64,000 nucleotides of DNA from a virus (taxonomy: Duplodnaviria > Caudoviricetes), in the IMG/VR virus record IMGVR_UViG_3300029288_007102, positions 1 through 64,000 of that record; one strand, 5' to 3'. Position numbers and translations under genes: made by a program. Positions 1 through 64,000 of the stretch are shown here, one piece after another. A model generated the notes under the pieces. It searched no databases and had not been told where the DNA came from. It saw only the letters and a program-made list of their open reading frames with translations. Numbering within the stretch: the first letter of the stretch is position 1; the number at the start of each line of letters is the position of its first letter.

Positions 1-228
1 GATCTCCCTCCAGAGTTAAAGGAATTGTTGGAACCTAAGGAAGATAAGATAAAGAGTGATAGTCTAATAAGGCCGCATACTCCGGAACAATTAATGTATC
101 TTAAAGGAGTTGGCCGGGAGAGATATATGGACAGAGGGCACGGACCTATTAAAGAAAGAGAAAAGGGAATTGTAAGTTTAGGGAACTACCTTTGGCACGG
201 ACCAACCAAAGATAGATAAGGGGTTTAG

Positions 229-408
229 GTGAAACGCAGGAAAGAGCCTTGGGAAAGAATTATAATTTTTGAAGACAAGAAAGGTAAGCGGGCGATTGGT
301 TGGCTGGGGAGAATCCAAGGATTCCTCTCAGCTTTGCCAGTTTCAGTATGGGTTAAGGGGAAGGTGATAGGGATTAAGATAAACTTCAAGAAGCTCTTTC
401 ATTTATAG
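229..408 (+). CDS. Small hypothetical protein (59 aa, not in ORF track)
   Basis: GTG start after AGGGG; MKRRKEPWERII...FHL*. Confidence 0.45.
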   Translation: MKRRKEPWERIIIFEDKKGKRAIGWLGRIQGFLSALPVSVWVKGKVIGIKINFKKLFHL

Positions 409-604
409 ACGCTAGAAGTGAAAGCCTAACAACAGCGGAATAAAGTAAAGGCTTTAAGGCTAAGGTGGGAATTAAGCCCTTGCTGTTTGGGTGAAGATAC
501 ACCTACGTCAGCTAACATTGGGGACGGTAGAATTTATCCAGTTCTATCCAATCCGTTAGCGACATTGCCAAGGATAACAATATCCCGAGAGGAGAGACTC
601 TTAA
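409..604 (+). ncRNA. omegaRNA/HEARO-like structured RNA upstream of IscB remnant
   Basis: Non-coding gap directly 5' of a PLMP ORF; helices GCTAAC511/GTTAGC555, ATTGG517/CCAAT548, TAGAA528/TTCTA542, AACAGC431/GCTGTT482; CTACGT and ACATTGCCAAGG motifs resembling IscB leaders. Confidence 0.5.
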
Positions 605-766
605 ATGAGTGAAGAAGTAAATAAAGTTTTTGTAGTAGATTGTGAAGGAACACCTTTGCTTCCTACGCATCCCGCTAGAAGTAGAAAATTGCTTAGAGAA
701 GGTAGGGCAAAAGTAATACAGATAATCCCATTTACTATCCAACTTAACTGGAGAAGAGCCTGTTAA
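605..766 (+). pseudogene. iscB: Truncated IscB (IS200/IS605 OMEGA nuclease), PLMP/RRXRR N-terminal domain only
   Basis: MSEEVNKVFVVDCEGTPLLPTHPARSRKLLREGRAKVIQIIPFTIQL matches the IscB N-terminal consensus VFV.D..G.PLMP..P..AR.LL..GKA.V....PFTI.L; stops after 53 aa; not in ORF track. Confidence 0.8.
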
Positions 767-767
767 G

Positions 768-935
768 ATGGAGGATCTTGGCACTGACACTTTCAAGCTT
801 GAGTTGACACATAGAGGTCTGGAAGCTCTTGATGAACATGTGGTTGCCAGGTTTGCCAGTAGAGTTAAATGGATGCTTGAAAATAACGGTAAGGAAGCTA
901 AGTATGTTGTAGTTAAGATAATTGGACTTGAATAG
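768..935 (+). CDS. Small ORF, possibly frameshifted IscB continuation
   Basis: MEDLGTDTFKLELTHRG... weakly recalls IscB RuvC-I (LGIDTG) and ELEHRG segments. Confidence 0.35.
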   Translation: MEDLGTDTFKLELTHRGLEALDEHVVARFASRVKWMLENNGKEAKYVVVKIIGLE

Positions 936-939
936 GAGA

Positions 940-1197
940 ATGAATATGCTGACAAAGGAAGCAGCCTTAAAGTTGTGTGTGGAGAACGACATAAAGATAG
1001 TGGGCGAGCTAGTGTGCGATCCCATTAATGGTTGGATTGACAAGAGCTTGGAGTATGAGCCAGGGTTCAGCGTCATCTGCCTTTTGAATATAACTGACGA
1101 CCTTTGTAAAGTGTGTTGTGGCCAGGAGGCCGTTCCACCTTGTGAGGTTGGCATGGAGACTTCCGGGGTGGTTGGTTCTCCTGGGAGGCTGAACTAG
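940..1197 (+). CDS. Hypothetical protein, Cys-containing
   Basis: ORF after AGGAG RBS. Confidence 0.55.
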   Translation: MNMLTKEAALKLCVENDIKIVGELVCDPINGWIDKSLEYEPGFSVICLLNITDDLCKVCCGQEAVPPCEVGMETSGVVGSPGRLN

Positions 1198-1207
1198 GGG
1201 GTAGAAT

Positions 1208-1405
1208 ATGAAGGACCTACTTGACGGATTGAACCCTACAGATAGAAAGAAAATGATTAGAACTATTGAGTATATGATTAAGGTGAACCGTAAGTGTCCT
1301 TGTTCTTTGGCAAAGCAGAAGGGTGCTAGGAAGCCGGATAAAGATAAGAATACAATTTTCTTTCCCCCCTGCGACAAATGTGGGTATGAGTGGGTAGGGT
1401 ATTAG
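1208..1405 (+). CDS. Hypothetical Zn-ribbon-like protein
   Basis: CPC...CDKCGYEW. Confidence 0.55.
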   Translation: MKDLLDGLNPTDRKKMIRTIEYMIKVNRKCPCSLAKQKGARKPDKDKNTIFFPPCDKCGYEWVGY

Positions 1406-1462
1406 GCAAGTACTAATTGTAAAGCAAATAGTATTTGATTAGTAGTTGGAGGAGGAAACACA

Positions 1463-1900
1463 ATGAATGAACATTGGAAGGAAGTATTGAATAAGGAGTT
1501 GGAAAGATTAAAGAAAGATCTTGAGGTTGCAACTTTCGAGTCCGAAAAAGAGACCATTAAAGGTTTGATTGTAAATACAGAAGAGTTGCTCCGGGATATA
1601 GATTCTTGGCCAAGAAAGACTGGAGACATTGTTGAGAGGGATGGAAGTAAATATGTCCATGTTGAGTATGATGTGGAATGTCCTTTAACATATAGTGCCT
1701 TGTGTAGAGCGTATCATAGAACTAATGTAGAGTTGAGGAAGCTTATGGTTCACGGTCCTAATGACCCAAAGGAGTTTAGGTTCCCTACAAAGGAGCTTAA
1801 CTTTTACGATATGGTAGATGAGTGGGTTACAGGAACGATAGAAGAGAAGAGGCTGCTAAAAGAACGGTGGCACGAGAAGACTGGCGAACCTATTGAATAG
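1463..1900 (+). CDS. Hypothetical protein
   Basis: GGAGG RBS, 145 aa. Confidence 0.7.
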   Translation: MNEHWKEVLNKELERLKKDLEVATFESEKETIKGLIVNTEELLRDIDSWPRKTGDIVERDGSKYVHVEYDVECPLTYSALCRAYHRTNVELRKLMVHGPNDPKEFRFPTKELNFYDMVDEWVTGTIEEKRLLKERWHEKTGEPIE

Positions 1901-2055
1901 GAGAATGAAATGAAAATTGTGAATGGCGAGATAAGAATGTCCCGGGAAGAATTTGAGGATGGTATAAACAAAACGGTAGAAGGTGTTCCTTTTATTTTAA
2001 TAGACGGGGAAGACGGCCAGCGGATCTGGAAGAAGGTTTGGATAGAGGAAGAGAT

Positions 2056-2280
2056 ATGACAGAATCCTTTGAAGAGATCCTCAAGCGTGCCAGAAAGAAT
2101 CTAGACGATTATTATAAGAGGTGTACCCCAGAGGAAGCCAAAGAGATGGACAGGATCCTCAACTTAGATCCTCTGATAGAAGCTTACCTCAGGCCGGAAT
2201 GGTTCAAGGAGCAACAGAAAGGTATTGGCTCAGAGGTGCCTAAGATCCCAAATGAAGAGTGGAAAGACTTGTTGGCATAG
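2056..2280 (+). CDS. Hypothetical protein
   Basis: ATG start overlapping upstream stop. Confidence 0.6.
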   Translation: MTESFEEILKRARKNLDDYYKRCTPEEAKEMDRILNLDPLIEAYLRPEWFKEQQKGIGSEVPKIPNEEWKDLLA

Positions 2281-2292
2281 AATGAGAGGAGA

Positions 2293-2589
2293 ATGAACAT
2301 GGACATAAAGAGGAAATTTAAGGAAAGGTTTTTGAATGAGTTGGCTGCCATTGAGGCGAATGTCAGATGTCTAGAGCGGCGGTTGGGGGAAGAAGACTTT
2401 ATCGCAATGGCTGCATACATCAGGTCTTTGACAGAAGGAGTTGCGGAGTTGAAAGAATTGATAGACGTTAAGGCAGCTGATCAGGCGGCATGGGAAGCGA
2501 AAGAGAAGATTAGGCTGGCAGTAGTTGGGGTTGATCCTACTGATGATAGTGGGGTAATGGCTACGTCATTCAGGCAGGAGGATTCATAG
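2293..2589 (+). CDS. Hypothetical coiled-coil protein
   Basis: GAGGAG RBS. Confidence 0.65.
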   Translation: MNMDIKRKFKERFLNELAAIEANVRCLERRLGEEDFIAMAAYIRSLTEGVAELKELIDVKAADQAAWEAKEKIRLAVVGVDPTDDSGVMATSFRQEDS

Positions 2590-2590
2590 A

Positions 2591-2776
2591 ATGGATAAAG
2601 AAAAGCGGAAGGCGATAGAGAAGGTTTTGAGGAAGTATAAACGGATAGTCAAACAGTTGGACTTCTCTGAGATAGGAACGCCGGAAGCCATAGCCGAAGA
2701 GACAATGATTTTATATAAAGAGTTTAGGGAGAGGTATAATGATCCCCGTAGAACAGGTGTTAGAAGATCTAAATAA
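2591..2776 (+). CDS. Hypothetical protein
   Basis: Packed ORF with GGAGG RBS. Confidence 0.55.
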   Translation: MDKEKRKAIEKVLRKYKRIVKQLDFSEIGTPEAIAEETMILYKEFRERYNDPRRTGVRRSK

Positions 2777-2903
2777 TTTAATTGCTATTCAACAGAAGGA
2801 TAATGAGACAGACGATTATATGCGTGGATTATATAATGGCCTGGTATTAGCCCGGGCTTTGATTACAGAGGAAGAACCGATCTACGAATGAAGGAGGAAT
2901 GAA

Positions 2904-3095
2904 ATGAAGATGACGAAGGAAGCAAAGATTTGGGTGGAGCAAGAGAAGCTCCGGCACAAGAGTTGTCTTAACAATCTTAAAAGGTATGCCCAGCAGATAG
3001 AGCTCATAGAAGAAACAATGGAGCTTGAGAGACAGCAGATGGCATTAATTATACAGGGTATAGAGAAATATAAAACTGAATGGGACAAAGCTTAA
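2904..3095 (+). CDS. Hypothetical coiled-coil protein
   Basis: GGAGG RBS. Confidence 0.6.
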   Translation: MKMTKEAKIWVEQEKLRHKSCLNNLKRYAQQIELIEETMELERQQMALIIQGIEKYKTEWDKA

Positions 3096-3119
3096 TCTTT
3101 GAATGAAAGGGGAATGAAT

Positions 3120-3491
3120 ATGTGGAACTGGAATTGGAAGAAGGAAAGAGCCGAACTGAATATGCATATAGAGTGTCTGGTAGAGAAAGGTAAAGCGGAC
3201 TTGCAGGCGATTGTCAACCTGGAGAAGCAGCTTGAAGAGGCCAGGCAGATAGAGGACTTTGAATACAAGGAAGGCCGCCCAACCTTGGTGATCAAGTTAG
3301 GGGATAAGGAAGCTAAGTGGATCCCCAGCCAAAAGCACTTTGATAAGGTAAGCAGGTTTGCAAAGAAATCCGGGCTGGACAAGAAGTTCAACATTCTCCT
3401 GTTTCACTATGGGATAGAGTTCATGGTGCCGGGAGATCCAGACTTTGAGAAGACCATAAAGATCTTGAAGGTTCTGGAGAAGAAGAAGTAG
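3120..3491 (+). CDS. Hypothetical protein with W-leader-like N-terminus (MWNWNWKKERA)
   Basis: Start adjusted to ATG after GGGG RBS. Confidence 0.65.
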   Translation: MWNWNWKKERAELNMHIECLVEKGKADLQAIVNLEKQLEEARQIEDFEYKEGRPTLVIKLGDKEAKWIPSQKHFDKVSRFAKKSGLDKKFNILLFHYGIEFMVPGDPDFEKTIKILKVLEKKK

Positions 3492-3500
3492 GGAGGGGTT

Positions 3501-3686
3501 ATGTCTTTGTTAACGATTGTTTTAGTAATAGTGGTAGTTGGGATTTTGCTCTGGCTAGCCAATAGTTATCTGCCGATGGCTGCGAGCATTAAGAAGCTCT
3601 TGAATATTGTGGTGGTTGTGGTGATGGTCATTTGGTTGTTAAAGGTATTTGGTCTATGGAATTATATTGACAAAGTACACATCTAG
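3501..3686 (+). CDS. Two-TM small membrane protein (Thivi_2564-like)
   Basis: LLWLANSYLPMAASIKKLLNIVVVVVMVIWLLKVFG pattern. Confidence 0.7.
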   Translation: MSLLTIVLVIVVVGILLWLANSYLPMAASIKKLLNIVVVVVMVIWLLKVFGLWNYIDKVHI

Positions 3687-3695
3687 AGGTGAAGA

Positions 3696-3887
3696 ATGAA
3701 AGAGAAGATGAAAGTAAGCCAAGACAGACCTTGTGGATATTTCAGGCCTTTACCGTATCTGATTATATGTGGTGGTGGCGGAATTGGGGGATGCAGCAGG
3801 AAGCCTTCCAGCAAGAAGGACCCTGGGGAGACAAGGTGTAAGGGTGTGATCGCAGACTGCGATTATTACAAGAGGTTGAAGGGGTAA
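3696..3887 (+). CDS. Small Cys-rich hypothetical protein
   Basis: GAGG RBS. Confidence 0.5.
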   Translation: MKEKMKVSQDRPCGYFRPLPYLIICGGGGIGGCSRKPSSKKDPGETRCKGVIADCDYYKRLKG

Positions 3888-3892
3888 AGGGA

Positions 3893-4174
3893 ATGTGGGG
3901 ATATTATACAGTACCGCATGGTGATCTAGTAAAGTCTGGCCTAGTGTGCCCGGTGTGCCATATGGAGTTGTTGGAATTAGATAAGTTGCTTTCACCTCCA
4001 TTGAAATTTGTAAGGTGTGAAACGATCCAGATTGCCGGAAGGGTTATTGGTTGTGGCTGGGAGATGGATTGGCAGAAGCGGAAAGATCCACATGCCCGGG
4101 TGACACAGGAAGAGATAGATCAATACTTTAAGGAGAATGTGAATGAACGAACTAGAAAAGACGAAGGTGTATGA
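3893..4174 (+). CDS. Hypothetical Zn-finger protein
   Basis: CPVC...C...GCGW. Confidence 0.55.
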   Translation: MWGYYTVPHGDLVKSGLVCPVCHMELLELDKLLSPPLKFVRCETIQIAGRVIGCGWEMDWQKRKDPHARVTQEEIDQYFKENVNERTRKDEGV

Positions 4175-4487
4175 GGAATGCAGAGATAGTGCGAATGGGT
4201 TGCTTAAATTATCTGTAGCGGTGCCAGGGCTTTCAAATTTAGAGTCAACAGTATTTAGGTGCTACGTTACGGATTACCTGGCGAAGGAGAAGGGGTTAAA
4301 GCTTATAACAAAGATCCCAGGCATTCCTGGTTTACCTATTTACGAGGACACAAAAGGAGCTTTAAGTAAAGTATCTTATGAAGAGTTTAAACTATTGATA
4401 GATAAATTCAAAAAGAAACTTCCTTTAAAAGAAGTGAAAGAAGGAGAAGTGATTCATATCACCTATTCTGAAGGAGCAACAGAATGA
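4143..4487 (+). CDS. Hypothetical protein
   Basis: AGGAG RBS, overlaps neighbours. Confidence 0.6.
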   Translation: MNELEKTKVYEECRDSANGLLKLSVAVPGLSNLESTVFRCYVTDYLAKEKGLKLITKIPGIPGLPIYEDTKGALSKVSYEEFKLLIDKFKKKLPLKEVKEGEVIHITYSEGATE

Positions 4488-5035
4488 ACTGGGAACGCAG
4501 GGCTGATGAAGGAAAACGCAGGACCAAAGACAAAATAGAGAAGACTGAGACTAAAGAAGTTAACAGTAAGTTTATGACTATGCGTCATATAGAAACAGTA
4601 AGGAATGGTTTGACTGCGGTAGTTAAAGAACTTTTAGATAGGGCGATAGATCATGACCAGACCAAGCTAGAGGAACCTGAGGTTGGATATTATGACCAGG
4701 CCACTCCTAAGCTTAGGGGGATAACATATGGATCGCCGGAATATAAAGCGATAATGAAAGAGATCAAGCCAGCCATAGATCATCACCAGGGAAACAACAG
4801 GCATCACCCGGAGTACTTTAAGAATGGTATAAAGGAAATGAACCTGGTAGACCTGATCGAGATGATCGTGGACTGGAAGGCCGCCTCAATGCGGCATGGC
4901 GATGGGGATATAATGAAGAGCATTAAGATGAACAAGGAGCGGTTTGGTTATTCGGACGAACTGGAGCAGATCTTCTTGAATACGGTCAAGTGGTTGGAGA
5001 CGACCAAGTTTAAGAATAAGGCAGAGGAGTCTTAG
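4484..5035 (+). CDS. DUF5662-like HD-type protein with MNWERRA leader
   Basis: HIETV...HDQTKL...HHQGNNRHHPEYF...MNLVDLIEMIVDW motif series. Confidence 0.75.
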   Translation: MNWERRADEGKRRTKDKIEKTETKEVNSKFMTMRHIETVRNGLTAVVKELLDRAIDHDQTKLEEPEVGYYDQATPKLRGITYGSPEYKAIMKEIKPAIDHHQGNNRHHPEYFKNGIKEMNLVDLIEMIVDWKAASMRHGDGDIMKSIKMNKERFGYSDELEQIFLNTVKWLETTKFKNKAEES

Positions 5036-5248
5036 GTGAATTGGAACAAAGGATTGTCTATGGAAAGATTTGAAGAGCTCCGGCAGGTTGCTAAAGAGGT
5101 AGCGAGGAAGCTGACAGGTAGGCATGAGGCTGAGGAGCTGGTTAAGGGTATAGAGAAAGCTCAGACCTTGATGGGTATAAAGCGGACATTTGAAGCCCGG
5201 GGATTTAAGACTGAGTTTGAAGATATGATGATAGAGTTCTTTAAATAG
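5036..5248 (+). CDS. W-leader small protein (MNWNKG)
   Basis: GTG start, GAGGAG RBS. Confidence 0.7.
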   Translation: MNWNKGLSMERFEELRQVAKEVARKLTGRHEAEELVKGIEKAQTLMGIKRTFEARGFKTEFEDMMIEFFK

Positions 5249-5256
5249 GAGATTAG

Positions 5257-5436
5257 ATGAAAAAGGAAATATATACCCAAGCCGAATGGAAGAAGATTGA
5301 AAAGTTGGCCGGGCAGAAAAGTGTTAAGTTCACGGACAAGCAAGCCAGGGTTTTCTTGCGAGAGATAGGAAACCTGAGGTTTGAGATCAAAGACCTGGAA
5401 GAAGAGATAGAGAGTATGGCTGGGGTGGATAAATAA
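5257..5436 (+). CDS. Small hypothetical protein (not in ORF track)
   Basis: AGGAG RBS; MKKEIYTQAEWKKIEKLA... Confidence 0.6.
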   Translation: MKKEIYTQAEWKKIEKLAGQKSVKFTDKQARVFLREIGNLRFEIKDLEEEIESMAGVDK

Positions 5437-5448
5437 TTAGGGGGCAAT

Positions 5449-6189
5449 ATGAACTGGGTAAAGGCTTCTGATGCAGAAGAGTTTCATAAGTTTCGCCAAT
5501 GGATTTATGATAGTTTTCCTTGGGTTAGTAAAAATGAAGCTTTGGCTGAGGCTATATGGCGAGCCCACAATAACAGGGAGATTGATGAGGCTCTCGTAAA
5601 GAATGCTCCAGATGAGAATGTTTCTGTTATGGATATGTTAAGGGGTTATAAAAATTGGTTAGGTGGTAAGGAAGCTAGTAGTGGAGGGGACAATATGAAC
5701 TGGGTAAAGGAAGCTGGAGATAAGGGGTTTGAGGAGCAGGTCCAACGCTTGGCCGAGGAAGGCTGGAAGTATTATGAGTCTCTGCCTACGGGAGTTTCCC
5801 CTGATGCTGACGACATTGCTAATTATGTAATGGATATGTTGATGGAAGATTTACCTGCATTTAAAACCGTTAAAGAGTATGATGATTTCTTTGATCGAAT
5901 ATATACCATAGTAACTGGCGGGAAAGACCTTGAAGAGAAAGAGGCTGCGGCAGGCGGGAAGAAAGGTGCCTGGTGTCCTAAGTGTGGGGAGCCTCTACAG
6001 GAAGAGACTGACGAAGACTTGAAGAAAGAATATCCATATGTTTGTTTAAATTGTGATGAAAACTTTTATGGGATCGAGACATTAGAAGATCCGGAGAAAG
6101 CCGAATACTTAAGGGGGAAAATGGAAGAGTGGAATTCTCTTAGTCCGGAAGAGAAAGATAAGAGAAGTAAAGAGTTCTTAAATCTTTAG
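5449..6189 (+). CDS. W-leader fusion protein (MNWVKAS; second leader MNWVKEA at 5695; C-terminal Zn ribbon)
   Basis: Internal GGAGGGG RBS + ATG at 5695; CPKC...CLNC. Confidence 0.8.
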   Translation: MNWVKASDAEEFHKFRQWIYDSFPWVSKNEALAEAIWRAHNNREIDEALVKNAPDENVSVMDMLRGYKNWLGGKEASSGGDNMNWVKEAGDKGFEEQVQRLAEEGWKYYESLPTGVSPDADDIANYVMDMLMEDLPAFKTVKEYDDFFDRIYTIVTGGKDLEEKEAAAGGKKGAWCPKCGEPLQEETDEDLKKEYPYVCLNCDENFYGIETLEDPEKAEYLRGKMEEWNSLSPEEKDKRSKEFLNL

Positions 6190-6199
6190 GGGGATATAT

Positions 6200-6424
6200 A
6201 TGAATTGGGTGAAGAAAGCTGATATTCCAAGGAAGAAATATAAGGTGGTAGTCAATGTCCAATTGGCTTATGTGGTAGAGGCCCCTGATGAGGCAATAGC
6301 CAAACAGACAGTAGAGAATGTAGAGCTGCCAAAGTATTATGTGGAAGACAGCCTCCAGTTTGAAGAGATCGTTCCAGCGACACCTGAAGAAGTGAATTTA
6401 TATTCTGTGGAAGAGTTTATATAG
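6200..6424 (+). CDS. W-leader small protein (MNWVKKA), VEA-x-x-E-x-x-A module
   Basis: Leader plus VVEAPDEAIAK. Confidence 0.75.
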   Translation: MNWVKKADIPRKKYKVVVNVQLAYVVEAPDEAIAKQTVENVELPKYYVEDSLQFEEIVPATPEEVNLYSVEEFI

Positions 6425-6433
6425 GAGGATTAA

Positions 6434-6745
6434 ATGGGTTGGGTAAAGAAGGCTGATGGGGGAAGCAATGCTGACATTAAAGATAATAAATATGTAGGCC
6501 GGGCCCCTGAGGGGTATGTGGTTGTAGCCTACGCCGATGAGATTGAGCAGAAGTTTATCGGCGGGGAAGAGTTGGCTGATACCGCCGATAAGGTAAGTCG
6601 TTCTGATTATGAGGACTGGGATGTTGTCAATGACATGGAGCCGAACATTGCGGTAGTGAAAGAATCTGATATGGCAGCCATAGAAGAGATGTATGAGAAG
6701 ATCAAAGAGCTTATTAATAAATCTGATGTTCAACCTGCGGACTAA
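6434..6745 (+). CDS. W-leader small protein (MGWVKKA)
   Basis: GGAGG RBS and leader. Confidence 0.75.
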   Translation: MGWVKKADGGSNADIKDNKYVGRAPEGYVVVAYADEIEQKFIGGEELADTADKVSRSDYEDWDVVNDMEPNIAVVKESDMAAIEEMYEKIKELINKSDVQPAD

Positions 6746-6754
6746 GGAGATTAT

Positions 6755-6952
6755 ATGAGTTGGACTAAAAAGGAAGCTGGAATAAAGGAAGCCCAATTGG
6801 CCGCCTTGGCATCGAGGATGCTTGGGGCTTTATATCAGGCTCTGCCTGTGCTTGGCGATCTGGTGCGGGAAGGTAATGACTGGGACGAATTAAATGAAGC
6901 CTATGAAGCGGTCAAAGGTGTGATCGCTGAGGCGGAGGGATCGATAAAATGA
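6755..6952 (+). CDS. W-leader helical hairpin protein, paralog 1 (MSWTKKEA)
   Basis: LY...L..L...AIA.AE pattern shared with next two ORFs. Confidence 0.75.
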   Translation: MSWTKKEAGIKEAQLAALASRMLGALYQALPVLGDLVREGNDWDELNEAYEAVKGVIAEAEGSIK

Positions 6953-7155
6953 ACTGGACAAAGACCGCTTTGCGTCCTGGAGAAGTAATGTCTGATGAGT
7001 TAAAAAAGGTAGCCCTTGTAGGAGAGTTATATACAGGTTGTGTCTATGCATTAAATGAGCTTGAGAATCCACACTCAAATAAAGAGAACCGGAAAGAAAC
7101 TATTGAATATTTAAAGGGTGCTATAGCTGACGCTAAAGCACAGGGGGTAGAATAG
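6949..7155 (+). CDS. W-leader helical hairpin protein, paralog 2 (MNWTKTA)
   Basis: LYTGCVYALNEL...AIADAKA. Confidence 0.75.
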   Translation: MNWTKTALRPGEVMSDELKKVALVGELYTGCVYALNELENPHSNKENRKETIEYLKGAIADAKAQGVE

Positions 7156-7364
7156 TGAACTGGATAAAGACGGCTATGGTACCATCTAAAGAGATTGATA
7201 CGCTTGTGGATGTTGCTACAGATTTATATAATGCTAGCGTTAGTGCCTTGAATGAGCTTAAAGGGGAATACCCCGGCCAACACCAGTCCTCAGATCACAA
7301 GGCTCTTACTATCCAAGGATTAGAGCAGGCTATCGCTAAGGCAGAAGAGGCATTCCACCAATGA
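7155..7364 (+). CDS. W-leader helical hairpin protein, paralog 3 (MNWIKTA)
   Basis: LYNASVSALNEL...AIAKAEE. Confidence 0.75.
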   Translation: MNWIKTAMVPSKEIDTLVDVATDLYNASVSALNELKGEYPGQHQSSDHKALTIQGLEQAIAKAEEAFHQ

Positions 7365-7660
7365 ACTGGACAAAGGCTAACCTTTCAACCACACCAATAG
7401 ACCTGGGCAAGATAGATCCGGCTAATGCGGATAAGGAGATGCTCAGGGTCTCTATTATCTCTGAGTTGGATGCTATCAACCTTTATGAACAGTTCGCTGA
7501 TATGACTGATGACCCAGAGATCAAGAAGGTTATGTTGTCGGTAGCCAAAGAAGAGAAGACCCATGTGTCGGAATTCAAGACTTTATTAAACAAATTAGAT
7601 CCGGAGCAAGTACAAGAAGACGCAGCCGGGAAGAAAGAAGTAGGGGGGGAACCTAAATGA
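7361..7660 (+). CDS. Encapsulin-cargo-type ferritin-like protein (Flp/EncFtn family) with MNWTKA leader
   Basis: LRVSIISELDAINLYEQ...VAKEEKTHVSEF..LL..LDPEQ; di-iron E and ExxH ligands. Confidence 0.85.
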   Translation: MNWTKANLSTTPIDLGKIDPANADKEMLRVSIISELDAINLYEQFADMTDDPEIKKVMLSVAKEEKTHVSEFKTLLNKLDPEQVQEDAAGKKEVGGEPK

Positions 7661-7887
7661 GCTGGATCAAGAAGGCGAAGGATTCTAATAAGAAAGAATA
7701 CCAGATGCCGTTTGTGTTTTATGGGAATGTGTTGGTTGAGGCAGAAGATGAAAGTGAGGCTCATGAGTTGGCTTCGGCAAATATAGATAAGATCTTCAAG
7801 TTAGCTCAGGATGCAGCTAAAGACCTTGACGGGACACTGAATGATTATGAAAGACAAGAGTTGGTAGACACCAGCACAGGGAAGTAG
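7657..7887 (+). CDS. W-leader small protein (MSWIKKA)
   Basis: Leader plus VEAEDESEAHELA. Confidence 0.75.
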   Translation: MSWIKKAKDSNKKEYQMPFVFYGNVLVEAEDESEAHELASANIDKIFKLAQDAAKDLDGTLNDYERQELVDTSTGK

Positions 7888-7893
7888 GGGTAT

Positions 7894-8061
7894 ATGACCT
7901 GGATAAAGAAGGCAGAGGAAGAAGGCGACCTAGGCTGGTACACAATAGATCTTCTAGGGTTGGATTCCCTAAATTTCTTTTTAATGAAAGACTACTCAGG
8001 CGAGACGGTAAAGATAGTTGTGGTAAGAGAAAAGAAGAAGGAATCAAATGAGACCACGTAA
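7894..8061 (+). CDS. W-leader small protein (MTWIKKA, 55 aa, not in ORF track)
   Basis: AGGGG RBS, ATG at 7894. Confidence 0.7.
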   Translation: MTWIKKAEEEGDLGWYTIDLLGLDSLNFFLMKDYSGETVKIVVVREKKKESNETT

Positions 8062-8422
8062 AGAATTCCAGGAAGTCGCATTTATTAATTGGACACACAA
8101 TAGATCTCCGGAAGGCAAGATTCTCTGGGGACCAGACAATCTCCCGGTACACTGGTGGGAGGCTCAAGTAGGCAGCTTTAATGGGATCTTGGTAATGAGG
8201 CAGAATCCGGAGAAGACCACTTACAATATAATCTATAAAGACAATTCCACTGACAGGTATTGCAACGAACCGCATTACGATAAAGCTTTGGTCACGGCCA
8301 TAGAGATGATTGAACGGAGAATGATTGAGTTGGGTGTAAAGTATAATGTGGAAGACGCACACGACCTTTGGTGGGATAGTAGGAATAAATTAAATGATGA
8401 AGTCAACAGGAGGGTAAGATGA
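8048..8422 (+). CDS. Hypothetical protein
   Basis: Packed ORF. Confidence 0.6.
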   Translation: MRPRKEFQEVAFINWTHNRSPEGKILWGPDNLPVHWWEAQVGSFNGILVMRQNPEKTTYNIIYKDNSTDRYCNEPHYDKALVTAIEMIERRMIELGVKYNVEDAHDLWWDSRNKLNDEVNRRVR

Positions 8423-8640
8423 AGTTGACGATAAACATTAGCAAAGAGAATATACAAAATATCCAAAGGATGTTAAAAGTTAATGGATATGAACCGCTTG
8501 ATCAATCAGCTCTACAAGAGATTTTAGAGATAAAGGCGGAAGAAATAATGGAGTTTCATTTTGATCATGAAGGGTTGATAGAGTTTTTTACTGAACTAGT
8601 TGATGCAGGAGAATTAGATAAGATTGGGGAGGAGAAATAA
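8419..8640 (+). CDS. Hypothetical protein, paralog of next ORF
   Basis: MKLTINISKE..I..M....GYEP. Confidence 0.7.
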   Translation: MKLTINISKENIQNIQRMLKVNGYEPLDQSALQEILEIKAEEIMEFHFDHEGLIEFFTELVDAGELDKIGEEK

Positions 8641-8877
8641 ATGGGCATGCAACTATCGATAAATGTTTCATCGGAGGCGGTCGCAGCGATCAAAGAAATG
8701 ATCAGGGAACAGGGATACGAACCCCCAAAAGAATCGGATCTCCGGGATGCTTTAGAAACTGACCTGGAAGGAAACTTTGATTACGAGATGCAGTTTGAGA
8801 AGGATGCTATCTTTACTTTTGTTGAATGGTTGATTAACAATTGGGAGTTGAAGAAGATTGAGAAGGGGGCAAAATAA
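8641..8877 (+). CDS. Hypothetical protein, paralog of previous ORF
   Basis: MQLSINVSSE..I..M....GYEP. Confidence 0.7.
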   Translation: MGMQLSINVSSEAVAAIKEMIREQGYEPPKESDLRDALETDLEGNFDYEMQFEKDAIFTFVEWLINNWELKKIEKGAK

Positions 8878-8878
8878 T

Positions 8879-9112
8879 ATGGCTTTAGGTGTATGGAAAA
8901 CTGAGTATACAAAACTTATGAGCTGTAGCGGTATGACGGCGGATTGGTTTAGCGACAGGTTAAATGATATGCATACCTTTTTTGTAGGCGATGAGAATGA
9001 CCGACAACTAGCCCTTAAAGAGGCTGATGCGATTAAGGATCAAGAGACTAAGGAAGAGGTTAGGGAGATCTTACAGAAAATGGAATTAGAGGTAGATTAC
9101 AGTTTCTTCTAG
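8879..9112 (+). CDS. Hypothetical protein
   Basis: ATG after GGGGG RBS. Confidence 0.6.
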   Translation: MALGVWKTEYTKLMSCSGMTADWFSDRLNDMHTFFVGDENDRQLALKEADAIKDQETKEEVREILQKMELEVDYSFF

Positions 9113-9121
9113 GGAGACGGG

Positions 9122-9337
9122 ATGCGGTTGGAATATAAGTTTGGTAAATGGGAATATGAGATCATTAAGAATGAGGGTTCCGGCCTTCAGGGGTATGGTT
9201 ATCGCTTGGGGGTATATCAAAACGATAAGAAGGTCTATGAGGGTGGCTCTTATGTGAGCGAGGCTGCGGCAATGAGTAAGGCAATAGATGTGATCCTGGA
9301 GGGAGAATTCGGGATAGATATGTCTTCTGATGAGTAA
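9122..9337 (+). CDS. Hypothetical protein
   Basis: GGGAG RBS. Confidence 0.6.
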   Translation: MRLEYKFGKWEYEIIKNEGSGLQGYGYRLGVYQNDKKVYEGGSYVSEAAAMSKAIDVILEGEFGIDMSSDE

Positions 9338-9416
9338 GCCGACAAGGTTCGCACATTGGAAGTGGTTGCGGGTAGATCCTAAGTGGCAGCAGATTAGGAG
9401 AGCGGAGGAGAAACAT

Positions 9417-9650
9417 ATGGGTTGGGTGAAGGAGGCGGCAAAGGAGCAAGAGGTTGTTGACATTGCCGTAATCTATGAAGTCTCGGTTGAGAAGTTCAAT
9501 AATTTTAACTGCGGTACCAATTGCCAATATCTGAGTGGCGGTAACGGTTCTTACTCTTGCACTTTGTTTGAGAAGCTCTTGGAGAATAGTCCTACTGAGA
9601 TCAAGAGAACTTCTGAATGTTTCAATGCTGAAAATCGGTGGAGGAAATAA
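9417..9650 (+). CDS. W-leader Cys-rich protein (MGWVKEA)
   Basis: GGAGG RBS before ATG 9417 inside track ORF 9330-9650; C..C....C...C. Confidence 0.7.
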   Translation: MGWVKEAAKEQEVVDIAVIYEVSVEKFNNFNCGTNCQYLSGGNGSYSCTLFEKLLENSPTEIKRTSECFNAENRWRK

Positions 9651-9877
9651 TGCGTTGGTTAAAGGCTGATAATATTAAGGCGGCTGAGGAACCTGTAAAC
9701 TTTGGAGACCTGAAGAATGGTGAGAAGTTCAATGCTACCTATGTAGGAGAGCGTCAAGAGGCTGTACTGGAAAAAGTGAATGATCATACTGGGGTATATG
9801 TTGAACCCTCTAAAGAAGGGATGCTCGGCAAGAGGCTTTTGGTGTATCCGGATTCTAAAGTATATAGGGTGGAATAA
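9650..9877 (+). CDS. W-leader small beta-barrel protein (MRWLKA)
   Basis: TAATG coupling; FGDLKNGEKF SH3/KOW-like start. Confidence 0.7.
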   Translation: MRWLKADNIKAAEEPVNFGDLKNGEKFNATYVGERQEAVLEKVNDHTGVYVEPSKEGMLGKRLLVYPDSKVYRVE

Positions 9878-9878
9878 T

Positions 9879-10025
9879 ATGGGAAAGAAGAAAAGGTTGA
9901 CTCTCTAGGACAAGGCAGTGCTAGCCTTGAAGGCTGCGGTCAGAGGGGTAGTCAGGCAGCACAAGAAGTCGGGCCGCCCTTTAATAATCTGGGAGAATGG
10001 GAAGGTAGTTTACAAGAAGGTATAG
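9879..10025 (+). CDS. Small basic protein (48 aa, not in ORF track)
   Basis: ALKAAVRGVVRQHKKSGRPLIIWENGKVV. Confidence 0.6.
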
Positions 10026-10034
10026 GGGGCACCT

Positions 10035-10493
10035 GTGAAAGAAATAGGGTGGATAAATCCTCAGGGCGAATTTCTTCCTTTACGTGAACCTCACATAGAT
10101 TGGTTGGGGGACAATATTGATTTTGTGAGGAAGGTAATTGGAGTGGGTCTGGAGAATGAATGTTATAAGCAGGGCGATGTCTTGATGTTGGCGATGATCA
10201 AGAGTGGTTGGATCCGGGTCTTTGCTGCTTACAATGGTGGGTTTGGTTTTGGCGTACATTCGGAAGAACAATTTGCTGCTGTTGAAGATCACATAAAAGG
10301 AAGTCCTCCGGGCGGCAAGGTTTGGGTTAATATGCCAAATCGCCTTGAAGATATTTTTACTACTGTAGGGGAGATAGAGAAGTGTGGGCTTAGATTCCTT
10401 TTGGAAGAGGGAAAGAATTCTCAACCTTTTGAACACAGGTTTGAGTGGAGGGAAGATGGGCTGGCTTCGGCAGGCAACACAAGAGATCTTTAA
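10035..10493 (+). CDS. Hypothetical phage protein
   Basis: GWINPQG...H...GWIRV motif typical of small phage domains. Confidence 0.65.
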   Translation: MKEIGWINPQGEFLPLREPHIDWLGDNIDFVRKVIGVGLENECYKQGDVLMLAMIKSGWIRVFAAYNGGFGFGVHSEEQFAAVEDHIKGSPPGGKVWVNMPNRLEDIFTTVGEIEKCGLRFLLEEGKNSQPFEHRFEWREDGLASAGNTRDL

Positions 10494-10845
10494 ATTAGAG
10501 ACTGAGACAAATCTGGATGCTTTGATCGGCGACAAGCCCTACGAAGGTGGCGGTGAGTATGCCGACTTGAAAGATTATATGGCAAGAGTGAAGGGGTTGG
10601 TAGGAGAGATTGTGTATATGACCCCGGATGAATACTTAGAGAAGATACCTTATCAAGAACAGACAAAGAGTAGCATTGAATATATGAAGGCAAAGGTAGA
10701 TCGGGGAGAGAAACTTCCAATGCCCTGGCTGGACTACTCTGGCGGTAGGTTGAGCCAAGAGGGAAGAAACAGAGCGTACCTGGCCAAGGAATTGGGGATC
10801 CCCGAGATCCCAGTGTTGGTAGTAAACAAACCTAAGGGGAGATAA
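10456..10845 (+). CDS. ParB/Srx-like domain protein with MGWLRQA leader
   Basis: MTPDEYL...PWLDY...QEGRNRAYLAKELGIPEIPV; GGAGGG RBS before ATG 10456. Confidence 0.7.
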   Translation: MGWLRQATQEIFKLETETNLDALIGDKPYEGGGEYADLKDYMARVKGLVGEIVYMTPDEYLEKIPYQEQTKSSIEYMKAKVDRGEKLPMPWLDYSGGRLSQEGRNRAYLAKELGIPEIPVLVVNKPKGR

Positions 10846-10846
10846 T

Positions 10847-11131
10847 ATGAATTGGTTGCGGGAAGCTGAGAAACCTAAGTATACACAAGTGAAGACCTTT
10901 GAGGAAGTGAAGAAATTGTCCAACCGGGATGGCGGGGCTGATTTTATTATTCAGTTAAACTTTGGCGGGAAGGCGAGTTATCATTTAGCTTGGGATGGTG
11001 AGTTGATGTATGTCCTCAGCCTGGTGGATGACTCAGAGCAGGAGTTGACCCCGGAAGAATTTATGGATCCGGGGCAGACCAACTTCAAAGAGGCAATGGA
11101 AAAGGGTGCCTTGTACCACGAACAATTCTAA
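10847..11131 (+). CDS. W-leader small protein (MNWLREA)
   Basis: GGGAG RBS and leader. Confidence 0.75.
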   Translation: MNWLREAEKPKYTQVKTFEEVKKLSNRDGGADFIIQLNFGGKASYHLAWDGELMYVLSLVDDSEQELTPEEFMDPGQTNFKEAMEKGALYHEQF

Positions 11132-11141
11132 GGGGGAATAG

Positions 11142-11300
11142 ATGACTTGGATTAAGGAAGCTAAGGTTGGTAAGGCGGAAGACGATAAGATAATCAAGCT
11201 TCTGGATATGCTGGATGGTTATGGGATTGTCTTTACGGATGATGATATGGTAAGGAACAGGTTGCAAGAGATTGATTTGGAGTGGCTCTTTGGTAAATAG
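11142..11300 (+). CDS. W-leader small protein (MTWIKEA, 52 aa, not in ORF track)
   Basis: AGGGGG RBS and leader. Confidence 0.7.
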   Translation: MTWIKEAKVGKAEDDKIIKLLDMLDGYGIVFTDDDMVRNRLQEIDLEWLFGK

Positions 11301-11325
11301 TTAGAATGAAAAAAGGGAGGGTGCT

Positions 11326-11808
11326 ATGAAAAGATTGATGCTTTTAGTTCTAAGTTTGGTGGTGTTCTGCTCTGTGTTCTTAGGGTGTAATACGGCACAA
11401 GCTGAGTTCAGGCTGTCAGCTGAGCCAGTGCCAGGGTTGACCTTAGGGTTGTCCTCAGTTAACCTGGGCAACTACTACGACTTTAAGAGTTCACGAGTCT
11501 ACGGTGGGTTTGAGGCCTCGGTGGTTAATATAAAGAATCTTCTCTCTCTTGACATCGGGGGATTGAGCAATGGATCAAGGCAGGCACCTCTGGTAGCAAT
11601 AGGGGCGAATCTGATAGGGATATGTAATAAGTTTGGTTGGGAATATAAGCTCCCGGGTAATTTACAGCTAGTAGCGTTTTATTCTAGGAACTTCTTTTAT
11701 GAATCTGAATCGGAGGATCCGGCTGATCCGATAATTCAGAAGTGGTTTGTGGGTGTAGGTCTAGTGGTAGTGTTGCCGATTAATACTGCTCCGGCAGCTA
11801 CGCCGTAG
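11326..11808 (+). CDS. Secreted/outer-membrane beta-rich protein
   Basis: Signal peptide MKRLMLLVLSLVVF...AQA; alternating beta strands. Confidence 0.65.
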   Translation: MKRLMLLVLSLVVFCSVFLGCNTAQAEFRLSAEPVPGLTLGLSSVNLGNYYDFKSSRVYGGFEASVVNIKNLLSLDIGGLSNGSRQAPLVAIGANLIGICNKFGWEYKLPGNLQLVAFYSRNFFYESESEDPADPIIQKWFVGVGLVVVLPINTAPAATP

Positions 11809-11812
11809 AATT

Positions 11813-11884
11813 GCCCTTGTAGCTCAGTGGTAGAGCGGCAGTTTTGTAAACTGCGGGTCGGGAGTTCAAATCTCTTCGGGGGCT
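11813..11884 (+). tRNA. tRNA-Thr (UGU)
   Basis: Acceptor GCCCTTG/CGGGGGC, D-arm GCTC-AGTGGTA-GAGC, anticodon stem GCAGT-TT TGT AA-ACTGC, T-loop TTCAAAT; CCA not encoded. Confidence 0.95.
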
Positions 11885-11890
11885 TTAAAT

Positions 11891-12307
11891 ATTAAAGTCA
11901 AGTCAGGTTAAGTCGAGTGTAGTTAAGTCAAGGAGGTAGTCATGTCAAGTGGTAAATCGGAAGTACCAGAAAGTGAATTAGGCAGGAGATTAAGACAGCT
12001 TTCTCTATTAATACATGACGGAGAAAGAGAGAGAATTAGACATATGGTAGGGAAGCTATTGACAGTTGTTGATGGGGCTATAACTGATCCGGTTCAAAGA
12101 AAGGCTGTCAAAGATATGGTGGAATCTATTGTGTGGGGAACAGCTGTGGATTTAGAAAGAGACGTTAAGGAAACTATAGGTTTTCTTTGTGATACGTTAG
12201 AAGAGCCTCATGCCTGGACTGGTGGAGGAGAAAGGTGTGCTTTGAATCCATTTGAGGCGGGACAAGGTAAGATAAGCAAGTAAATAATAACCTGACTTGA
12301 CTTTAAT
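11891..12307. repeat. Perfect 20-bp inverted repeat pair enclosing one gene
   Basis: ATTAAAGTCAAGTCAGGTTA (11891-11910) is the exact reverse complement of TAACCTGACTTGACTTTAAT (12288-12307). Confidence 0.9.
11942..12283 (+). CDS. Hypothetical helical protein inside the inverted repeats
   Basis: AGGAGG RBS, 113 aa. Confidence 0.75.
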   Translation: MSSGKSEVPESELGRRLRQLSLLIHDGERERIRHMVGKLLTVVDGAITDPVQRKAVKDMVESIVWGTAVDLERDVKETIGFLCDTLEEPHAWTGGGERCALNPFEAGQGKISK

Positions 12308-12326
12308 GAATGAATGGAGAATGAGA

Positions 12327-12638
12327 ATGAGACAAGGATGCCAAGCGATAGTTAGTCTGTATATAGTAGGGTCTACTAGGGAAGTTCTTGGGCCAGCGGT
12401 CAAAATAAACGATGTGTATATTGAGGGGGATCCTGGCTATATGATCAACCCTACTTACTGGAAGATTGGTAGTAGTTTTGATTCTAACCGTACTGATTAT
12501 GTTTGTGTGCGGCAGGGCGTAATAGAAAAGGAAGATGTCGAGGAGTTGAGGAAATATTTGCATGAAGAGATAGATTTCCAGATCAAGACACTTGGTGGTT
12601 TGTTAGGGAAAAAGAAGGTGAAGAGGGGGCACAAATGA
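12327..12638 (+). CDS. Hypothetical protein
   Basis: GGAG RBS; start uncertain. Confidence 0.6.
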   Translation: MRQGCQAIVSLYIVGSTREVLGPAVKINDVYIEGDPGYMINPTYWKIGSSFDSNRTDYVCVRQGVIEKEDVEELRKYLHEEIDFQIKTLGGLLGKKKVKRGHK

Positions 12639-13018
12639 AGTGTCCTAAGTGTGGGGAAACACAAAAGAATGGACTTCGGGGGGACCTGTTGTATCCCCAA
12701 AGTTATGAATTTGAATGTATATGTGGATGGAAGTTGTCTTATAGCGACCGTAAAGATCCTTTTGTAAAACCTACACAGAAAGAGGTGGATGCGGCTTTCA
12801 TAAATGCAACTATACAGACCTTGCCTCGGGAACATATTGAAGAGGGTGTCATCGTTGGCCTTACTGATCTATCTAAGGCGGATATAGTTTTTGGTAAAGA
12901 TATATTAAAGATTTGTTACAACGGCGACATATTCTATAAAGGCCGGAAGATCGTTACGGATCAAGAGTTAGTGTTAGCATTGAGGGAATTTGTGGCCGGA
13001 ACCAGGAAGATAGAATGA
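12635..13018 (+). CDS. Zn-ribbon hypothetical protein
   Basis: MKCPKCG...CICGW. Confidence 0.6.
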   Translation: MKCPKCGETQKNGLRGDLLYPQSYEFECICGWKLSYSDRKDPFVKPTQKEVDAAFINATIQTLPREHIEEGVIVGLTDLSKADIVFGKDILKICYNGDIFYKGRKIVTDQELVLALREFVAGTRKIE

Positions 13019-13221
13019 GGAGATGTGTTTATTGTGGTAGGAGAGAAACGGAAACGGTTTTAAATATTGAAGGGCATCTGCATCACATGGAGCCTTATAG
13101 ATGTATAGACACAAAGTCTTGCCAACGAATAACAAGACGAATGAAGAGGAGAACGAAAAATGGGCATAGAATTGATAAGGCAGAAGTTCATACGCAGAGA
13201 AGATCTCCAGAAGCATCGTGA
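13015..13221 (+). CDS. Small Zn-finger protein
   Basis: CVYCG...C....C. Confidence 0.5.
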   Translation: MRRCVYCGRRETETVLNIEGHLHHMEPYRCIDTKSCQRITRRMKRRTKNGHRIDKAEVHTQRRSPEAS

Positions 13222-14035
13222 TTGGTTGTTTCTCTTTGGAGATAACTTGAAGCACGAAGGGTTGGGTGGCCAGGCGAAAGAGATGCGGGGAGAATTGAAT
13301 GCTATAGGGATCCCCACAAAGAAGTCTCCAGGTACAGATGAATCGGCTTATATGACAGACTTGGAATTAGAAGAGAACAAGAAGGCGATTGATGAGGCTT
13401 TTGCTAAGGTCCGTGATGGGGTTACTGTGGTTCTCCCAGAGGATGGGGTAGGTACTGGATTAGCTAAACTCCCAGAGAAGGCCCCTGAGACTTTTAAATA
13501 TCTGCAAACAAAGATGGAAGAACTTTGCGATAAGGTTGTTAAGAGTAGTCAAATAATAAAAGGGGAAGAGTTGGACTCTTTCTTTCTTGGTTTTTCTGGC
13601 AAAGATTTTGAAAACTATGAGCTTACTGATGGGAAGTTCACGGAGTTAAAGAAAGACACTAACATATTTAAGAAGTTAACATATATATTCTACCCAGGCG
13701 ATAAGTATAAGGCTGAGAGTCTTACGACATTGCTGTGGATATGGATGGGAGAGAATGGGTTTAGGCAAGACAATCCTCCTCTTGGCCCGCATAACTTTGC
13801 AGAGACTGTTGATAAGCTTACTTACGCTGAGCTGATGGGGTTTAAGAAAAAGATAGATGAAGGTTATGAGTCTGGCTGTACCTGGCATATGAGTGCAGAG
13901 TGTTATGTGAGAGATCTTGGTGACCAAGGCAAGCCAGAATTGGGAAAGATATATGACTTGGATGGGCGTAAATGGAAGCTTACAAAAATTAAAAAGGATA
14001 GTGTTGAGCTGGAGAAGGTGGTTCCACATGGATAA
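13160..14035 (+). CDS. Macro-like nucleotide-binding phage domain fused to an unrelated C-terminal domain
   Basis: FLFGDNL...GLGGQA..MRG..NAIGIPTK...DGVGTGLAKLP motif. Confidence 0.6.
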   Translation: MGIELIRQKFIRREDLQKHRDWLFLFGDNLKHEGLGGQAKEMRGELNAIGIPTKKSPGTDESAYMTDLELEENKKAIDEAFAKVRDGVTVVLPEDGVGTGLAKLPEKAPETFKYLQTKMEELCDKVVKSSQIIKGEELDSFFLGFSGKDFENYELTDGKFTELKKDTNIFKKLTYIFYPGDKYKAESLTTLLWIWMGENGFRQDNPPLGPHNFAETVDKLTYAELMGFKKKIDEGYESGCTWHMSAECYVRDLGDQGKPELGKIYDLDGRKWKLTKIKKDSVELEKVVPHG

Positions 14036-14297
14036 GGAGAAAGAACCTGTTGACCTGCTCAGTACGGCATCCAGTGAAACGTTTGGAAAGCCTGTGCCGG
14101 AATTAGATAAACATACTATAGAGTTTTTAGATCAGACTGTTGACAAGGCTATGAGTAAATATTGGAATGAAATAGGAAATCTTTTTGGGATGAAGATCTG
14201 CGTTTCTCCACTTCTGAAAGGCGACCAGTGGTGGGTAGTAGTAAGCCAGGAAGTGTATGATAAAATTAAAGGAGCAAAGGCTGATGGCAAAGGTTAA
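14028..14297 (+). CDS. Hypothetical protein
   Basis: Packed ORF. Confidence 0.55.
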   Translation: MDKEKEPVDLLSTASSETFGKPVPELDKHTIEFLDQTVDKAMSKYWNEIGNLFGMKICVSPLLKGDQWWVVVSQEVYDKIKGAKADGKG

Positions 14298-14676
14298 ACC
14301 TGGTGAGTATGAGTTGGTAGATATAGATGAGACGGTAAAGGCAGAACCACCTGAGTTGGTGGATAATCTTATCCTGGAAAACGTTACATTATTGTTAGAG
14401 AAAGAGGGGGCGGTAGAGGGTGAGTTTAATGTGATTCAGCCTGTTGGGGCTGATTGGGGATATATAGAAGACAGAGAAGAAGAAGGTGGATTAAAAGGAT
14501 TTGGCCATATAGAAATGGGCTTTGAGATCTTCCAGGGTGATGAGATTGTAGGAACTGGGAAGGCGGTGGCCGGAGGATTTTATGATTATGAGGCGGATGA
14601 GAAGGGGGACATAACTGGTATGGGCAATTTTACTTTAATAGATCTTACAGTATTCGTAGAATCGGCGGAGGGATAA
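14284..14676 (+). CDS. Acidic hypothetical protein
   Basis: GGAG RBS. Confidence 0.65.
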   Translation: MAKVKPGEYELVDIDETVKAEPPELVDNLILENVTLLLEKEGAVEGEFNVIQPVGADWGYIEDREEEGGLKGFGHIEMGFEIFQGDEIVGTGKAVAGGFYDYEADEKGDITGMGNFTLIDLTVFVESAEG

Positions 14677-14677
14677 G

Positions 14678-14914
14678 ATGGCAAACGATAAAGTTTTTCA
14701 GGGTGGGTCTTTAGAGAGTTGGTATGAAGTCTTCCTGAGTGATGATGAACTGGGGACAATTACCCTTGATTCGTTTGACGACCTGGAAGAAGCTAAAGCT
14801 TTCCGTACCCAATACCTTAAAGACAACCTGGACGCTAAAGGTAAAGTGTGGATCGACCAATGGGAAGCCAAGGATGAAACTAGTGATCCTAAGTTTGTAA
14901 GGACAGTGGAATAA
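14678..14914 (+). CDS. Acidic hypothetical protein
   Basis: GGAGG RBS. Confidence 0.65.
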   Translation: MANDKVFQGGSLESWYEVFLSDDELGTITLDSFDDLEEAKAFRTQYLKDNLDAKGKVWIDQWEAKDETSDPKFVRTVE

Positions 14915-14915
14915 A

Positions 14916-15371
14916 ATGGTTGAATTGGTAAATTGGGAAAAAGTTGAAAAGGTGGCTAAGGAAAGCGGGTTAGATGTTTGGGGAGCAAAAGAGAGGGAAG
15001 AATTGGCCGAGAGGTTGGTGGATAATATGCCAGAATTAGATTGGGATCATCTAGCGGAAATATTAGATAAGGCTACTGACAATATAGATATAGAAACAAC
15101 CCCGGAGACGTTGACGGATCCTGGGGATCCGGAAGTCTTAGGTGGGCCAAAGCCTAGTCATTCTTATTTAGATGGCGTGGCCAAGATGACTGTGGACGAA
15201 GATGTAAAGATTTACTTTGAGCAGGACAGTCAGATGTTTAAGACGTTGGTCTCTGAGATTATGTTCCCGGCAGTTAAAGAGGAGTATCCGGAAGCAGTGG
15301 ATAGTGGAGACAGTGCGTTAGATGATAGGGTAGTTAGATTGTTCTTTGTTGTGGAGAGGGCAAATGAGTAA
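14916..15371 (+). CDS. Acidic hypothetical protein (NWEKVEKVAKES start)
   Basis: Packed ORF. Confidence 0.65.
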   Translation: MVELVNWEKVEKVAKESGLDVWGAKEREELAERLVDNMPELDWDHLAEILDKATDNIDIETTPETLTDPGDPEVLGGPKPSHSYLDGVAKMTVDEDVKIYFEQDSQMFKTLVSEIMFPAVKEEYPEAVDSGDSALDDRVVRLFFVVERANE

Positions 15372-15496
15372 AGCGGTTAGATGGTCAAAGACCCCTAAGT
15401 TATCTAAGAAAGAATTTAAGGCGGCAGTAGAGACTGGATGCTTTGGTAGATTGTTCTTTATAGAAGTGTATCAACCTGAAAAGAAAAGGGCGAAGA

Positions 15497-15901
15497 ATGA
15501 AAGAACTAGCCGTCCGTAAAGTTGATTTGACAGATCTTAATGGGCTCCCTGGACTCCTGGCACAATTAGAGGAAGGTGAACTAATAGATGCCGAGATGAG
15601 TGCGGAGACAAAGTTTTCTGATTATCTGGCAGTGATGCAGAAGATAGAGCATTTACCTTTTCCTAAGGTAAACCAGTGGGATCTTTTTCAGAGTGTGATG
15701 ATGCAGACGCCAATGATTAAAGTTTACTGGCATGCACATACAAAGCAGGGGTTGCGTAGGATCTATGCGATCCTCTTATATACCAGGCTGTTGACCTCAG
15801 GCGACCAGCAGGAGATCAAAGTCTTGGAAGAGCGAATCAAACAATTGGCGGAGAAGCCGAAGGAGATTGAGAATGAAAAAGAAAATACCGAAGTTGTATA
15901 A
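15497..15901 (+). CDS. Hypothetical protein, candidate terminase small subunit
   Basis: Size, C-terminal coiled coil and position just upstream of TerL; no diagnostic motif. Confidence 0.35.
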   Translation: MKELAVRKVDLTDLNGLPGLLAQLEEGELIDAEMSAETKFSDYLAVMQKIEHLPFPKVNQWDLFQSVMMQTPMIKVYWHAHTKQGLRRIYAILLYTRLLTSGDQQEIKVLEERIKQLAEKPKEIENEKENTEVV

Positions 15902-16073
15902 ATGTTTGTGCCAGTTGGCGGTGTATACCGGGAAGGACTTCCCGACACCAGACGGGAAGCTTTCGTTGCCTGTGAATATTTTAACTGACACGAACATTAA
16001 AAGATTAAGAATGCACATACACAAAGAGGTAGACGACTTGATGGATTTTGCTGAAAGAACTTACGAAGAATAG
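15873..16073 (+). CDS. Hypothetical protein
   Basis: Packed ORF. Confidence 0.5.
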   Translation: MKKKIPKLYKCLCQLAVYTGKDFPTPDGKLSLPVNILTDTNIKRLRMHIHKEVDDLMDFAERTYEE

Positions 16074-16088
16074 AAGTGATGGATATAT

Positions 16089-17831
16089 ATGAGCTTACAG
16101 ACAGGAACATATGAGGCGGAACCTGAATTTAGATTTTATGAGAGTTTAATTAGCCGGGCAAGAGTGAATGAGACTTTGGAGGATGGTTGGATAGGGGAAG
16201 AGATAATAAGCTTCCGGGAATTTGTAACCTCTCCAGATCACATGAACTTTGAGCCTTTCTCTGAACGTCAGTATGGCCCTATAGAATATATGTTAGGTGT
16301 GGAAAGAGATAAGCTCTTTTTTAACAATAGATATATGGCTGTGCTTGAGTGGGGTAAGGGGGCAGGGAAAGATACGGTAGCTTGGGCATTTGTTTGTTAT
16401 ATGGTTTATGTGCTGTTGAATCTAAAGAATCCTCAGAGATATCTTGGCCAGGGGTCCGGCGAGCCGATAGATATATTGAATATAGCTAACACTGAAAAGC
16501 AAGCCTCAGGTATCTTCTTTGACAGGTTTAGGACGAAAGTAAAGAACTGGAAATGGTTGATGGAGAATTATCATATAAAGCTTTCCGGTGCCTCAATGAA
16601 CAGCAAAGAGAAAGATGGGGTGTTCTTAGACCATGTTCAGATCCGGGCGGACGGCATTGTCTTTCCTAAAGGGGTGCGGGTCTTCTCAGGGAATAGTAGC
16701 CAGGAATCATATGAAGGTACCAACTTGTTGGTTTGGATCATGGATGAAGCTAGTGCCTTCCGGGATGGGACCCAGACTCACAATGCTCAGAAAATGTTTG
16801 ATATGTTGAGGTCCTCGGCGACCTCTCGTTTTGGCATGAAATATAAATCAGTTATGATGTCGTTCCCTAGATATAAAGATGATTTTATTGAAAGAACGCT
16901 TAAGGTGTATGAGAGCAACTTGAATGTATACACTGACAAGGCAATGACCTGGGAAGTAAAGCCTAAGAGATATTTTTCGAATCAAACCTTTAAATATAAC
17001 GGGATGGATGTTCCGGTAGACTTTCAAGATGAATTTAAGTTTCATCCGGAAAACTCTTTGATTAAATATTGCTGCATCGCTAATGAGGCGGAATCTCCAC
17101 TGTTCACCCGGCCACATATGATTGATTTGGCAGTCAACAGGGTTCGCAAGCCGATCTTTGAGTTTGAAGAATACGAAGATGAAGATTTGTTTGGCCAGAA
17201 GTATGTGTTAAAGCGGATCAGTTCTGTGAATTGCGGAGTAACTAATATTCTTTATGTGATTGTGGTTGACTTAGGCCGGAGTGGAGACAGTGCGGCTTTG
17301 TCCATTGGTCATTTAGATGAGGAGACTGGTGGAATAATTTTAGATGCACATACGGCCTGGAATCCAATCCCGGAACGCAACGTGGTAGTTTCTTTGAGTA
17401 ATGTGGAGGAAGTGTTATTAGATATTTGTAAACTTATCCAGGTGGCTGGGATTTTCTTTGATCGCTGGCAATCGTATGCGATTGTAGAAGCGTTAGTGAG
17501 AGAGGGGCATTTTTCCAGTGTCACTTCGGTTAAATTTAAAGATTGGTTGACTACGAGAGACAGGTTTTATGGAGAGCAGATAGAGATTCTTCCGGACATG
17601 GAATTAGTAGGGCAGTTGAAGCAGATGCAGAATATAAAGGATATGAAGATAGATCACCCGGTGGATGGCCATGATGACCGTGCATATTCGTTAGCTGGAA
17701 TGGTTAAAATACTTGCAGACCTTTCAGTTTACACATCCAAGTCAACTGAAGAAGGTGAAGTGGTAGGATCCAATCTTAATGCGGAAGGAACAGTTCTCCA
17801 GAAGGGTGGAATTCCACCCGGGATGGTGTAA
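16089..17831 (+). CDS. terL: Terminase large subunit
   Basis: Walker A GKGAGKD, Walker B WIMDEA, RNase H-like VDLG...FDRWQ...DHPVDGHDD. Confidence 0.92.
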   Translation: MSLQTGTYEAEPEFRFYESLISRARVNETLEDGWIGEEIISFREFVTSPDHMNFEPFSERQYGPIEYMLGVERDKLFFNNRYMAVLEWGKGAGKDTVAWAFVCYMVYVLLNLKNPQRYLGQGSGEPIDILNIANTEKQASGIFFDRFRTKVKNWKWLMENYHIKLSGASMNSKEKDGVFLDHVQIRADGIVFPKGVRVFSGNSSQESYEGTNLLVWIMDEASAFRDGTQTHNAQKMFDMLRSSATSRFGMKYKSVMMSFPRYKDDFIERTLKVYESNLNVYTDKAMTWEVKPKRYFSNQTFKYNGMDVPVDFQDEFKFHPENSLIKYCCIANEAESPLFTRPHMIDLAVNRVRKPIFEFEEYEDEDLFGQKYVLKRISSVNCGVTNILYVIVVDLGRSGDSAALSIGHLDEETGGIILDAHTAWNPIPERNVVVSLSNVEEVLLDICKLIQVAGIFFDRWQSYAIVEALVREGHFSSVTSVKFKDWLTTRDRFYGEQIEILPDMELVGQLKQMQNIKDMKIDHPVDGHDDRAYSLAGMVKILADLSVYTSKSTEEGEVVGSNLNAEGTVLQKGGIPPGMV

Positions 17832-17860
17832 AACAATTAAACTTCTTAAGGAGAAGTAAA

Positions 17861-19339
17861 ATGGGAAGTCTAGGGTTTAATACGATTCAGTTCCATAAAA
17901 AGGTTAGTGGGGCGATGGATATGACTATTGTGAGACAGTCTAAAGTTGATGAAGAACTCCGCAGGTGGGTTGAACTTGATAAAGACATAAGTGTTATTCA
18001 GACAAAGGAAGAAGATAATTGGTATCAAGGTACTCTTGATAAACTGGAAGATCGGTATGAACTTACTGACGACGAAGGCAACCTGGGAGAACAATTAAAG
18101 GCAATCTTAGAGAAGCAGATTACAGAAGAAGAGTTGGGGAAGAAAGCTACTGGCGAAGCCGACCAGGATTACGACAAAGAGACTTTCGACAAAATCGTTG
18201 AACAGATAAAGGCTGCAGGATTTGAAGCCAGCCATAGGGAATTTGATAAGTATCAAGGGCCATATATTAATATTGAAGGGTTTGGTTTCTTCTGGTTAGT
18301 AGATGTTTACTTTACCGGGGATATAGCAGATGAAGATCTGGCAAAGGGTTATCGCTCAGTTAAATTGACGGACCAAGAGGGGGATCCGGTTTCTTGGTCA
18401 AAAGGTGACTATTTCCAAACCCCAGAGGATACCATTTTAGAAGGGTATACTTTAACTTTAGTAGATCAAGAAGGTAAAGAGACGGTTGTAGATAGCCCGA
18501 AGATAAAAGATTTGCCGGATATTACAGAAGTTATGACTTCCTTCCAGTATAAGCCAAAAACAGAAGTAATGCATATGATTTTTAGCTGGGAGGATGAGCC
18601 GGAGCAGGAAATTGAGGTAGCGGTAAGTAATGGTAAGGTTGATGCAAGTGAGCTGGTTGGCTACATAAAGGAAGTGGCCGAAAAGAAACAAACCAAAAAA
18701 GGGGCAAATATGACTTACCTAATAAGATATTTTGATTCAGGTGAATGGTTTGAGAAGGAAGAGAAATATGAAACCAAAGAGGCTGCCGATAAGATCGCCA
18801 GCGATATGTATGTTTGTGGCGTATCAGCAAACATAAAGATTGCCGACTCTGATGGTAATACTATTGCCTCCCTGGGTGAATTTGCGGACAAGATTGCTCT
18901 GTGTTCTAGTTGCAGGGAGATCTTGGAGAATTATAAAGGTACTGAGGATTTAGTGAAGGTCTGGCATTCTGTGGATGAGCTGTCTCACCGTAAAGTGATA
19001 GAGGCGGGATTGGAAGAAAAGGTCTCCAATGCTATAGCTGAATATAACTCTGGCCTGGTTGAGGTAGCTGCTGAGGATCTGAAGATAGTCAAGGAATCAA
19101 TCAAAGAGCCTATCACTCCTTTAGAAGATGCTTTGTATTACCTAACTTACTGGAAAGATGGTAAGGACTTGGTGAAGGCTTGTTCTATTTTGCGGGAGAA
19201 TAAGGTAGACACCACTGACGTTGAGTTGGCCGGGATCCGGTTAGAGGCGGGTAGGATGAAAGAGACCCTGACTAACATTAGTGTGGCCACACAAGACGTT
19301 AAGAGATTCCTTAATAAAGATATAGAGATGGGGGTTTAA
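17861..19339 (+). CDS. Acidic mosaic protein, putative head/internal protein
   Basis: 492 aa; junction-like motifs KKVSG, RQSK, KKATG, KKGA. Confidence 0.6.
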   Translation: MGSLGFNTIQFHKKVSGAMDMTIVRQSKVDEELRRWVELDKDISVIQTKEEDNWYQGTLDKLEDRYELTDDEGNLGEQLKAILEKQITEEELGKKATGEADQDYDKETFDKIVEQIKAAGFEASHREFDKYQGPYINIEGFGFFWLVDVYFTGDIADEDLAKGYRSVKLTDQEGDPVSWSKGDYFQTPEDTILEGYTLTLVDQEGKETVVDSPKIKDLPDITEVMTSFQYKPKTEVMHMIFSWEDEPEQEIEVAVSNGKVDASELVGYIKEVAEKKQTKKGANMTYLIRYFDSGEWFEKEEKYETKEAADKIASDMYVCGVSANIKIADSDGNTIASLGEFADKIALCSSCREILENYKGTEDLVKVWHSVDELSHRKVIEAGLEEKVSNAIAEYNSGLVEVAAEDLKIVKESIKEPITPLEDALYYLTYWKDGKDLVKACSILRENKVDTTDVELAGIRLEAGRMKETLTNISVATQDVKRFLNKDIEMGV

Positions 19340-19340
19340 G

Positions 19341-19565
19341 ATGACTGTTGAGTTAATGGGGATACAAGAAGCTTGGGCGGTAGACATTGACGATATGCCG
19401 GATAGTCCATATAGTGGGAACTCCTACACAGTTATGATCAATGATGATGAGTTGACAGGGATGCCTACTGTTGAGGTTTTCAATCCAGATAAAGATGAGA
19501 ATGTTCTGGGGGATGAGCAAGATTTTGTTGTGAATTATTTAGAGAAGCATAAGGAGGAGAAATAA
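19341..19565 (+). CDS. Acidic small protein
   Basis: GGGGG RBS. Confidence 0.6.
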   Translation: MTVELMGIQEAWAVDIDDMPDSPYSGNSYTVMINDDELTGMPTVEVFNPDKDENVLGDEQDFVVNYLEKHKEEK

Positions 19566-19741
19566 TGGCTAAATTCCATGTGCAATATCTCTGGGAAACG
19601 TATATAGACTTTGGGCTCATAGAGGCAGAGGATGAAGATGCTGCCGAAGCCATTGCTGCAACCAGGATGGAGAAGGGTGATCACGTAGAGCCAGTGGAAG
19701 GGGATCAAAGGTTTTTAACCGAGGAAGCTAATCAAGAATAG
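19565..19741 (+). CDS. Small protein with IEAEDEDAAEAIA module (not in ORF track)
   Basis: GGAGG RBS, TAATG coupling. Confidence 0.6.
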   Translation: MAKFHVQYLWETYIDFGLIEAEDEDAAEAIAATRMEKGDHVEPVEGDQRFLTEEANQE

Positions 19742-19772
19742 GAGATTTTATGAAAGATAGAGAGGGTGTCTA

Positions 19773-20534
19773 ATGTCTATAAAAAAAGTAGCCATAGAAT
19801 ATTTAGATAAAGAAGATGTTGCCAGTGATTATATAGGCCGGGATGTAATTGAGCTTGCGGCTAAGAAGGTGGACGACTATATAAATCGTTGGGCAGATAA
19901 GCTTGGAGAGCATACTTGGGATGTCAACGTTGCCGAAGGGGAGCATAAGAGCCGGGATGGGTTTATGAGTTTCCAGGAAGGTAATGTCCAAGGTAGTTTC
20001 TTTTTTGATTATACTTATGAGACCCCGGATTTTCCTAAGCCTGCTGCGGACAAGTTGGATGAGTTAAGGAGAATTCTACAAGATTATGTGGCGGAACAGA
20101 TTTATGAGGAAGAGAAAGAAACGATAGATAAATTGCTTGGTCCGGTTGATGATCCTAACTGGGAGACTATATATTACGCTTTAAATGATCTGGCGGCTAG
20201 CGATAGTAAGCAGACCTCTTTTGATCCAGGAGCGGGGGCGACAGATGTATTACAGCCTCTTCTGGACAAGTTAGATGAGGCGGAGAATGCTGCTTTAAGT
20301 GATGGAGATGAAGGCTGTGTGGCTATGTGCCAACTGGAGGTTTACTTCTATAATAAGGAAGGAAAGAAATCTTTTACGGTAATAGCTAGTGTGAATTGGG
20401 AGAATCCTTATTTCCGGACAGGTTCTGGGAATGAATACTTTAAACAAAGTAAAGATGTGGGATTTACTGACATAAATGATTTGGATGGCAAGCTGGATAC
20501 AGAGATCGCCTCAGTGATGAGTGAGTTTTTATAG
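19773..20534 (+). CDS. Acidic protein with MSIKKVA N-terminus
   Basis: 253-aa ORF. Confidence 0.7.
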   Translation: MSIKKVAIEYLDKEDVASDYIGRDVIELAAKKVDDYINRWADKLGEHTWDVNVAEGEHKSRDGFMSFQEGNVQGSFFFDYTYETPDFPKPAADKLDELRRILQDYVAEQIYEEEKETIDKLLGPVDDPNWETIYYALNDLAASDSKQTSFDPGAGATDVLQPLLDKLDEAENAALSDGDEGCVAMCQLEVYFYNKEGKKSFTVIASVNWENPYFRTGSGNEYFKQSKDVGFTDINDLDGKLDTEIASVMSEFL

Positions 20535-20542
20535 AGGTAAAT

Positions 20543-20752
20543 ATGAATTGGCACAGAAAGGCACAGACTCCGGCTCCGGCCTCTGGTGGATTTGGTGGAC
20601 TGGATGAGGTGACCAAGTACAACATTAACCAGAAGGGGCTTGGGTATTACTGCCCAGATTGCATGAAAGATGTCCCGCCCAATGTGAGGTGTCCTGATTG
20701 CGGCAAGGTGCTTAAGAAAAACAAATGGATTAATAGGAGACGAGATGGCTGA
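20543..20752 (+). CDS. W-leader Zn-ribbon protein (MNWHRKAQ)
   Basis: CPDC...CPDC. Confidence 0.75.
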   Translation: MNWHRKAQTPAPASGGFGGLDEVTKYNINQKGLGYYCPDCMKDVPPNVRCPDCGKVLKKNKWINRRRDG

Positions 20753-21011
20753 CTTAAAAGAAAAAGTAAAAGAGCTTTATGAGAAGGTGCAGGAATATGC
20801 CCGGGAGGCGGAGAACATAGATGCGACTATAGTAGAGGGCGAGATCGAAGGCGAACCCTCTGAGAATGAGATTAACGCTTTTGTCTATGGGGCTATCTGG
20901 GCATTTGAGGCGGTACTTAACACCTTTGATTTGTTAGGTGTTGGTGATCTGATTGAAAAGGAGAATGAACATGAAGGACCGAAAGCCGAAGGGGAAGGCA
21001 AGAAAGAGTGA
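20745..21011 (+). CDS. Hypothetical protein
   Basis: AGGAG RBS. Confidence 0.6.
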   Translation: MADLKEKVKELYEKVQEYAREAENIDATIVEGEIEGEPSENEINAFVYGAIWAFEAVLNTFDLLGVGDLIEKENEHEGPKAEGEGKKE

Positions 21012-21561
21012 GAAGGTTATAGTTGAAGGAGACGGCACTCGTGGCCAGGTACAGTATGATTCTGATTTCTCAAAGGCTCTAAAGAAAAAGAGGCCTAGCC
21101 AGAAGAAGGCTAAAAAGATCTTTCAAGAAATCTTGGGCACTTTAACACCAAAGCCTCCAATTATTGGGACAGGAATAGAGTCTCTTAAAGTAGGGGATAC
21201 AATTAAGGATCCTCCTTTAGTATATGCGATTTTGGGGAATGGCGGTAGTGCTCCGATTATCAACGGATTTAATACCCCCCTTGAAGAGAACGTCTCTCTG
21301 GCGAAGCGATATATCCAAGCCGGATACCAATGGCGAGTATGGGATGATTGCCCAAATCTTTGTTTTAGGGTGACTATGTTTAGGGTAGAAGGGGCAGAGG
21401 TTCGAGGAGGGGTTATATTGTTTGGCTACCGGGATTATATTTGGTGGGGTGGCGGGATAGACGGATTGAGTAAAAAATTAAAAGAAGTGGAGCAATGGTT
21501 TGCAGGCTTGAGGGCTGCTGGCTACAATGTTCCAAAACCAGAGGAGGTACCATACCAATGA
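20953..21561 (+). CDS. Hypothetical protein
   Basis: ORF; start uncertain. Confidence 0.55.
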   Translation: MKRRMNMKDRKPKGKARKSEKVIVEGDGTRGQVQYDSDFSKALKKKRPSQKKAKKIFQEILGTLTPKPPIIGTGIESLKVGDTIKDPPLVYAILGNGGSAPIINGFNTPLEENVSLAKRYIQAGYQWRVWDDCPNLCFRVTMFRVEGAEVRGGVILFGYRDYIWWGGGIDGLSKKLKEVEQWFAGLRAAGYNVPKPEEVPYQ

Positions 21562-21968
21562 AAATTAGAATTCAATGGGTAATTGCTTTATTTGTGATGG
21601 CTTTGTTGATTATCTTTATTGCGATTAAGGCTTTTGGTGCTACAACATTGACATTGTCATGGACTGCTCCGTATGCTCATAATGATGATCCAGCATCTGG
21701 TCCAGTTACAAGCTATGAATTAAAGTATTCAGGTTCTCCTATAAATCCTGAGAACTTTGATGCAGCTACTTCACTAACAACAGCAACACCTAAAGCTCCT
21801 GGAGCTACTGAGACTTATACATTTACGATAGCTGATCTAAATAAATATTATTTTGCAATAAAAGGTGTTAATGCTGCTGGAATAAAGAGTCCGATAAGTA
21901 ATATTGCGGTGGCAAATTTTTTCCCCCCGCTCCCGATCCTGGACCTCCGCTCTGCGGGAACAAGATGA
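21558..21968 (+). CDS. Secreted/anchored fibronectin type III domain protein
   Basis: Hydrophobic N-terminus; TLSWTAP...YELKYS...YYFAIK...SPISN. Confidence 0.75.
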   Translation: MKIRIQWVIALFVMALLIIFIAIKAFGATTLTLSWTAPYAHNDDPASGPVTSYELKYSGSPINPENFDAATSLTTATPKAPGATETYTFTIADLNKYYFAIKGVNAAGIKSPISNIAVANFFPPLPILDLRSAGTR

Positions 21969-22034
21969 CCGCAGAGGCTTATTTGTTTGTGGTCGGGTTT
22001 GGATTTATGAGGTTGTTTAGAAAAAGGAGATCAA

Positions 22035-22325
22035 ATGGAGTGGACAAAGTTGGCCAGGAAGAGTGAGAAGATAAGTAGAGAGAAAGCTGATTTCTATCTA
22101 CACCATTGGGACGAGTTCCTCCGCAAGTATGGGAAGGATGCCGACCTTATGTGTAAAGAGTTCCAGTTTGTTGAGATCAACGATGAAGAAGAAGAGAAAG
22201 ATACCCTCAATCGTGGAGATAAGATGTGGGTGGCTGTATACCCGGGGGACTTGGAGAGCCACACTGAGCCGGATGGTAGCTTGGATCCTGAGTGGAAGAC
22301 TTTTGAAGTTTGGTATGGGAGGTAG
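22035..22325 (+). CDS. W-leader small protein (MEWTKLA)
   Basis: AGGAG RBS and leader. Confidence 0.7.
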   Translation: MEWTKLARKSEKISREKADFYLHHWDEFLRKYGKDADLMCKEFQFVEINDEEEEKDTLNRGDKMWVAVYPGDLESHTEPDGSLDPEWKTFEVWYGR

Positions 22326-22327
22326 TC

Positions 22328-22597
22328 GTGGGACAGATAGCAGATCTAACTTATGCAATGGGACTGTTTGTTGAGGATTTAGGGTTAGGGGATCCAAGTG
22401 GAAGAACTATTGCTGAATTGGTTTCAATTCTTAAAAAAGAAAGAAAACGTCTCTCTGTGGAAGATATGCAATTGATGCCTCCGGAGACGATAGGGGATTT
22501 CCTCACGACGGTTGGGAAATATGAGAATGAAGATCTGGATGGCTTAGATCGTAAAGACTTATTTGAATTGGTCTTAGAAACCATAGATACTTTATAA
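22328..22597 (+). CDS. Hypothetical protein
   Basis: GGAGG RBS before GTG. Confidence 0.55.
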   Translation: MGQIADLTYAMGLFVEDLGLGDPSGRTIAELVSILKKERKRLSVEDMQLMPPETIGDFLTTVGKYENEDLDGLDRKDLFELVLETIDTL

Positions 22598-22609
22598 GGA
22601 GATGTTCTA

Positions 22610-23110
22610 ATGGCTAAGAAGGAGAAAAGAGTTTTCTATTGTCCAGATTGTGGTCCCGGGCAGAAAGTTGGCTTTACTACATTGTTCCCAGAGGAGCCCT
22701 GGTGCCCGAATTGTTTAAGAGAGTGGGAGAGTTGGGATGAATTGGAGAACGAACTGGAAGCCTTAGAGCAGAAGCCTAAAGGGGAAGAGAAGAAGGCGGA
22801 GGTAGAAGAAGAAATACCTTTGAATATGCATAAGGGGACGCATTATATTCTTCACTGGCTAGAGCATCACCCGATGGAAGATGATGAGGAGTGGGCGGGT
22901 ATGCTCCCTCCTACAGCTGAGATAACTGGTGTACAGGATGGGATGTCTGAGTGGGAGATAGTGGAAGGGTTTGAAGCAGAGAGTATAGAAGAAGCCCAGC
23001 GGATGGCTAGGGACATAACTGATGCTGAGGTCTATAGCGTTTATAAAGAAAACCCTGATGGCAGTACTGAGTTGGCGTTTACTGAGGAGGGTATCTCAAA
23101 GGAGGAATAA
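22610..23110 (+). CDS. Zn-ribbon plus acidic domain protein
   Basis: CPDC...CPNC, junction EKKAE, FEAESIEEA. Confidence 0.65.
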   Translation: MAKKEKRVFYCPDCGPGQKVGFTTLFPEEPWCPNCLREWESWDELENELEALEQKPKGEEKKAEVEEEIPLNMHKGTHYILHWLEHHPMEDDEEWAGMLPPTAEITGVQDGMSEWEIVEGFEAESIEEAQRMARDITDAEVYSVYKENPDGSTELAFTEEGISKEE

Positions 23111-23482
23111 ATGGATTGGTTGAAACCTGAATTGAAAACGAAGAAGGAAAAGGATCCAGTCAAAGAAATAGTTACAAAGTATATTAAGGGGAGAGATAGA
23201 TTGTCGGCAGAGAAGAATTTAGAATACAGGACTCTGAGAGATCGGCTTTTGAGTTTGCATGGTGGTAGGGTAAGTTTTAAAAAGGAACAAGGGAGATTGA
23301 TTAAGCTTTTTATGGATGCGGTCTCTAAGATTAAGGAAGCAATACTCCGGGGGCATTCAAAAGATAAGGCTTTGGGGTATGTGCAAGAAACCTTAAAGTT
23401 TGAAGAGCATATGACAAGAAGGTTAGTAGAACTAATGAATCAAAACTTGGACTTTTTCCAACAAAGAGGGATGTGGAGCTAA
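23111..23482 (+). CDS. Hypothetical protein (MDWLK start)
   Basis: GGAGG RBS. Confidence 0.65.
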   Translation: MDWLKPELKTKKEKDPVKEIVTKYIKGRDRLSAEKNLEYRTLRDRLLSLHGGRVSFKKEQGRLIKLFMDAVSKIKEAILRGHSKDKALGYVQETLKFEEHMTRRLVELMNQNLDFFQQRGMWS

Positions 23483-24423
23483 TGGAGAAGAAAGCTAGGT
23501 CTTATGGGCCAGTTGAGTTTAGCCTGGATGCCTGGATCAGAGTGTTTGTATCTGAGGATGACCTGAAGGAGAGTACCAAGTTTGATGAGATTATCCGTTC
23601 AGATAAAGATCTAACCGAGAAGTCCCAGTTGGTTGAAGAGTTGATAGTTGAGTTGGCTAACGAGAGATTGTCGGAAGCGTCAATCAATGCAGAGAAAACT
23701 TTTGGTGTGAAGATAGATATTGAGGGTGTGGGGCACGAGCAGATTGCCAGTCATCCAATTAATGTCCCGGATCTAGTGGAAGAGGAAACGGCTGACTGGA
23801 AAGAGTTGCAGGAGTATGAAGAGGAAAAGACGAAGAAGTCTTCGGCTCGGCAAGAGGGGCATTTTGATTGGAAGGTAAGATATTATAAAGGGAATGAAGT
23901 GGTTAATGTTTATACAATTGAAAATCGGACAGAAAGAGAAGCGGAGAAAGAGGCCTCTGCATTGTTTGATAAGTCTTTAGATTGTGATGATTGGACGATG
24001 ACAAAGATAGAGATGCCAAAAGAATCAGACTTTACCAACAACAACCAGGATCTTTCAAATTGGTATAACGAGACCAAGCCGCCTAGTGAATCTATAGATC
24101 GTTTGGTAGACCCTCCAAAGACAGCTACTGATGAAGAAGGGGTTGCTGTGGGTGATACAGTTACCTTGGATGATTTCCAAAAAGGTGAAGTGGTATCCCT
24201 TAACGAAGATGGGACAATAAGTGTTCACGTTGCGGATGGCCAGCAAGGACCCGTGATTTTAACTTTTGACCGGGGTAGTATTGTAGCGGTTTTCCCTAAA
24301 GAAAATATAGTTACGAAGACTTGGTTAAAGAAGGAAGAGAACCAAGATGATGCTGGGTGGAAAGCTGAACCGTTAGATGAGAGATATATAGAACCTATGG
24401 GCTCACAGATTGAGGAGGAGTAA
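23482..24423 (+). CDS. Acidic mosaic protein with KOW/SH3-like module
   Basis: MEKKAR start; KKSSA, KESD, KTAT junctions; VAVGDTV..KGEVV. Confidence 0.65.
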   Translation: MEKKARSYGPVEFSLDAWIRVFVSEDDLKESTKFDEIIRSDKDLTEKSQLVEELIVELANERLSEASINAEKTFGVKIDIEGVGHEQIASHPINVPDLVEEETADWKELQEYEEEKTKKSSARQEGHFDWKVRYYKGNEVVNVYTIENRTEREAEKEASALFDKSLDCDDWTMTKIEMPKESDFTNNNQDLSNWYNETKPPSESIDRLVDPPKTATDEEGVAVGDTVTLDDFQKGEVVSLNEDGTISVHVADGQQGPVILTFDRGSIVAVFPKENIVTKTWLKKEENQDDAGWKAEPLDERYIEPMGSQIEEE

Positions 24424-25265
24424 TGGAAACTAAAGAGGCGATCTTGGTTGCCATAGAGGAAGCATATCAATATTTTATCACCAATGAAATGGCACCAGAT
24501 AAACATGAGTTTGTGGAAAAGGTTTGTAAGATTATGAATCAAGGTGAGACCTCCACATACGATTATAACACAATGATTAAGTTAATTGATAAGTTTGCCC
24601 CAGAGAAGATAAAGGAATTGTTTGAGGTTGACGTAACTAGTATAGAAAAGGAAGGAGATTCTTATAAAGTTTCTCAGTCTCCTCAGCCAGTCCAGATGAG
24701 CCCGGCACAGATAGGTTATGATGCTAAGCCTCCGCAGTCCGGGGAGTACCAGGAGAGGCCGCAGGACAGTGATGATGTACAGGAACAAAGGATGCAGGAG
24801 CCGGAAGATTTTAATAATATGAGAGTATATAGTAAGGGTAAAAAGAAGCAGTGGATTAAGAAGGAAGAAGAAATAGAGAAGGAGTCGGATAGTGGCCAGG
24901 CGGGTGATGGGCAGTTCCCGGGGCAAACATCTGATTTCTCGAATGAACGTGAAGGAGACACTCACTATTCGTATTCCGCAAAGGAAAACGAGGCTAAGGT
25001 AATGAGAGTTATCAATCCGGAGCAAGAAGGGTTAGAAGATTGGCAAGTATTGAAGATGATTAGAACCATGCTTCCTTTTCAACACAGCAGAGAGGAAGTA
25101 GAAGACATTGCCAAGAAGTTGGGTATAGAGAAAGAAAAAGTGAATGTGATTATTTCTGATTTCATTAGAAAGCATATATTAGAGCCTGGTGAAAGTGGGT
25201 ATGCAGTATCGGCAGCATTTGGGTCAGAGATGGCCGAACCGAGTTATAACCCTTTAGAACAATAA
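24423..25265 (+). CDS. Acidic low-complexity mosaic protein
   Basis: Internal QWIKKEEEIEKES. Confidence 0.65.
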   Translation: METKEAILVAIEEAYQYFITNEMAPDKHEFVEKVCKIMNQGETSTYDYNTMIKLIDKFAPEKIKELFEVDVTSIEKEGDSYKVSQSPQPVQMSPAQIGYDAKPPQSGEYQERPQDSDDVQEQRMQEPEDFNNMRVYSKGKKKQWIKKEEEIEKESDSGQAGDGQFPGQTSDFSNEREGDTHYSYSAKENEAKVMRVINPEQEGLEDWQVLKMIRTMLPFQHSREEVEDIAKKLGIEKEKVNVIISDFIRKHILEPGESGYAVSAAFGSEMAEPSYNPLEQ

Positions 25266-27163
25266 TGGAGGATAGGATGAGGAAGGTAGCTGGTATATAT
25301 AAGGAAGCCGGGAACCAGATTATTAAGGATGTCTTGAAAGAATTTGGGGTTAACCTGGGGGTTCAACAGGTTGAGGAATTAAGGGACATTCTCCATGATG
25401 CAAAAGTAGCAATGGGGGCTAAAGGGGAACGGTTTACTGACTGGGATTGGGGTTCTATTGTATTTGAGTTTCTTAAGAGCAAAGGATTGTTGGATTCAAA
25501 GGGTGGGCATTGGACGAATTATCTAAAAGGAAATCTCCAAAATAAATCTTTCCTTTTAGGTGGCGAAGTTCCAGATCAAGATCAGATAAAAGATATAATT
25601 GAGACCATAGTGGATGACTACAATCAGCAATTTAAAGTGGAGGACACCTCGTCACCCAGTGCTCCGGATACTTCCAAGTTTATGGCCACCAGTGGTGGTT
25701 GGGCTAGAGTGCGGAATAAAGGGGAAGAGTATGTCCTGGAGATAGGAACCTCGTTCCCTAAGGCGAAAGAATTGATTGCGGAGTTGGAAAGTTCTGTTCC
25801 TGATATGGTAGTTCGTGAGCGGGGACAAGGATCTAATTATAATACTTATATCTTCTTGATCAAGGCTCAGGACCTGGAAGGGGAGCCTGGTTATAAAGTG
25901 ATTAGTGCAGATCTTAAAAATAAAGAGTTAACTGATATTATTTTAGGTGAAGCGGAAAAAGAATTTGGAGACGCATATAGAAATGCCCCTTTAGATGAGC
26001 GGGGAGGGATCCCTAATTTTGAGGAGATAATGGAAAGGAAACTTGGAAGAATTCCTGTTAAAGGGGATGCGTTGTACGAAGAGTATATAGAGATCAAAGA
26101 AGAGGCTGATTTAGCATCTGAAGTGGCAGGAGATTTAGAGTATGCATATAGGGTTAATAATAGTAGGGAAGAGATAGGAAAACTTGAGGATGAGTATCGG
26201 AATTTTTCTTCAAGATTCGCATCTATTCTTCAGAAGAAGTCTGAAGGAGAGTTTAGTATAGGAGATAAAATTATCTTTGAGAAAACAACACCACATATGA
26301 CAAACGGAAAAGAAGAACAAAAAGCTACTATTGTTGATAAAGAAACAACTGCTCATGGTGTTAGCTATAAAGTTAAATTTGGAAACAAAGAGTGGTGGTT
26401 AGATGAAGGGGTTAAATTAAGAAAGGCTTCTCTTACAAAACAATCTGATGGTGAAGAAACCTTTGGCGAGTATTTAAAAAATCATAATTTAGATTGTGAT
26501 TTAATTATAGCTGGGGCTGAAACGCCTGCCAGTTTTGTTTGGGATTCTGGCGTAATCGATTTTACAGGAGAAGGTAGGAAACAGTTCTCAGAAATTCTTG
26601 ATTCTCCTTTTAAGGTTTTAGAGAATGGAAATATAGAAGTTTTCTCCAAAGACTGGAAGTTGGGGGTTCTTTTTGTGGAAGCCGCAGCAGGTCTGATTGG
26701 GGATCAATTATATAAAAGATGGTTTGAGGAAAAGGATTTAGATAAAGAAAGTACCAATGGCGATCAGCCTTGGAATCAAACAGACTCTGATGTCAAACTA
26801 GAGGTGGCTAATATGAATGTAGCAAAAACAGAAGCGGACGAGATTAAAGATTTAATAAAACAATCCAAGAAGTTTAATTATGGGGATCTAGACAAGAAAC
26901 CATCCTGGAAACTTGAAACATCTAAAGATGGGAAGAAACAGATTGTGAAGGTCAACTCTATGGACCCGGCAGTTCTCAAGATCGTGGAGAATGATGGTTT
27001 GAGATATAAAGCTGGCCAGAATGTGTTTATGACCACTAGTGAAAATGGTGCGGAGCCTGTAGCGGTTGTTAAGTATGCGGGCGGCAATGAATATATAGTA
27101 GCGGACGCCACTGGCTACAAACGCCAGGTGGACAAAAACTTACTATTTGAGGGAGTTGAATAA
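25265..27163 (+). CDS. Large acidic mosaic protein (putative polyprotein)
   Basis: RKVAG, KEAG, KKSEG, RKASLTKQSDG, KEST junctions; SH3-like modules. Confidence 0.65.
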   Translation: MEDRMRKVAGIYKEAGNQIIKDVLKEFGVNLGVQQVEELRDILHDAKVAMGAKGERFTDWDWGSIVFEFLKSKGLLDSKGGHWTNYLKGNLQNKSFLLGGEVPDQDQIKDIIETIVDDYNQQFKVEDTSSPSAPDTSKFMATSGGWARVRNKGEEYVLEIGTSFPKAKELIAELESSVPDMVVRERGQGSNYNTYIFLIKAQDLEGEPGYKVISADLKNKELTDIILGEAEKEFGDAYRNAPLDERGGIPNFEEIMERKLGRIPVKGDALYEEYIEIKEEADLASEVAGDLEYAYRVNNSREEIGKLEDEYRNFSSRFASILQKKSEGEFSIGDKIIFEKTTPHMTNGKEEQKATIVDKETTAHGVSYKVKFGNKEWWLDEGVKLRKASLTKQSDGEETFGEYLKNHNLDCDLIIAGAETPASFVWDSGVIDFTGEGRKQFSEILDSPFKVLENGNIEVFSKDWKLGVLFVEAAAGLIGDQLYKRWFEEKDLDKESTNGDQPWNQTDSDVKLEVANMNVAKTEADEIKDLIKQSKKFNYGDLDKKPSWKLETSKDGKKQIVKVNSMDPAVLKIVENDGLRYKAGQNVFMTTSENGAEPVAVVKYAGGNEYIVADATGYKRQVDKNLLFEGVE

Positions 27164-27164
27164 C

Positions 27165-28613
27165 ATGGCAGACATTAAAAAGGAAGCGGGAGCAAGTACA
27201 GATCAGGTTACTAAGACACTTATGGGGATCCAATGGGCAGGGACCTATAACCGGGAAGAATTATTGCAGCTGGAAGAGAATCTTCGCTATATGATTGAAG
27301 CCAAACAGTATGGTTACAAATATATAGAGAATTATCTATATGGCTTAGGATTTTCTCTAGATCTCATCCGTAAAGCTTTTAGACGGATTACTGGGGTTAG
27401 CCCGCTTCAATATATCAATAATGACGCCTATATGAATACTCCGGCCAGTATGCCCAGATTAAATTATGGCTGGGGAGAATCTAAAGACAAGAAGTATGAC
27501 TATTATTTTATTATGGGTTGGAATAATGATGCCTCACCCTCACGCTTTGGTTATAGTATCTTTGGACAAAAGGGAGATGCTATTAGAGATGAAGTAGAAC
27601 CATTTATAACTTTAAATGAAGCTAGGATAGCGGCCAAGAAGATGGTGAAAGATTTGATCTTCTTAGATATGCCTTTAGATATTGATCTGGACAAGATCGA
27701 TGAGGATTACCAAACTGTAGATGAGCCAGTGATCACTGCGGCCAAGAAAGAGAAAGAGCATGAAAGTGAAATTATAGTTGGCAATACGGTCAACGTTGCT
27801 TTAGATGACAAGGAAGCGACCTGGGGGTCTATCAGCGAGTATGCCACTGTCCGTGAACTGAAAGGACAGAAGGCTACAGTGGAATTTGCCAACGGTACTA
27901 CCCAAGAAGTTTCATTAAAGAATCTAACTAAGATTGCTGCCGAAGTAGAACCGGAAGAGAAGAATGAAGTTGTGCAAAAGATGCAAGAAGAAGTAGAAGA
28001 TACAAAAGCGAAACCCTACAATGAACTCGCCAAGAGTGAATCTCCGCAAGAATTCTTTGAGGATAGCTTAGCCGACCAAGATGCCAGGATGGCTGAGATT
28101 ATTCAGAAGAATACAGGCAAAGTCCTCGATTACCTTAAAAATAAGGCTTCGTCATTCCACGCCTTTAAGATTACCGTTAAAGATTTTAAATATAATAGCA
28201 AAGATCTTGAGGAAAAGATCAAGCGTACTCCAGAGATAGCGGGTAAGCATGTGGAGGAGTTTTTTGCCTCTACAGCTATTATCCCTGTGGTTTTGACGAT
28301 TGAGGATGTAACTCTGCCGACGGATATAAACACAAAGGGTGGGCTTATTGTTTTTTCTATTGTAGACGGCAATGTCACAAGTTCTGATAATTTTAAAGGT
28401 GAAGATAATAATATTTATGCTTTAACTGAAACCGGGTTGAATGCATATTTTGAACAAGAGCGACTGGAACATCCCAGTGAGCAGCAACAGTCTTTAACGG
28501 TAGAGGAAGGGGAAAAACTCCCTATTGAAGAGGAAGAAAAAAAAGAAGAGGGTTCTCCGGAAGTTCCTCCGTCTCCGTTAGAGCAAGAAACAAAAGAACC
28601 TCTTGTAACTTAA
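27165..28613 (+). CDS. Putative head-associated protein upstream of portal
   Basis: MADIKKEAG start; SH3-like insert between TAAK and KIAA. Confidence 0.6.
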   Translation: MADIKKEAGASTDQVTKTLMGIQWAGTYNREELLQLEENLRYMIEAKQYGYKYIENYLYGLGFSLDLIRKAFRRITGVSPLQYINNDAYMNTPASMPRLNYGWGESKDKKYDYYFIMGWNNDASPSRFGYSIFGQKGDAIRDEVEPFITLNEARIAAKKMVKDLIFLDMPLDIDLDKIDEDYQTVDEPVITAAKKEKEHESEIIVGNTVNVALDDKEATWGSISEYATVRELKGQKATVEFANGTTQEVSLKNLTKIAAEVEPEEKNEVVQKMQEEVEDTKAKPYNELAKSESPQEFFEDSLADQDARMAEIIQKNTGKVLDYLKNKASSFHAFKITVKDFKYNSKDLEEKIKRTPEIAGKHVEEFFASTAIIPVVLTIEDVTLPTDINTKGGLIVFSIVDGNVTSSDNFKGEDNNIYALTETGLNAYFEQERLEHPSEQQQSLTVEEGEKLPIEEEEKKEEGSPEVPPSPLEQETKEPLVT

Positions 28614-28635
28614 TCGAATGAAAGGTGTGAATTAA

Positions 28636-30297
28636 ATGGCAGAGAATAGAGATGCGAAGTTTTTAAGGAAAGCATATAAGGCTTTAGAGGAAACGGAACC
28701 GCTTATATATCGGGCCAGTTTGCATAACGATAAAGATCCTGATAAAAAATCAGATCTCGTTAAGCAGGCTCAGATGATGGTTTGGGAGGGCGGATCCTCT
28801 CAGGCACCTAGAGTTCCTTTGCTTTATATGGATCCGCTTATGGATCCTATTCTCTTTCTCTATCCCCGGGGAGAATCTAGGGAATCGGTAAAACAGATTA
28901 ATGTCAGATTAAGACATTATTATGAAACCCATAGATTAGTGGGGAATATAATCGATTTACATAGCGAATTTCCTTTATCTGACTTCACCCTAAGAACTAA
29001 AGATCCTGCTATTACAAAATATTACAACGACTTCAAGGATGATATAGGGTTATTGCAGGATATGATTTGTTGGTTGAAAGACTACTGGCTATTAGGTGAA
29101 GCGATTGTTTATGGCAATTGGGATGTAATCAATCGTAAATGGAGCTATTTTAATCAATATCCGCCTGAATCCATTGAGATCCGTTCTACTTATAGTGGTG
29201 GTGGGGCAATTTATCTGCTCTACCCAGATGATGATCCGGAATTAAAACGTATTTGTATGAGTTCTGATCCAATTGATGAGGCAATCCGGAAACAGATGCC
29301 AGGAGAGTTCGTGGAAGCGGTCAAGGCTGGCAAGCCAATGGTTTTGGATAACTCCCGGGTAATGCATTTTGCAAGAAAGCCGAATAAATATGCCAGGCGT
29401 GGTGTATCTATTGTTCGCCGGGCGATTAAAGATTTGATGTATGAAGACAAATTGAGGAATTTGCAACTGACGTTTGTGGATCGTCATATGTTCCCAATTA
29501 AAGTGTTTAAATTGGGAGATAAAGGTTTGGGCTGGATACCGTCAGCTAAACATTTTACCAAATTCCAGTCTCTGTTAGGGCAAGCGGCTAACGATCCTGA
29601 TTTTAATATTATTTATCACTTTGGGTTAGAAATTGATTATGTAGGAACTAAAGATAAGATTGCAAATTTAATCCCTGAATTTGAGTTTGTGGAAAAGGCA
29701 ATTCTTTTAGCCTTATTTGCAAACGATACAGTTGTTCATGGAGATATGACAACTTATGCTGGGCAAGCTATTTCTATGAGGGTGTTACTTAATAGGTATT
29801 TGACAGTGCGTACTCAGTTGGAGAAAGATGTTCGAAATAAGATCTTCTTGCCAATGGCCAGGGAGATGGACTTTAAAGACAAAGAGGGTCGGTATATTCT
29901 TCCTGAGTTTATGTGGGAAAAGACGAATCTGTTATCCAATACAACGCAGCAGGACTTTGTTTTATCTATGCGGGATAAAGGGGATTTGCCGATGGCGTTG
30001 GTGTGTGACATCTTTGGTTGGGACAAAAAGATTATACAGGAACAGATTAAAGAAGAGATGGGTACGGTATTTGATCCTGTTTGGAGAGAAATCTACAAGT
30101 CTATGTCTGAAGATGAATTCTATCAAGAGCAGATCTTTAAAGGCAAGAAGTATGATGAATGGCAGAGTAAAGAAAAGGAAGAGAAGGCCGAGAAGCTGCA
30201 GACGACTACCCCCCCAACAGAAGGTAAAGGGGTAGAGAAAGAAAAGAAGACTGAATCTGAGGAGCCTCCGTTCTTGGGTGGTAAGGAGATAACCTGA
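28636..30297 (+). CDS. Portal protein
   Basis: IIDLHSEFPLS, LLGEAIVY, VMHFARK...RGVSIVRRA; size and position before protease and capsid. Confidence 0.88.
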   Translation: MAENRDAKFLRKAYKALEETEPLIYRASLHNDKDPDKKSDLVKQAQMMVWEGGSSQAPRVPLLYMDPLMDPILFLYPRGESRESVKQINVRLRHYYETHRLVGNIIDLHSEFPLSDFTLRTKDPAITKYYNDFKDDIGLLQDMICWLKDYWLLGEAIVYGNWDVINRKWSYFNQYPPESIEIRSTYSGGGAIYLLYPDDDPELKRICMSSDPIDEAIRKQMPGEFVEAVKAGKPMVLDNSRVMHFARKPNKYARRGVSIVRRAIKDLMYEDKLRNLQLTFVDRHMFPIKVFKLGDKGLGWIPSAKHFTKFQSLLGQAANDPDFNIIYHFGLEIDYVGTKDKIANLIPEFEFVEKAILLALFANDTVVHGDMTTYAGQAISMRVLLNRYLTVRTQLEKDVRNKIFLPMAREMDFKDKEGRYILPEFMWEKTNLLSNTTQQDFVLSMRDKGDLPMALVCDIFGWDKKIIQEQIKEEMGTVFDPVWREIYKSMSEDEFYQEQIFKGKKYDEWQSKEKEEKAEKLQTTTPPTEGKGVEKEKKTESEEPPFLGGKEIT

Positions 30298-30539
30298 TGA
30301 GAAAGTATCTCTCTTCCCGTACACGCTATACAGAATCTAACCAAGAGATTGAGATGTTTTCTGGGAAGATAAAAAGTTGCATAGTCGGACTTAAAAGGGT
30401 TGCTGAAGAGCTTGATCTGGATCTTATGACCATTAGCCATTTAGGTCGGGTAGAAGAAGCCTTAGAATCCTTTACCCGGGAAGCTAGTGGGGAAATTGAG
30501 CAGGCAGAAGAGGAGAGGAAGAAAAATGAAATGGCTTAA
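30297..30539 (+). CDS. Hypothetical protein
   Basis: TGATG coupling to portal. Confidence 0.55.
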   Translation: MRKYLSSRTRYTESNQEIEMFSGKIKSCIVGLKRVAEELDLDLMTISHLGRVEEALESFTREASGEIEQAEEERKKNEMA

Positions 30540-30816
30540 AGCGGAGGAAGCCTATAAAACTGATGAGGAAATCGCTCGTCAATTTGAGGGATATAAGATT
30601 AGAAATATAGAGTTCAATCCTAGTGGAGAGAGTGGAACGCTTGAGATAGAATTCCCGAATGCTGGGGAGTCGGTTGCAGGCGGCCAGGATTATGTGTTGG
30701 AACATTTTATCATCTACAACACAGGACAGATTGCTTTTGATAATTGGTACCCGGAACAGACATATGACGAATTTGTGAATTATATTAGGAACAAACAGAA
30801 TGAAAAAAAGAGGTGA
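30526..30816 (+). CDS. W-leader small protein (MKWLKAEEA)
   Basis: GAGG RBS before ATG 30526. Confidence 0.7.
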   Translation: MKWLKAEEAYKTDEEIARQFEGYKIRNIEFNPSGESGTLEIEFPNAGESVAGGQDYVLEHFIIYNTGQIAFDNWYPEQTYDEFVNYIRNKQNEKKR

Positions 30817-31016
30817 GAGATATGAGTTTCTTCAAAACCGGAGCAGTTGAAAAAATTATTGGTATATTTAAATCTGGCAAGAAAGATGAGGTTGCTGCAA
30901 ACAAACCTATTATTTGCAGTAAGTGTGGCAGGTTGATAGATCTCAAGACTAAGGTTGCTAGTATAAAATGTTTGTGTGGGAACGAGATTGTTCTGCCAAA
31001 GGAGACTAAAAACTAA
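30813..31016 (+). CDS. Small Zn-ribbon protein
   Basis: CSKC...CLCG. Confidence 0.6.
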   Translation: MRDMSFFKTGAVEKIIGIFKSGKKDEVAANKPIICSKCGRLIDLKTKVASIKCLCGNEIVLPKETKN

Positions 31017-31450
31017 TGATTTATCCTGTGAGTTTTTTTAAAGACAAAGACAATAAAGCTTTAATGGAGAGGGTTGAGACAGAAGGTTTGATGGATATAG
31101 AGAATGAAGACCTCACTCCTGAAGGTTTAATTGCCAAGATGTATGAATGGGATGAAAGCGAACACGGGGTTGAGGCGGGGATTTATGATTTGACTAAAAA
31201 GGAATTGGAAGAAGTGGGGTATTTGATGCCTTGGGATATTAGGCGGATAGCCTCTAAGGACGCTCCATTCGGCTCTGTTGAATGGCAGGACCAGAAGATT
31301 GAAGAGATCAAAGAAAAGTTGGATCGTGGTGAAGAATTGGATCAGATGGATATAGATTTTATGGAAGTCCAACATCAACATAACCTGAGACACAAATTAT
31401 ATAAATTAAATTCAACTCCAGGGAAAACTAATGGCCAGGTTAAGGGGTAA
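31016..31450 (+). CDS. Hypothetical protein
   Basis: GGAG RBS. Confidence 0.6.
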   Translation: MIYPVSFFKDKDNKALMERVETEGLMDIENEDLTPEGLIAKMYEWDESEHGVEAGIYDLTKKELEEVGYLMPWDIRRIASKDAPFGSVEWQDQKIEEIKEKLDRGEELDQMDIDFMEVQHQHNLRHKLYKLNSTPGKTNGQVKG

Positions 31451-31453
31451 CTT

Positions 31454-31747
31454 ATGTGCGATAAATGTCTACAACGCCAAGCCAAAGCCCCGGTAGATCA
31501 TAGTTATTTATCTTTGGTGGAGCTCCAGAAAAAGAAATATACTGATGTCCGGTTTGTGGCCAGAGATAGGGCTTGCCCGATATGTAGAAGAGTACATAAT
31601 TTAAAAGTGAAGATTGACAAGTTGCTTTCGGAAACAGATTATGAGGCTTCAATTTATACCTTAGCTCATCCAGGTTGTCAGTGTTTTTTGGAAGTAAGCG
31701 GAAGAGGGTTGCGGACAGTTAAATTTGATTATAGAGGGTTGCGATAG
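31454..31747 (+). CDS. Minimal Mu gpF/SPP1 gp7-like head morphogenesis protein
   Basis: RACPIC...HPGCQC motif; between portal and protease. Confidence 0.65.
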   Translation: MCDKCLQRQAKAPVDHSYLSLVELQKKKYTDVRFVARDRACPICRRVHNLKVKIDKLLSETDYEASIYTLAHPGCQCFLEVSGRGLRTVKFDYRGLR

Positions 31748-31756
31748 GAGGAGTAA

Positions 31757-34033
31757 ATGTTTATCAGATTAGGGACGTTGGAGAAGGTAAGTGTTCTCCA
31801 GGGGTTTAAGCGAGAGGCGAGTTTGGCATCAGAATGGAGAGACATTGTTGCAGGAACGTCTTATGTGCAACAAAATGATGTCTTTGATTATGATACTGAA
31901 AATTTCTTGTATTTTAGGTGCCGGGCAGTAAGCCCTGGCCCTAATGGGAATGGCGACTTCTTTCCGCCTCCAGAAATAAAAAAAGCTTACAAGACTTTTA
32001 TAGGTAAACCATTTTGTATTGAGCATGATTCAGATAGTCCTGATAAAGCACGAGGGGTTATTTTAGATGCCAGTCTACATGAAGATCCTGATGATTTTTA
32101 TGTAGAATGCTTGGTGGCGGTAGATAAGGTGCGGTACCCAGACATTGCTCGGAATTTGGAGTTAGGGATTCTTAATTCTGTTTCGATGGGCTGTGTGTGT
32201 TCGGAAGCTGAATGTTCTATTTGTCATAATGTGGCCAGGGACACTGAGCATCTGTGCCCACATATGAATAAAGATGACCTTCGTTATGTGAAAGGTAGAT
32301 CTAATGATGCGTATGAAATTAACCGGGGGATTAGTTATGTTGAGTTGTCAGGCGTAAGGAATCCTGCGTTTAACGATACAAAGATTTTTGAAGTAATGGC
32401 ATCACAATTGAACGACAAACTAAAGAACGAGCTGAAGAGATATGCGAGTTCTAAACGGGAGGGGGCGGAGGAAAATATGGCAGTGGGATCTGAGAGTGTC
32501 AGGGCTAGTCAGAATTCAGGTACTTCAAAGTTACGCAAATTGGTGAATAGTATTTCAGGTATTAAGGAAAAACCTGTACATGGGGATTTCGATTTAGGAG
32601 AAGGGAATATTTTAAGGTCCTTTAGGGCAGCGGATAATAGGATCTTAATGCAACTGTTTAAACAAGGGCAAGCTGAAAATGTGTTTATTGAGCCTATCTA
32701 TGGAGACTTATCGATAGAACAAAAGGCGAAGAAATATAAGGCGGCTCTAAATTTAGGGGGAATAGAAGGTTCTATTAAAACAGAGAAGGAAATCAAGAAG
32801 GAAGTAGCGACAAAAACGAAAGAGACCTGCAAAAAAGCAGAAAAGGAGGAAGTGAATATGTTCAATTTAAGTTATGTAGAAGGTACTTCGCTGGATACCA
32901 GTTATTTCCTGGCTAAAGAGGGGGATAAAGAACATAAGGTAAAAGCTAGTGAAGTTGTTCCAAAAGACATACAAGATTCGATCTTGGCGGGAAAGACTGA
33001 TACCGTCATCTCTCCAGAACAAGCTGTTGAACAGATTGTTAAGGAATGTGGTAGTACCCTGCAAGGGTTCCAGAAGTGGTCCTTGATGGAGAAGGTGAAG
33101 AATATCCGTCGGGCAAAGATGAAAAAGGTAGAGAAGAAAGAAGAGAAAAAGGAAGCGTCTGAAAAGCCAGTGGAAAAAGAAGTTGTCAAGGCGGCAGAAG
33201 ATCGGAAAGCTAAGATTAAGGCTATAATTGAGGCCGCTCGGGCTCGTAGGGCAGCCAAGGTAGCAGAGGCTCCTGTTGTAGAATCTGCCGAAACACCTAA
33301 GGTAGAGCCTGTAGAAAAAGTTGTTGAGGCTCCAGTCCAAGCTTCTGCTCTTACCCCAGAACGGAGAAAAGAGCTTGCTGCTCGGGCACATAAGAGAGCA
33401 ATCATTGCTCGGATGAAATTGAGGAAGAAAGCAAATTACATGAACATAGAAGATTCCTCAATTCGTTCAGAAGAGAAAGAAGAAAAAGGAGATCTCAATC
33501 TTCAGGGCACAGATCAAGTGGCCCAGAACGTTAAAGAGCAGAAGGTCGGTATGACTGGTCCTACTGGAAATGCGGGAGGCAAAGTAAAGGAGTATTACAA
33601 TAAGCTCGGCAGTCCAAGCGGTGGTACCCCGACACCTGGCGACAATTGGGCAATGAAGACTTCGGCTCTTGAGAAAGAGGTTGAAGATTTAAAAAAGAAA
33701 ACCGCTGCTTTAGAAGCAGAGAACACCCTGTTGACCAAGAAAGCGGCAATGAAAGAGAAGGCTGAGATGATTGATCAAATCATTTCTGGCTTGGATTTCG
33801 AGAGTGAAGAAGAGAAGAGTAAGACAATTGAAGAGTTGGCCTCTATGGATGCTGAGAAATTGCAGACCACTTTACAATTGAAGGCAAAGACTGCAAGTAA
33901 AGCTACTCCGATGCCGAAGACTGCCGGATTAGAAGCGGTCAATAATATTCCTCCTGTGTTTGCTGCTCAGGATTCACGCAGCACAGTAGATAAACTGTCG
34001 GATATTATGGAGAACGAAGTTCCGAAGATATAG
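31757..34033 (+). CDS. Prohead (maturation) protease fused to scaffolding domain
   Basis: NGNGDFF, IEHD, SVSMGC, ELSGVRNPA; Zn-finger CSIC..LCPH; long K/E/A-rich helical C-terminus. Confidence 0.85.
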   Translation: MFIRLGTLEKVSVLQGFKREASLASEWRDIVAGTSYVQQNDVFDYDTENFLYFRCRAVSPGPNGNGDFFPPPEIKKAYKTFIGKPFCIEHDSDSPDKARGVILDASLHEDPDDFYVECLVAVDKVRYPDIARNLELGILNSVSMGCVCSEAECSICHNVARDTEHLCPHMNKDDLRYVKGRSNDAYEINRGISYVELSGVRNPAFNDTKIFEVMASQLNDKLKNELKRYASSKREGAEENMAVGSESVRASQNSGTSKLRKLVNSISGIKEKPVHGDFDLGEGNILRSFRAADNRILMQLFKQGQAENVFIEPIYGDLSIEQKAKKYKAALNLGGIEGSIKTEKEIKKEVATKTKETCKKAEKEEVNMFNLSYVEGTSLDTSYFLAKEGDKEHKVKASEVVPKDIQDSILAGKTDTVISPEQAVEQIVKECGSTLQGFQKWSLMEKVKNIRRAKMKKVEKKEEKKEASEKPVEKEVVKAAEDRKAKIKAIIEAARARRAAKVAEAPVVESAETPKVEPVEKVVEAPVQASALTPERRKELAARAHKRAIIARMKLRKKANYMNIEDSSIRSEEKEEKGDLNLQGTDQVAQNVKEQKVGMTGPTGNAGGKVKEYYNKLGSPSGGTPTPGDNWAMKTSALEKEVEDLKKKTAALEAENTLLTKKAAMKEKAEMIDQIISGLDFESEEEKSKTIEELASMDAEKLQTTLQLKAKTASKATPMPKTAGLEAVNNIPPVFAAQDSRSTVDKLSDIMENEVPKI

Positions 34034-34113
34034 TTAAAAGACTATATATATCAATTGAATAGAATATGTGACTTGAATTTTAGAATCATCAAAAGTAAGG
34101 AGAGTGAACACCT

Positions 34114-34581
34114 ATGTTGAATGTAGACTACAAAGTGTTAGAAGATGCTACTCGTAGCGTCAATTCTGCAACCACTCTTACTGCTGGCGTACCTGTCAGC
34201 ATTAACTCCTCTGGTGAGATCCTTCTGGCCGCTGATGGCGTCTGCGTGTATGGACTGTCTAAAGTGGACAAGAATGCTTACCGGGATGAGACCTCTGGTT
34301 TACCCGCAGGAGTTTATGGCGGCGGGAAAGCCTCAGTAGTGGTTAGCGGAATCGTTACAGTTAGCCCAAGCACCTACACTACTTCTACTGGTTCCGATGC
34401 GACAATCAATGTTTATAACACTGCTTTGAGCTATTGGATTTTCCAACCTCTGTATGCTAACGCTGGCTTGATCAGCAACGTTAACAGCGGTGCGTTGAAG
34501 AAAGTCGGTGTTGTCTTGATTCCGCCTACTGCTACTAATACTAGTATGCAGCTGATTCTGGATTCCAGTAAGTTGATGTAG
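34114..34581 (+). CDS. Head decoration/cement protein
   Basis: Small beta-rich protein between scaffold and capsid; VGVVLIPP C-terminal motif. Confidence 0.65.
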   Translation: MLNVDYKVLEDATRSVNSATTLTAGVPVSINSSGEILLAADGVCVYGLSKVDKNAYRDETSGLPAGVYGGGKASVVVSGIVTVSPSTYTTSTGSDATINVYNTALSYWIFQPLYANAGLISNVNSGALKKVGVVLIPPTATNTSMQLILDSSKLM

Positions 34582-34671
34582 TAGAAACACCAGCACTAAA
34601 ACATTGAAAACGAATTGAATGATATTTGAATTGACTGAAAAAGACTCAACTTTGAAAAAATGGAGATCACA

Positions 34672-35610
34672 ATGTCTTTTTCACCCCGTGAACAAGAACT
34701 GGTCGGCTTGATTAAGAGTCTTGCCGACAAAACGGGTGGATTCACGAAACAGGCATCTTCTGAGGAAGTTCCGATCCAGGTCAAGGAACGGATGTTCTCA
34801 GAGATCTGGCAGGGTCCAAATAGGCTCTTCCGTGTAGCCCAGATGTTTCAGAAGCCTTTAAAAAAGCTGAATGATTACTATGGTGTTGCTCGGAAAGCTA
34901 TATTTGTAGACACAATGCCAGCAGGTGAGATCCCAGCGTATGACAAAGATATCCAAGAATTCGCCAGTGTAAAAATTGCTATGAAGGGTGCTCCTCCGCA
35001 AGTGGAGCCGAACATTCTGCGTGTACAATTCCCGACATGGGATTTGGCCATCACAGAACGAGTTCGGTATTCGGATATTCAGATTGTGCGTTATCCGGCT
35101 TTCGACCGGGCAAAAGAACGGTGTGCAATTGCTAATGCGATTGCGGAAGATACCGAATTCTTTGCTCTGTTGCTGGCTGCTACCACAGTCGGTCCGAATG
35201 TAAACTTAACAGCATCTTCTCTAACGAGAAGCATCCTGGCGGATGCGTTTGGAACAATCTTAGCGAACCAGCTGACCGTTGGTTCGGTCATACTTAATCC
35301 TTGGGATGCGAAAGACATCCTAAAGTGGACTGCAACTGATCTTGATCAAGTCACATTGTACAACGTGACCACTCAAGGTCTGTTAGGGCAGATCTGGAAT
35401 GCGAAGTTCTTAGTTTCGACTAGGATCCCTCGTGGTTCAGTATATGTCTGTGCAGTTCCGGAGAAATTGGGAGTATTACCTGAAAGAAAGCCTGTGGAAG
35501 TCAAAGTATTTGACAATTCACCTGGTTTGGAATTCTTGATGACGGCTTGGAGCCACATCGGTATGGGCATACACAACACCTACGGTGTTGTTCGTATTGA
35601 CATTACCTAA
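34672..35610 (+). CDS. Major capsid protein (HK97 fold)
   Basis: DYYGVARKAIFVD..P.G..P.YDKD, AIAEDTEFF, ILNP.D..DI; strong codon bias; followed by hairpin. Confidence 0.88.
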   Translation: MSFSPREQELVGLIKSLADKTGGFTKQASSEEVPIQVKERMFSEIWQGPNRLFRVAQMFQKPLKKLNDYYGVARKAIFVDTMPAGEIPAYDKDIQEFASVKIAMKGAPPQVEPNILRVQFPTWDLAITERVRYSDIQIVRYPAFDRAKERCAIANAIAEDTEFFALLLAATTVGPNVNLTASSLTRSILADAFGTILANQLTVGSVILNPWDAKDILKWTATDLDQVTLYNVTTQGLLGQIWNAKFLVSTRIPRGSVYVCAVPEKLGVLPERKPVEVKVFDNSPGLEFLMTAWSHIGMGIHNTYGVVRIDIT

Positions 35611-35644
35611 TTGGTTTTAAGTTGTTTTTGAGAGTTGTTGTATC

Positions 35645-35682
35645 CTCTGTAGCCCTACTCTGTGAAGGGTAGGGTTGCAGAG
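35645..35682 (+). terminator. Strong hairpin after capsid gene
   Basis: CTCTGTAGCCCTACTC-TGTGAA-GGGTAGGGTTGCAGAG. Confidence 0.6.
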
Positions 35683-35737
35683 ACTTTAAAGAAGGAACTC
35701 AGTGAATGAACTGAGAATAAAATTAGGAGGAACGAAT

Positions 35738-36451
35738 ATGAAATTTAGAAATAATACCGGGAATCGTGTAGCGTTAGAAGTAATTTTGCCTTCAGGGAAA
35801 GTTACTGATTATATCGATCCATATGCTTTGTCTAATATGGATTATGAAGAAAGTGTTGTAAGGAATTCCAGGGATTTTCAGATCTATCTGGCAAAAAAGG
35901 TTTTAGTCCCAGAGGTGCAAGCGAAAGAAGGCGGTCAAGAAGTAATTGTTGCTGCGGAAATACCTAAGAAGGAACCGATAGAGAGTGTTGGCACTGGAGA
36001 ACAAATTCCGACAACAACGATAGGGGTTGCTCAAAATGAGTCTTCAATTGATATTGAGGGTGATTATTCTGGCGGGGCATCAGTGATTTCAAAAGCACCT
36101 AATGAGACTTTTGCTAGAGAGAAAACAGTTGCTGAGTTGGCTGCTGAAAAGATGCAGACTGCTAGCGAGGTTGTAAGCGGAGTATTGGATCATAAAGAGG
36201 AATTAATAAAACAGCAAGAAGCAAAAATAAGAAAAGCTATTGAAGCGGGAGTCGCTACAGATACTATTGGTGGACAACAAGTAACTGAGCGTATTTCTGG
36301 CTTTAACAAGCTGGGTTATTTTGCTAAGAAAGCAGAGATTTCTAAGACGACAGATAAAGCCTTTTTGGCGGAAGTGTTAGCTTTTGTGACTAATGAGAAT
36401 GTAAAAGCCTTGGCGAGAGCACGAATCCAGGAGATTTCAAATAAAGGATAA
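35738..36451 (+). CDS. Hypothetical virion-associated protein
   Basis: AGGAGG RBS; follows capsid gene. Confidence 0.65.
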   Translation: MKFRNNTGNRVALEVILPSGKVTDYIDPYALSNMDYEESVVRNSRDFQIYLAKKVLVPEVQAKEGGQEVIVAAEIPKKEPIESVGTGEQIPTTTIGVAQNESSIDIEGDYSGGASVISKAPNETFAREKTVAELAAEKMQTASEVVSGVLDHKEELIKQQEAKIRKAIEAGVATDTIGGQQVTERISGFNKLGYFAKKAEISKTTDKAFLAEVLAFVTNENVKALARARIQEISNKG

Positions 36452-36466
36452 TGGGGAGACATATAT

Positions 36467-36940
36467 ATGAACACAAGAACGAAGATCAGATTTAGAGTTT
36501 ACGACAGGGATATTGATCGTCTGGTTCTTCTATGGGATGGGCAGGGCTTGAATGAGAGACAAAAAGGCAAGGTTGAACTTGCTGTTGGAGATATTGACGG
36601 GGCGGACGAAAGGCCTCTAGTTTTCAAGACTGCTTCTGAGGGGGAGATTCAGAAATGTAATCTGCCTAAAGGATTAACTATGGCGGTTATAGATCACAAG
36701 GAGAACAATATGGACCCTAAGGAACCTTGTGGTGTTAAGTTGATCCTGGGGGCTGGCAATGAAATGATAATCGAATCTCTGCGGGTTCTCCCGGCTGGGA
36801 TGCTGCCGATGACAGAATGTGATAATAGATATAGAAACGCTCATCTATATTTATTTAACGACAAGATTAATAAATGGCAGAAGGCTTTGTGTGAAGAGGA
36901 TGAAGATGGACGGCCTCGGCTGTTAGTCTCACTTAAATAA
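36467..36940 (+). CDS. Hypothetical protein
   Basis: GGGGAG RBS. Confidence 0.65.
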   Translation: MNTRTKIRFRVYDRDIDRLVLLWDGQGLNERQKGKVELAVGDIDGADERPLVFKTASEGEIQKCNLPKGLTMAVIDHKENNMDPKEPCGVKLILGAGNEMIIESLRVLPAGMLPMTECDNRYRNAHLYLFNDKINKWQKALCEEDEDGRPRLLVSLK

Positions 36941-36948
36941 GGAGCTAT

Positions 36949-37695
36949 ATGTCTACTTATATTTATTGGCAGGTTTCTAGTGCGGTGCAAACTCAGGGGT
37001 ATACTTATTGGGACAAGGCTAGGGTTTATCGGTCTCCAGCAGAAAACGATTTGTCCCAATATTCCCTGACAGATACGATAAACTCTGTTGTGGGGACTAC
37101 GTGGACTGTAAATTATACAGATGCCACTGCGGGGAATGGCACAGACAAGTTTTACATCGTTAAATATTACAACACTGCGGGTAGTATTGAAGATGTGAAT
37201 ATCCAAGTAACCCATTTCCCGTTGTCTCCCAGAGAAGCCAGGATCGTCCAGATTACGCAGCATATGATGGATCCTCGGCTTACGGTAGGTATGCAAGACT
37301 ATGATTTTCTGCAGGCGATTAATATGTCTTTGCAGATGTTTAATTCCTATCCGCCTCCGACAAGTTTTACGTGGGACAATTTGCCTTATGGGTATGAGGC
37401 GATAATTTCTATGGGTGCGATGATCTCTGCGGTTTTACAACGATTCCTTGGTGTCTCTATGCGAGACTTTAGTTATAATGATCAAGGATTGTCTTTAAAT
37501 TTAGATTTGCAGGGTAAGATGAAAGGTGCAGTGGAAGAGGTCTGGCGGCTGTATGAGCCAATGATTAAGTTATTTAAACTTGAAGAGTCTCCTTCCGGCA
37601 TAGGGCTTGGGTCATGGGCGATCCCACTGGGAGTGGGGAGGGTGAGTAGTGCTCTCATGAACGTTTTGGACCTTTATAGAAGTTACAGCTACTAG
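36949..37695 (+). CDS. Head-tail adaptor/neck protein with N-terminal Ig-like domain
   Basis: MSLQMFNSYPP.T.F...DFSYNDQGLSL motif; position after capsid. Confidence 0.6.
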   Translation: MSTYIYWQVSSAVQTQGYTYWDKARVYRSPAENDLSQYSLTDTINSVVGTTWTVNYTDATAGNGTDKFYIVKYYNTAGSIEDVNIQVTHFPLSPREARIVQITQHMMDPRLTVGMQDYDFLQAINMSLQMFNSYPPPTSFTWDNLPYGYEAIISMGAMISAVLQRFLGVSMRDFSYNDQGLSLNLDLQGKMKGAVEEVWRLYEPMIKLFKLEESPSGIGLGSWAIPLGVGRVSSALMNVLDLYRSYSY

Positions 37696-37763
37696 GACAA
37701 TTTTGTCAAGATTGACAATGTTTCTCGTCGGAGAATGAAATCATTGAATGAAGAGGAGAATAT

Positions 37764-38669
37764 ATGTCAGAGAAATGTAAGATTTGCAATTTGGTAAATG
37801 TGTCCCCGAGTCATTTGAATAAAACCCACAAGATTTCTCTTTATGAATATAGAGAAAAATATAGTCCTGATTTTGTGTGGGATACAGGCAATAAAGGGCA
37901 TACCCCCTGGAATAAAGGAAAAGCTCTTAGGGGCGACCCGAAGTATAAAAATATGGGGTATCATGGCGTTCACTCCCCTGAGCACACAGCAAAGTTAATG
38001 GCTGGTAGAGCCAAGTGGGCGGAAGAACACCCTGAAGAAGTTGCTAAATATAGCGTTGAAAAGCAACTTAAGAAGTATATGAAGAAGCATCCAGATTTCT
38101 ATGAGGTGCGTAGCAAGAACCATCCATTAGACGGAAAGAATCACCCTATGTATGGCAAGAAGCATTCAGAAGCAACCAGGGTAAAATTAAGTAAGGCGAC
38201 CACTTCTTATATGAACGCTCACCCTGAATTTGCCAAAGAGAAAGTTCGCCAGATGAATGCAGGGAATCCTCCTGGTCATCACTCTCGTGTCCTTAAAGAA
38301 TTATATAAGAATCCAGAATGGCATGATAGAGTTCTTTCTCCCCAAATGCACACTCGCAAGATGTCTTCTTATGAGCAGAGGGTATCGGATCTCATTAAGA
38401 AATACAAACTGCCTTATAAGTTTGTAGGCAACGGAGAAGTATGGATAGGCCAGAAGAACCCTGACTTTATTAACACTAATGGGGAGAAGAAGATAATTGA
38501 GGTTTATTCTGAGTATCATGTAGGTTTTTGGAAAGACAAGGATTATGAATCTAAACGGAGCAAGCTCTTTGCCAAGTATGGTTTCCAGACAATCTTTCTG
38601 ACTGAGCAAGATTTATTTGCCAGGAATTGGGAAAGTATCTGTTCCTTTAAGTTGGGGGTACAGATATGA
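37764..38669 (+). CDS. Free-standing homing-type endonuclease (NUMOD3 + Vsr/PD-(D/E)xK-like domain)
   Basis: HPMYGKKHSEATRVKLS, PWNKG, NPDFIN...IIEVYSEYH. Confidence 0.75.
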   Translation: MSEKCKICNLVNVSPSHLNKTHKISLYEYREKYSPDFVWDTGNKGHTPWNKGKALRGDPKYKNMGYHGVHSPEHTAKLMAGRAKWAEEHPEEVAKYSVEKQLKKYMKKHPDFYEVRSKNHPLDGKNHPMYGKKHSEATRVKLSKATTSYMNAHPEFAKEKVRQMNAGNPPGHHSRVLKELYKNPEWHDRVLSPQMHTRKMSSYEQRVSDLIKKYKLPYKFVGNGEVWIGQKNPDFINTNGEKKIIEVYSEYHVGFWKDKDYESKRSKLFAKYGFQTIFLTEQDLFARNWESICSFKLGVQI

Positions 38670-39142
38670 AGGAAATAAAAGCACCGGATAAGTTTGAATT
38701 CGATGGTACGACAGCGATCTTTTTGGCTGGGAGCATTGAGCAGGGGAAAGCGGTTGATTGGCAAAAAGAGATAGTTAAACTCCTTGAGGAAGCCAATGTG
38801 GAGATAACTATTCTTAATCCCCGGAGAGATAACTGGAACGCTAAGTTAGATCAAAGGAAAGATAATCCTGATTTCCGGGAACAGGTAGAATGGGAATTGG
38901 AAGCTCAGGAGAGAGCAAATCATATTCTGATGTTTTTTGATAAAGAGACTAAGTCTCCAATTACTTTATTGGAACTTGGTTTGTTCGCCAGGACAGGGAG
39001 ATTGATTGTGTGTTGTCCGGAAGGGTTCTGGCGAAAGGGGAATGTAGATATTGTTTGTGAGAAATATAATGTGGAACAGGTGGAAACGATTGAAGGGTTG
39101 GTGTTAACCCTTCTACATAAGCTAGCACAAAATAAAGTGTAA
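38666..39142 (+). CDS. Nucleoside 2-deoxyribosyltransferase-like protein
   Basis: IFLAGSI...WQ...NPRR..W...QVEWE...SPITLLELG...GNVDIVC. Confidence 0.8.
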   Translation: MKEIKAPDKFEFDGTTAIFLAGSIEQGKAVDWQKEIVKLLEEANVEITILNPRRDNWNAKLDQRKDNPDFREQVEWELEAQERANHILMFFDKETKSPITLLELGLFARTGRLIVCCPEGFWRKGNVDIVCEKYNVEQVETIEGLVLTLLHKLAQNKV

Positions 39143-39257
39143 TTGTTCCCCGGCCTCTGTGGCATTGCCAACCTTTCTTGGCTCCTAAAAATAAAAATAA
39201 TGGAGCATTAAATGGCTTTAACCCGCCAGTGGCTGGGACTTAAAACTAAGGAGAGAT

Positions 39258-42200
39258 ATGAAATCGACTGCGAGTATGTTAGATTGGGGCAAGCAAGGGC
39301 TTGATCCTGCTGTGTTTGATGATCAGGGGAAATTAAAACCTGAACACAAAGAACATATTCTCTCCAAATTATATAAGAAGTTGGAGGATGCCGGGCTTCA
39401 GCATTATGCGGAGTGGATTGATACGATCCACATCATAGGCAGTTTAACTTCCTATCGGTATGCTAAGGCTACAGATGTAGACATCCATCCTGTTGTCAAT
39501 TTAGAAAAGTTCCTGGAAGCAGAAGAACAGGAGTTAGATTTCCAGGGAGCATCAGATCTCTTGAATGAACTTGGTAAAGAGTTGAGCCGGGAAGAGACTG
39601 AGGTGTTAGATGGGACTAATCATGAGATGGAGTATTACTTTGAAACCTATTTCTTTGAAGATGGGGAACAATTGTGGATCACTCTAGCGGAGACAACTGA
39701 GGGGGATTATGATGTTTTGACAGAGGAATGGACCAAGGATCCTCTCTTTGTGGACTACGATTGGGATGCTGACACTATTTACAGTACAGTTCTAGAAGAA
39801 GCGAAGGATTTGGCCAACGAGTTTGATGTGAATATTGGAGAGATCAAGAGGGAGCTTACTGACATAGATCTGTTAGAGCAGTCTTTGCAGTCGTTTAAGA
39901 ATCAGCCTAAGCAATCTAAATTCTTCCTAGAGAAGATTGAAGAGAAGATTGATACGATTGAGGCTGACATTTTAGAGATGGCGGATAAAGGTGAGGCGGC
40001 ACACGATGAGAGAGTGGAACAGTTTGAGGGTAATGACGAAGATCTAGCTAAAGGAGTTAAGTTTAAATATTTACAAAGGTATGGTTACATTTGGTTATAT
40101 AAACAATTAAAAAAACTATTTGAGGAAGAGACGCCACCAGAATTAACCCTTGACGAGATACCACAGGTCAAAAAAATAATAAAGGAGTTTAAGATGAGTG
40201 AAAATTTATTCCAGATTCTATCAGTGCTGAAGAAGCAGGCATCCCATTTTAAGGATGAGGCCTCTTATATTGAGAGCAGTGTTCTGAAAGAACTGGGGAT
40301 GACTCCGCCCAGTGCTGGAGTAGTGCCTGTTTTTGTCCAGGGTTCAACTGAGGGGAAGGAATTTATATCTGTGGTGGCCACTGACGGGGAGCTGAAAGGT
40401 CAACGGTTTAAGGTATCTGTGGCGGATCTACACAAATTGAGTTTTAATCTTGATGAATACTCTAACGAATATCAAGAAGCTGTCCGGGAATATTTTATGG
40501 AACATCCGGAAGCCAAGATGGATACAGTGGAGACGGCATCTGGAATTCGCCAGGCTATGTTGGGGAAGAGGGCGAAAAACGTTTTGTTGGAGAAAGAGAA
40601 AGACTTCAATACTTTTAAACAATTCTTTGTGGATGCTCAGTTGAGTGCGGTAGAAGATTGGTATACAGAGCGTTGTCCGGAAGTCTATGCTGCTGCCATA
40701 GAGCTTAAGAAGCAGGAAGAGATAGAAAGTAAACAGATTCAAGATCTGTATAAGAAAACAATCGCATCATTAAACGGGGAGACAGAGCCGCTCATTAAAG
40801 ATCTTTCGTCTTTTAACAGCGGGTCAGCTGCGGTTCCCGCCAAAAAAACTAGCAGTTTTGACTCGCAGACCTATAATTGGATTAAGGCTGTTCTAATTAA
40901 TGATGAGGCTTCTACTGACGAACAATTGGTACAGCATTTTATCAAAGAAGGTCCGATGACTAAGGAAGAAGCTGAGTGGTGGGTAGGGAAGCGGAATGAA
41001 TTTTTGGCTTGTCTCCCTCAAAATGAGCCAGACTTTGAAGAAGAATTTGAGAGAGCTTTCCCGGACGAAGAAAAGAAAGAGGCTAGCCTTACTTCGGTAG
41101 TTCAGTCTATGGAGCATGCTATTGCTGGAGGATATGCTCAGATCCCTTACGCCAAACGGCAAGGGAATTGGGAATATTATCTAGATGATAATTATATTCT
41201 GCATGTTAAATATTATGCTACAGAGGTGATTACTGCGGACTTTAATGCTAAGAAGGTGTTGAAGGTCACTACTGGTGGTTACAATTCGGTATCAACCAAA
41301 GCTGGGATCACCCGGGCATTGGCTGAACTGAAGGGGTTGGGTTATGAAGTCCCAGAGATGAAAGGGTATGAGACTGAGGCTTCTATAAATAAACAGCCCG
41401 TTAAATTGGATAGTGATGAAAATTCTGCTACAGTAAGATGTAATAATTGTGGTTGGGAAGGTGTTGAGGAAGATTTGAAATTATTTAAGGATAAAGGGGA
41501 ATTTGTAAAGGGTTGTCCTAACTGTGATCATTTAGATCATGCTTTGATGGATATAAAGCGAGAGAGTAAGTTTTTTATAAACAAACAGTCTGCCAAATTG
41601 TATAACGAAAATCCTCAAGGGGTGTTTAATTTCACTCTTGAGCTTGAAGAAGGGGAGTCTAAAGCCGAGGTGATGCGGCAACTTCAGCGGGCAAGCAAGG
41701 GGAATTTGTTTATGTCTGATGAAGATCGGGCTGGTGAAGGGAAAAGTAATGTTATAAATTTTTATGTTTATGCAAAATCTCTTGAAGAGGCGAAGAACGT
41801 TTTCTCTTCTGTTTTAGGATCTTTAGGGCAAAAAGCAAAGTTAAGCAAGCAGTCAAGTAGTATAGGTATTGACTATCAAAGTAAATTCACGACAGAGGAA
41901 GAAGATGAGATAAAGGATCATGTTTGTGAAAGAATTGCCGATGCGGTATTGGAAGGTTATAGTGAAGGGGAAATTTTTATTGAAGAACTTTCAGGTGATA
42001 AGGCCGTAAAGGGTTGGTTTAAGATTGACATAGAAGAAGATGAAAATGAAGAAGATGTAAGAAATGCTGAGGTTGCTAGATTGATCCGGAAAGGTTATTC
42101 TTCCGGATATAACCCGACTTTTGAGTGGAGTGCTAATGTGTGGGATCTGAATGAGCCAGAGGGGAAATCTAAGAAGAAGAAAGCGAAATCTGAACATAGC

Positions 42201-44186
42201 GATATAGTACAAATGATGCAGATAGACAATAATTTGTTTGTAGCTAAAGATAGAGATGGCCATGTTAAATATCAAGGCACCAGGGATGAAGTAAATAAAT
42301 GGATTGATGATAGGAAGAAGGAGAGGGGGGACTCTATGCAGAGAGAGTCTGTAAAAAAAGAGCAGGTGTTTCTCTCTTACGATGAATCGGATATTGCTGA
42401 AGCTGAGGTAGAATTTAGGATGTCTGAGCCCGGGGAGTTTGACTACATATTAGATAAAGTTGAATATGAAAAGGAAGATGGAACGACAAGTGATCTATTA
42501 ACCTTATATGACGAGGTAGGGCATGATAGCCAAAAGTTTATAGCTAAAGTTAAAGAGCTTGGCCTATGGGAAGAATTTGAGGAGAAGGTCCGGGAACAGG
42601 TTTATAAGGATACAGATTTCTTACAGTTTGCCTGGCAAGATCTGATTACAGAGTTGGACTCTGAGCTTAAAAAGCGTAGCCCTTCTGGCGTATGGTATGT
42701 CAAGGGTAGGAATATGGGCTGGCAACATCGGGAAGGAGATAAATCTTTTAAGGCTGATTCTGCAGAAGAATGGTTAAAGGCGATATTACCAAATACCGAT
42801 ACCTCCTTTGATATTTATGAACTGCCGAATAATGGCTTGAAGATGGTTGTTTTCCATCATGATGCCCCTACTGGAGAAACCTACGAGGCTTACCCAAAAG
42901 AGGCTTGTGCTATTTGTGGAGAGCCAGCGGACAAGAAAATAAAAGGCGATTGGTATTGCCAGGATTGTGCGGAGAATGAAGGTATCTGGCCTAAGGAGAA
43001 GAAGGAATCTGCCAAATTATTTACCTATAACGTTATGTTGGATGGCAAAGAAATAGATACCGTTTTCTATAAGCAGGAGCAGGATCCGGAAGAAGTTAAG
43101 AACTCTTTAATTGACCATGACGGGTATGATCCCCGGATAGTGGTTGTCCTAGAAGGAAAAAAGGAAAAGGCTTTGTGGCCTAAGAAGGCGAGATTAGACT
43201 TCCAGATAATAAAAGAAGCAACGAGGTCTTTTAAGGACATAAAAGAGTTACAGAAAGAAGTCCAAGATAATGATCTTCACCCTGGAGACTATATAAAAGT
43301 TGGCGGGGTAGAATATGTGATGGTTGAATATAGTGCGATTTCTTATAAGCGGCCTGGAGGTGGAGGTGGATCCCGGTATGTTTCTTATGCCGATTCAGAC
43401 ACTTTGACTAAAGAAATAAATATAGATTATGAAGAAAAGACAGTGAGGGAAGATGAGGCAATGATTGATTGGACGGAGAAAATTGCTCCTAAGATAAAGA
43501 AGGAGTCTGAGGTTGTCCAGGCACCACCGTTTAAGGAATGGTGGGTAGACAACAAGGTGAAGCCAGAATATAAGCAGCAGTATGAGGAGTATGCCAAACA
43601 GGAGACTGATCGGGGGGAGAAGCCGAGGAGTTATGATGAATGGGCTTCTGATTATTATGATGCGATGCTGGAGAAGTCTACAACCGCTTCGTTGATCAGA
43701 AAATCAATAAAATATAGTGAGCTGCCGGACTTTAAAGATTTTCATCCAGAGGAGTTGGAAGAAGGTTATCGGTTGATGGATATTGATTATAAAATCTGGG
43801 ATAGTTTGGGGGCATTAGGCAGCCGGGATATAACAGATTTTCCTGAAAAGAAAAATGCTTATTTAGAAGAAATACAGAAACGTTTCCCAAATAAAATTCC
43901 GGCTAAGTTTTATAAGCTTTTTGAGAATGAGAATTACCATCTTTTGAATGAGGCTTTATCTAAATTGGATCTATTTGTTCCTCATATTGATGGAATAACT
44001 TATTACCAACTTAAGGCTTCTCTAGAAAGAAAAGCTTATGTGGAGAAAGTTCCTGGGCACAAAAACTCTAAAGGTGAATTGGCCGAATGGGTTATCAAGT
44101 CTCACGAGACCGATAAGATCTTGAGTTCACATAAGACAGAAGAGGCAGCGAATCAACATCTTAAAGATATGCATGCTCATTCATAG
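39258..44186 (+). CDS. Giant mosaic protein (1642 aa): N-terminal Pol-beta-type nucleotidyltransferase plus >10 small modules
   Basis: IIGSLTSY...TDVDIH; Zn ribbons CNNC/CPNC and CAIC/CQDC; repeated K-x-A/S junctions. Confidence 0.75.
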   Translation: MKSTASMLDWGKQGLDPAVFDDQGKLKPEHKEHILSKLYKKLEDAGLQHYAEWIDTIHIIGSLTSYRYAKATDVDIHPVVNLEKFLEAEEQELDFQGASDLLNELGKELSREETEVLDGTNHEMEYYFETYFFEDGEQLWITLAETTEGDYDVLTEEWTKDPLFVDYDWDADTIYSTVLEEAKDLANEFDVNIGEIKRELTDIDLLEQSLQSFKNQPKQSKFFLEKIEEKIDTIEADILEMADKGEAAHDERVEQFEGNDEDLAKGVKFKYLQRYGYIWLYKQLKKLFEEETPPELTLDEIPQVKKIIKEFKMSENLFQILSVLKKQASHFKDEASYIESSVLKELGMTPPSAGVVPVFVQGSTEGKEFISVVATDGELKGQRFKVSVADLHKLSFNLDEYSNEYQEAVREYFMEHPEAKMDTVETASGIRQAMLGKRAKNVLLEKEKDFNTFKQFFVDAQLSAVEDWYTERCPEVYAAAIELKKQEEIESKQIQDLYKKTIASLNGETEPLIKDLSSFNSGSAAVPAKKTSSFDSQTYNWIKAVLINDEASTDEQLVQHFIKEGPMTKEEAEWWVGKRNEFLACLPQNEPDFEEEFERAFPDEEKKEASLTSVVQSMEHAIAGGYAQIPYAKRQGNWEYYLDDNYILHVKYYATEVITADFNAKKVLKVTTGGYNSVSTKAGITRALAELKGLGYEVPEMKGYETEASINKQPVKLDSDENSATVRCNNCGWEGVEEDLKLFKDKGEFVKGCPNCDHLDHALMDIKRESKFFINKQSAKLYNENPQGVFNFTLELEEGESKAEVMRQLQRASKGNLFMSDEDRAGEGKSNVINFYVYAKSLEEAKNVFSSVLGSLGQKAKLSKQSSSIGIDYQSKFTTEEEDEIKDHVCERIADAVLEGYSEGEIFIEELSGDKAVKGWFKIDIEEDENEEDVRNAEVARLIRKGYSSGYNPTFEWSANVWDLNEPEGKSKKKKAKSEHSDIVQMMQIDNNLFVAKDRDGHVKYQGTRDEVNKWIDDRKKERGDSMQRESVKKEQVFLSYDESDIAEAEVEFRMSEPGEFDYILDKVEYEKEDGTTSDLLTLYDEVGHDSQKFIAKVKELGLWEEFEEKVREQVYKDTDFLQFAWQDLITELDSELKKRSPSGVWYVKGRNMGWQHREGDKSFKADSAEEWLKAILPNTDTSFDIYELPNNGLKMVVFHHDAPTGETYEAYPKEACAICGEPADKKIKGDWYCQDCAENEGIWPKEKKESAKLFTYNVMLDGKEIDTVFYKQEQDPEEVKNSLIDHDGYDPRIVVVLEGKKEKALWPKKARLDFQIIKEATRSFKDIKELQKEVQDNDLHPGDYIKVGGVEYVMVEYSAISYKRPGGGGGSRYVSYADSDTLTKEINIDYEEKTVREDEAMIDWTEKIAPKIKKESEVVQAPPFKEWWVDNKVKPEYKQQYEEYAKQETDRGEKPRSYDEWASDYYDAMLEKSTTASLIRKSIKYSELPDFKDFHPEELEEGYRLMDIDYKIWDSLGALGSRDITDFPEKKNAYLEEIQKRFPNKIPAKFYKLFENENYHLLNEALSKLDLFVPHIDGITYYQLKASLERKAYVEKVPGHKNSKGELAEWVIKSHETDKILSSHKTEEAANQHLKDMHAHS

Positions 44187-44195
44187 GGAGATTTG

Positions 44196-45128
44196 ATGGA
44201 TATTACCCAAGACATTAAAGGTGTGTATGATAATGGAGGGGAGTACAACGACCGTTATACTGTAGTCTTTAACGATATAGTTAATGAGAATTTGGGTACT
44301 TTTCTCTCTTTAGGGTTGAGTGATAATCCGAGTGGTGCGGAAGGTGTATCTATCTGGACAGAATCTTCCCTGCCGAATTCTTATTTAGGGAAAAGGATTG
44401 AATTTGCGGAGTTGCCAGACAAACTTAAGAAGTATGTTGAAAAACAATATTATGGCAAAACAGCTTCTTTGGAGGGGATGAAGAAAATGGCTGATGTGAG
44501 TTGGGATCAGGAAGAAGTGTTAAAGGAATTGGTTGAAGAATTCGGTAAAGACTCTAAAGAGGAAATTGAAGGATCTCTGGATCTGGAAAAAGGTAGATAT
44601 TCTAGTTGGGGGCATTGTGGCTCTTTCACTTTTGGGGGAATTGAATACAATTTAATGGAGAGCGAAGATGACGCTGAACAGATCGCTTTTGAGTTAGTTA
44701 AAGATGACTTGGTTGACCAGCCGGAAATATTTACCCAATCTTGGCTACAAAGTTATATTGACGAGGATCGTTGGATGGACGATCTAGAGGGGGATTTGAG
44801 GACTTGGGTGGAAGAAGAGCCGAGCTCTTATACTGCCTTTATTGATAATGAGGACCCCGCAGAGGAAGACGGTACCTATTCTGAAGATCAAATTGATAGA
44901 ATGGTGGAAGGATATAAGGAGGACATTTTAAAACAAGGGTTATTGGATTGGATGCAGCATGATCTGGGATATGAAGGGGATGAGTTGGCCAAACAGATGA
45001 CCCCTTATATAGACCTTAACGAGGCTGCTCAAGGAGCTATTGACACAGATGGCTGGGCACATTTTTTATCTTTGTATGATGGGGATTATAACATTACCAA
45101 GAATGGATTAGTTTATTTCAGGGAATAG
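44196..45128 (+). CDS. Two-module acidic protein
   Basis: YDNGG...DRYTV...LGKRIEFAELP module, junction GKTASL..KKMAD. Confidence 0.65.
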   Translation: MDITQDIKGVYDNGGEYNDRYTVVFNDIVNENLGTFLSLGLSDNPSGAEGVSIWTESSLPNSYLGKRIEFAELPDKLKKYVEKQYYGKTASLEGMKKMADVSWDQEEVLKELVEEFGKDSKEEIEGSLDLEKGRYSSWGHCGSFTFGGIEYNLMESEDDAEQIAFELVKDDLVDQPEIFTQSWLQSYIDEDRWMDDLEGDLRTWVEEEPSSYTAFIDNEDPAEEDGTYSEDQIDRMVEGYKEDILKQGLLDWMQHDLGYEGDELAKQMTPYIDLNEAAQGAIDTDGWAHFLSLYDGDYNITKNGLVYFRE

Positions 45129-45137
45129 GAGTAATTA

Positions 45138-45896
45138 ATGGATGAATCGATTTTTACATATGTAAATCCCAATATAACTGAAAATCCCTTTGCTCAACAG
45201 CCACAAGCTCCTCAGGAAGCACGCCAGCGGTTTAAACAGGAGAAGAAGTGGATTGTGGATGATGAGGGTGCGGAGATAGCCACTAAGCGGTATGTAGAGA
45301 CTACCGGGGATCAATTTGGGGCTTACTTTAAGAAGAAGATATATAAGAAATTCCCAACTAGGGAAGAGGCGATAGCTTATCTGGAACGCCAGGCTTTTGC
45401 TCGGAAGAGGTTCCAAGTCTATGCTAAGTCAAAAGGTTGGATCAGGTTTTCCCAGATGGACCCTATTCTTCTTAATGGTTATATTGCTGAGCTTCAGGGG
45501 GAATTTTTACGGAGTATAGCCGAGAAGGGTGTAGAGAATGTTAACGTTTCTGATACGATTTTGTCTTTTCAAAAAAGTAAAAGGTTAAGCCGGGAAACAA
45601 TGATTGATATTTTAGATAAGATGACTCAAAATGGAGATATATTAAAGGAAACTTTTGAAACATATAAATCTGTTATTCAAGAGCCAGTTGAAGTAGCAGC
45701 GGCTAAAGATGAAAGTCTAGAAAATATTAAGAAACAGATTGTCGGACTATTTCCTCAACTTAAAAAATATGATTTTGTTCTCCGGCCAGGGGATAAAGAA
45801 GGCGAATATTTATGGCAAGGTAAAGAGGGGGAAGAATTATATGGCCATATCTATAAAGTGAATATTGAAAATAAAACTTTAGAGTTGGAGGATTAA
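45138..45896 (+). CDS. Hypothetical protein
   Basis: AGGAG RBS; ERQAF, GWIRFSQ. Confidence 0.6.
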   Translation: MDESIFTYVNPNITENPFAQQPQAPQEARQRFKQEKKWIVDDEGAEIATKRYVETTGDQFGAYFKKKIYKKFPTREEAIAYLERQAFARKRFQVYAKSKGWIRFSQMDPILLNGYIAELQGEFLRSIAEKGVENVNVSDTILSFQKSKRLSRETMIDILDKMTQNGDILKETFETYKSVIQEPVEVAAAKDESLENIKKQIVGLFPQLKKYDFVLRPGDKEGEYLWQGKEGEELYGHIYKVNIENKTLELED

Positions 45897-46277
45897 ATGC
45901 CAGTAGATCAACTTAAACATAGTGAGCAAGAATTATTGAATTTGAGTGCCCAAGCTATTCCAATGGGTGCCAAATATACAGGGGCACAGACTAATACGGT
46001 AGTTATAACCCCTTCAGGTTCAACGTCGGTCGTTTGTGTCATTGGGATGGTGGTTTCTATAGATGCTGATGGCACTTTCTCCTTAAACGACAATTCCACA
46101 TCTCCGGTCACAGTTTATCCTACAACGACTGTGAAGGCGGGGATTCCTTTGGTGATTACGGGTTTAACTATATATCGTGGAGTTGCCGGGAAGAATGTGA
46201 GGTTGACATCTTCAGGATCTATCTCTGTTATGCTTTGGTATTATGAAGATACGGAAGATACAGCTGCACCAGTATAG
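45897..46277 (+). CDS. Beta-rich putative virion protein
   Basis: GGAGG RBS; Thr/Val/Gly-rich. Confidence 0.6.
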   Translation: MPVDQLKHSEQELLNLSAQAIPMGAKYTGAQTNTVVITPSGSTSVVCVIGMVVSIDADGTFSLNDNSTSPVTVYPTTTVKAGIPLVITGLTIYRGVAGKNVRLTSSGSISVMLWYYEDTEDTAAPV

Positions 46278-46285
46278 AGGTGGTT

Positions 46286-46951
46286 ATGAAAAGAAAGAGA
46301 TGGTTTGACAAACCGCTAATGCAAAAGAATGATTATGGTTCAACAAAATCTGGAAGTGGCAGGGGGTGGTATGAGATGAAAAAATTTGCCGATGAGTATA
46401 TGGATTATTCCATAGAGAAGGTTAAGGAACAGAACCCGGAACTGGGGCCAGAAGAGGTGATAGATAAGATTTCTGGTTTAGTCAAGAACCATATTGCGGA
46501 AGACGACCTGGTTAGGATTAAGAACTCTGATGAGGTAGGTATAGTTGCCTCTTTGAGTAATGGGAAATATGTAATTGATTGTGGGGATCATTTCCGAAAA
46601 GAGGAATTCTCCAATCTCCTGAAACTTACAGTGGCGGACATTGATGATAGCGTGTTCTATCGCAAGCCCTACAAAAAAGCGGAAAGTGTATGGGTGGATA
46701 CCAATCCAGTCAGAGAATGTTTGAATCTTGTGCTAGCTGACATCCCTTTTGCGGATAAAATTGCCAGCTTGCCAGATACCAACTCTTCTGTTTGTGTGTT
46801 CACGGATGGGGTAATTGGCCGGGAGGCTTTTGTTAAGACGGCCAACAAGAAAGGCAAGATCGTAGGAGAATGGGGCGGAAACGGATATCAGGTGGAGTTT
46901 GCTGATGGTACCCGTTCAGTGAGATGGCTCCAGGAATTGTTTATTTACTAG
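46286..46951 (+). CDS. Protein with two SH3/KOW-like modules
   Basis: DLVRIK...VGIV; GREAFV...GKIV...YQVEF. Confidence 0.6.
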   Translation: MKRKRWFDKPLMQKNDYGSTKSGSGRGWYEMKKFADEYMDYSIEKVKEQNPELGPEEVIDKISGLVKNHIAEDDLVRIKNSDEVGIVASLSNGKYVIDCGDHFRKEEFSNLLKLTVADIDDSVFYRKPYKKAESVWVDTNPVRECLNLVLADIPFADKIASLPDTNSSVCVFTDGVIGREAFVKTANKKGKIVGEWGGNGYQVEFADGTRSVRWLQELFIY

Positions 46952-46976
46952 AATCTTAATAGAATAGAAGGGGCGA

Positions 46977-49313
46977 ATGAACAAACCCAGACTGCTAGTC
47001 CAGATGATAGTCAGGAATGAAGCTGACCGTTATCTAAAAGAAGTATTGAAGGAAATATCAAAATCCGCTGATGAGATTATTATATTAGATGATAACTCTA
47101 CAGATAATACGGTGGAGATTTGCCGTTCTTTTCCAAAAACATATGTTGAAACCAATACCAAATGCGAATTCGTTGTGAATGAGTCTAAATTGCGAGAGAG
47201 ATTATGGGAGTGCCTGCGACTGAGAGCGAGAGATAAAGACTGGGTTTTAACTCTAGATGCCGATGAAATATTTGATGAGGCGTTCCACGCCGAACTGCCT
47301 AACCTTATGTCGTCATCTTACGATTGGGTGTCATTCCATTTACTTGATTTATGGAATAGAAAAGAGTACAGGAGAGATGGGTTTTGGAGTCCAATCGTAA
47401 CTCGCTTATTCAGATTCAAAGACCTGCCATATGGTATCTCGGGAGAGATACACTGCAAAAATATCCCTCGCTATGTATATGAAACAGACAATGGAATATG
47501 TCGATCAGACATTACCTTGAAACATCTTGGTTATCTACGGGAAGAGGATAGGGAGAAGAAGTTTCTATTCTACTCGCAGAAGTCCGTTGGGTTGGACTAT
47601 ATACACACACAAAGTATCCATGCTGAACCCAAACTAAAAAAAATCAATGGGAAATATTATAACAAGCAAATAATGATAGCTGTTCCAATTAAAGATCGTG
47701 AGTGGTGCCTCAAATCTTTCTTGGAAGGGGTTTTTAATATTGATTATTTGCGGAAATATATTACTTTATATTTTATTGTGAATGATAGTACAGATAACAC
47801 CTTTAACATCCTTAAGGATTGGAAGAATCTGGTTAGCAATTACTATAAAGATGTAATTATAGAAGTGAAGAATTTTGGCAACAGTTCTTTAAAAGAACAC
47901 GATTGGGACGATCAGAAGCTACAGAATATGTCTGTCTTGCGGAATATGTATTTGGTTAAAGCTAAAGAGCTGGACATGGATTATGTCCTGGCAATAGATA
48001 GCGATGTTCTTATTAAGGACCCTGTCTTATTGAATCACTTGCTTAACTTGGATCGTGATGTGGTGGCTGAATTGCATTGGGCTAAGTGGGACATCTTTAC
48101 TCACCCAATGCCGAATGCCTGGATCTGGGGACAGTATGAGATCACCAAACAATGGCTGGCTTTACTTAAAAGGCCATCTTGTTACCCGGCAGGTGGAGTT
48201 TGTGGGTGTACGTTGATCAGCCGGGATGTGATTGAGGCTGGTGTAGACTATAGTCGGATTTACAATCTTCCAGAGGAAATACGGGGGGAAGACAGGTTCT
48301 TTTGTATAAGTGCCCATGCCCACAAGTTTACTACTTGGATAGACACCTGTTATCCTTGTGAGCATATGGAGATGGATCCGGTCTTAAAACTTAAAAAGTT
48401 GACTCAGAGGAAGAAACACACCATTTCCTTTGGGATGATGGTCAAGAATGAGGAAAATTACATACAGCAGGCGATTTCCTGCATAAAGCCTATAGTGGAT
48501 GAATGCATTGTTGTAGATACGGGCAGTTTTGACAAGACGGTGCCGCTAGCAAAGGATTTAGGGGCCAAAGTGATAGAGACGACCTGGGAGAGGGACTACT
48601 CTAAGCCAAGGAATTTGTACTTAGAGGCCGCCACTGGCGATTGGATTCTATATCTGGATGCGGATGAGTATATCCGGCCAGAGGATTTAGGGAAGTTGAT
48701 TGATCTGGTAAATGATGATACGGTTGATGCTTATCTCTTTACAGTGAAGAACTTCCTTGAGGACCCGGGGAAGAAAGATAAGGCCAAATATGCCCTTACT
48801 GAGTCATACAGGCTCTTTAAGAGATCTCCGGCTATAAGATTCACCAGGACAATCCATGAAGGGATAGAAGATTCTCTGATAGCGGAATCGGAAAAGAGAG
48901 AGGTTAAGATTAAGGCTACTGACATTCCGATATTGCATTTTGGTTATATCCGGGAAGATTGCAAAAATAAACACAAGTTCTACGCAGAACTCTATGAAGA
49001 ACGGCTTAGGAAAGATGAACGGGATGAAGAGGCTGCGATGAGCCTGGCTCTACATTATCTAAGTGAAAAAGAAATTCGTAAAGCAGAAGATATTTATTTG
49101 CGGGTGATCTATCATAATAATGCGAATTGGCGGGCATTGAACAATCTGGGGGTAATCTTGCGGCACAAAGAAGATTGTTCGGAAGCCAGGTCGTATTTTG
49201 AGGCAGCTAGAGATTATATGCCTAAAAACATTAATCCTTTATATAAGTTAAAAGTTGAAGAGAATTTGAATGCGGTTAAAAATAAGAACCTTATGGAAGA
49301 CGTAATCGCATAG
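46977..49313 (+). CDS. Triple GT2-family glycosyltransferase with C-terminal TPRs
   Basis: MIVRNE...DDNSTD...LDADE; AVP...NDSTD...IDSD...GED; MMVKNEE...DTGS.D...LDADE...HFGY; ALNNLG TPR. Confidence 0.88.
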   Translation: MNKPRLLVQMIVRNEADRYLKEVLKEISKSADEIIILDDNSTDNTVEICRSFPKTYVETNTKCEFVVNESKLRERLWECLRLRARDKDWVLTLDADEIFDEAFHAELPNLMSSSYDWVSFHLLDLWNRKEYRRDGFWSPIVTRLFRFKDLPYGISGEIHCKNIPRYVYETDNGICRSDITLKHLGYLREEDREKKFLFYSQKSVGLDYIHTQSIHAEPKLKKINGKYYNKQIMIAVPIKDREWCLKSFLEGVFNIDYLRKYITLYFIVNDSTDNTFNILKDWKNLVSNYYKDVIIEVKNFGNSSLKEHDWDDQKLQNMSVLRNMYLVKAKELDMDYVLAIDSDVLIKDPVLLNHLLNLDRDVVAELHWAKWDIFTHPMPNAWIWGQYEITKQWLALLKRPSCYPAGGVCGCTLISRDVIEAGVDYSRIYNLPEEIRGEDRFFCISAHAHKFTTWIDTCYPCEHMEMDPVLKLKKLTQRKKHTISFGMMVKNEENYIQQAISCIKPIVDECIVVDTGSFDKTVPLAKDLGAKVIETTWERDYSKPRNLYLEAATGDWILYLDADEYIRPEDLGKLIDLVNDDTVDAYLFTVKNFLEDPGKKDKAKYALTESYRLFKRSPAIRFTRTIHEGIEDSLIAESEKREVKIKATDIPILHFGYIREDCKNKHKFYAELYEERLRKDERDEEAAMSLALHYLSEKEIRKAEDIYLRVIYHNNANWRALNNLGVILRHKEDCSEARSYFEAARDYMPKNINPLYKLKVEENLNAVKNKNLMEDVIA

Positions 49314-49405
49314 GAAAGCCGAAAGAGGTGCCACAAGACAGGGGGAGGTGTTATTCTGAATGTCTAAATAGGGCACAAAGAGTGAAAATTAATCAGGAGG
49401 TAACA

Positions 49406-50338
49406 ATGGTAGACGAGAAACCTAAAGGCAAGAAATGGCTGAAATGGCTGATTGGCGTCATTGTGGTCCTAGCTCTCATCTGGGCTGTGATGGCTATAGT
49501 AAAACCTAAACCTGTCGCAGCGGCAGAGTTGGGCGGAATTGTAAGCGTGTTCACGCAAGACAAGCAAGACTCTAATGTAACTAACGTGAAAGACAACCTG
49601 ATCAGATTAGATCTGACACAGGCGATTGACAAGAAAACCAGTTTGAAGATTGAGACTGACCTAGTTCGTGGCAAAGCAATTGTCAACGAGGGCTGGATCA
49701 ATTTGAAATTGGCTGACAAAATCAATCTAAAGGCTGGCAAGTTCTTGCTGCCAGCTGGTTATGCCTCACAACTTTCCCCGGCTGACCAAAAGCTAATAAT
49801 GCAACCGCTTTTTGGTAATGCCTACGACAGTGGTGTAGGTCTTATTGGTACAGCAGGTCCAGCGGACTATTCCGTTGCTTTGGTTAATGGTGATACCAAA
49901 AATAACACCTACGACCTTAATGGAAAAGTCTCAATGGATTTCCTGCCAGAGTACAAAGTCAATGCTGGTATTTCCTATATTTCAGGAAATGCAGGCGTAG
50001 ATAATGAAAAGTTCCAGACCATTGGCATTGGTGCAACAGCTGTGGTATCTAAAGTCGCTTTGATGGCGGAAGCCTTCCAGAGTAAAGATGTTTTGGACAT
50101 CTCTAGTAAGGATATATATATCCAGGCTAGTATGGATCTGAAGACTTGGGAACCAGTTGCTAGAATCGAAAGAGTTAATCCTAATATAGAAACTGATAAC
50201 GAGGCAGTCACTACGACTACTATAGGGGTTAATATCCCGGTTTATGCAGCGAAGTTGTCTATCAACTATGAGATGCCGAGGGAAGTTGAAGAGATCAACA
50301 ACGATCGGTTAATGGCTCAGCTATTGGTGAAGTTCTAG
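49406..50338 (+). CDS. Outer-membrane porin (phosphate-selective OprO/P-like)
   Basis: N-terminal hydrophobic segment ending AAA; LKAGKF..P.G; amphipathic strands; C-terminal Phe (LLVKF). Confidence 0.7.
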   Translation: MVDEKPKGKKWLKWLIGVIVVLALIWAVMAIVKPKPVAAAELGGIVSVFTQDKQDSNVTNVKDNLIRLDLTQAIDKKTSLKIETDLVRGKAIVNEGWINLKLADKINLKAGKFLLPAGYASQLSPADQKLIMQPLFGNAYDSGVGLIGTAGPADYSVALVNGDTKNNTYDLNGKVSMDFLPEYKVNAGISYISGNAGVDNEKFQTIGIGATAVVSKVALMAEAFQSKDVLDISSKDIYIQASMDLKTWEPVARIERVNPNIETDNEAVTTTTIGVNIPVYAAKLSINYEMPREVEEINNDRLMAQLLVKF

Positions 50339-50360
50339 TTCTTTGAACTAAGATGAGAAT

Positions 50361-50564
50361 AGGATTGTTGAGGGAAACACTGAGTGGTTAGTCGCCATTC
50401 TTTAGGGGGTTAGCGAGTGTGGAGAGGAAAGCCTGGACACACAAACTGATAAATCCCAGACCTAACTATCAAGGTGCAATCCGGGGCTGGAGAATCCAGA
50501 TAAGCCAAAGACTCTGAAAAGAGAAACTAGGTAAGATGACACCCAACATGATAGTAACAATCCT
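50361..50564 (+). ncRNA. Unassigned structured RNA candidate (~204 nt)
   Basis: Closing stem AGGATTGTT/AACAATCCT, ACTATCA/TGATAGT, GTGTG/CACAC, GAGTGG/CCATTC, CTCT-GAAA-AGAG; followed by U-rich tract. Confidence 0.5.
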
Positions 50565-50667
50565 TTTTCTTCTCCTTTTAAGACCTTAAATGGTTAATAA
50601 GTGAGCTTGCCCACTTTAATTGGTAAGTAAATAAAAGGCTGTGGAAACAGCTAATAGGAGGCTGCAA

Positions 50668-51546
50668 ATGTATAGAAGTGGCTATGTAGCAAGTGTACGG
50701 TGTAAGGGCAAGAATTATGAGGGGGATACGATCCGTCTGCCGTTCAATGCAGAGTACGAACTTTTTCTCAAGAACAAAACAGATAAGGATTGTGTGTGTG
50801 ACATCTATGTGGATGGCAAGAGGATTGGCAAGCATGAGTTAATCATCAGGGCTCACTCAGACTATTTACTGGAGCGGTTTATAGGTGAGAGTTTAACATC
50901 CGGTCAGAGATTTAAATTTGTTCCTTTAACAGGAGATGAAGTCTCTGACAAGAAGAATCCGGAGAATGGGATTATAGAGGCAAGGTTTTATCCGGCTAGA
51001 AATTATGACTGGCGTACAGTGAAGAAGCCGGATCCGATAGTGATAGAGAAACACATCTATCATCACGAAGATCATTATTACCATCCTCCATATTACCATC
51101 CCAGGCCTTATCAGCCATATCCAATTTGGTATTATGTTGGAGATAATCTTAATTGGAATGGGACTATTGGTAGCGGGACAACAACAAATTGTACACTTGG
51201 GCTTGACAATATAGCGAGTGGCTGTTCCCATACTTTTGATTCTAATTCTCTTAAGTTTACCAGCAGTCTTGATTCAAAAGGCGTTGGCGAGAACGTTGAA
51301 ACTAAGTTGGCTATCCAACAGGAAGAGGCCGGGGCAACAGTAGGTGGGAGTGAAAGCCGACAGGTTTTTGGGGAAGCAGATATAGATGTGGACCGTAGTA
51401 TAGTTACAGTCATCAAATTAAAGATTGTAGGTTATTCAGCTGAGGAAGATATTGAAGAATTGAAAGGTTTTTGTGGCAAATGTGGAATAAAGATTTCTTC
51501 TGAGAATGATAAGTTTTGCCGCAATTGTGGAGAAAAAATAAAATAG
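50668..51546 (+). CDS. Hypothetical protein with C-terminal Zn ribbon
   Basis: LPF..EY...LKN...DIYVDG...GIIEARF; His/Tyr/Pro-rich linker; CGKC...CRNCG. Confidence 0.7.
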   Translation: MYRSGYVASVRCKGKNYEGDTIRLPFNAEYELFLKNKTDKDCVCDIYVDGKRIGKHELIIRAHSDYLLERFIGESLTSGQRFKFVPLTGDEVSDKKNPENGIIEARFYPARNYDWRTVKKPDPIVIEKHIYHHEDHYYHPPYYHPRPYQPYPIWYYVGDNLNWNGTIGSGTTTNCTLGLDNIASGCSHTFDSNSLKFTSSLDSKGVGENVETKLAIQQEEAGATVGGSESRQVFGEADIDVDRSIVTVIKLKIVGYSAEEDIEELKGFCGKCGIKISSENDKFCRNCGEKIK

Positions 51547-51562
51547 GAAAGGAGAGAGGATA

Positions 51563-51697
51563 ATGAAAATTTTAAAATGGGTAATAATTGTGGTGGTGCT
51601 TATTTTAATTGTATGGGCAATTAAGGCAAAGGTTAATTCAATAAAAGTAGCACCAGCTGTCTCAACAGGTACTGTGGCAACAGAAATAGCGAAATAG
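51563..51697 (+). CDS. Small membrane protein (44 aa, not in ORF track)
   Basis: MKILKWVIIVVVLILIVWAIK; GAGG RBS. Confidence 0.6.
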   Translation: MKILKWVIIVVVLILIVWAIKAKVNSIKVAPAVSTGTVATEIAK

Positions 51698-51831
51698 GAA
51701 GTGGGTGGAGGTAGTGAAGCAAAAAGTCCTCCTCACTAGTTGATTAATGCAGATCTGGCTTCCACCCCTCCCTTTTAACTGAATATATTGGTGAATGAAT
51801 TTTTGATTAATTCTTTTAAGAAGAGTTATAA

Positions 51832-52866
51832 ATGCCCAATTTTCCTACAACACTAGATGACAATGCTTCGCTACATGTAGCGAAGAATAACTTATATACG
51901 ACATTATCTTCTCAACTTCTGATCGGTGAGACTACCACTATGACAGTGGCATCTACTGTAGGTTGGGACAGTTCAGGATATCTCTCTGTAGACAATGAAA
52001 TCATCTATTATGCCACCACTGATGCAACTCATTTCTTAACTTTAACCAGAGCAAGAGACAACACTTCTGCTGCACAGCATGAAGTAGGAGCAGTTGTAGA
52101 ATTAAGACCTGTGGCAATGCATCATAATGATCCCAAGGATGCTATTGTTGCTTTAGAAACAAAAGTTGGAGTGGACAGTTCTGCTGTCATTACATCTTTA
52201 GACTATCAATTGAAAAGCTCCTCATCTGTAAATCCAGGTCATTTACATGACACATTACAGAATTTGACTTTGACTGGTGGAGCAGATAGTACAGCAAAAT
52301 TGTCTGTGGTTGCATCTGATACTACTCATGTTGTTGATGTGGATGTGATAAGCAAGAAACTAAAAGTTAATAATGAGCTGGAGTTTCAAACTGACTCTAT
52401 CATATCAAATTCATCAGGAGTTTTAACTATAGGAAGTGCATCAGCACAAACCTATTTTGGTCCAGATGGTGGTGCTACAGATCATCATATCTTTTTAGAG
52501 AATGGATCTATAGCTGAGAGATATACAAATTCTGCATCTGCTGTTGCAGTAGGACAAGCTGTTTATATATTAGCAGCTGACACAGTTGCTTTAGCAAAGG
52601 CTGATGCAATAGCAACTATGCCAGCTATAGGAGTGGTTGTTGCTACTCCTACAACTACATCTTGTTTTGTTTCTAAGATTTGTAGAATTGGTGGGCTTAG
52701 CTTTGCTTCTGCAGGGTTGAATGTTTATATCTCAACTGCAACAGCTGGATCTCTGCAAACATCTGTTCCATCTGGAGCAAATGCTGTGGTTCAAAAGGTT
52801 GGGAAATCTAGGAGCACAACAGATTTAGATATCAATATAGATCAGCAGTTTTTAGTTTTACAATAA
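51832..52866 (+). CDS. Virion fibre/appendage protein
   Basis: MPNFPTTLD, HHND.KDAIVALETKVG, C-terminal cement-like AKADA..TMPAIGVV. Confidence 0.7.
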   Translation: MPNFPTTLDDNASLHVAKNNLYTTLSSQLLIGETTTMTVASTVGWDSSGYLSVDNEIIYYATTDATHFLTLTRARDNTSAAQHEVGAVVELRPVAMHHNDPKDAIVALETKVGVDSSAVITSLDYQLKSSSSVNPGHLHDTLQNLTLTGGADSTAKLSVVASDTTHVVDVDVISKKLKVNNELEFQTDSIISNSSGVLTIGSASAQTYFGPDGGATDHHIFLENGSIAERYTNSASAVAVGQAVYILAADTVALAKADAIATMPAIGVVVATPTTTSCFVSKICRIGGLSFASAGLNVYISTATAGSLQTSVPSGANAVVQKVGKSRSTTDLDINIDQQFLVLQ

Positions 52867-52878
52867 GGACATCTATGT

Positions 52879-55026
52879 ATGGCAAATCAAGAGATTGATT
52901 ATATGGAATATTCTACTGATGTATTAGCTCAGGATGCATATGTATCTGATGCTGGTGGAGTAGCTACAGGTGGAACAATAACTACAGTTGATGGAGATAA
53001 AGTTCATACATTTACTTCTAGTGGAACTTTTACTCCAGCAAATTCAGGAAATGTTAGAGTTCTGGTTGTAGCTGGAGGAGGTGGTGGTGGATCTCGTATT
53101 GGTGGTGCAGGTGGAGGTGGAGGTGTCTGCTATCAAGCAGTAAGAGCAGTAACAGCTGGTACACCTTATACAGTAACAGTAGGGTCTGGTGGAGCTAGAG
53201 GAACTGGTGCAAGCTCACTGTCATCTGGCACAACAGGAAATAACTCTATTTTTGACACAATAACAGCTCTTGGCGGTGGCGGGGGTGGAGCTTATGGAGT
53301 TTCTAGTGGTAAGAATGGTGGATCAGGTGGCGGTGGCAGCTATAGCAATACAGCTGCTGGTACAAAAACTCAAGGAGACTCTGGAGGAGCTACAGGATAT
53401 GGAAATAATGGGGGAGCTGGAAACAACACATATCTTTATCAAGGAGCTGGAGGCGGTGGAGCAGGAAGTGTAGGAGAAACAGTTCATGATAGCAATGGTG
53501 GTAATGGAGGAGCAGGATATTCAAGTGATATTTCTGGCTCTGCTGTAAGTTATGGCGGTGGAGGCGGAGGATGCTCAAATTCTGGAACTCCTGGAACAGG
53601 AAATGGCGGAGGAGGTAATGGAAGTTCTGGATCCAGCAATGCTTCAGATGGAACTTCTAATACAGGCGGTGGCGGTGGAGGAGCAAGGAATATTTCAGAT
53701 TCAGGATCTGTAGTTGGTGGTAATGGAGGATCTGGAGTTGTGATAGTTAGGTACACTCCTGTTGCAGATTATCAGTGCTACAGTGAGTCCACGATAAAGA
53801 CTCAAGGATCCTATTCTTTAAGGTGTGTAGGATCAGTTTCAACTAGTTTAAATAAAACTTTAGTTAAAACACTTTCTACTCATTATAATTTAGAAAATGT
53901 TATGTCTCTGTATTTTGATCTTCGTGCTAGCAGGACAGGTGGAAATATTAAGATTGGATTACACAATGCTCAGTCATCTGGTGGAACAATAACTACATTT
54001 GACAGATATACCATTCACACCTTTACTTCTAGTGGAACTTTTGTTCCCTCGGTGTCGGGTGACATTTCTGTTCTGGTTGTAGCTGGAGGAGGTGGTGGGG
54101 GCTCTCGTATTGGAGGCGGTGGTGGTGGAGGAGGAGTCTGCTATCAAGAGTCTAGGGCTGTAGTTGGAGGGACATCTTATACAGTAACAGTAGGGTCTGG
54201 TGGTGCTGGTGGAGTCGGGAAGAGCTTGTCACCAGGAACGACAGGAAATAATTCTATTTTTGATACCATAGTCTCAAATGGCGGTGGTGGTGGAGGAGCC
54301 TATGGATATTCGAATGGAAAGAGTGGCGGATCTGGAGGTGGAGGAGTCTACAGCAATAGAACTGCTGGATCTAAAACTCAAGGAGATATTGGTGGAGCAT
54401 CAGGATATGGTAATGATGGAGGAACAGGAAATAATAGCTATTATTGTGGATCTGGTGGTGGTGGAGGAGGAAGTATAGGAGTTTCTGTTAGTGCTGATGC
54501 TGGTGGAAATGGAGGAACAGGATATTCAAGTAGTATATCAGGATCTTCTGTTTCATATGGCGGTGGTGGTGGCGGATGTGGAAATACAGCAAATGCTGGA
54601 ATAGGAAGAGGTGGCGGAGGAGATGGCTCTGTATCTGGAGCGAGTGCTTCAGATGGAACTTCTAATACAGGCGGTGGCGGTGGAGGAGCAAGGAATATTT
54701 CAGATTCAGGATCTGTAGTTGGTGGTAATGGAGGATCTGGAGTTGTGATAGTTAGGTACCTAACTAGCTCACAAGCATCATCTGATTGTGATATAGAGAT
54801 AGCTCCTAGCATTTTGGTGGCAGACTCCTTTCAAACAGTTTATTTGAATTTGTCTGCTATTAGGAATGATTTTAAAAGCAATATAGATAGAATAACTATA
54901 ACAAATATAAATGCTGATTCTGATAATACTTTTTATATAGACAATTTTTATGCTATAGCAGGAGAAGGTCCTGTTGCTCATCGTATTGCTGGAGTTAATA
55001 TTCTTGGTGAACTTAGATTTATTTAA
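52879..55026 (+). CDS. Glycine-rich fibre protein with two tandem Gly-rich domains
   Basis: HTFTSSGTF..VLVVAGGGGGG...GGSGVVIVRY occurs twice, 335 aa apart. Confidence 0.8.
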   Translation: MANQEIDYMEYSTDVLAQDAYVSDAGGVATGGTITTVDGDKVHTFTSSGTFTPANSGNVRVLVVAGGGGGGSRIGGAGGGGGVCYQAVRAVTAGTPYTVTVGSGGARGTGASSLSSGTTGNNSIFDTITALGGGGGGAYGVSSGKNGGSGGGGSYSNTAAGTKTQGDSGGATGYGNNGGAGNNTYLYQGAGGGGAGSVGETVHDSNGGNGGAGYSSDISGSAVSYGGGGGGCSNSGTPGTGNGGGGNGSSGSSNASDGTSNTGGGGGGARNISDSGSVVGGNGGSGVVIVRYTPVADYQCYSESTIKTQGSYSLRCVGSVSTSLNKTLVKTLSTHYNLENVMSLYFDLRASRTGGNIKIGLHNAQSSGGTITTFDRYTIHTFTSSGTFVPSVSGDISVLVVAGGGGGGSRIGGGGGGGGVCYQESRAVVGGTSYTVTVGSGGAGGVGKSLSPGTTGNNSIFDTIVSNGGGGGGAYGYSNGKSGGSGGGGVYSNRTAGSKTQGDIGGASGYGNDGGTGNNSYYCGSGGGGGGSIGVSVSADAGGNGGTGYSSSISGSSVSYGGGGGGCGNTANAGIGRGGGGDGSVSGASASDGTSNTGGGGGGARNISDSGSVVGGNGGSGVVIVRYLTSSQASSDCDIEIAPSILVADSFQTVYLNLSAIRNDFKSNIDRITITNINADSDNTFYIDNFYAIAGEGPVAHRIAGVNILGELRFI
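53640..54759 (+). repeat. 115-bp identical direct repeat (53640-53754 = 54645-54759)
   Basis: TGCTTCAGATGGAAC...GTTAGGTAC identical in both copies. Confidence 0.9.
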
Positions 55027-55036
55027 GGAGATATAA

Positions 55037-55735
55037 ATGGCTGGAGAAAGGTTTGCAGTATTCAATCCTACAACAGGAAATTTAGACGTGATAGCTGATG
55101 GGGACACTGTTCAGGTTACCACAATAGATTTGACAGCTAATTTAACTGTAGCAGGATATATAGGTAAAAAAATAGCTCAAGCTTTACATGGCTTTGTGGT
55201 AGGAAATGTTTTAAAATTTGCTGGTGGTGTTTATGCCAAGGCTCAAGCAGATACAGCTGCTAATGCAGAAGTTGTTGGAATGGTCTCAGAGATTGTAGAT
55301 GGAGGAAATTTTATTATCTCAACTGGTGGATATATAGCAGGTTTGTCTGGGTTAACAGCCAATACTGTGTATTACTTGTCTCCTTCTTCTGCTGGAGCAA
55401 TTACAGCAACAGAGCCATCTACAGCGGGACAAATATCAAAACCTGTTTTCTTTGCAGTTTCAACAGCAGCTGGATATTTTATTAACTATCGAGGAGTGTC
55501 TGTTAATAGTTCTACTTCCTATATCAAAAGTTTTGTGAATGGAGATCTTGTTGCTGGTGTTTTAACTGTGGCTCACAATTTAGGATATCAGTATCTTCTT
55601 GCTCAAGTTTATGATGATAGTAATATTTTAATTTTACCAGATGCTATAACACTAACAGATAGCAACAATCTTAGTATAGATTTGACAAGTTACGGAGTTT
55701 TATCAGGAACTTGGCATGCAGTGATGGGAGTGTAG
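55037..55735 (+). CDS. Virion structural/fibre protein
   Basis: HGFVVG...AKAQAD...EVVG...YYLS; VAHNLG. Confidence 0.7.
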   Translation: MAGERFAVFNPTTGNLDVIADGDTVQVTTIDLTANLTVAGYIGKKIAQALHGFVVGNVLKFAGGVYAKAQADTAANAEVVGMVSEIVDGGNFIISTGGYIAGLSGLTANTVYYLSPSSAGAITATEPSTAGQISKPVFFAVSTAAGYFINYRGVSVNSSTSYIKSFVNGDLVAGVLTVAHNLGYQYLLAQVYDDSNILILPDAITLTDSNNLSIDLTSYGVLSGTWHAVMGV

Positions 55736-55738
55736 TTT

Positions 55739-56143
55739 ATGACATTAAGAACAGGTATTTTAAATCCTTTAGGAAATGTATACACAGTTGATTGGGTTGA
55801 CTATTCTGGATCATCAACCATTATTGGCTGGCAAGTGGCAGGTAGGACAGAGAAGATTTATTATAAAAAAATAGGAAAATTAGTATTTGTTGCTTTTAAT
55901 ATATCTGGGACAAGCGATTCTGCTTCTGTGTCATTTACAGTTCCATTTACTAATAGTGTTGTTCCTATTCAAGGAGCATTAGGTCAATGTTCTGATGCTG
56001 GAAGTGATATCACTACTGCGTGCTTGTATTCTCTTAATGCAAGCTCTTCGACAGTTTCATGTTATAAGAATATGGTAAATGCTGCTTGGACAGGATCAGG
56101 AGCTAAATCAGTTGTTGGAAATTTTTGGTATATAATAACTTAA
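55739..56143 (+). CDS. Fibre tip-like beta protein
   Basis: YKKIGKLVFV motif. Confidence 0.6.
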   Translation: MTLRTGILNPLGNVYTVDWVDYSGSSTIIGWQVAGRTEKIYYKKIGKLVFVAFNISGTSDSASVSFTVPFTNSVVPIQGALGQCSDAGSDITTACLYSLNASSSTVSCYKNMVNAAWTGSGAKSVVGNFWYIIT

Positions 56144-56154
56144 GGAGTTTAAAG

Positions 56155-56658
56155 ATGGGAAGCTCGGCGATAACAAATATTGTAGCAACGAACCCTCAGG
56201 CATTAGCCACTACAGATACGCCTATATTTGCCGGTGTTAATTTAGGTGACACCAGCTTAAATGATTATAAAGAAGGGACTTGGACCCCTAAATTGTATGC
56301 TGGCGGAGTAGAGATAACTTCATATTATTATCAGACTGGTTTCTACACAAGAATTGGTAGACTCGTGTATTTAAACTGTCAACTTACAATCAATCAGGTA
56401 GGAGCAGTAACTGGTGGGCTGACCATTCAAAATTTGCCATACGCTTCAAGCTCAGCAACAAGAAATAGGTCTGTAGCTGTTCTTGCTGGAACCTTTTTAA
56501 CAGGGCTTGCAGGACAGCATCTGTATGCCTACAATGAAGCTGGAACAACATATTATGATTTGATGTATATGAATGGAGCATCTGGAGCATCCTTAGATCA
56601 GACCTTTCTTAATCCAGAAGATACAACATTTTTTCTAACAGGTTTTTATATAGTATAG
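56155..56658 (+). CDS. Fibre tip-like beta protein
   Basis: LNDYKEGTWTP...YTRIGRLV...NLPY. Confidence 0.7.
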   Translation: MGSSAITNIVATNPQALATTDTPIFAGVNLGDTSLNDYKEGTWTPKLYAGGVEITSYYYQTGFYTRIGRLVYLNCQLTINQVGAVTGGLTIQNLPYASSSATRNRSVAVLAGTFLTGLAGQHLYAYNEAGTTYYDLMYMNGASGASLDQTFLNPEDTTFFLTGFYIV

Positions 56659-56726
56659 AACTCTCGTCAAATGAATAGAAAATGCTGTGACTTATCTTTC
56701 TGAAAGTGAGTTGGGGGTAAAGTGTT

Positions 56727-57032
56727 ATGGTGTTGAGCTGGAATCATTTTTGGTCAGATATATCTTTGATCATGTATATGCTGTCAGCGTTATTTTTCTT
56801 TATTTTAGCTAGTAGATTTTTGCTGAGCAACAGGAAAGAGGCAAGAGCAGTAGGTGTGTTATTTATGGCGGGAGGGATAAAGAGCATTTTGTATATGGTG
56901 TATTATGTATTCCAGGATGGTACACCTGCTCCAGTTTGGATATTTGCTGTTGGACACTCTCCTGTTTTAATATCTCTATTCTATCTTTTTTATGTGATCA
57001 CAGATAGTTCTAATATCTCAAAGGAGAAATAG
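56727..57032 (+). CDS. Three-TM membrane protein (holin-like candidate)
   Basis: Three hydrophobic segments. Confidence 0.5.
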   Translation: MVLSWNHFWSDISLIMYMLSALFFFILASRFLLSNRKEARAVGVLFMAGGIKSILYMVYYVFQDGTPAPVWIFAVGHSPVLISLFYLFYVITDSSNISKEK

Positions 57033-57034
57033 AA

Positions 57035-57418
57035 ATGGTAAATGATCTTGATGGTTGGAGAGAAGTTATTACAAGCTCGATTAAATCACTGCAAAAAACA
57101 GCAGAAGATTTGAAAACTTCTGTTATCATTTCTCAAGGAAATATTGACAAAGCATTTTCGAAATTATCAGACTGTCAGCAATCTCGTTCTGTTTACAGAG
57201 AAGGCATAGAAGAAATACTAAAGGAGCAGAAAGAGATCAATAAGAAATTTAATGATCAAATAAATGGTCGTGAAGGTCTTTTTGTTTTTATGGAAAAGCT
57301 TAGTCAATCAGTGATAGATTTAAAAGACACAGTTGATACTTATGTAAAATCTACATTTTTTAGTCTCATGGCTGCAGGAGTTTTAGGGATAGTTGGTAAA
57401 TATTTCAAATGGTGGTAA
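57035..57418 (+). CDS. Coiled-coil protein with C-terminal TM anchor
   Basis: Heptads then FFSLMAAGVLGIVGK. Confidence 0.55.
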   Translation: MVNDLDGWREVITSSIKSLQKTAEDLKTSVIISQGNIDKAFSKLSDCQQSRSVYREGIEEILKEQKEINKKFNDQINGREGLFVFMEKLSQSVIDLKDTVDTYVKSTFFSLMAAGVLGIVGKYFKWW

Positions 57419-57421
57419 GAG

Positions 57422-58336
57422 ATGGGAAGATATAATCAGAGTTTGACTCCTTATAACAAGGTCCCATCTGAATATAATTATTCAGAGAACACTTATAGCA
57501 AATCTCTTAGTGATAGCATAAGCATCACTGACAATTTTACTGATTTGGTGAGTTATTCCAGGACCCTTACAGATAATGTAGTGATTACTGATTCCCTGTC
57601 TAAAATAGCCGATTTTGTAAGACTGGTAGCAGATTCAGTAAGCATTACAGATAGTTTAATAGATACAGCTGACTATATTAGAGCAACAGCAGATGTAGTA
57701 GGTATTACAGATAATCTGGCTAGAATTGTCGGTTATGTAGTAACAATCGCCGATCATGTGGCGATAAACGATTTCCTCTCAACTGGGGAAATATACATGA
57801 AGTCGGTTTCTGACATAGTAGGGATGACAGATTCTTTAACAAAGACGGTTAATTCGGCAAGGACCATTGCTGATATTGAGGTAATATCTGATACTGTTTC
57901 CAGGGTAGCAAATGCCTTAAGGGCTATCTCGGACAATGTGGCTCTAAGTGATTTCCTCTCAACTGGCGAAATATATCTGAAGTCTGTCTCTGATACTGTT
58001 GGAATTACAGACAATTTGGATAGGACAGTTTCCTATGTTAGATTGATTGCTGATAGTATGGGAATGACAGATGACTTGGCAAGAGTAGTCGGCTACATAG
58101 TTTTCTTATCTGAAAATGTAGGAATAACAGATAATTTATCTTATGGCCAAGGATTTTACAGGGGAATATCTGATACAGTTGGAATGACTGACAATGTAAC
58201 AAAAGCATACCAAGCAATAAGGATAATTCAGGATCAAATGGGGTTATCTGATGCTATTGTGTACCAGTTTATTTCAGGAGTGCAAAGAAGAATATATCTT
58301 ATGGGAGATGACATCTTTATCAGAAGGAGATTCTAA
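57422..58336 (+). CDS. Repeat protein (about 19-20-aa D-x-V-x-I-T-D repeats)
   Basis: About 13 repeats; 60-aa super-repeat visible in DNA at 57771 and 57951. Confidence 0.75.
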   Translation: MGRYNQSLTPYNKVPSEYNYSENTYSKSLSDSISITDNFTDLVSYSRTLTDNVVITDSLSKIADFVRLVADSVSITDSLIDTADYIRATADVVGITDNLARIVGYVVTIADHVAINDFLSTGEIYMKSVSDIVGMTDSLTKTVNSARTIADIEVISDTVSRVANALRAISDNVALSDFLSTGEIYLKSVSDTVGITDNLDRTVSYVRLIADSMGMTDDLARVVGYIVFLSENVGITDNLSYGQGFYRGISDTVGMTDNVTKAYQAIRIIQDQMGLSDAIVYQFISGVQRRIYLMGDDIFIRRRF

Positions 58337-58494
58337 TGAACTCTTGTCCTTCTTGTGGTAGTATGGAAATTAAAGATTTGGAATATGACGGGAATTCAGG
58401 AAAATTTAAGTGCAAAAAATGCAAGAAAATGTTTAACTGGTGGGCATTCTCGCAAACTATATTTACAGAAGAGGTAAAGTATGGCAGTAGATAA
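58336..58494 (+). CDS. Small Zn-ribbon protein (not in ORF track)
   Basis: CPSCGS...CKKC. Confidence 0.55.
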   Translation: MNSCPSCGSMEIKDLEYDGNSGKFKCKKCKKMFNWWAFSQTIFTEEVKYGSR

Positions 58495-58634
58495 TTTTTG
58501 GGAAGAATTGAAGAATAAATTTAAAAAAGGTAAACCTGAAATGGAAGATCAGATGGGGATTAAAGATGAGGTTTCTTATGAACTATATGATGAAAATGGA
58601 AAGTTAAAGCAAACATCTAATAAGGAGGAAATAA

Positions 58635-59144
58635 ATGAGTAAGAAAAGTATAAAAAGTAAAGCTAAATATCGGGTTGTTGGTTCATACATTCAGTATGAT
58701 AGTAGTGGAAATGAAAAGCAATCAGGTGATATCTGTAACTTAGTAACAACAAGTGGAGATCAATGGATTGCGGATCTTTTAGCTGATACTCCAACAAAGG
58801 TATTATTTACCAATGCTTATATGATTTTAGGTACAGGATGGGCTGGATCTGCTAAAAGTGATACTTGGGTAACTACAGGATATGCCGGTAATGGTAAAGT
58901 TATGGATGCAGCTTATCCTACAGCTCTGCTTGCAGTATTAACATTCAGGACTACATTTTCTGCTGGTGAGGGGACTTCTAATGGAATAGATGAAGCTGTG
59001 ATTGCGAGTGCAAATTCTGATGGAAGTGGTGGAAATCCTGGTGCGGCATATATACTTGCACACGGACAAATTACGCCAGAAGTAAATAAATCAGCAGGTG
59101 ATACGCTAGTTCTAACCTGGACTGTGACATATTTAGGAGCATAA
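58635..59144 (+). CDS. Tail/fibre-attachment structural protein
   Basis: NLVTTSG...LGTG...IDEAVI...VNKSAGDTLVLTWTV. Confidence 0.65.
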   Translation: MSKKSIKSKAKYRVVGSYIQYDSSGNEKQSGDICNLVTTSGDQWIADLLADTPTKVLFTNAYMILGTGWAGSAKSDTWVTTGYAGNGKVMDAAYPTALLAVLTFRTTFSAGEGTSNGIDEAVIASANSDGSGGNPGAAYILAHGQITPEVNKSAGDTLVLTWTVTYLGA

Positions 59145-59161
59145 TAGATAAATAGGAATAA

Positions 59162-59193
59162 CCCAAGCTACACTATAAAATGTGTAGCTTGGG
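59162..59193. terminator. Perfect 12-bp hairpin
   Basis: CCCAAGCTACAC-TATAAAAT-GTGTAGCTTGGG. Confidence 0.6.
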
Positions 59194-59227
59194 AAGAAGC
59201 TAATCTTATAAAGCAAGAGGTTTAACT

Positions 59228-60334
59228 ATGTGGATGTTAGCTGGTGGTATAAAAGTTCTTCCTTGTTATTTTGAGGACAATAACCAAGTGGCTGTGGTAG
59301 GTAAAGCACTTAATACTATCCATTTTAATATTTATTATGTGGATGGTACTACTAGCCTATTACACGATGCAACCATAGAGCTTGGATTGGGATGGTATGG
59401 ATATTCTTATACAGATACAGTTGGAGTAGATTTCATCTACAATGCAGTTGACACAACCACTACTTATAAGAACTTCCCTGGGGCTTTTATAGAATTACAA
59501 GTAAAATCTGTTGACAATGTATGGACAGATACACCGGGAAGAGTCTGGGCAAATGCCACTAGAACTTTAACCTCTTTTGGAACACTAGTAGCAGATATAT
59601 CTACAGCAGTATGGACAGCCACAACAAGAACTTTAACGAGCATGGGGACAATAGTTGCAGATATATGGAGCTATTTGACAACCAGCATAACCACATCAGG
59701 AAGTATAGGAAAATTTATAATAGATAAATTGAATGCACTTACTGGTGGTGGATCTACAGGATATGTGGTCACCATTCAATACTATGAGACAGCTACAACC
59801 ACGCCAATTATTCAGGCTCAATCAGTAGTTAGAACTTCTGACGACTCTGTGGTTGTAACACAGATGACCACTGGTGTTGATGGTAAGGCTATATTCAATC
59901 TCCCTGCAGGGACTTACCATATATTTACTTATAAGTTGGGTGTATACTCATTTACTCTTCCGGAAATTCTTGTGGTAACTGGGGCGACTTCGGTAACTTA
60001 CTATGGGTCTCCTTTTGTTGTTCCTTCCCCGTCTATCCCGGGAGTGTGTAGGGTATATGGGTGGGAATATAAGCCAAATGGGTTGCCTTATCAATCCATA
60101 TTGGTTACGGCCCAATTGCAGGATGGCCCATATTTTGCTAGTACTGTTGGGATCTTGGTGACACAATTGTCTACTTATACAGATGTAAATGGATATTGGT
60201 ATCTTGACCTAACAAGGTCAATAAATATGCTTCCAGTGGGAGCAAAATATCTAATTGAAATAGCAGAGCAGAATTATAATAAAGAAGTGACAGTTCCCGA
60301 TTCAGCTACAGCTAACTACAAAGACTTAACTTAA
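59228..60334 (+). CDS. Virion structural protein with VW..TRTLTS repeats and prealbumin-like C-terminal domains
   Basis: TTGVDGKAIFNLPAGTY; TDVNGYWYLDL. Confidence 0.65.
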   Translation: MWMLAGGIKVLPCYFEDNNQVAVVGKALNTIHFNIYYVDGTTSLLHDATIELGLGWYGYSYTDTVGVDFIYNAVDTTTTYKNFPGAFIELQVKSVDNVWTDTPGRVWANATRTLTSFGTLVADISTAVWTATTRTLTSMGTIVADIWSYLTTSITTSGSIGKFIIDKLNALTGGGSTGYVVTIQYYETATTTPIIQAQSVVRTSDDSVVVTQMTTGVDGKAIFNLPAGTYHIFTYKLGVYSFTLPEILVVTGATSVTYYGSPFVVPSPSIPGVCRVYGWEYKPNGLPYQSILVTAQLQDGPYFASTVGILVTQLSTYTDVNGYWYLDLTRSINMLPVGAKYLIEIAEQNYNKEVTVPDSATANYKDLT

Positions 60335-60506
60335 ATTTAAGGGAGGTTTTGTATGACTAAAGGGTCTGGTAAAGGAAAGAGGGCGGGGAAGCAAGCTTGT
60401 TCTCCAAAGACGAATAAATCAAAATATTATTACACCTTAATTGAAAGATATGGGAGGGTGGGCGGGTATAGTGATAGACATAGAGGATCTTTGTGAGGTG
60501 GACTAA

Positions 60507-61343
60507 ATGGCGTTGCTTCAAATAAGTGGAGTGATAGTTGCATATGATAAAATAAGTAACCATGTAGACATTAATTGGACGGCTAGTACAGAAAGTCCTG
60601 ATGGTTATAATTTGTATCGTAGGCCTGTGCCTTATGGTTTTACGACATCATATGACAAAGTAAATACTACGTTGATAGCAACAAATTCTTATGTGGATTC
60701 CCCGGATTTTGTCTTGTCTAATGAGTGGTATTATTGTATTACTCAGGTTAAAGGGGCAGAAGAATCGGCTCTACAAGGTGCTGGGGTAACTTGGTTGCCC
60801 TATACTATTTTTACGGGACAAACAAACCTAAATTATCCTTATTTGCCAGATAATATTGGAATGGATTTTTATTTTGATGAGATAAGAAGAAGACATACTT
60901 GGATGATAGAAAATGATGGAGAGGACATAACTTTTTACAAAAGAAGGTGGGAGGGGGAGAGGTGCCCTTGTGTGCAAGAGGAGGGGGAAGAGGGGAATTA
61001 TAACTGCCTATTGTGTTTTGGGACAGGTATACTTGGGGGGTATTATCTCGCTTATACCATCAAAATAAGATATGGAAGCATTCCAATTCAACTTGTTCGG
61101 TACGACAAAGAAGGGTTGATAATTGAGCATAAACCTTCTTCTTGGACTTTGTGGACCCCCAGATTGACAGAACACGATCTTGTTGTCCGATTTGACGGGG
61201 TAAGATATGACGTAAATGATCTTGCTCAGTCTACTTGGCGGGGGTTGCCTCTTCATCAAGATTTTAATTTACAAGAAGTTGTTCCTACGGATATTCGTTA
61301 TCAAGTAAACAATACTGCAATATTGGCGGCATTGGGTGCGTAA
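60507..61343 (+). CDS. Head-closure/neck protein with N-terminal FN3-like domain
   Basis: GYNLYR; GERCPC...CLLCFGTGILGGY; upstream of tail terminator and sheath. Confidence 0.65.
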   Translation: MALLQISGVIVAYDKISNHVDINWTASTESPDGYNLYRRPVPYGFTTSYDKVNTTLIATNSYVDSPDFVLSNEWYYCITQVKGAEESALQGAGVTWLPYTIFTGQTNLNYPYLPDNIGMDFYFDEIRRRHTWMIENDGEDITFYKRRWEGERCPCVQEEGEEGNYNCLLCFGTGILGGYYLAYTIKIRYGSIPIQLVRYDKEGLIIEHKPSSWTLWTPRLTEHDLVVRFDGVRYDVNDLAQSTWRGLPLHQDFNLQEVVPTDIRYQVNNTAILAALGA

Positions 61344-61363
61344 ATTTTTCCGGAGGCTTGAGA

Positions 61364-61582
61364 ATGGAAACTAAAATAAGAATCGAATACACTTTTAATT
61401 CTTTGGAAGAACTTGTCGAGTTTCTGAAAAAGACTGGGAAGATAGATGGGGGAAAGATAAAAAAGGATGGGACTGATATTCAAAAAGTATTAAAAGAGAT
61501 GAATCCAAACTCTATCCCTCATGGCGATGATGATCAGGGCGAACAGGAGAAGCCGGATGTCAATTCAGACCCCAAAATATAA
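61364..61582 (+). CDS. Hypothetical protein
   Basis: GGAGG RBS. Confidence 0.5.
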   Translation: METKIRIEYTFNSLEELVEFLKKTGKIDGGKIKKDGTDIQKVLKEMNPNSIPHGDDDQGEQEKPDVNSDPKI

Positions 61583-62171
61583 ATATAGTTATACTTTCTC
61601 TAATGCTCTTAAAAATGCCTTTGTTAACAGCCTCCGGGAAGCTTTTGCGACTAGAAAAGAGGGGGAACAATTTAGGTATATAACTAAAGCAGACGGCAGT
61701 GCTGATCCTACAACTCTTATAACTATCTATAAAGGGTTCCCGAGGAAGGTGTTAAAGTATCCGGCTATTTTTATTTCTTGTAATGCTGGGGAACATTATG
61801 CCACATTAGATGATGAGTTTTTGGAAGAAATAAAAGATGAGGCAGGGGTTTATATAGGAGATCGTTATTTAGGGAGATTTTGGTTTACTGCTTCTGAGAC
61901 AATAGCGGCAATGACGACCTTGGATAGAGAGCAGGTTCTTGACCTTTCTTTGTTTTATCTTAAGGTTTTAAGGAGACCTATGAGAGCAGCAGGGATAGAA
62001 TATCAAGAACCGAGGATCTCCGATGAATCAGAAAAGGTGATAGGAAACGACAATGTTTATCTGATAAATGTTTCCTATAGATGTTTTGTTGAATGGAGTA
62101 TGGATTTGTCGTTAATGGAGTATGAGAGGTTGAATAAGATAAATATAACTGCAATATTAGAGAATACTTAA
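61557..62171 (+). CDS. Tail completion/terminator protein candidate
   Basis: FPRKVLKYPAIFI; position before sheath. Confidence 0.55.
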   Translation: MSIQTPKYKYSYTFSNALKNAFVNSLREAFATRKEGEQFRYITKADGSADPTTLITIYKGFPRKVLKYPAIFISCNAGEHYATLDDEFLEEIKDEAGVYIGDRYLGRFWFTASETIAAMTTLDREQVLDLSLFYLKVLRRPMRAAGIEYQEPRISDESEKVIGNDNVYLINVSYRCFVEWSMDLSLMEYERLNKINITAILENT

Positions 62172-62184
62172 AGGAGGGGATAGA

Positions 62185-62394
62185 ATGAAGATAGAAATTA
62201 AGAATCGGACTAACGGGACTTTGACTTTTGGCTCTTTAGTTATAGAACCAAAAGGAGAAAAGAAATTGCCAATGAGCGACTATCTTAAAATAAAAAAGGA
62301 CGTGGAATATTCTGCGATGAAACAGTGGGCTTTTATTAGAGAGATAGATGAAGAAAAAATTGAAGAGAAAAGGGAAAAAAAGAAAAGTGAATAA
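62185..62394 (+). CDS. Small protein preceding sheath
   Basis: GGAGGGG RBS. Confidence 0.6.
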   Translation: MKIEIKNRTNGTLTFGSLVIEPKGEKKLPMSDYLKIKKDVEYSAMKQWAFIREIDEEKIEEKREKKKSE

Positions 62395-62428
62395 TTAATA
62401 ATTAAGTAATATAAAAAGGAGGAAACAA

Positions 62429-63994
62429 ATGACTTATCGTAAACCTGGGATATATTTTGCAGAAACAATCAATCCGCAATTTGTATCATTGACGGGGTCT
62501 GAAAGGGTAGTTACTATTATTGGCGATGCTGATAAAGGATTGTTGACGTCGAATGCGGAAGTGGTTCATGGCACAGCTGGTGGGACAGATGAACTTATCA
62601 CAAGTGGAGAGATAATTGAAATAATTGGGGTTGGAGATTACCCTGGTATATACAATTATATTAAAGATACAGACTTCACTCTTTCATCTAATCGTAGAGG
62701 TCTTGATTGGTCAGTGACGCATCGCCCAGAACCAAGTGTTGGGGCAACGTATTATGCGACATATAAAGTGCTGAAGTCCTCGACAAATTATGTTGTGAAT
62801 ACAACATATTCGATAGAACAGATAAGAACTCTGTATGGATATGAATTTAATGGTGGAAATATAAGCGAAATCTCTCTTGCTGCTTATGCCGCCTTCCAAA
62901 ATGGTGCAGTTACCGTTAAAGCCTGTCAAATAAACCCGACGACATACAAAACTTATTTAACATCGGGTTTTTCTTCTTCGGCTATTACGGCAGATGTTTC
63001 TGATACTACAGGGTTCCCATCTAGTGGATCTTTCAAGATCGATGAAGAAGTTGTGGCTTATGCCGGAACAACCCCAACAAGTTTTACTGGCTGTGTAAGG
63101 GCTCAGGGTGGAACAACAGCTGCTGCTCACGGAATAAATATTCCATTGATCTCTGTGCCATCAACAGCAGATGTAAGAACGGCATATCAAGAGGCCTTGA
63201 ATAAGGTAAAAGAGGTGGAGACGGATGTTGTTGTTATAACCTCTACAGATGCGACAATTCAGGGGTATCTTAAAACCCATATTCAAGATATGTCTTCTAG
63301 TATACAAAGAAAAGAGAGAGTTGGGATTATCACTCATGAAAATATAAATGATACTGCAACTCAGATCGCAACACAGGCAGCTGGATGGGACTATAACAGA
63401 ATGATTCTTGTTGCCCCTTCACCCATAAAAATAACTTTGATAGATACCTTAACCAGAGCTTCTTCTCAACAGACTGTTTCTGGTGTCTATTCAGCTTCTG
63501 CACTAGCTGGGCTTCTTTGTAACCCAAATTATGCAGTTTCTGAATCTATGACTAGAAAAGAGATTGCAGGGTTTGATGAGTTAGGAAGAACCTTCCTGGA
63601 AACCGAAATGAATAGCATGGCGGCTGTCGGGGTGTGTTTGTTTATCCCGGGGTCAATTTTGGTTAGGCATGCTATAACAACAGATCCTACAAATGCAAAT
63701 ACCCAAGAAATATCTATTATTATGATAAAGGATTATGTTGTTAAGCAATTGAGAAGTCTTTTAGATACGACTTATATTGGAACAAGAATCTTGCCTGGAA
63801 CGATTGATTCTATAAAGTTGTCGGTCCAGACATTGTTGACTCAGTTGATAAAGTATTCTATAATCAACGATTTTAGGAATATAAATGCAGTACAAGATAC
63901 GGCGGATCCTAGAATAGTCAATGTCCAGTTTGAGTTTGAAGCTGTATATCCATTGATTTGGATGGATGTGACATATCAGCTGTATGTAGCATAA
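62429..63994 (+). CDS. Contractile tail sheath protein
   Basis: YRKPGIY N-terminus, AFQNGA, HIQDMSS...ER, RHAITTD, EISI...DYV, AVYPLIW. Confidence 0.9.
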   Translation: MTYRKPGIYFAETINPQFVSLTGSERVVTIIGDADKGLLTSNAEVVHGTAGGTDELITSGEIIEIIGVGDYPGIYNYIKDTDFTLSSNRRGLDWSVTHRPEPSVGATYYATYKVLKSSTNYVVNTTYSIEQIRTLYGYEFNGGNISEISLAAYAAFQNGAVTVKACQINPTTYKTYLTSGFSSSAITADVSDTTGFPSSGSFKIDEEVVAYAGTTPTSFTGCVRAQGGTTAAAHGINIPLISVPSTADVRTAYQEALNKVKEVETDVVVITSTDATIQGYLKTHIQDMSSSIQRKERVGIITHENINDTATQIATQAAGWDYNRMILVAPSPIKITLIDTLTRASSQQTVSGVYSASALAGLLCNPNYAVSESMTRKEIAGFDELGRTFLETEMNSMAAVGVCLFIPGSILVRHAITTDPTNANTQEISIIMIKDYVVKQLRSLLDTTYIGTRILPGTIDSIKLSVQTLLTQLIKYSIINDFRNINAVQDTADPRIVNVQFEFEAVYPLIWMDVTYQLYVA

Positions 63995-64000
63995 AATAAT

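Follow-up and report, generated by a model that had tools for sequence, protein, structure and literature searches.

An uncultured phage with a 183 kb genome, known from metagenomes alone, carries 21 genes whose products, small proteins with mostly unrelated bodies, begin with the same short peptide (pattern M-x-W-x-[KR]-x(0-2)-A; seven-residue consensus M-x-W-[VILT]-[KR]-x-[A/S]). Here we describe this N-terminal tag in the window, a stretch of 64,000 nucleotides, as well as in the complete genome and in related phages. On balance, the tag is predicted to be a propeptide that can be moved between proteins and targets them to the prohead, functionally analogous to the capsid-targeting sequence of T4; since it matches probable head-protease cut sites, it most likely loads proteins into the phage head.

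All 17 leaders listed by the first-pass annotation within 4484-11142 and its four outliers at 20543, 22035, 23111 and 30526 were found in place, each with an SD-like G-rich run 5-12 nt 5' of the start. The regular expression M.W.[KR].{0,2}A was run on the 345 called proteins, and residues 2-31 of every protein were permuted in 2000 rounds as a control. It matched 19 of the 345 proteins; the shuffles averaged 0.19 matches and never exceeded 3, so the motif is enriched as the annotation had expected. In 24 proteins the third residue is Trp, whereas the Trp frequency predicts approximately 5.6 such proteins; 21 of the 24 are encoded within the first 31 kb. Among SD-preceded starts, 17 of 91 matched in 0-12 kb versus 1 of 741 in 64-183 kb; the sole regex match past 31 kb is a GTG-initiated ORF at 159425, probably spurious. 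The minus strand of the genome gave 0 matches, and none of the large ORFs checked in 36-64 kb is tagged, in agreement with the earlier statement that no neck, fibre or sheath gene bears the leader. Synonymous codons differ among the tags (AAC/AAT, GTA/GTG, AAG/AAA, GCT/GCG/GCA), therefore selection works at the protein level, as had been proposed. The tagged proteins are acidic in 17 of 21 cases (pI 4.3-5.8).

The main tagged cluster (5-12 kb upstream of the terminase) is surrounded by small early-looking genes, and, like all features described below, lies on the plus strand. It opens with MNWERRA at 4484..5035, a 25-aa tag and charged linker joined to a DUF5662 body (Pfam 4e-37, profile from residue 28) that had been read as HD-like. 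The gene at 5036..5248 starts with GTG, and its tag, MNWNKGL, is degenerate and lacks Ala. The 246-aa ORF at 5449..6189 consists of two modules, with MNWVKAS at residue 1 and MNWVKEA at residue 83 (5695, with its own SD); it is a real ORF, kept in the 98%-related contig L074, and in the relative L076 the second module occurs as a gene of its own. It is followed by MNWVKKA (6200..6424, 74 aa, orphan), MGWVKKA (6434..6745, 103 aa, acidic; L076 ortholog MAWVKKV, 77% identity), MSWTKKEA (6755..6952, 65 aa), MNWTKTA (6949..7155, 68 aa), MNWIKTA (7155..7364, 69 aa, GTG start), MNWTKAN joined to an EncFtn-like (encapsulated-ferritin-like) body (7361..7660), MSWIKKA (7657..7887, 76 aa) and MTWIKKA (7894..8061, 55 aa; L076 ortholog MSWVKKA, 71% identity). 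The remaining members are MGWVKEA (9417..9650, 77 aa, SD GGAGGAG upstream), MRWLKA (9650..9877, 75 aa), MGWLRQA (10456..10845, 129 aa), MNWLREA (10847..11131, 94 aa) and MTWIKEA (11142..11300, 52 aa); the starts at 5695, 9417 and 10456 are internal to longer ORFs. A possible variant in which Met replaces Trp, MKMTKEA (2904..3095, 63 aa), has an identical N-terminus in L076. A promoter signal sought for the cluster gave nothing above shuffles. The bodies are unrelated, as first described, except that the supposed paralog trio shrinks to a pair: BLAST detects only 6949/7155 (40% identity), and 6755 is not detectable as a member. The ParB/Srx assignment survives at best as a weak lead (10456 is possibly ParB_N-like), and the Zn-ribbon bodies reduce to sub-threshold profile matches.

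Comparison with homologs at the sequence level demonstrates a portable add-on grafted onto unrelated bodies. With a median length of 159 aa, DUF5662 homologs nearly always lack the 25-aa extension (119 of 120). The 7361 body, originally called a ferritin, is indeed EncFtn-like by Pfam (EncFtn-like and Rubrerythrin), by NCBIfam (EncB_fam 1e-20, below the family cut-off) and by PDB matches (5n5e 7e-20, 2e0z 1e-18). Its closest characterised relatives, the encapsulin-fused EncFtn of P. furiosus and EncB/EncC of M. xanthus, are cargo of HK97-fold encapsulin shells. EncFtn homologs of archaea begin ML(A/S)K-TPIDL, and an M.W start occurs in only 6 of 75 EncFtn homologs; the five closest phage-type copies begin MNW[TLI]K. 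The suggested check that cellular homologs lack the leader was thus borne out for both families.

Downstream of the cluster lie the outlying tagged genes MNWHRKA (20543..20752, 69 aa, basic), MEWTKLA (22035..22325, 96 aa) and MDWLKPE (23111..23482, 123 aa, a partial tag without Ala). The head genes include that of the portal protein (28636..30297, approximately 28% identity to the Bacillus phage G portal). MKWLKA (30526..30816, 96 aa) lies in the portal-protease interval, which by gene order is the position of T4 gp67/gp68, and next to it is a small gene with an F-type tag variant, MSFFKTG (30822..31016), that is conserved beside the protease in relatives. A Mu F-like small head protein (31454..31747; weak Pfam Phage_Mu_F match, BLAST and alignment) has the N-terminal motif L-Q-R-Q-A, and its homolog in relative L039 begins with a W tag, MNWLRIGA. 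The prohead protease (31757..34033, PHROG head maturation protease) has an M-F-x-R N-terminus and a K/E/A-rich extension, and the major capsid protein (34660..35610, PHROG major head protein) contains an F-T-K-Q-A|S-S junction at residues 28-34.

In sequence, the tag resembles motifs that are conserved at junctions in both the capsid protein and the protease. The motif, hydrophobic-x-K/R-x-Ala, is a conserved island in the otherwise variable capsid protein N-terminus, where Ala32 is at least 90% conserved (20 homologs) and the site falls in a disordered linker of the predicted model. The protease protein has six such sites versus 2.2 expected; K/R-x-A sites lie at residue 17, at residue 226 (end of the protease domain) and at residue 719, in the K/E/A-rich extension 35 aa from the C-terminus, and K-x-A-[SGN] occurs in the C-terminal region of 7 of 23 homologs. 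Its N-terminus reads M-F-x-K/R-x-G/A, and conservation of Phe2 across 21 sequences reaches at least 90%; His90 and Ser143 are invariant in the alignment, and a fold search matched the model to herpes assemblin and T4 gp21. Matches to a motif of three to four features may occur by chance. Assemblins cleave after Ala (PMC4498786), and the characterised phage gp21-type proteases all cleave after Glu (PMC5694885). A cut after the tag Ala, as initially envisaged, would fit both the assemblin fold of the protease and the status of Ala as the most conserved junction residue; Glu-containing alternatives lie near several putative sites, so the cleaved bond is uncertain.

Comparative sequence data establish conservation of the tag, which is under selection at the protein level, across a phage sub-clade. 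L076 has 10 tagged genes, and orthologs at 30-84% identity retain M-x-W-x-K/R; a tagged His_Phos_1 enzyme occupies the place of the window's DUF5662 gene there, and the tagged-gene complement differs between close relatives. L074 has a canonical MNWTKEAS at the 5036 position with a body only 54% identical between flanks of approximately 99%, the sharp recombination boundary beginning directly after the tag codons. Six tagged genes follow in a row downstream of the capsid gene in L038/L042, and L040 has four in the portal-protease interval. Whole-record scans of relatives returned 5, 3 and 1 strict matches, every one of them on the coding strand; the controls gave 0. Internal copies fall at module junctions: 5449/5695 in the window, MNWNKREA in two proteins of L042, and repeated W-L-K-K-A-D units in 475-aa proteins of L043, L046 and L047. 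Ala7 is lost in some orthologs, the Lys is replaced in one relative (MDWVIAS), and no strict tag was seen in three distant relatives that are near-complete and share the protease family; this variability and the lack of a strict tag in distant same-protease phages count against head loading. Tagged genes inside the relatives' head modules, together with the junction-motif match, support a link between the tag and head morphogenesis. Because most relatives were collected via the capsid protein, finding the tag together with head genes is in part a product of the sampling; the exception is L076, collected independently via EncFtn. Of the original proposal, a prohead-routing signal for modular cargo, this comparative evidence supports portability, clade-wide conservation, a modular, fast-changing gene set and the head link, the routing itself being predicted.

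The tag could instead be a handle for a non-capsid partner (a Trp3/Lys5-modifying enzyme, chaperone, timed degradation or localisation factor) on ordinary early cytoplasmic proteins, a reading we consider doubtful. The cluster's place among small orphan genes ahead of the terminase is typical of early genes, and its cargo is acidic, as are many host-takeover or anti-defence proteins; both this setting and the acidity, unlike that of the basic T4 internal proteins, count against loading into the head. However, the untagged genes tested in 1.4-16 kb gave no enzyme in Pfam (DUF7831 was the single match), and a cytoplasmic handle does not sit well with tags on the relatives' head-module genes and Mu F-like head protein, nor with the likeness to the capsid and protease junctions, while internal copies at module junctions suit a cleavage site better.

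The tagged proteins could also enter the prohead as core or scaffold accessories, marked as prohead-protease substrates and then degraded and expelled like T4 gp67, gp68 and gp22 instead of being delivered. The genes at the gp67/gp68 position here and in L040 favour this, as do the F-type tag on the protease itself and the cleavage of T4 core proteins to small fragments (PMC5694885), but we hold it to be improbable: cellular families supply several of the bodies as folded enzymes or domains (DUF5662, EncFtn, His_Phos_1), the cargo set varies between close relatives, as essential assembly parts seldom do, and since most tagged proteins lack any additional internal site, their bodies would survive a single cut. 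It is very improbable that the shared N-terminus is functionless, whether as a leftover of duplication or cassette recombination or as a context for translation initiation at the nucleotide level. The paralog pair, the L074 boundary and A-rich second codons would fit such an origin, yet the bodies are otherwise unrelated by BLAST, the residues stay constant while synonymous codons vary, the tag persists in diverged orthologs and in relatives with other codon usage, cellular homologs lack it and internal copies are in frame.

Diverse cargo sharing one targeting sequence is an idea already known from the T-even internal proteins (PMC3012670); in T4, the capsid-targeting sequence is the only common feature of diverse internal proteins (PMC3012670, PMC5694885). 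As in T4 IPI, IPII, IPIII and Alt, from which gp21 removes the peptide, a short N-terminal peptide here precedes otherwise unrelated proteins, ends in a motif found as well at the propeptide junction of the capsid protein and accompanies an assemblin/gp21-fold protease, polymorphic cargo loci and one tagged gene in the portal-protease interval. The phage is nevertheless not T4-like, its portal being nearest to that of phage G, and is known here from sequence alone. The tag shares no sequence similarity with the T4 sequence MKTYQEFIAE, falls with its 7 aa below the 10-20 aa of all characterised capsid-targeting sequences (PMC5694885), has a putative P1 of Ala or Ser instead of Glu, and occurs in 17-21 copies versus approximately 4-6, on mostly acidic rather than basic cargo.

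Herpesvirus assemblin (pUL26) likewise combines an N-terminal Ser/His protease with a long charged extension; the candidate Ala-ending site at residues 226-231 corresponds to the R-site of pseudorabies virus (PrV), YLQA-T226, just past the protease domain, and the candidate site approximately 35 aa from the C-terminus to the PrV M-site, which removes 37 aa. The likeness is at fold level only (Foldseek E approximately 1e-3), and the putative phage sites prefer Lys/Arg at P3. We know of no herpesvirus that uses its cleavage site as an N-terminal cargo tag. Encapsulin targeting peptides, usually C-terminal, of other motifs and uncleaved, similarly send unrelated cargo to an HK97-fold shell; the phage EncFtn homolog (7e-20 to P. 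furiosus EncFtn) lacks a C-terminal targeting peptide and has the N-terminal W tag instead. In phage P1, the first 30 residues of DarB are an N-terminal signal sufficient for head packaging (PMC9024508). That signal is longer and belongs to a single protein, not a family-wide tag. To our knowledge, it has no link to a protease motif.

Binding to the core, cleavage and the exact bond that is cut, occurrence in the virion and ejection are all inferred steps. The tag, as a propeptide, would copy the recognition motif of the assemblin-fold head protease and dock its protein onto the protease-scaffold core during prohead assembly. Upon protease activation it would be clipped, probably after the small residue, and the mostly acidic, mostly orphan cargo would remain in the head and exit with the DNA at infection.

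The N-terminal motif M-x-W-x-[KR]-x-A (the W tag) opens 21 proteins of the window, with 17 starts between 4484 and 11142 and further starts at 20543, 22035, 23111 and 30526. The start coordinates listed in the first-pass annotation were all correct, and a G-rich SD sequence lies 5-12 nt upstream of every tagged start. Met1, Trp3 and Lys/Arg5 are present in all 21 proteins, Asn2 in 10, Val, Leu, Thr or Ile4 in 18 and Ala7 in 14, with position 6 variable, giving the consensus M-N-W-[VLTI]-K-x-A, at the end of which Glu is absent. Conservation at the protein level, as first described, was borne out: N, V, K and A are each encoded by different codons, which places the constraint on the protein, and a nucleotide-level signal as the cause of the shared N-terminus was rejected in view of the varying synonymous positions. 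Of 345 called proteins, 19 fit the regular expression M.W.[KR].{0,2}A; when residues 2-31 were shuffled 2000 times, the average was 0.19 and the count never exceeded 3. Among SD-preceded starts, 17 of 91 matched in 0-12 kb versus 1 of 741 in 64-183 kb, and a copy of the motif lies within the first 12 residues of 22 of 73 proteins in 0-30 kb versus 6 of ~240 beyond 64 kb. The tags at 5695, 9417 and 10456 fall within longer ORFs.

The window makes up the first 64 kb of a single-contig virus record of 183,208 bp, in which the whole gene set is on the plus strand and the GC skew is strongly positive all along. The large terminase (16089), the portal (28636), a head-maturation protease with a long extension (31757; 758 aa) and the major capsid protein (34660), all on the plus strand, were assigned with PHROG. 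Bacillus phage G gives the best match to the portal among GenBank phages at 28% identity, and the virus therefore represents an uncharacterised jumbo-phage clade. The phage is known from metagenome contigs only, and blastn of the tagged cluster against GenBank phages returned no match. A search of 1-17 kb for promoters and terminators gave a signal no higher than shuffles and therefore yields no timing information. The cluster ends at 11326-11884 with a gene whose product has a lipoprotein-like signal peptide (…FLGC) and, directly after it, a tRNA-Thr(TGT) at 11813-11884. It also holds two neighbouring untagged paralogs (8419-8640, 73 aa; 8641-8877, 78 aa), which are kept in L076, a relative reached via the encapsulated-ferritin homolog.

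The bodies behind the tag had been called unrelated apart from one paralog trio. All-against-all BLAST agreed that they are unrelated, ruling out common descent of the tagged bodies, and reduced the trio to a single detectable pair (6949/7155). Since the residues behind the tag form no hydrophobic stretch, it was not taken for a Sec or Tat signal. Searches with PHROG, Pfam and NCBIfam left the majority of the tagged bodies without a name. In the 4484 protein the match to the Pfam profile DUF5662 begins at residue 28, and the 25-residue tag-plus-linker is absent in 119 of the 120 best homologs of this protein (median length 159 aa, N-termini MSESKFKTMRHIETVRN), the exception being a 98%-identical copy. 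The 7361 protein is an encapsulated-ferritin (EncFtn) homolog matching PDB 5n5e (7e-20), the encapsulin-fused domain 2e0z of P. furiosus (1e-18) and M. xanthus EncC and EncB; its top NCBIfam families are encapsulin ferritin-like cargo, with scores under the cut-offs. Within a set of 75 homologs, the N-terminus is ML(A/S)K-TPIDL in the archaeal ones (Pacearchaeota, Lokiarchaeota, Bathyarchaeia) and MNW[TLI]K..LSTTPIDL in the five nearest copies from metagenomes, and MSWYK opens a single distant copy. Cellular homologs without the leader are thus seen for both the DUF5662 and the archaeal EncFtn proteins, and these alignments indicate that the tag is an add-on to the bodies. The nearest cellular homologs of 7361-7660 are archaeal, P. 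furiosus included, a kinship that may hint at the host or at gene transfer.

Relatives were drawn from capsid-protein homologs and 26 IMG/VR loci; in the IMG/VR capsid-protein search an alignment-based query gave relatives and a single-sequence query gave none. In two of these contigs (L038 and L042) six tagged genes stand in a row downstream of the capsid gene, beginning MEWLKK, MNWLNRK, MKWLKIE, MKWLDKQ, MNWLNIK and MKWLKIN. L040 has four tagged genes between portal and protease, the interval that also holds window gene 30526 and that is the place of gp67 and gp68 in T4. Two tagged genes were found in L039, one of them homologous to the Mu F-like gene of the window (31454), and the L038 protein at 14295 (MKWLDKQSS) shares homology with the N-terminus of the 1642-aa protein of the window, which begins MKSTAS. 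Whole-record scans of three relatives with the strict pattern gave 5, 1 and 3 matches, on the coding strand only, and 0 in reversed-pattern controls. The strict tag was not found in three nearly complete distant relatives, which makes the W tag the mark of a sub-clade; the set of the window is the largest seen. A degenerate DNA pattern for MNW[VIM]K[KE]A returned 37 single-match loci from IMG/VR, about the chance level, and no clusters. Pfam searches with the large tagged proteins of the relatives gave DUF7249 only. Proteins of ~475 aa in L043 (13783-15210), L046 (14254-15696) and L047 (13986-15419) begin MQW[ST]K.ADVT and contain several copies of a ~100-aa unit with W-[LM]-K-K-A-[DE]-[AS]-T-P-G, so that the tag-like motif occurs two or three times in each. 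At 18-21% identity, these proteins were rejected as homologs of window protein 39258. Intein, HNH or NUMOD3-type insertions occur among the head genes of close relatives and are absent in the window, and in L041, a 97% relative, the capsid gene was called as two ORFs (3411-3692 and 3927-4670) with 234 nt between them.

The L076 contig, whose recovery was independent of the capsid protein, is syntenic with the window and carries ten tagged genes. Its orthologs, at 30-84% identity, retain M-x-W-x-K/R, with A, S or V at position 7; among the relatives generally neither Ala7 nor even Lys5 is absolutely retained. A tagged His_Phos_1 enzyme (3671-4354, MKWLKAE) occupies the slot of the tagged DUF5662 gene, and the 6755-7155 genes are absent. 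The genuine 246-aa ORF at 5449-6189 consists of two tagged modules in frame, the second tag having its own SD. This fusion is kept in the 98% relative L074 (2201-2941), and L076 has the second module alone as a separate gene (4896-5429). The product of 5036-5248 shares 54% protein identity with its L074 allele (1779-2000) inside DNA flanks that are ~99% identical, with sharp boundaries; divergence begins directly past the tag codons, and the L074 tag is the canonical MNWTKEAS. The pattern of this hypervariable allele fits recombinational replacement or diversifying selection. Polymorphic internal-protein loci are known from T-even phages (PMC3012670), and the changing cargo of the window behaves alike.

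Candidate processing sites of the head proteins were compared with the tag. A set of 20 capsid proteins varies, indels included, over the first ~30 residues; directly behind these comes a conserved hydrophobic-x-K/R-x-Ala, which in the window reads F-T-K-Q-A|S-S; Ala32 is conserved in at least 90%, and K or R stands two residues earlier in 18 of 20. Residues 25-36 form a low-confidence linker between two helices in the AlphaFold model of the capsid protein. The head-maturation protease found with PHROG is a prohead protease of gp21/assemblin fold with invariant His90 and Ser143; its domain model (pLDDT 77.7, residues 1-21 disordered) gave herpesvirus assemblins and T4 gp21 (5jbl) as best PDB folds, at weak E-values of 1e-3 to 6e-3. 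Its extension of ~530 aa is rich in K, E and A and coiled-coil-like in appearance. The protease protein contains 6 copies of the motif versus 2.2 expected, among them the candidate sites F-K-R-E-A|S at residue 17, L-K-R-Y-A|S at residue 226, where the protease domain ends, and M-P-K-T-A|G at residue 719, 35 residues from the C-terminus. Of 23 homologs, 7 carry K-x-A-[SGN] with a hydrophobic tail close to the C-terminus. Across 21 sequences the protease starts M-F-x-K/R-x-G/A, with Phe2 conserved in at least 90%, and a small adjoining gene (30822-31016 in the window) begins MSF[FK]K[TV]G. The N-terminus common to the protease and this neighbour, M-(S)-F-x-K/R-x-G/A, was also noted at L040 6978 and 7198 and at L038 6611, and it resembles an F-type form of the W tag. 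The hydrophobic-x-K/R-x-Ala of the capsid junction and the protease matches the tag, with Glu-based alternatives also present nearby and Glu residues near several of the candidate sites; such short-motif resemblance can mislead. MNWVKKADIP, GGFTKQASSEEV and NELKRYASSKRE were named as candidate protease-substrate peptides. Cleavage of the 1642-aa protein at many K/R-x-A/S linkers drew no support from the strict motif, which is not enriched (6 sites versus 4.8 expected); one motif site, at residue 324, lies at a homology boundary.

Shared-leader cargo libraries are already known in T-even phages. The T4 capsid-targeting sequence (CTS) is an N-terminal propeptide of 10-20 residues; it secures entry into the core of the prohead, and gp21 cleaves it off (PMC5694885, PMC3012670). 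It is likewise a short N-terminal peptide on otherwise unrelated proteins, as in the 21 proteins here with their one BLAST-detectable paralog pair. However, the T4 sequence (MKTYQEFIAE) ends in [LI]-x-E, whereas the window tag is shorter, has no sequence similarity to it and ends in the putative junction motif of its own clade, making it an analogue rather than a homolog. Cutting after Glu is the rule for all characterised phage proteases of the gp21 type (PMC5694885). In herpesvirus pUL26, which combines protease and scaffold, the release (R) site (YLQA-T226 in pseudorabies virus, PrV) frees the protease and the maturational (M) site removes the last 37 residues (PMC4498786); the window protease, with a putative scaffold as its extension, resembles this layout in architecture, composition and the candidate sites at 226 and 719. 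EncFtn cargo of encapsulins has a body like that of the 7361 protein, but the C-terminal encapsulin-targeting peptide is absent from the latter, and where such cargo sits beside an encapsulin shell gene, the shell in the window is the phage capsid. Tag sequence, inferred Ala-type junction, herpesvirus-like protease-scaffold layout and EncFtn cargo would set this system apart from the known libraries.

On balance we favour, with some reserve, the W tag as a functional analogue of the T4 CTS. Against it count the position of the cluster outside the head module, among early-looking genes, the mostly acidic cargo, the Glu specificity of the characterised gp21-type proteases and the incomplete retention of Ala7 and Lys5. 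Alternatively, the tag may be a handle for another partner, which we regard as unlikely: Pfam searches with untagged genes at 1.4-16 kb gave no enzyme candidate beside the tagged cluster. In addition, the motif recurs internally at module junctions, namely at residue 83 of the 5449 ORF, as MNWNKREA within two proteins of L042 and in the W-L-K-K-A-D repeats of the ~475-aa proteins of L043, L046 and L047; such copies are more easily explained by a cleavage or recognition element than by a handle confined to the terminus. That the tagged proteins are prohead-core accessories, degraded rather than delivered, seems more improbable still, and a functionless relic or an initiation context is very unlikely. 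A fuller model is offered tentatively and is itself rather doubtful: the seven residues M-x-W-x-K-x-A might be a complete, portable capsid-loading signal that mimics a substrate of an assemblin-type protease-scaffold fusion, which would cut after Ala in herpesvirus-like fashion. By this signal at least 21 proteins of unrelated kinds, an encapsulin-type ferroxidase and strain-swapped enzymes among them, would be loaded into the head for co-injection.

If true, one system would combine the CTS loading of T4, the R/M-site processing of herpesviruses and the cargo loading of encapsulins, and the EncFtn cargo would connect phage heads directly with encapsulin compartments. The protease would be the first phage enzyme of assemblin fold with herpesvirus-like Ala specificity and R/M-site layout, which would bear on the evolution of the maturation machinery common to tailed phages and herpesviruses. 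Seven residues would be the shortest known capsid-loading signal and may find use in the protein loading of phage-derived particles. It would become possible to read directly from sequence which proteins are packaged and injected across an entire uncultured clade of jumbo phages, providing a catalogue of candidate host-takeover or anti-defence proteins, mostly orphans, with clear signs of rapid turnover.

Follow-up and report, generated by a model that had tools for sequence, protein, structure and literature searches.

An EncFtn-like gene in a phage G-related virus

The DNA considered here (the window) is a stretch of 64,000 nucleotides from the start of a 183-kb record, IMGVR_UViG_3300029288_007102, which IMG/VR labels a provirus. 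Its head genes appear related to those of phage G, since the capsid protein matches gp27 (6wkk) at 2e-43 and the portal matches gp14 at 3e-57, and beyond the window all ORFs of at least 200 aa lie on the plus strand. The replication genes are of bacterial type (a fusion of DnaE-type Pol III alpha with uracil-DNA glycosylase, DnaB and a 5'-3' exonuclease), which argues that the virus is a large bacteriophage. An archaeal host had been considered since the first labelled EncFtn homologues were archaeal, but it was rejected both because of these bacterial-type replication genes and because the EncFtn-like family is spread over bacteria and archaea. The polymerase gene lies past the window (131390-135115 of the genome), its PHP, NTPase, finger and HHH regions being followed by the C-terminal uracil-DNA glycosylase domain. 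Virus Rctr197k is a distant relative by its portal, with an uninformative annotation. Within the window there is also a tRNA-Thr gene (TGT anticodon) at 11813-11884, and a protein with a NUMOD3 motif, likely a homing endonuclease, is encoded inside the structural module at 37764-38669; in one relative a gene with a faint NUMOD3 match lies directly 3' of the EncFtn gene.

The EncFtn-like gene (Table 1) shares ATGA overlaps with the genes on either side and is thereby translationally coupled to them, its ATG overlapping the stop codon of the upstream gene and its own stop overlapping the next ATG. The first-pass annotation had called the product an encapsulin-type ferritin, and this identity holds up, the protein being of the EncFtn type. 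The protein passes the Pfam EncFtn-like family (PF22277; 2.4e-9, 37.3 bits against a cut-off of 27) and also matches Pfam Rubrerythrin (3.7e-10). In a PDB sequence search the best match was P. furiosus EncFtn (5n5e, 7.2e-20), and matches were also found to the P. furiosus virus-like particle, an EncFtn-encapsulin fusion (2e0z, 9.5e-19), and to M. xanthus EncC/EncB. An AF2 model (pLDDT 89) has helices at residues 20-48, 52-79 and 81-95, and Foldseek ranks 5n5e first (TM 0.76), with R. rubrum 5da5 at TM 0.69. The protein falls below the cut-offs of the NCBIfam encapsulin-ferritin families (73.7 bits against 90 for EncB_fam and 57.1 against 125 for TIGR04535).

In R. rubrum EncFtn the di-iron ligands are Glu32, Tyr39, Glu62 and His65 (PMC5012862), with which E35, Y42, E65 and H68 of the phage protein were equated by the offset of the PDB match. 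No homologue examined (alignments A1 and A4) departs from E35, Y42, E64/E65 and H68. The gene product is predicted to be an EncFtn-like half-ferritin with all di-iron residues kept, and it is probably active as a di-iron, ferroxidase-type enzyme. Its C-terminus ends in AAGKKEVGGEPK and shows, by eye, no tail of the encapsulin targeting-peptide type.

Table 1. Features of the window, with their positions, strand and basis
Feature	Position	Strand	Basis
Array of 17 small M-x-W-x-[KR]-(x)-A genes, EncFtn-like gene included	4484..11300	+	
EncFtn-like gene, 99 aa	7361..7660	+	open ORF; ATGA overlaps with both neighbours
Leader codons M-N-W-T-K-A	7361..7378	+	alignments A1, A4; 63/63 cellular homologues without leader
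N7 codon, in place of cellular initiator Met	7379-7381	+	alignments A1, A4
EncFtn core L8-V94	7382..7642	+	PDB match, alignments, AF2 model
Predicted di-iron residues	E35 7463-7465; Y42 7484-7486; E65 7553-7555; H68 7562-7564	+	alignments A1, A4
Leader gene MNWHRKA, zinc ribbon, head region	20543..20752	+	
Leader gene MEWTKLA, head region	22035..22325	+	
Leader gene MDWLKPE, head region	23111..23482	+	
Portal protein; motif K-F-L-R-K-A-Y, residues 8-14 (28660-28674)	28636..30297	+	
Leader gene MKWLKAE, just 3' of portal gene	30526..30816	+	
758-aa protein read as assemblin-fold prohead protease + C-terminal region	31757..34033	+	fold search
Protease motif G-F-K-R-E-A-S, residues 16-22	31805-31819	+	
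Major capsid protein (phage G gp27 family), 33-aa N-terminal extension	34660..35610	+	
Capsid motif F28-A32, extension end G-F-T-K-Q-A-S	34741-34755	+	

The junction of leader and ferritin domain, and viral relatives

The ferritin domain is preceded by the short leader MNWTKA, as had been noted at first pass, and the earlier placing of the graft point was accurate: in alignment A1 the boundary falls exactly after K-A(-N), and similarity to cellular proteins begins at L8 (NLSTTP versus MLSxxP). It follows from this exact alignment of starts that MNWTKA plus Asn stands where cellular proteins have their initiator Met. Among database proteins the five closest, 72-96% identical, share the start MNW[TLI]K[AES].-LSTTPIDL; the 70 or so that come after them are 84-163 aa long, mostly 91-97, and those in A1 start M-L-S-x-x-P-I-D-L. 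Gene starts read in 63 GTDB genomes of bacteria and archaea are M-[LMF]-[SA]-x-x-P in 63 of 63 and, in keeping with the earlier suggestion of a phage-specific extension, the MNW start is absent from every one of these cellular homologues. In the tree, six leader-bearing viral proteins form one clade (support 100/99) on a long stem, which points to one acquisition and one graft of EncFtn in this phage group; these proteins have diverged to 72% identity with the copy in the window and have kept the leader. Residues 1-10 have a mean pLDDT of 55 in the AF2 model, a prediction that makes the leader a tail without fixed structure. On a contig of 1169 bp (P0042) an EncFtn homologue carries another, longer extension (MKTKKVIMETTNCWLQE|LLSVNP), with W-L-x-E before the junction.

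More distant viral copies came from a profile scan of IMG/VR, in which EncFtn-like domains were recognized on 27 contigs. With the single protein as query, IMG/VR gave no close relatives, and none of 50,697 GenBank phage records had an EncFtn homologue by tblastn. One of the 27 contigs (L109:5980-8634) encodes in a single ORF of 884 aa a complete Phage_portal_3 domain (8e-77), then an EncFtn-like domain and then topoisomerase IB, and in another (L113) the EncFtn-like domain is C-terminal to the portal domain. Fusion to the portal is an accepted indicator of a domain placed inside the virion (Iyer et al. 2017, PMC5512222), and these two cases recall the portal/MuF-fused effector domains and polyvalent proteins described in that paper, from which the EncFtn of the window differs in being free-standing with a leader; the words ferritin, four-helix and diiron do not occur in the text of PMC5512222. 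In L117 and L122 the EncFtn-like domain is found within NUDIX-containing multidomain proteins. Five fragments (L102, L103, L104, L110 and L116) encode free-standing EncFtn with other N-terminal extensions at the same junction (MKKYEEFKKMNE|LLATTP, MKTTLNFDEFLNE|TMSTIP and MKNLKSYNE|LMSNVP), each ending in x-N-E. These extensions resemble the capsid targeting sequence (CTS) of T4, seen at the starts of IPII/IPIII (MKTYQEFIAE) and IPI (MKTFKEF); leaders such as MKKYEEF...NE are like the IPII/IPIII start, the T4-like form occurring in L102-L104, and genes next to EncFtn in the fragments with CTS-like leaders start MKYLKTFE. The di-iron residues are kept in all these viral domains. Runs of small genes starting M-[KR]-Y-[LI]-K-x-F-E, which again resembles the IPI start MKTFKEF, are present in L102, L103, L104 and L110 (IMG/VR fragments of an estimated 1-10% completeness) and might represent, in very large phages, a library of CTS-like cargo; searches of the fragments with CTS-like leaders for Pfam Gp23 and Peptidase_S77 did not confirm their T4-likeness.

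A leader peptide shared by unrelated genes, and its likeness to a head-protein motif

The leader of the EncFtn-like protein is one instance of a gene start, M-x-W-x-[KR]-(x)-A, that heads 21 genes, all 21 on the plus strand and none on the minus strand, when by our own estimate chance would give fewer than one gene in about 317. Seventeen of the 21 make up the small-gene array upstream of the terminase gene (4484-11300; the tRNA-Thr gene mentioned above lies about 500 bp 3' of its end), four lie between the terminase and capsid genes, and there is no leader gene in the remaining 120 kb of the 183-kb record. The leader also heads a DUF5662 protein at 4484 and, in a relative (L003), a His_Phos_1 phosphatase, the Pfam match beginning after the leader in both, and related metagenomic contigs have the same leader on about ten genes. 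Judged from these natural grafts on EncFtn, DUF5662 and His_Phos_1 domains, it appears to behave as a portable tag. A degenerate DNA pattern of the leader run against IMG/VR gave single, probably chance matches and no further arrays. Some ORFs depart from the simple layout. That at 5449-6189 (246 aa) contains two leaders, MNWVKAS at its start and MNWVKEAG at residue 83 (nucleotide 5695), the latter with its own GGAGGGG ribosome-binding site, and in L003 the counterpart of its second part is a separate gene of 177 aa; it is either a fused pair, in effect a mini-polyprotein carrying a leader site in its interior, or a case of nested starts. In the ORFs at 9330-9650 and 10384-10845 the leader start is internal.

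A conserved gene start might be a feature of the nucleic acid, namely a translation-initiation element or a recombination micro-homology by which cassettes are shuffled, with the peptide as a by-product. The tight packing of the genes with ATGA overlaps, the hyperplastic look of the array and the roughly 14 of 20 bases common to leader starts would all suit such a feature, which we nevertheless consider very improbable: third codon positions (6, 12 and 21) vary freely, Lys and Arg are exchanged via the unrelated codons AAR, CGN and AGA, position 4 varies between V, I, T and L, and the peptide is kept across viral EncFtn copies as divergent as 72% identity. Given the free third positions, the Lys/Arg swaps and the variable fourth residue, the leader is constrained as a peptide and not as DNA or RNA. 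Scans of 1-20 kb for sigma-70 promoters and terminators gave counts at shuffle level and pointed to no temporal class for the array.

A similar motif is found in the head proteins. The 33-aa extension of the capsid protein is absent from phage G gp27 and ends FTKQA|S exactly where gp27 begins (the phage G capsid structure was set aside as a guide to the mature N-terminus, gp27 being without the extension). In length and in sequence alike, the extension is hypervariable among 26 relatives, apart from its terminal motif, phi-x-[KR]-x-A-[SAG], in which A32 is at least 90% conserved and of which QFVKKAD, KFVKEAS, GFKKEAS and GLQRQAG are examples. The leader core W-[VITL]-[KR]-x-A resembles this motif, leaders such as MNWVKKAD and MNWVKEAG coming close to QFVKKAD and KFVKEAS. 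The two are similar and not identical, because Trp is invariant in the leaders and never occupies that position in 25 capsid motifs; in the EncFtn leader (W-T-K-A-N) the spacing is one residue shorter, which makes P1 uncertain in this protein. Near their N-termini the portal has AKFLRKAY and the protease QGFKREAS, and MRKVAGIYKEAG and MADIKKEAG are the starts of two large proteins encoded upstream of the portal. When a PSSM built from the capsid motifs of other phages only was run over all 317 ORFs, five of its top seven matches fell in the head module (30.3-35.6 kb), and a strict regular expression gave about nine times more matches per residue in the first 40 residues than in the rest of the proteome, the motif analysis being partly post hoc. 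Leader genes are also found next to head genes elsewhere, six of them lying inside the head module just 3' of the capsid gene in L132, and others flanking genes that by size and position are putative portal and protease genes in L134.

Other sequence features of these regions were recorded alongside. PSSM matches occur at residues 324 (LKKQAS) and 1589 of a 1642-aa protein (39258-44186), whose N-terminus, MKSTASMLDWGKQGLDPAVF, resembles that of a leader-bearing protein of 453 aa, MKWLDKQSSILDYGKPGLDEAVW, encoded by L132:14295-15656. A second N-terminal motif, MF[KEI]R.G[ST].E.I, starts the protease and a small upstream zinc-ribbon protein in relatives (L132:6611; L133:6576 and 6747; L134:6508 and 7181) and occurs in the window at 30822-31016 and 31757, as MSFFKTGAVEKIIG and MFIRLGTLEKVSVL. 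A TGAAT-type motif upstream of some head genes proved non-specific.

The enzyme that might act on the shared motif is the 758-aa protein of the head module. Sequence and profile searches against the PDB did not identify it, and it was recognized as a protease by the fold search alone: with its N-domain, Foldseek places herpesvirus proteases at the top (probability ~1) and gives T4 gp21 a TMt of 0.59. The fold domain spans approximately residues 50-215 and has a Zn-ribbon insert, with conserved Cys/Cys/Cys/His (C153, C156, C167 and H169); His90 and Ser143 are invariant, and 5 of 33 homologues have weak Peptidase_S78 matches. The family is large: at E<=0.001 it comprises 2585 representatives, whose proteins range from 241 to 2462 aa. 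In the C-terminal region, of about 500 aa, the stretch 630-684 weakly matches 5fiy (E 0.08), a chain that we take to be a coiled coil. The protein can be read as an assemblin-fold protease fused to a scaffold-like C-terminal region. Herpesvirus assemblins follow the cleavage consensus (V/L/I)-x-A|S. The layout of the phage protein is that of herpesvirus pUL26, in which an N-terminal protease of the same fold is joined to a long C-terminal region (PMC4498786), and PrV assemblin formed in vivo has Ala225 as its last residue (PMC4498786), so that its release cut follows Ala, in parallel with the putative A|S site of the phage capsid extension. The Zn-ribbon insert of the phage enzyme is a difference from pUL26, and its cleavage specificity and the scaffold role of its C-terminal region are deduced from the comparison.

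Capsid-cargo tag, cytoplasmic enzyme or captured encapsulin cargo

The closest known parallel to the leader is the CTS of T4 internal proteins, a diverse set united only by this sequence, ten N-terminal residues of which suffice to package foreign proteins (PMC3012670, PMC9026906). Like the CTS of IPI, IPII, IPIII and Alt, the leader is a short N-terminal peptide on small, fast-evolving proteins that are otherwise unrelated; it can be carried over to foreign proteins, here through natural grafts; and some of its genes are located away from the head operon (PMC3012670, PMC9026906). The CTS terminates in a site for the prohead protease, of a kind shared with the capsid protein, the equivalent here being the shared motif as a putative site. 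The differences concern the sequences, which are unrelated (MKTYQEFIAE against M-N-W-x-K-x-A), the putative P1 residue (Ala here, Glu in T4), the length (6-8 residues here, 10 in T4) and the lineage, which is phage G-like and not Straboviridae.

These comparisons outline a model in which the ancestor of a small group of phage G-related large phages would have acquired a shell-less EncFtn once, its initiator Met being replaced by the 6-7-residue leader M-N-W-x-K-(x)-A common to some 20 unrelated small phage proteins. The W-[VITL]-[KR]-x-A core of the leader copies the motif at the end of the capsid extension, and phi-x-[KR]-x-A-[SAG] would be where the assemblin-fold prohead protease recognizes and cuts its substrates. 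If the leader is recognized and probably cut by the protease that processes the capsid, tagged proteins would be procapsid cargo, entering the procapsid core and being trimmed there much as T4 internal proteins are by way of their CTS. EncFtn would then be cargo inside the head, where it might guard packaged DNA against Fe(II)/peroxide chemistry, or it might be delivered with the DNA on infection, both of which are speculation. We put the chances at about even that the leader is a cargo tag of the T4-CTS kind with a new sequence and that EncFtn is addressed to the capsid. The link between leader and head assembly is plausible, resting as it does on the shared motif, the leader genes of head modules, the portal fusions and the CTS-like leaders, and to that extent the earlier proposal that the ferritin is re-addressed to a viral capsid has gained indirect support; packaging into the virion, like cleavage of the leader and any physiological role, is what we infer from it. 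The motif of the capsid extension could, on the other hand, be structural rather than a cleavage site, and early host-takeover genes, too, could be expected in a place like that of the array, ahead of the terminase gene.

The provenance that the first-pass annotation gave the gene, a nanocompartment cargo captured from the host and redirected from an encapsulin shell to a viral HK97-fold shell, is not supported. The fold and the closest solved structures are associated with encapsulins (the P. furiosus EncFtn-encapsulin fusion and M. xanthus EncB/EncC), and the viral capsid protein does have an HK97-type fold. Moreover, the phage protein shares with the EncFtn/Flp proteins of family 1 encapsulins (R. 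rubrum, H. ochraceum, the P. furiosus fusion and M. xanthus EncB/C) the two-helix half-ferritin fold, the E/ExxH/Y di-iron site and a similar size. It differs from them, however, in having the N-terminal phage leader instead of a C-terminal localisation peptide, as judged by eye, and in the absence of a shell gene, which was not found in the phage record (as Linocin_M18) and is missing from 39 of the 42 genomes that hold its closest cellular homologues. In a search whose positive controls matched, Linocin_M18 was present in the other three, at about 250 kb from the EncFtn-like gene in the one genome where positions were compared. The closest cellular clade, 56-67% identical to the EncFtn of the window, thus appears from gene content to be a stand-alone, shell-less branch: no shell gene is listed among the neighbours at five cellular loci, and the cellular homologues in A1 have no targeting-peptide-like tail by eye. 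Since, in addition, the protein scores below EncB_fam and TIGR04535 and the tree picks out no donor lineage among bacteria and archaea (the family is scattered across anaerobic members of both), capture of an encapsulin cargo seems improbable to us.

A stronger competitor, although we rate it as rather unlikely, is that EncFtn is an auxiliary gene for iron handling or oxidative stress in the cytoplasm, with a leader unrelated to the capsid that serves, for example, as an N-terminal degron or as a handle for a partner. The MNW leader resembles the ClpX N-motif, 'polar-T/phi-phi-basic-phi'; such motifs are not known to contain an invariant Trp, which weighs against the degron variant. We know of no shared leader or capsid link reported for the Dps and Mn-catalase genes of phages. 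Such genes (Gratiaviridae, Lactobacillus phages) are nonetheless documented auxiliary genes and a precedent for a cytoplasmic role, encoding oxidative-stress enzymes of the ferritin superfamily in phages of anaerobes (PMC8008677), although the 12-mer Dps and the half-ferritin EncFtn are of different families. Next to the nearest cellular genes lie those of desulfoferrodoxin, which points to an oxidative-stress context, and housekeeping genes such as those of Arg-tRNA synthetase and ribosomal L15e, and most leader genes do belong to a small-gene array outside the core head genes. A cytoplasmic role would, however, leave unexplained the agreement of the leader with the conserved end of the capsid extension and the clustering of the motif in head-module proteins, as well as the fusion of EncFtn domains to portals in other phages and the presence of leader genes inside the head module of relatives.

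The viral copies found in other contigs raise a broader possibility, which we consider unlikely: that several unrelated lineages of large phages place an EncFtn-type ferroxidase in HK97-fold heads, by an MNW leader, a CTS-like leader or portal fusion, the capsid thereby becoming an iron-oxidising, DNA-protecting compartment. If this is true, the phage head would be a natural functional counterpart of the encapsulin-EncFtn nanocompartment and a living example for the evolutionary continuum proposed between procapsids and encapsulins (PMC13669383). As head cargo, EncFtn would to our knowledge be the first natural encapsulin-type enzyme known to work inside a virus capsid, a possibility that a 2026 paper put forward as a hypothesis, with cargo-related proteins co-assembled in procapsids (PMC13669383). 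For the family itself, the finding that most EncFtn-like proteins nearest to that of the window are shell-less bears on how its members are annotated. Finally, should the leader prove to be a tag for capsid targeting and cleavage, it would represent a second natural system of the CTS type, unrelated in sequence to that of T4, and would provide a library of about 20 cargo proteins with a tag of 6-7 residues usable for loading foreign proteins into the heads of large phages.
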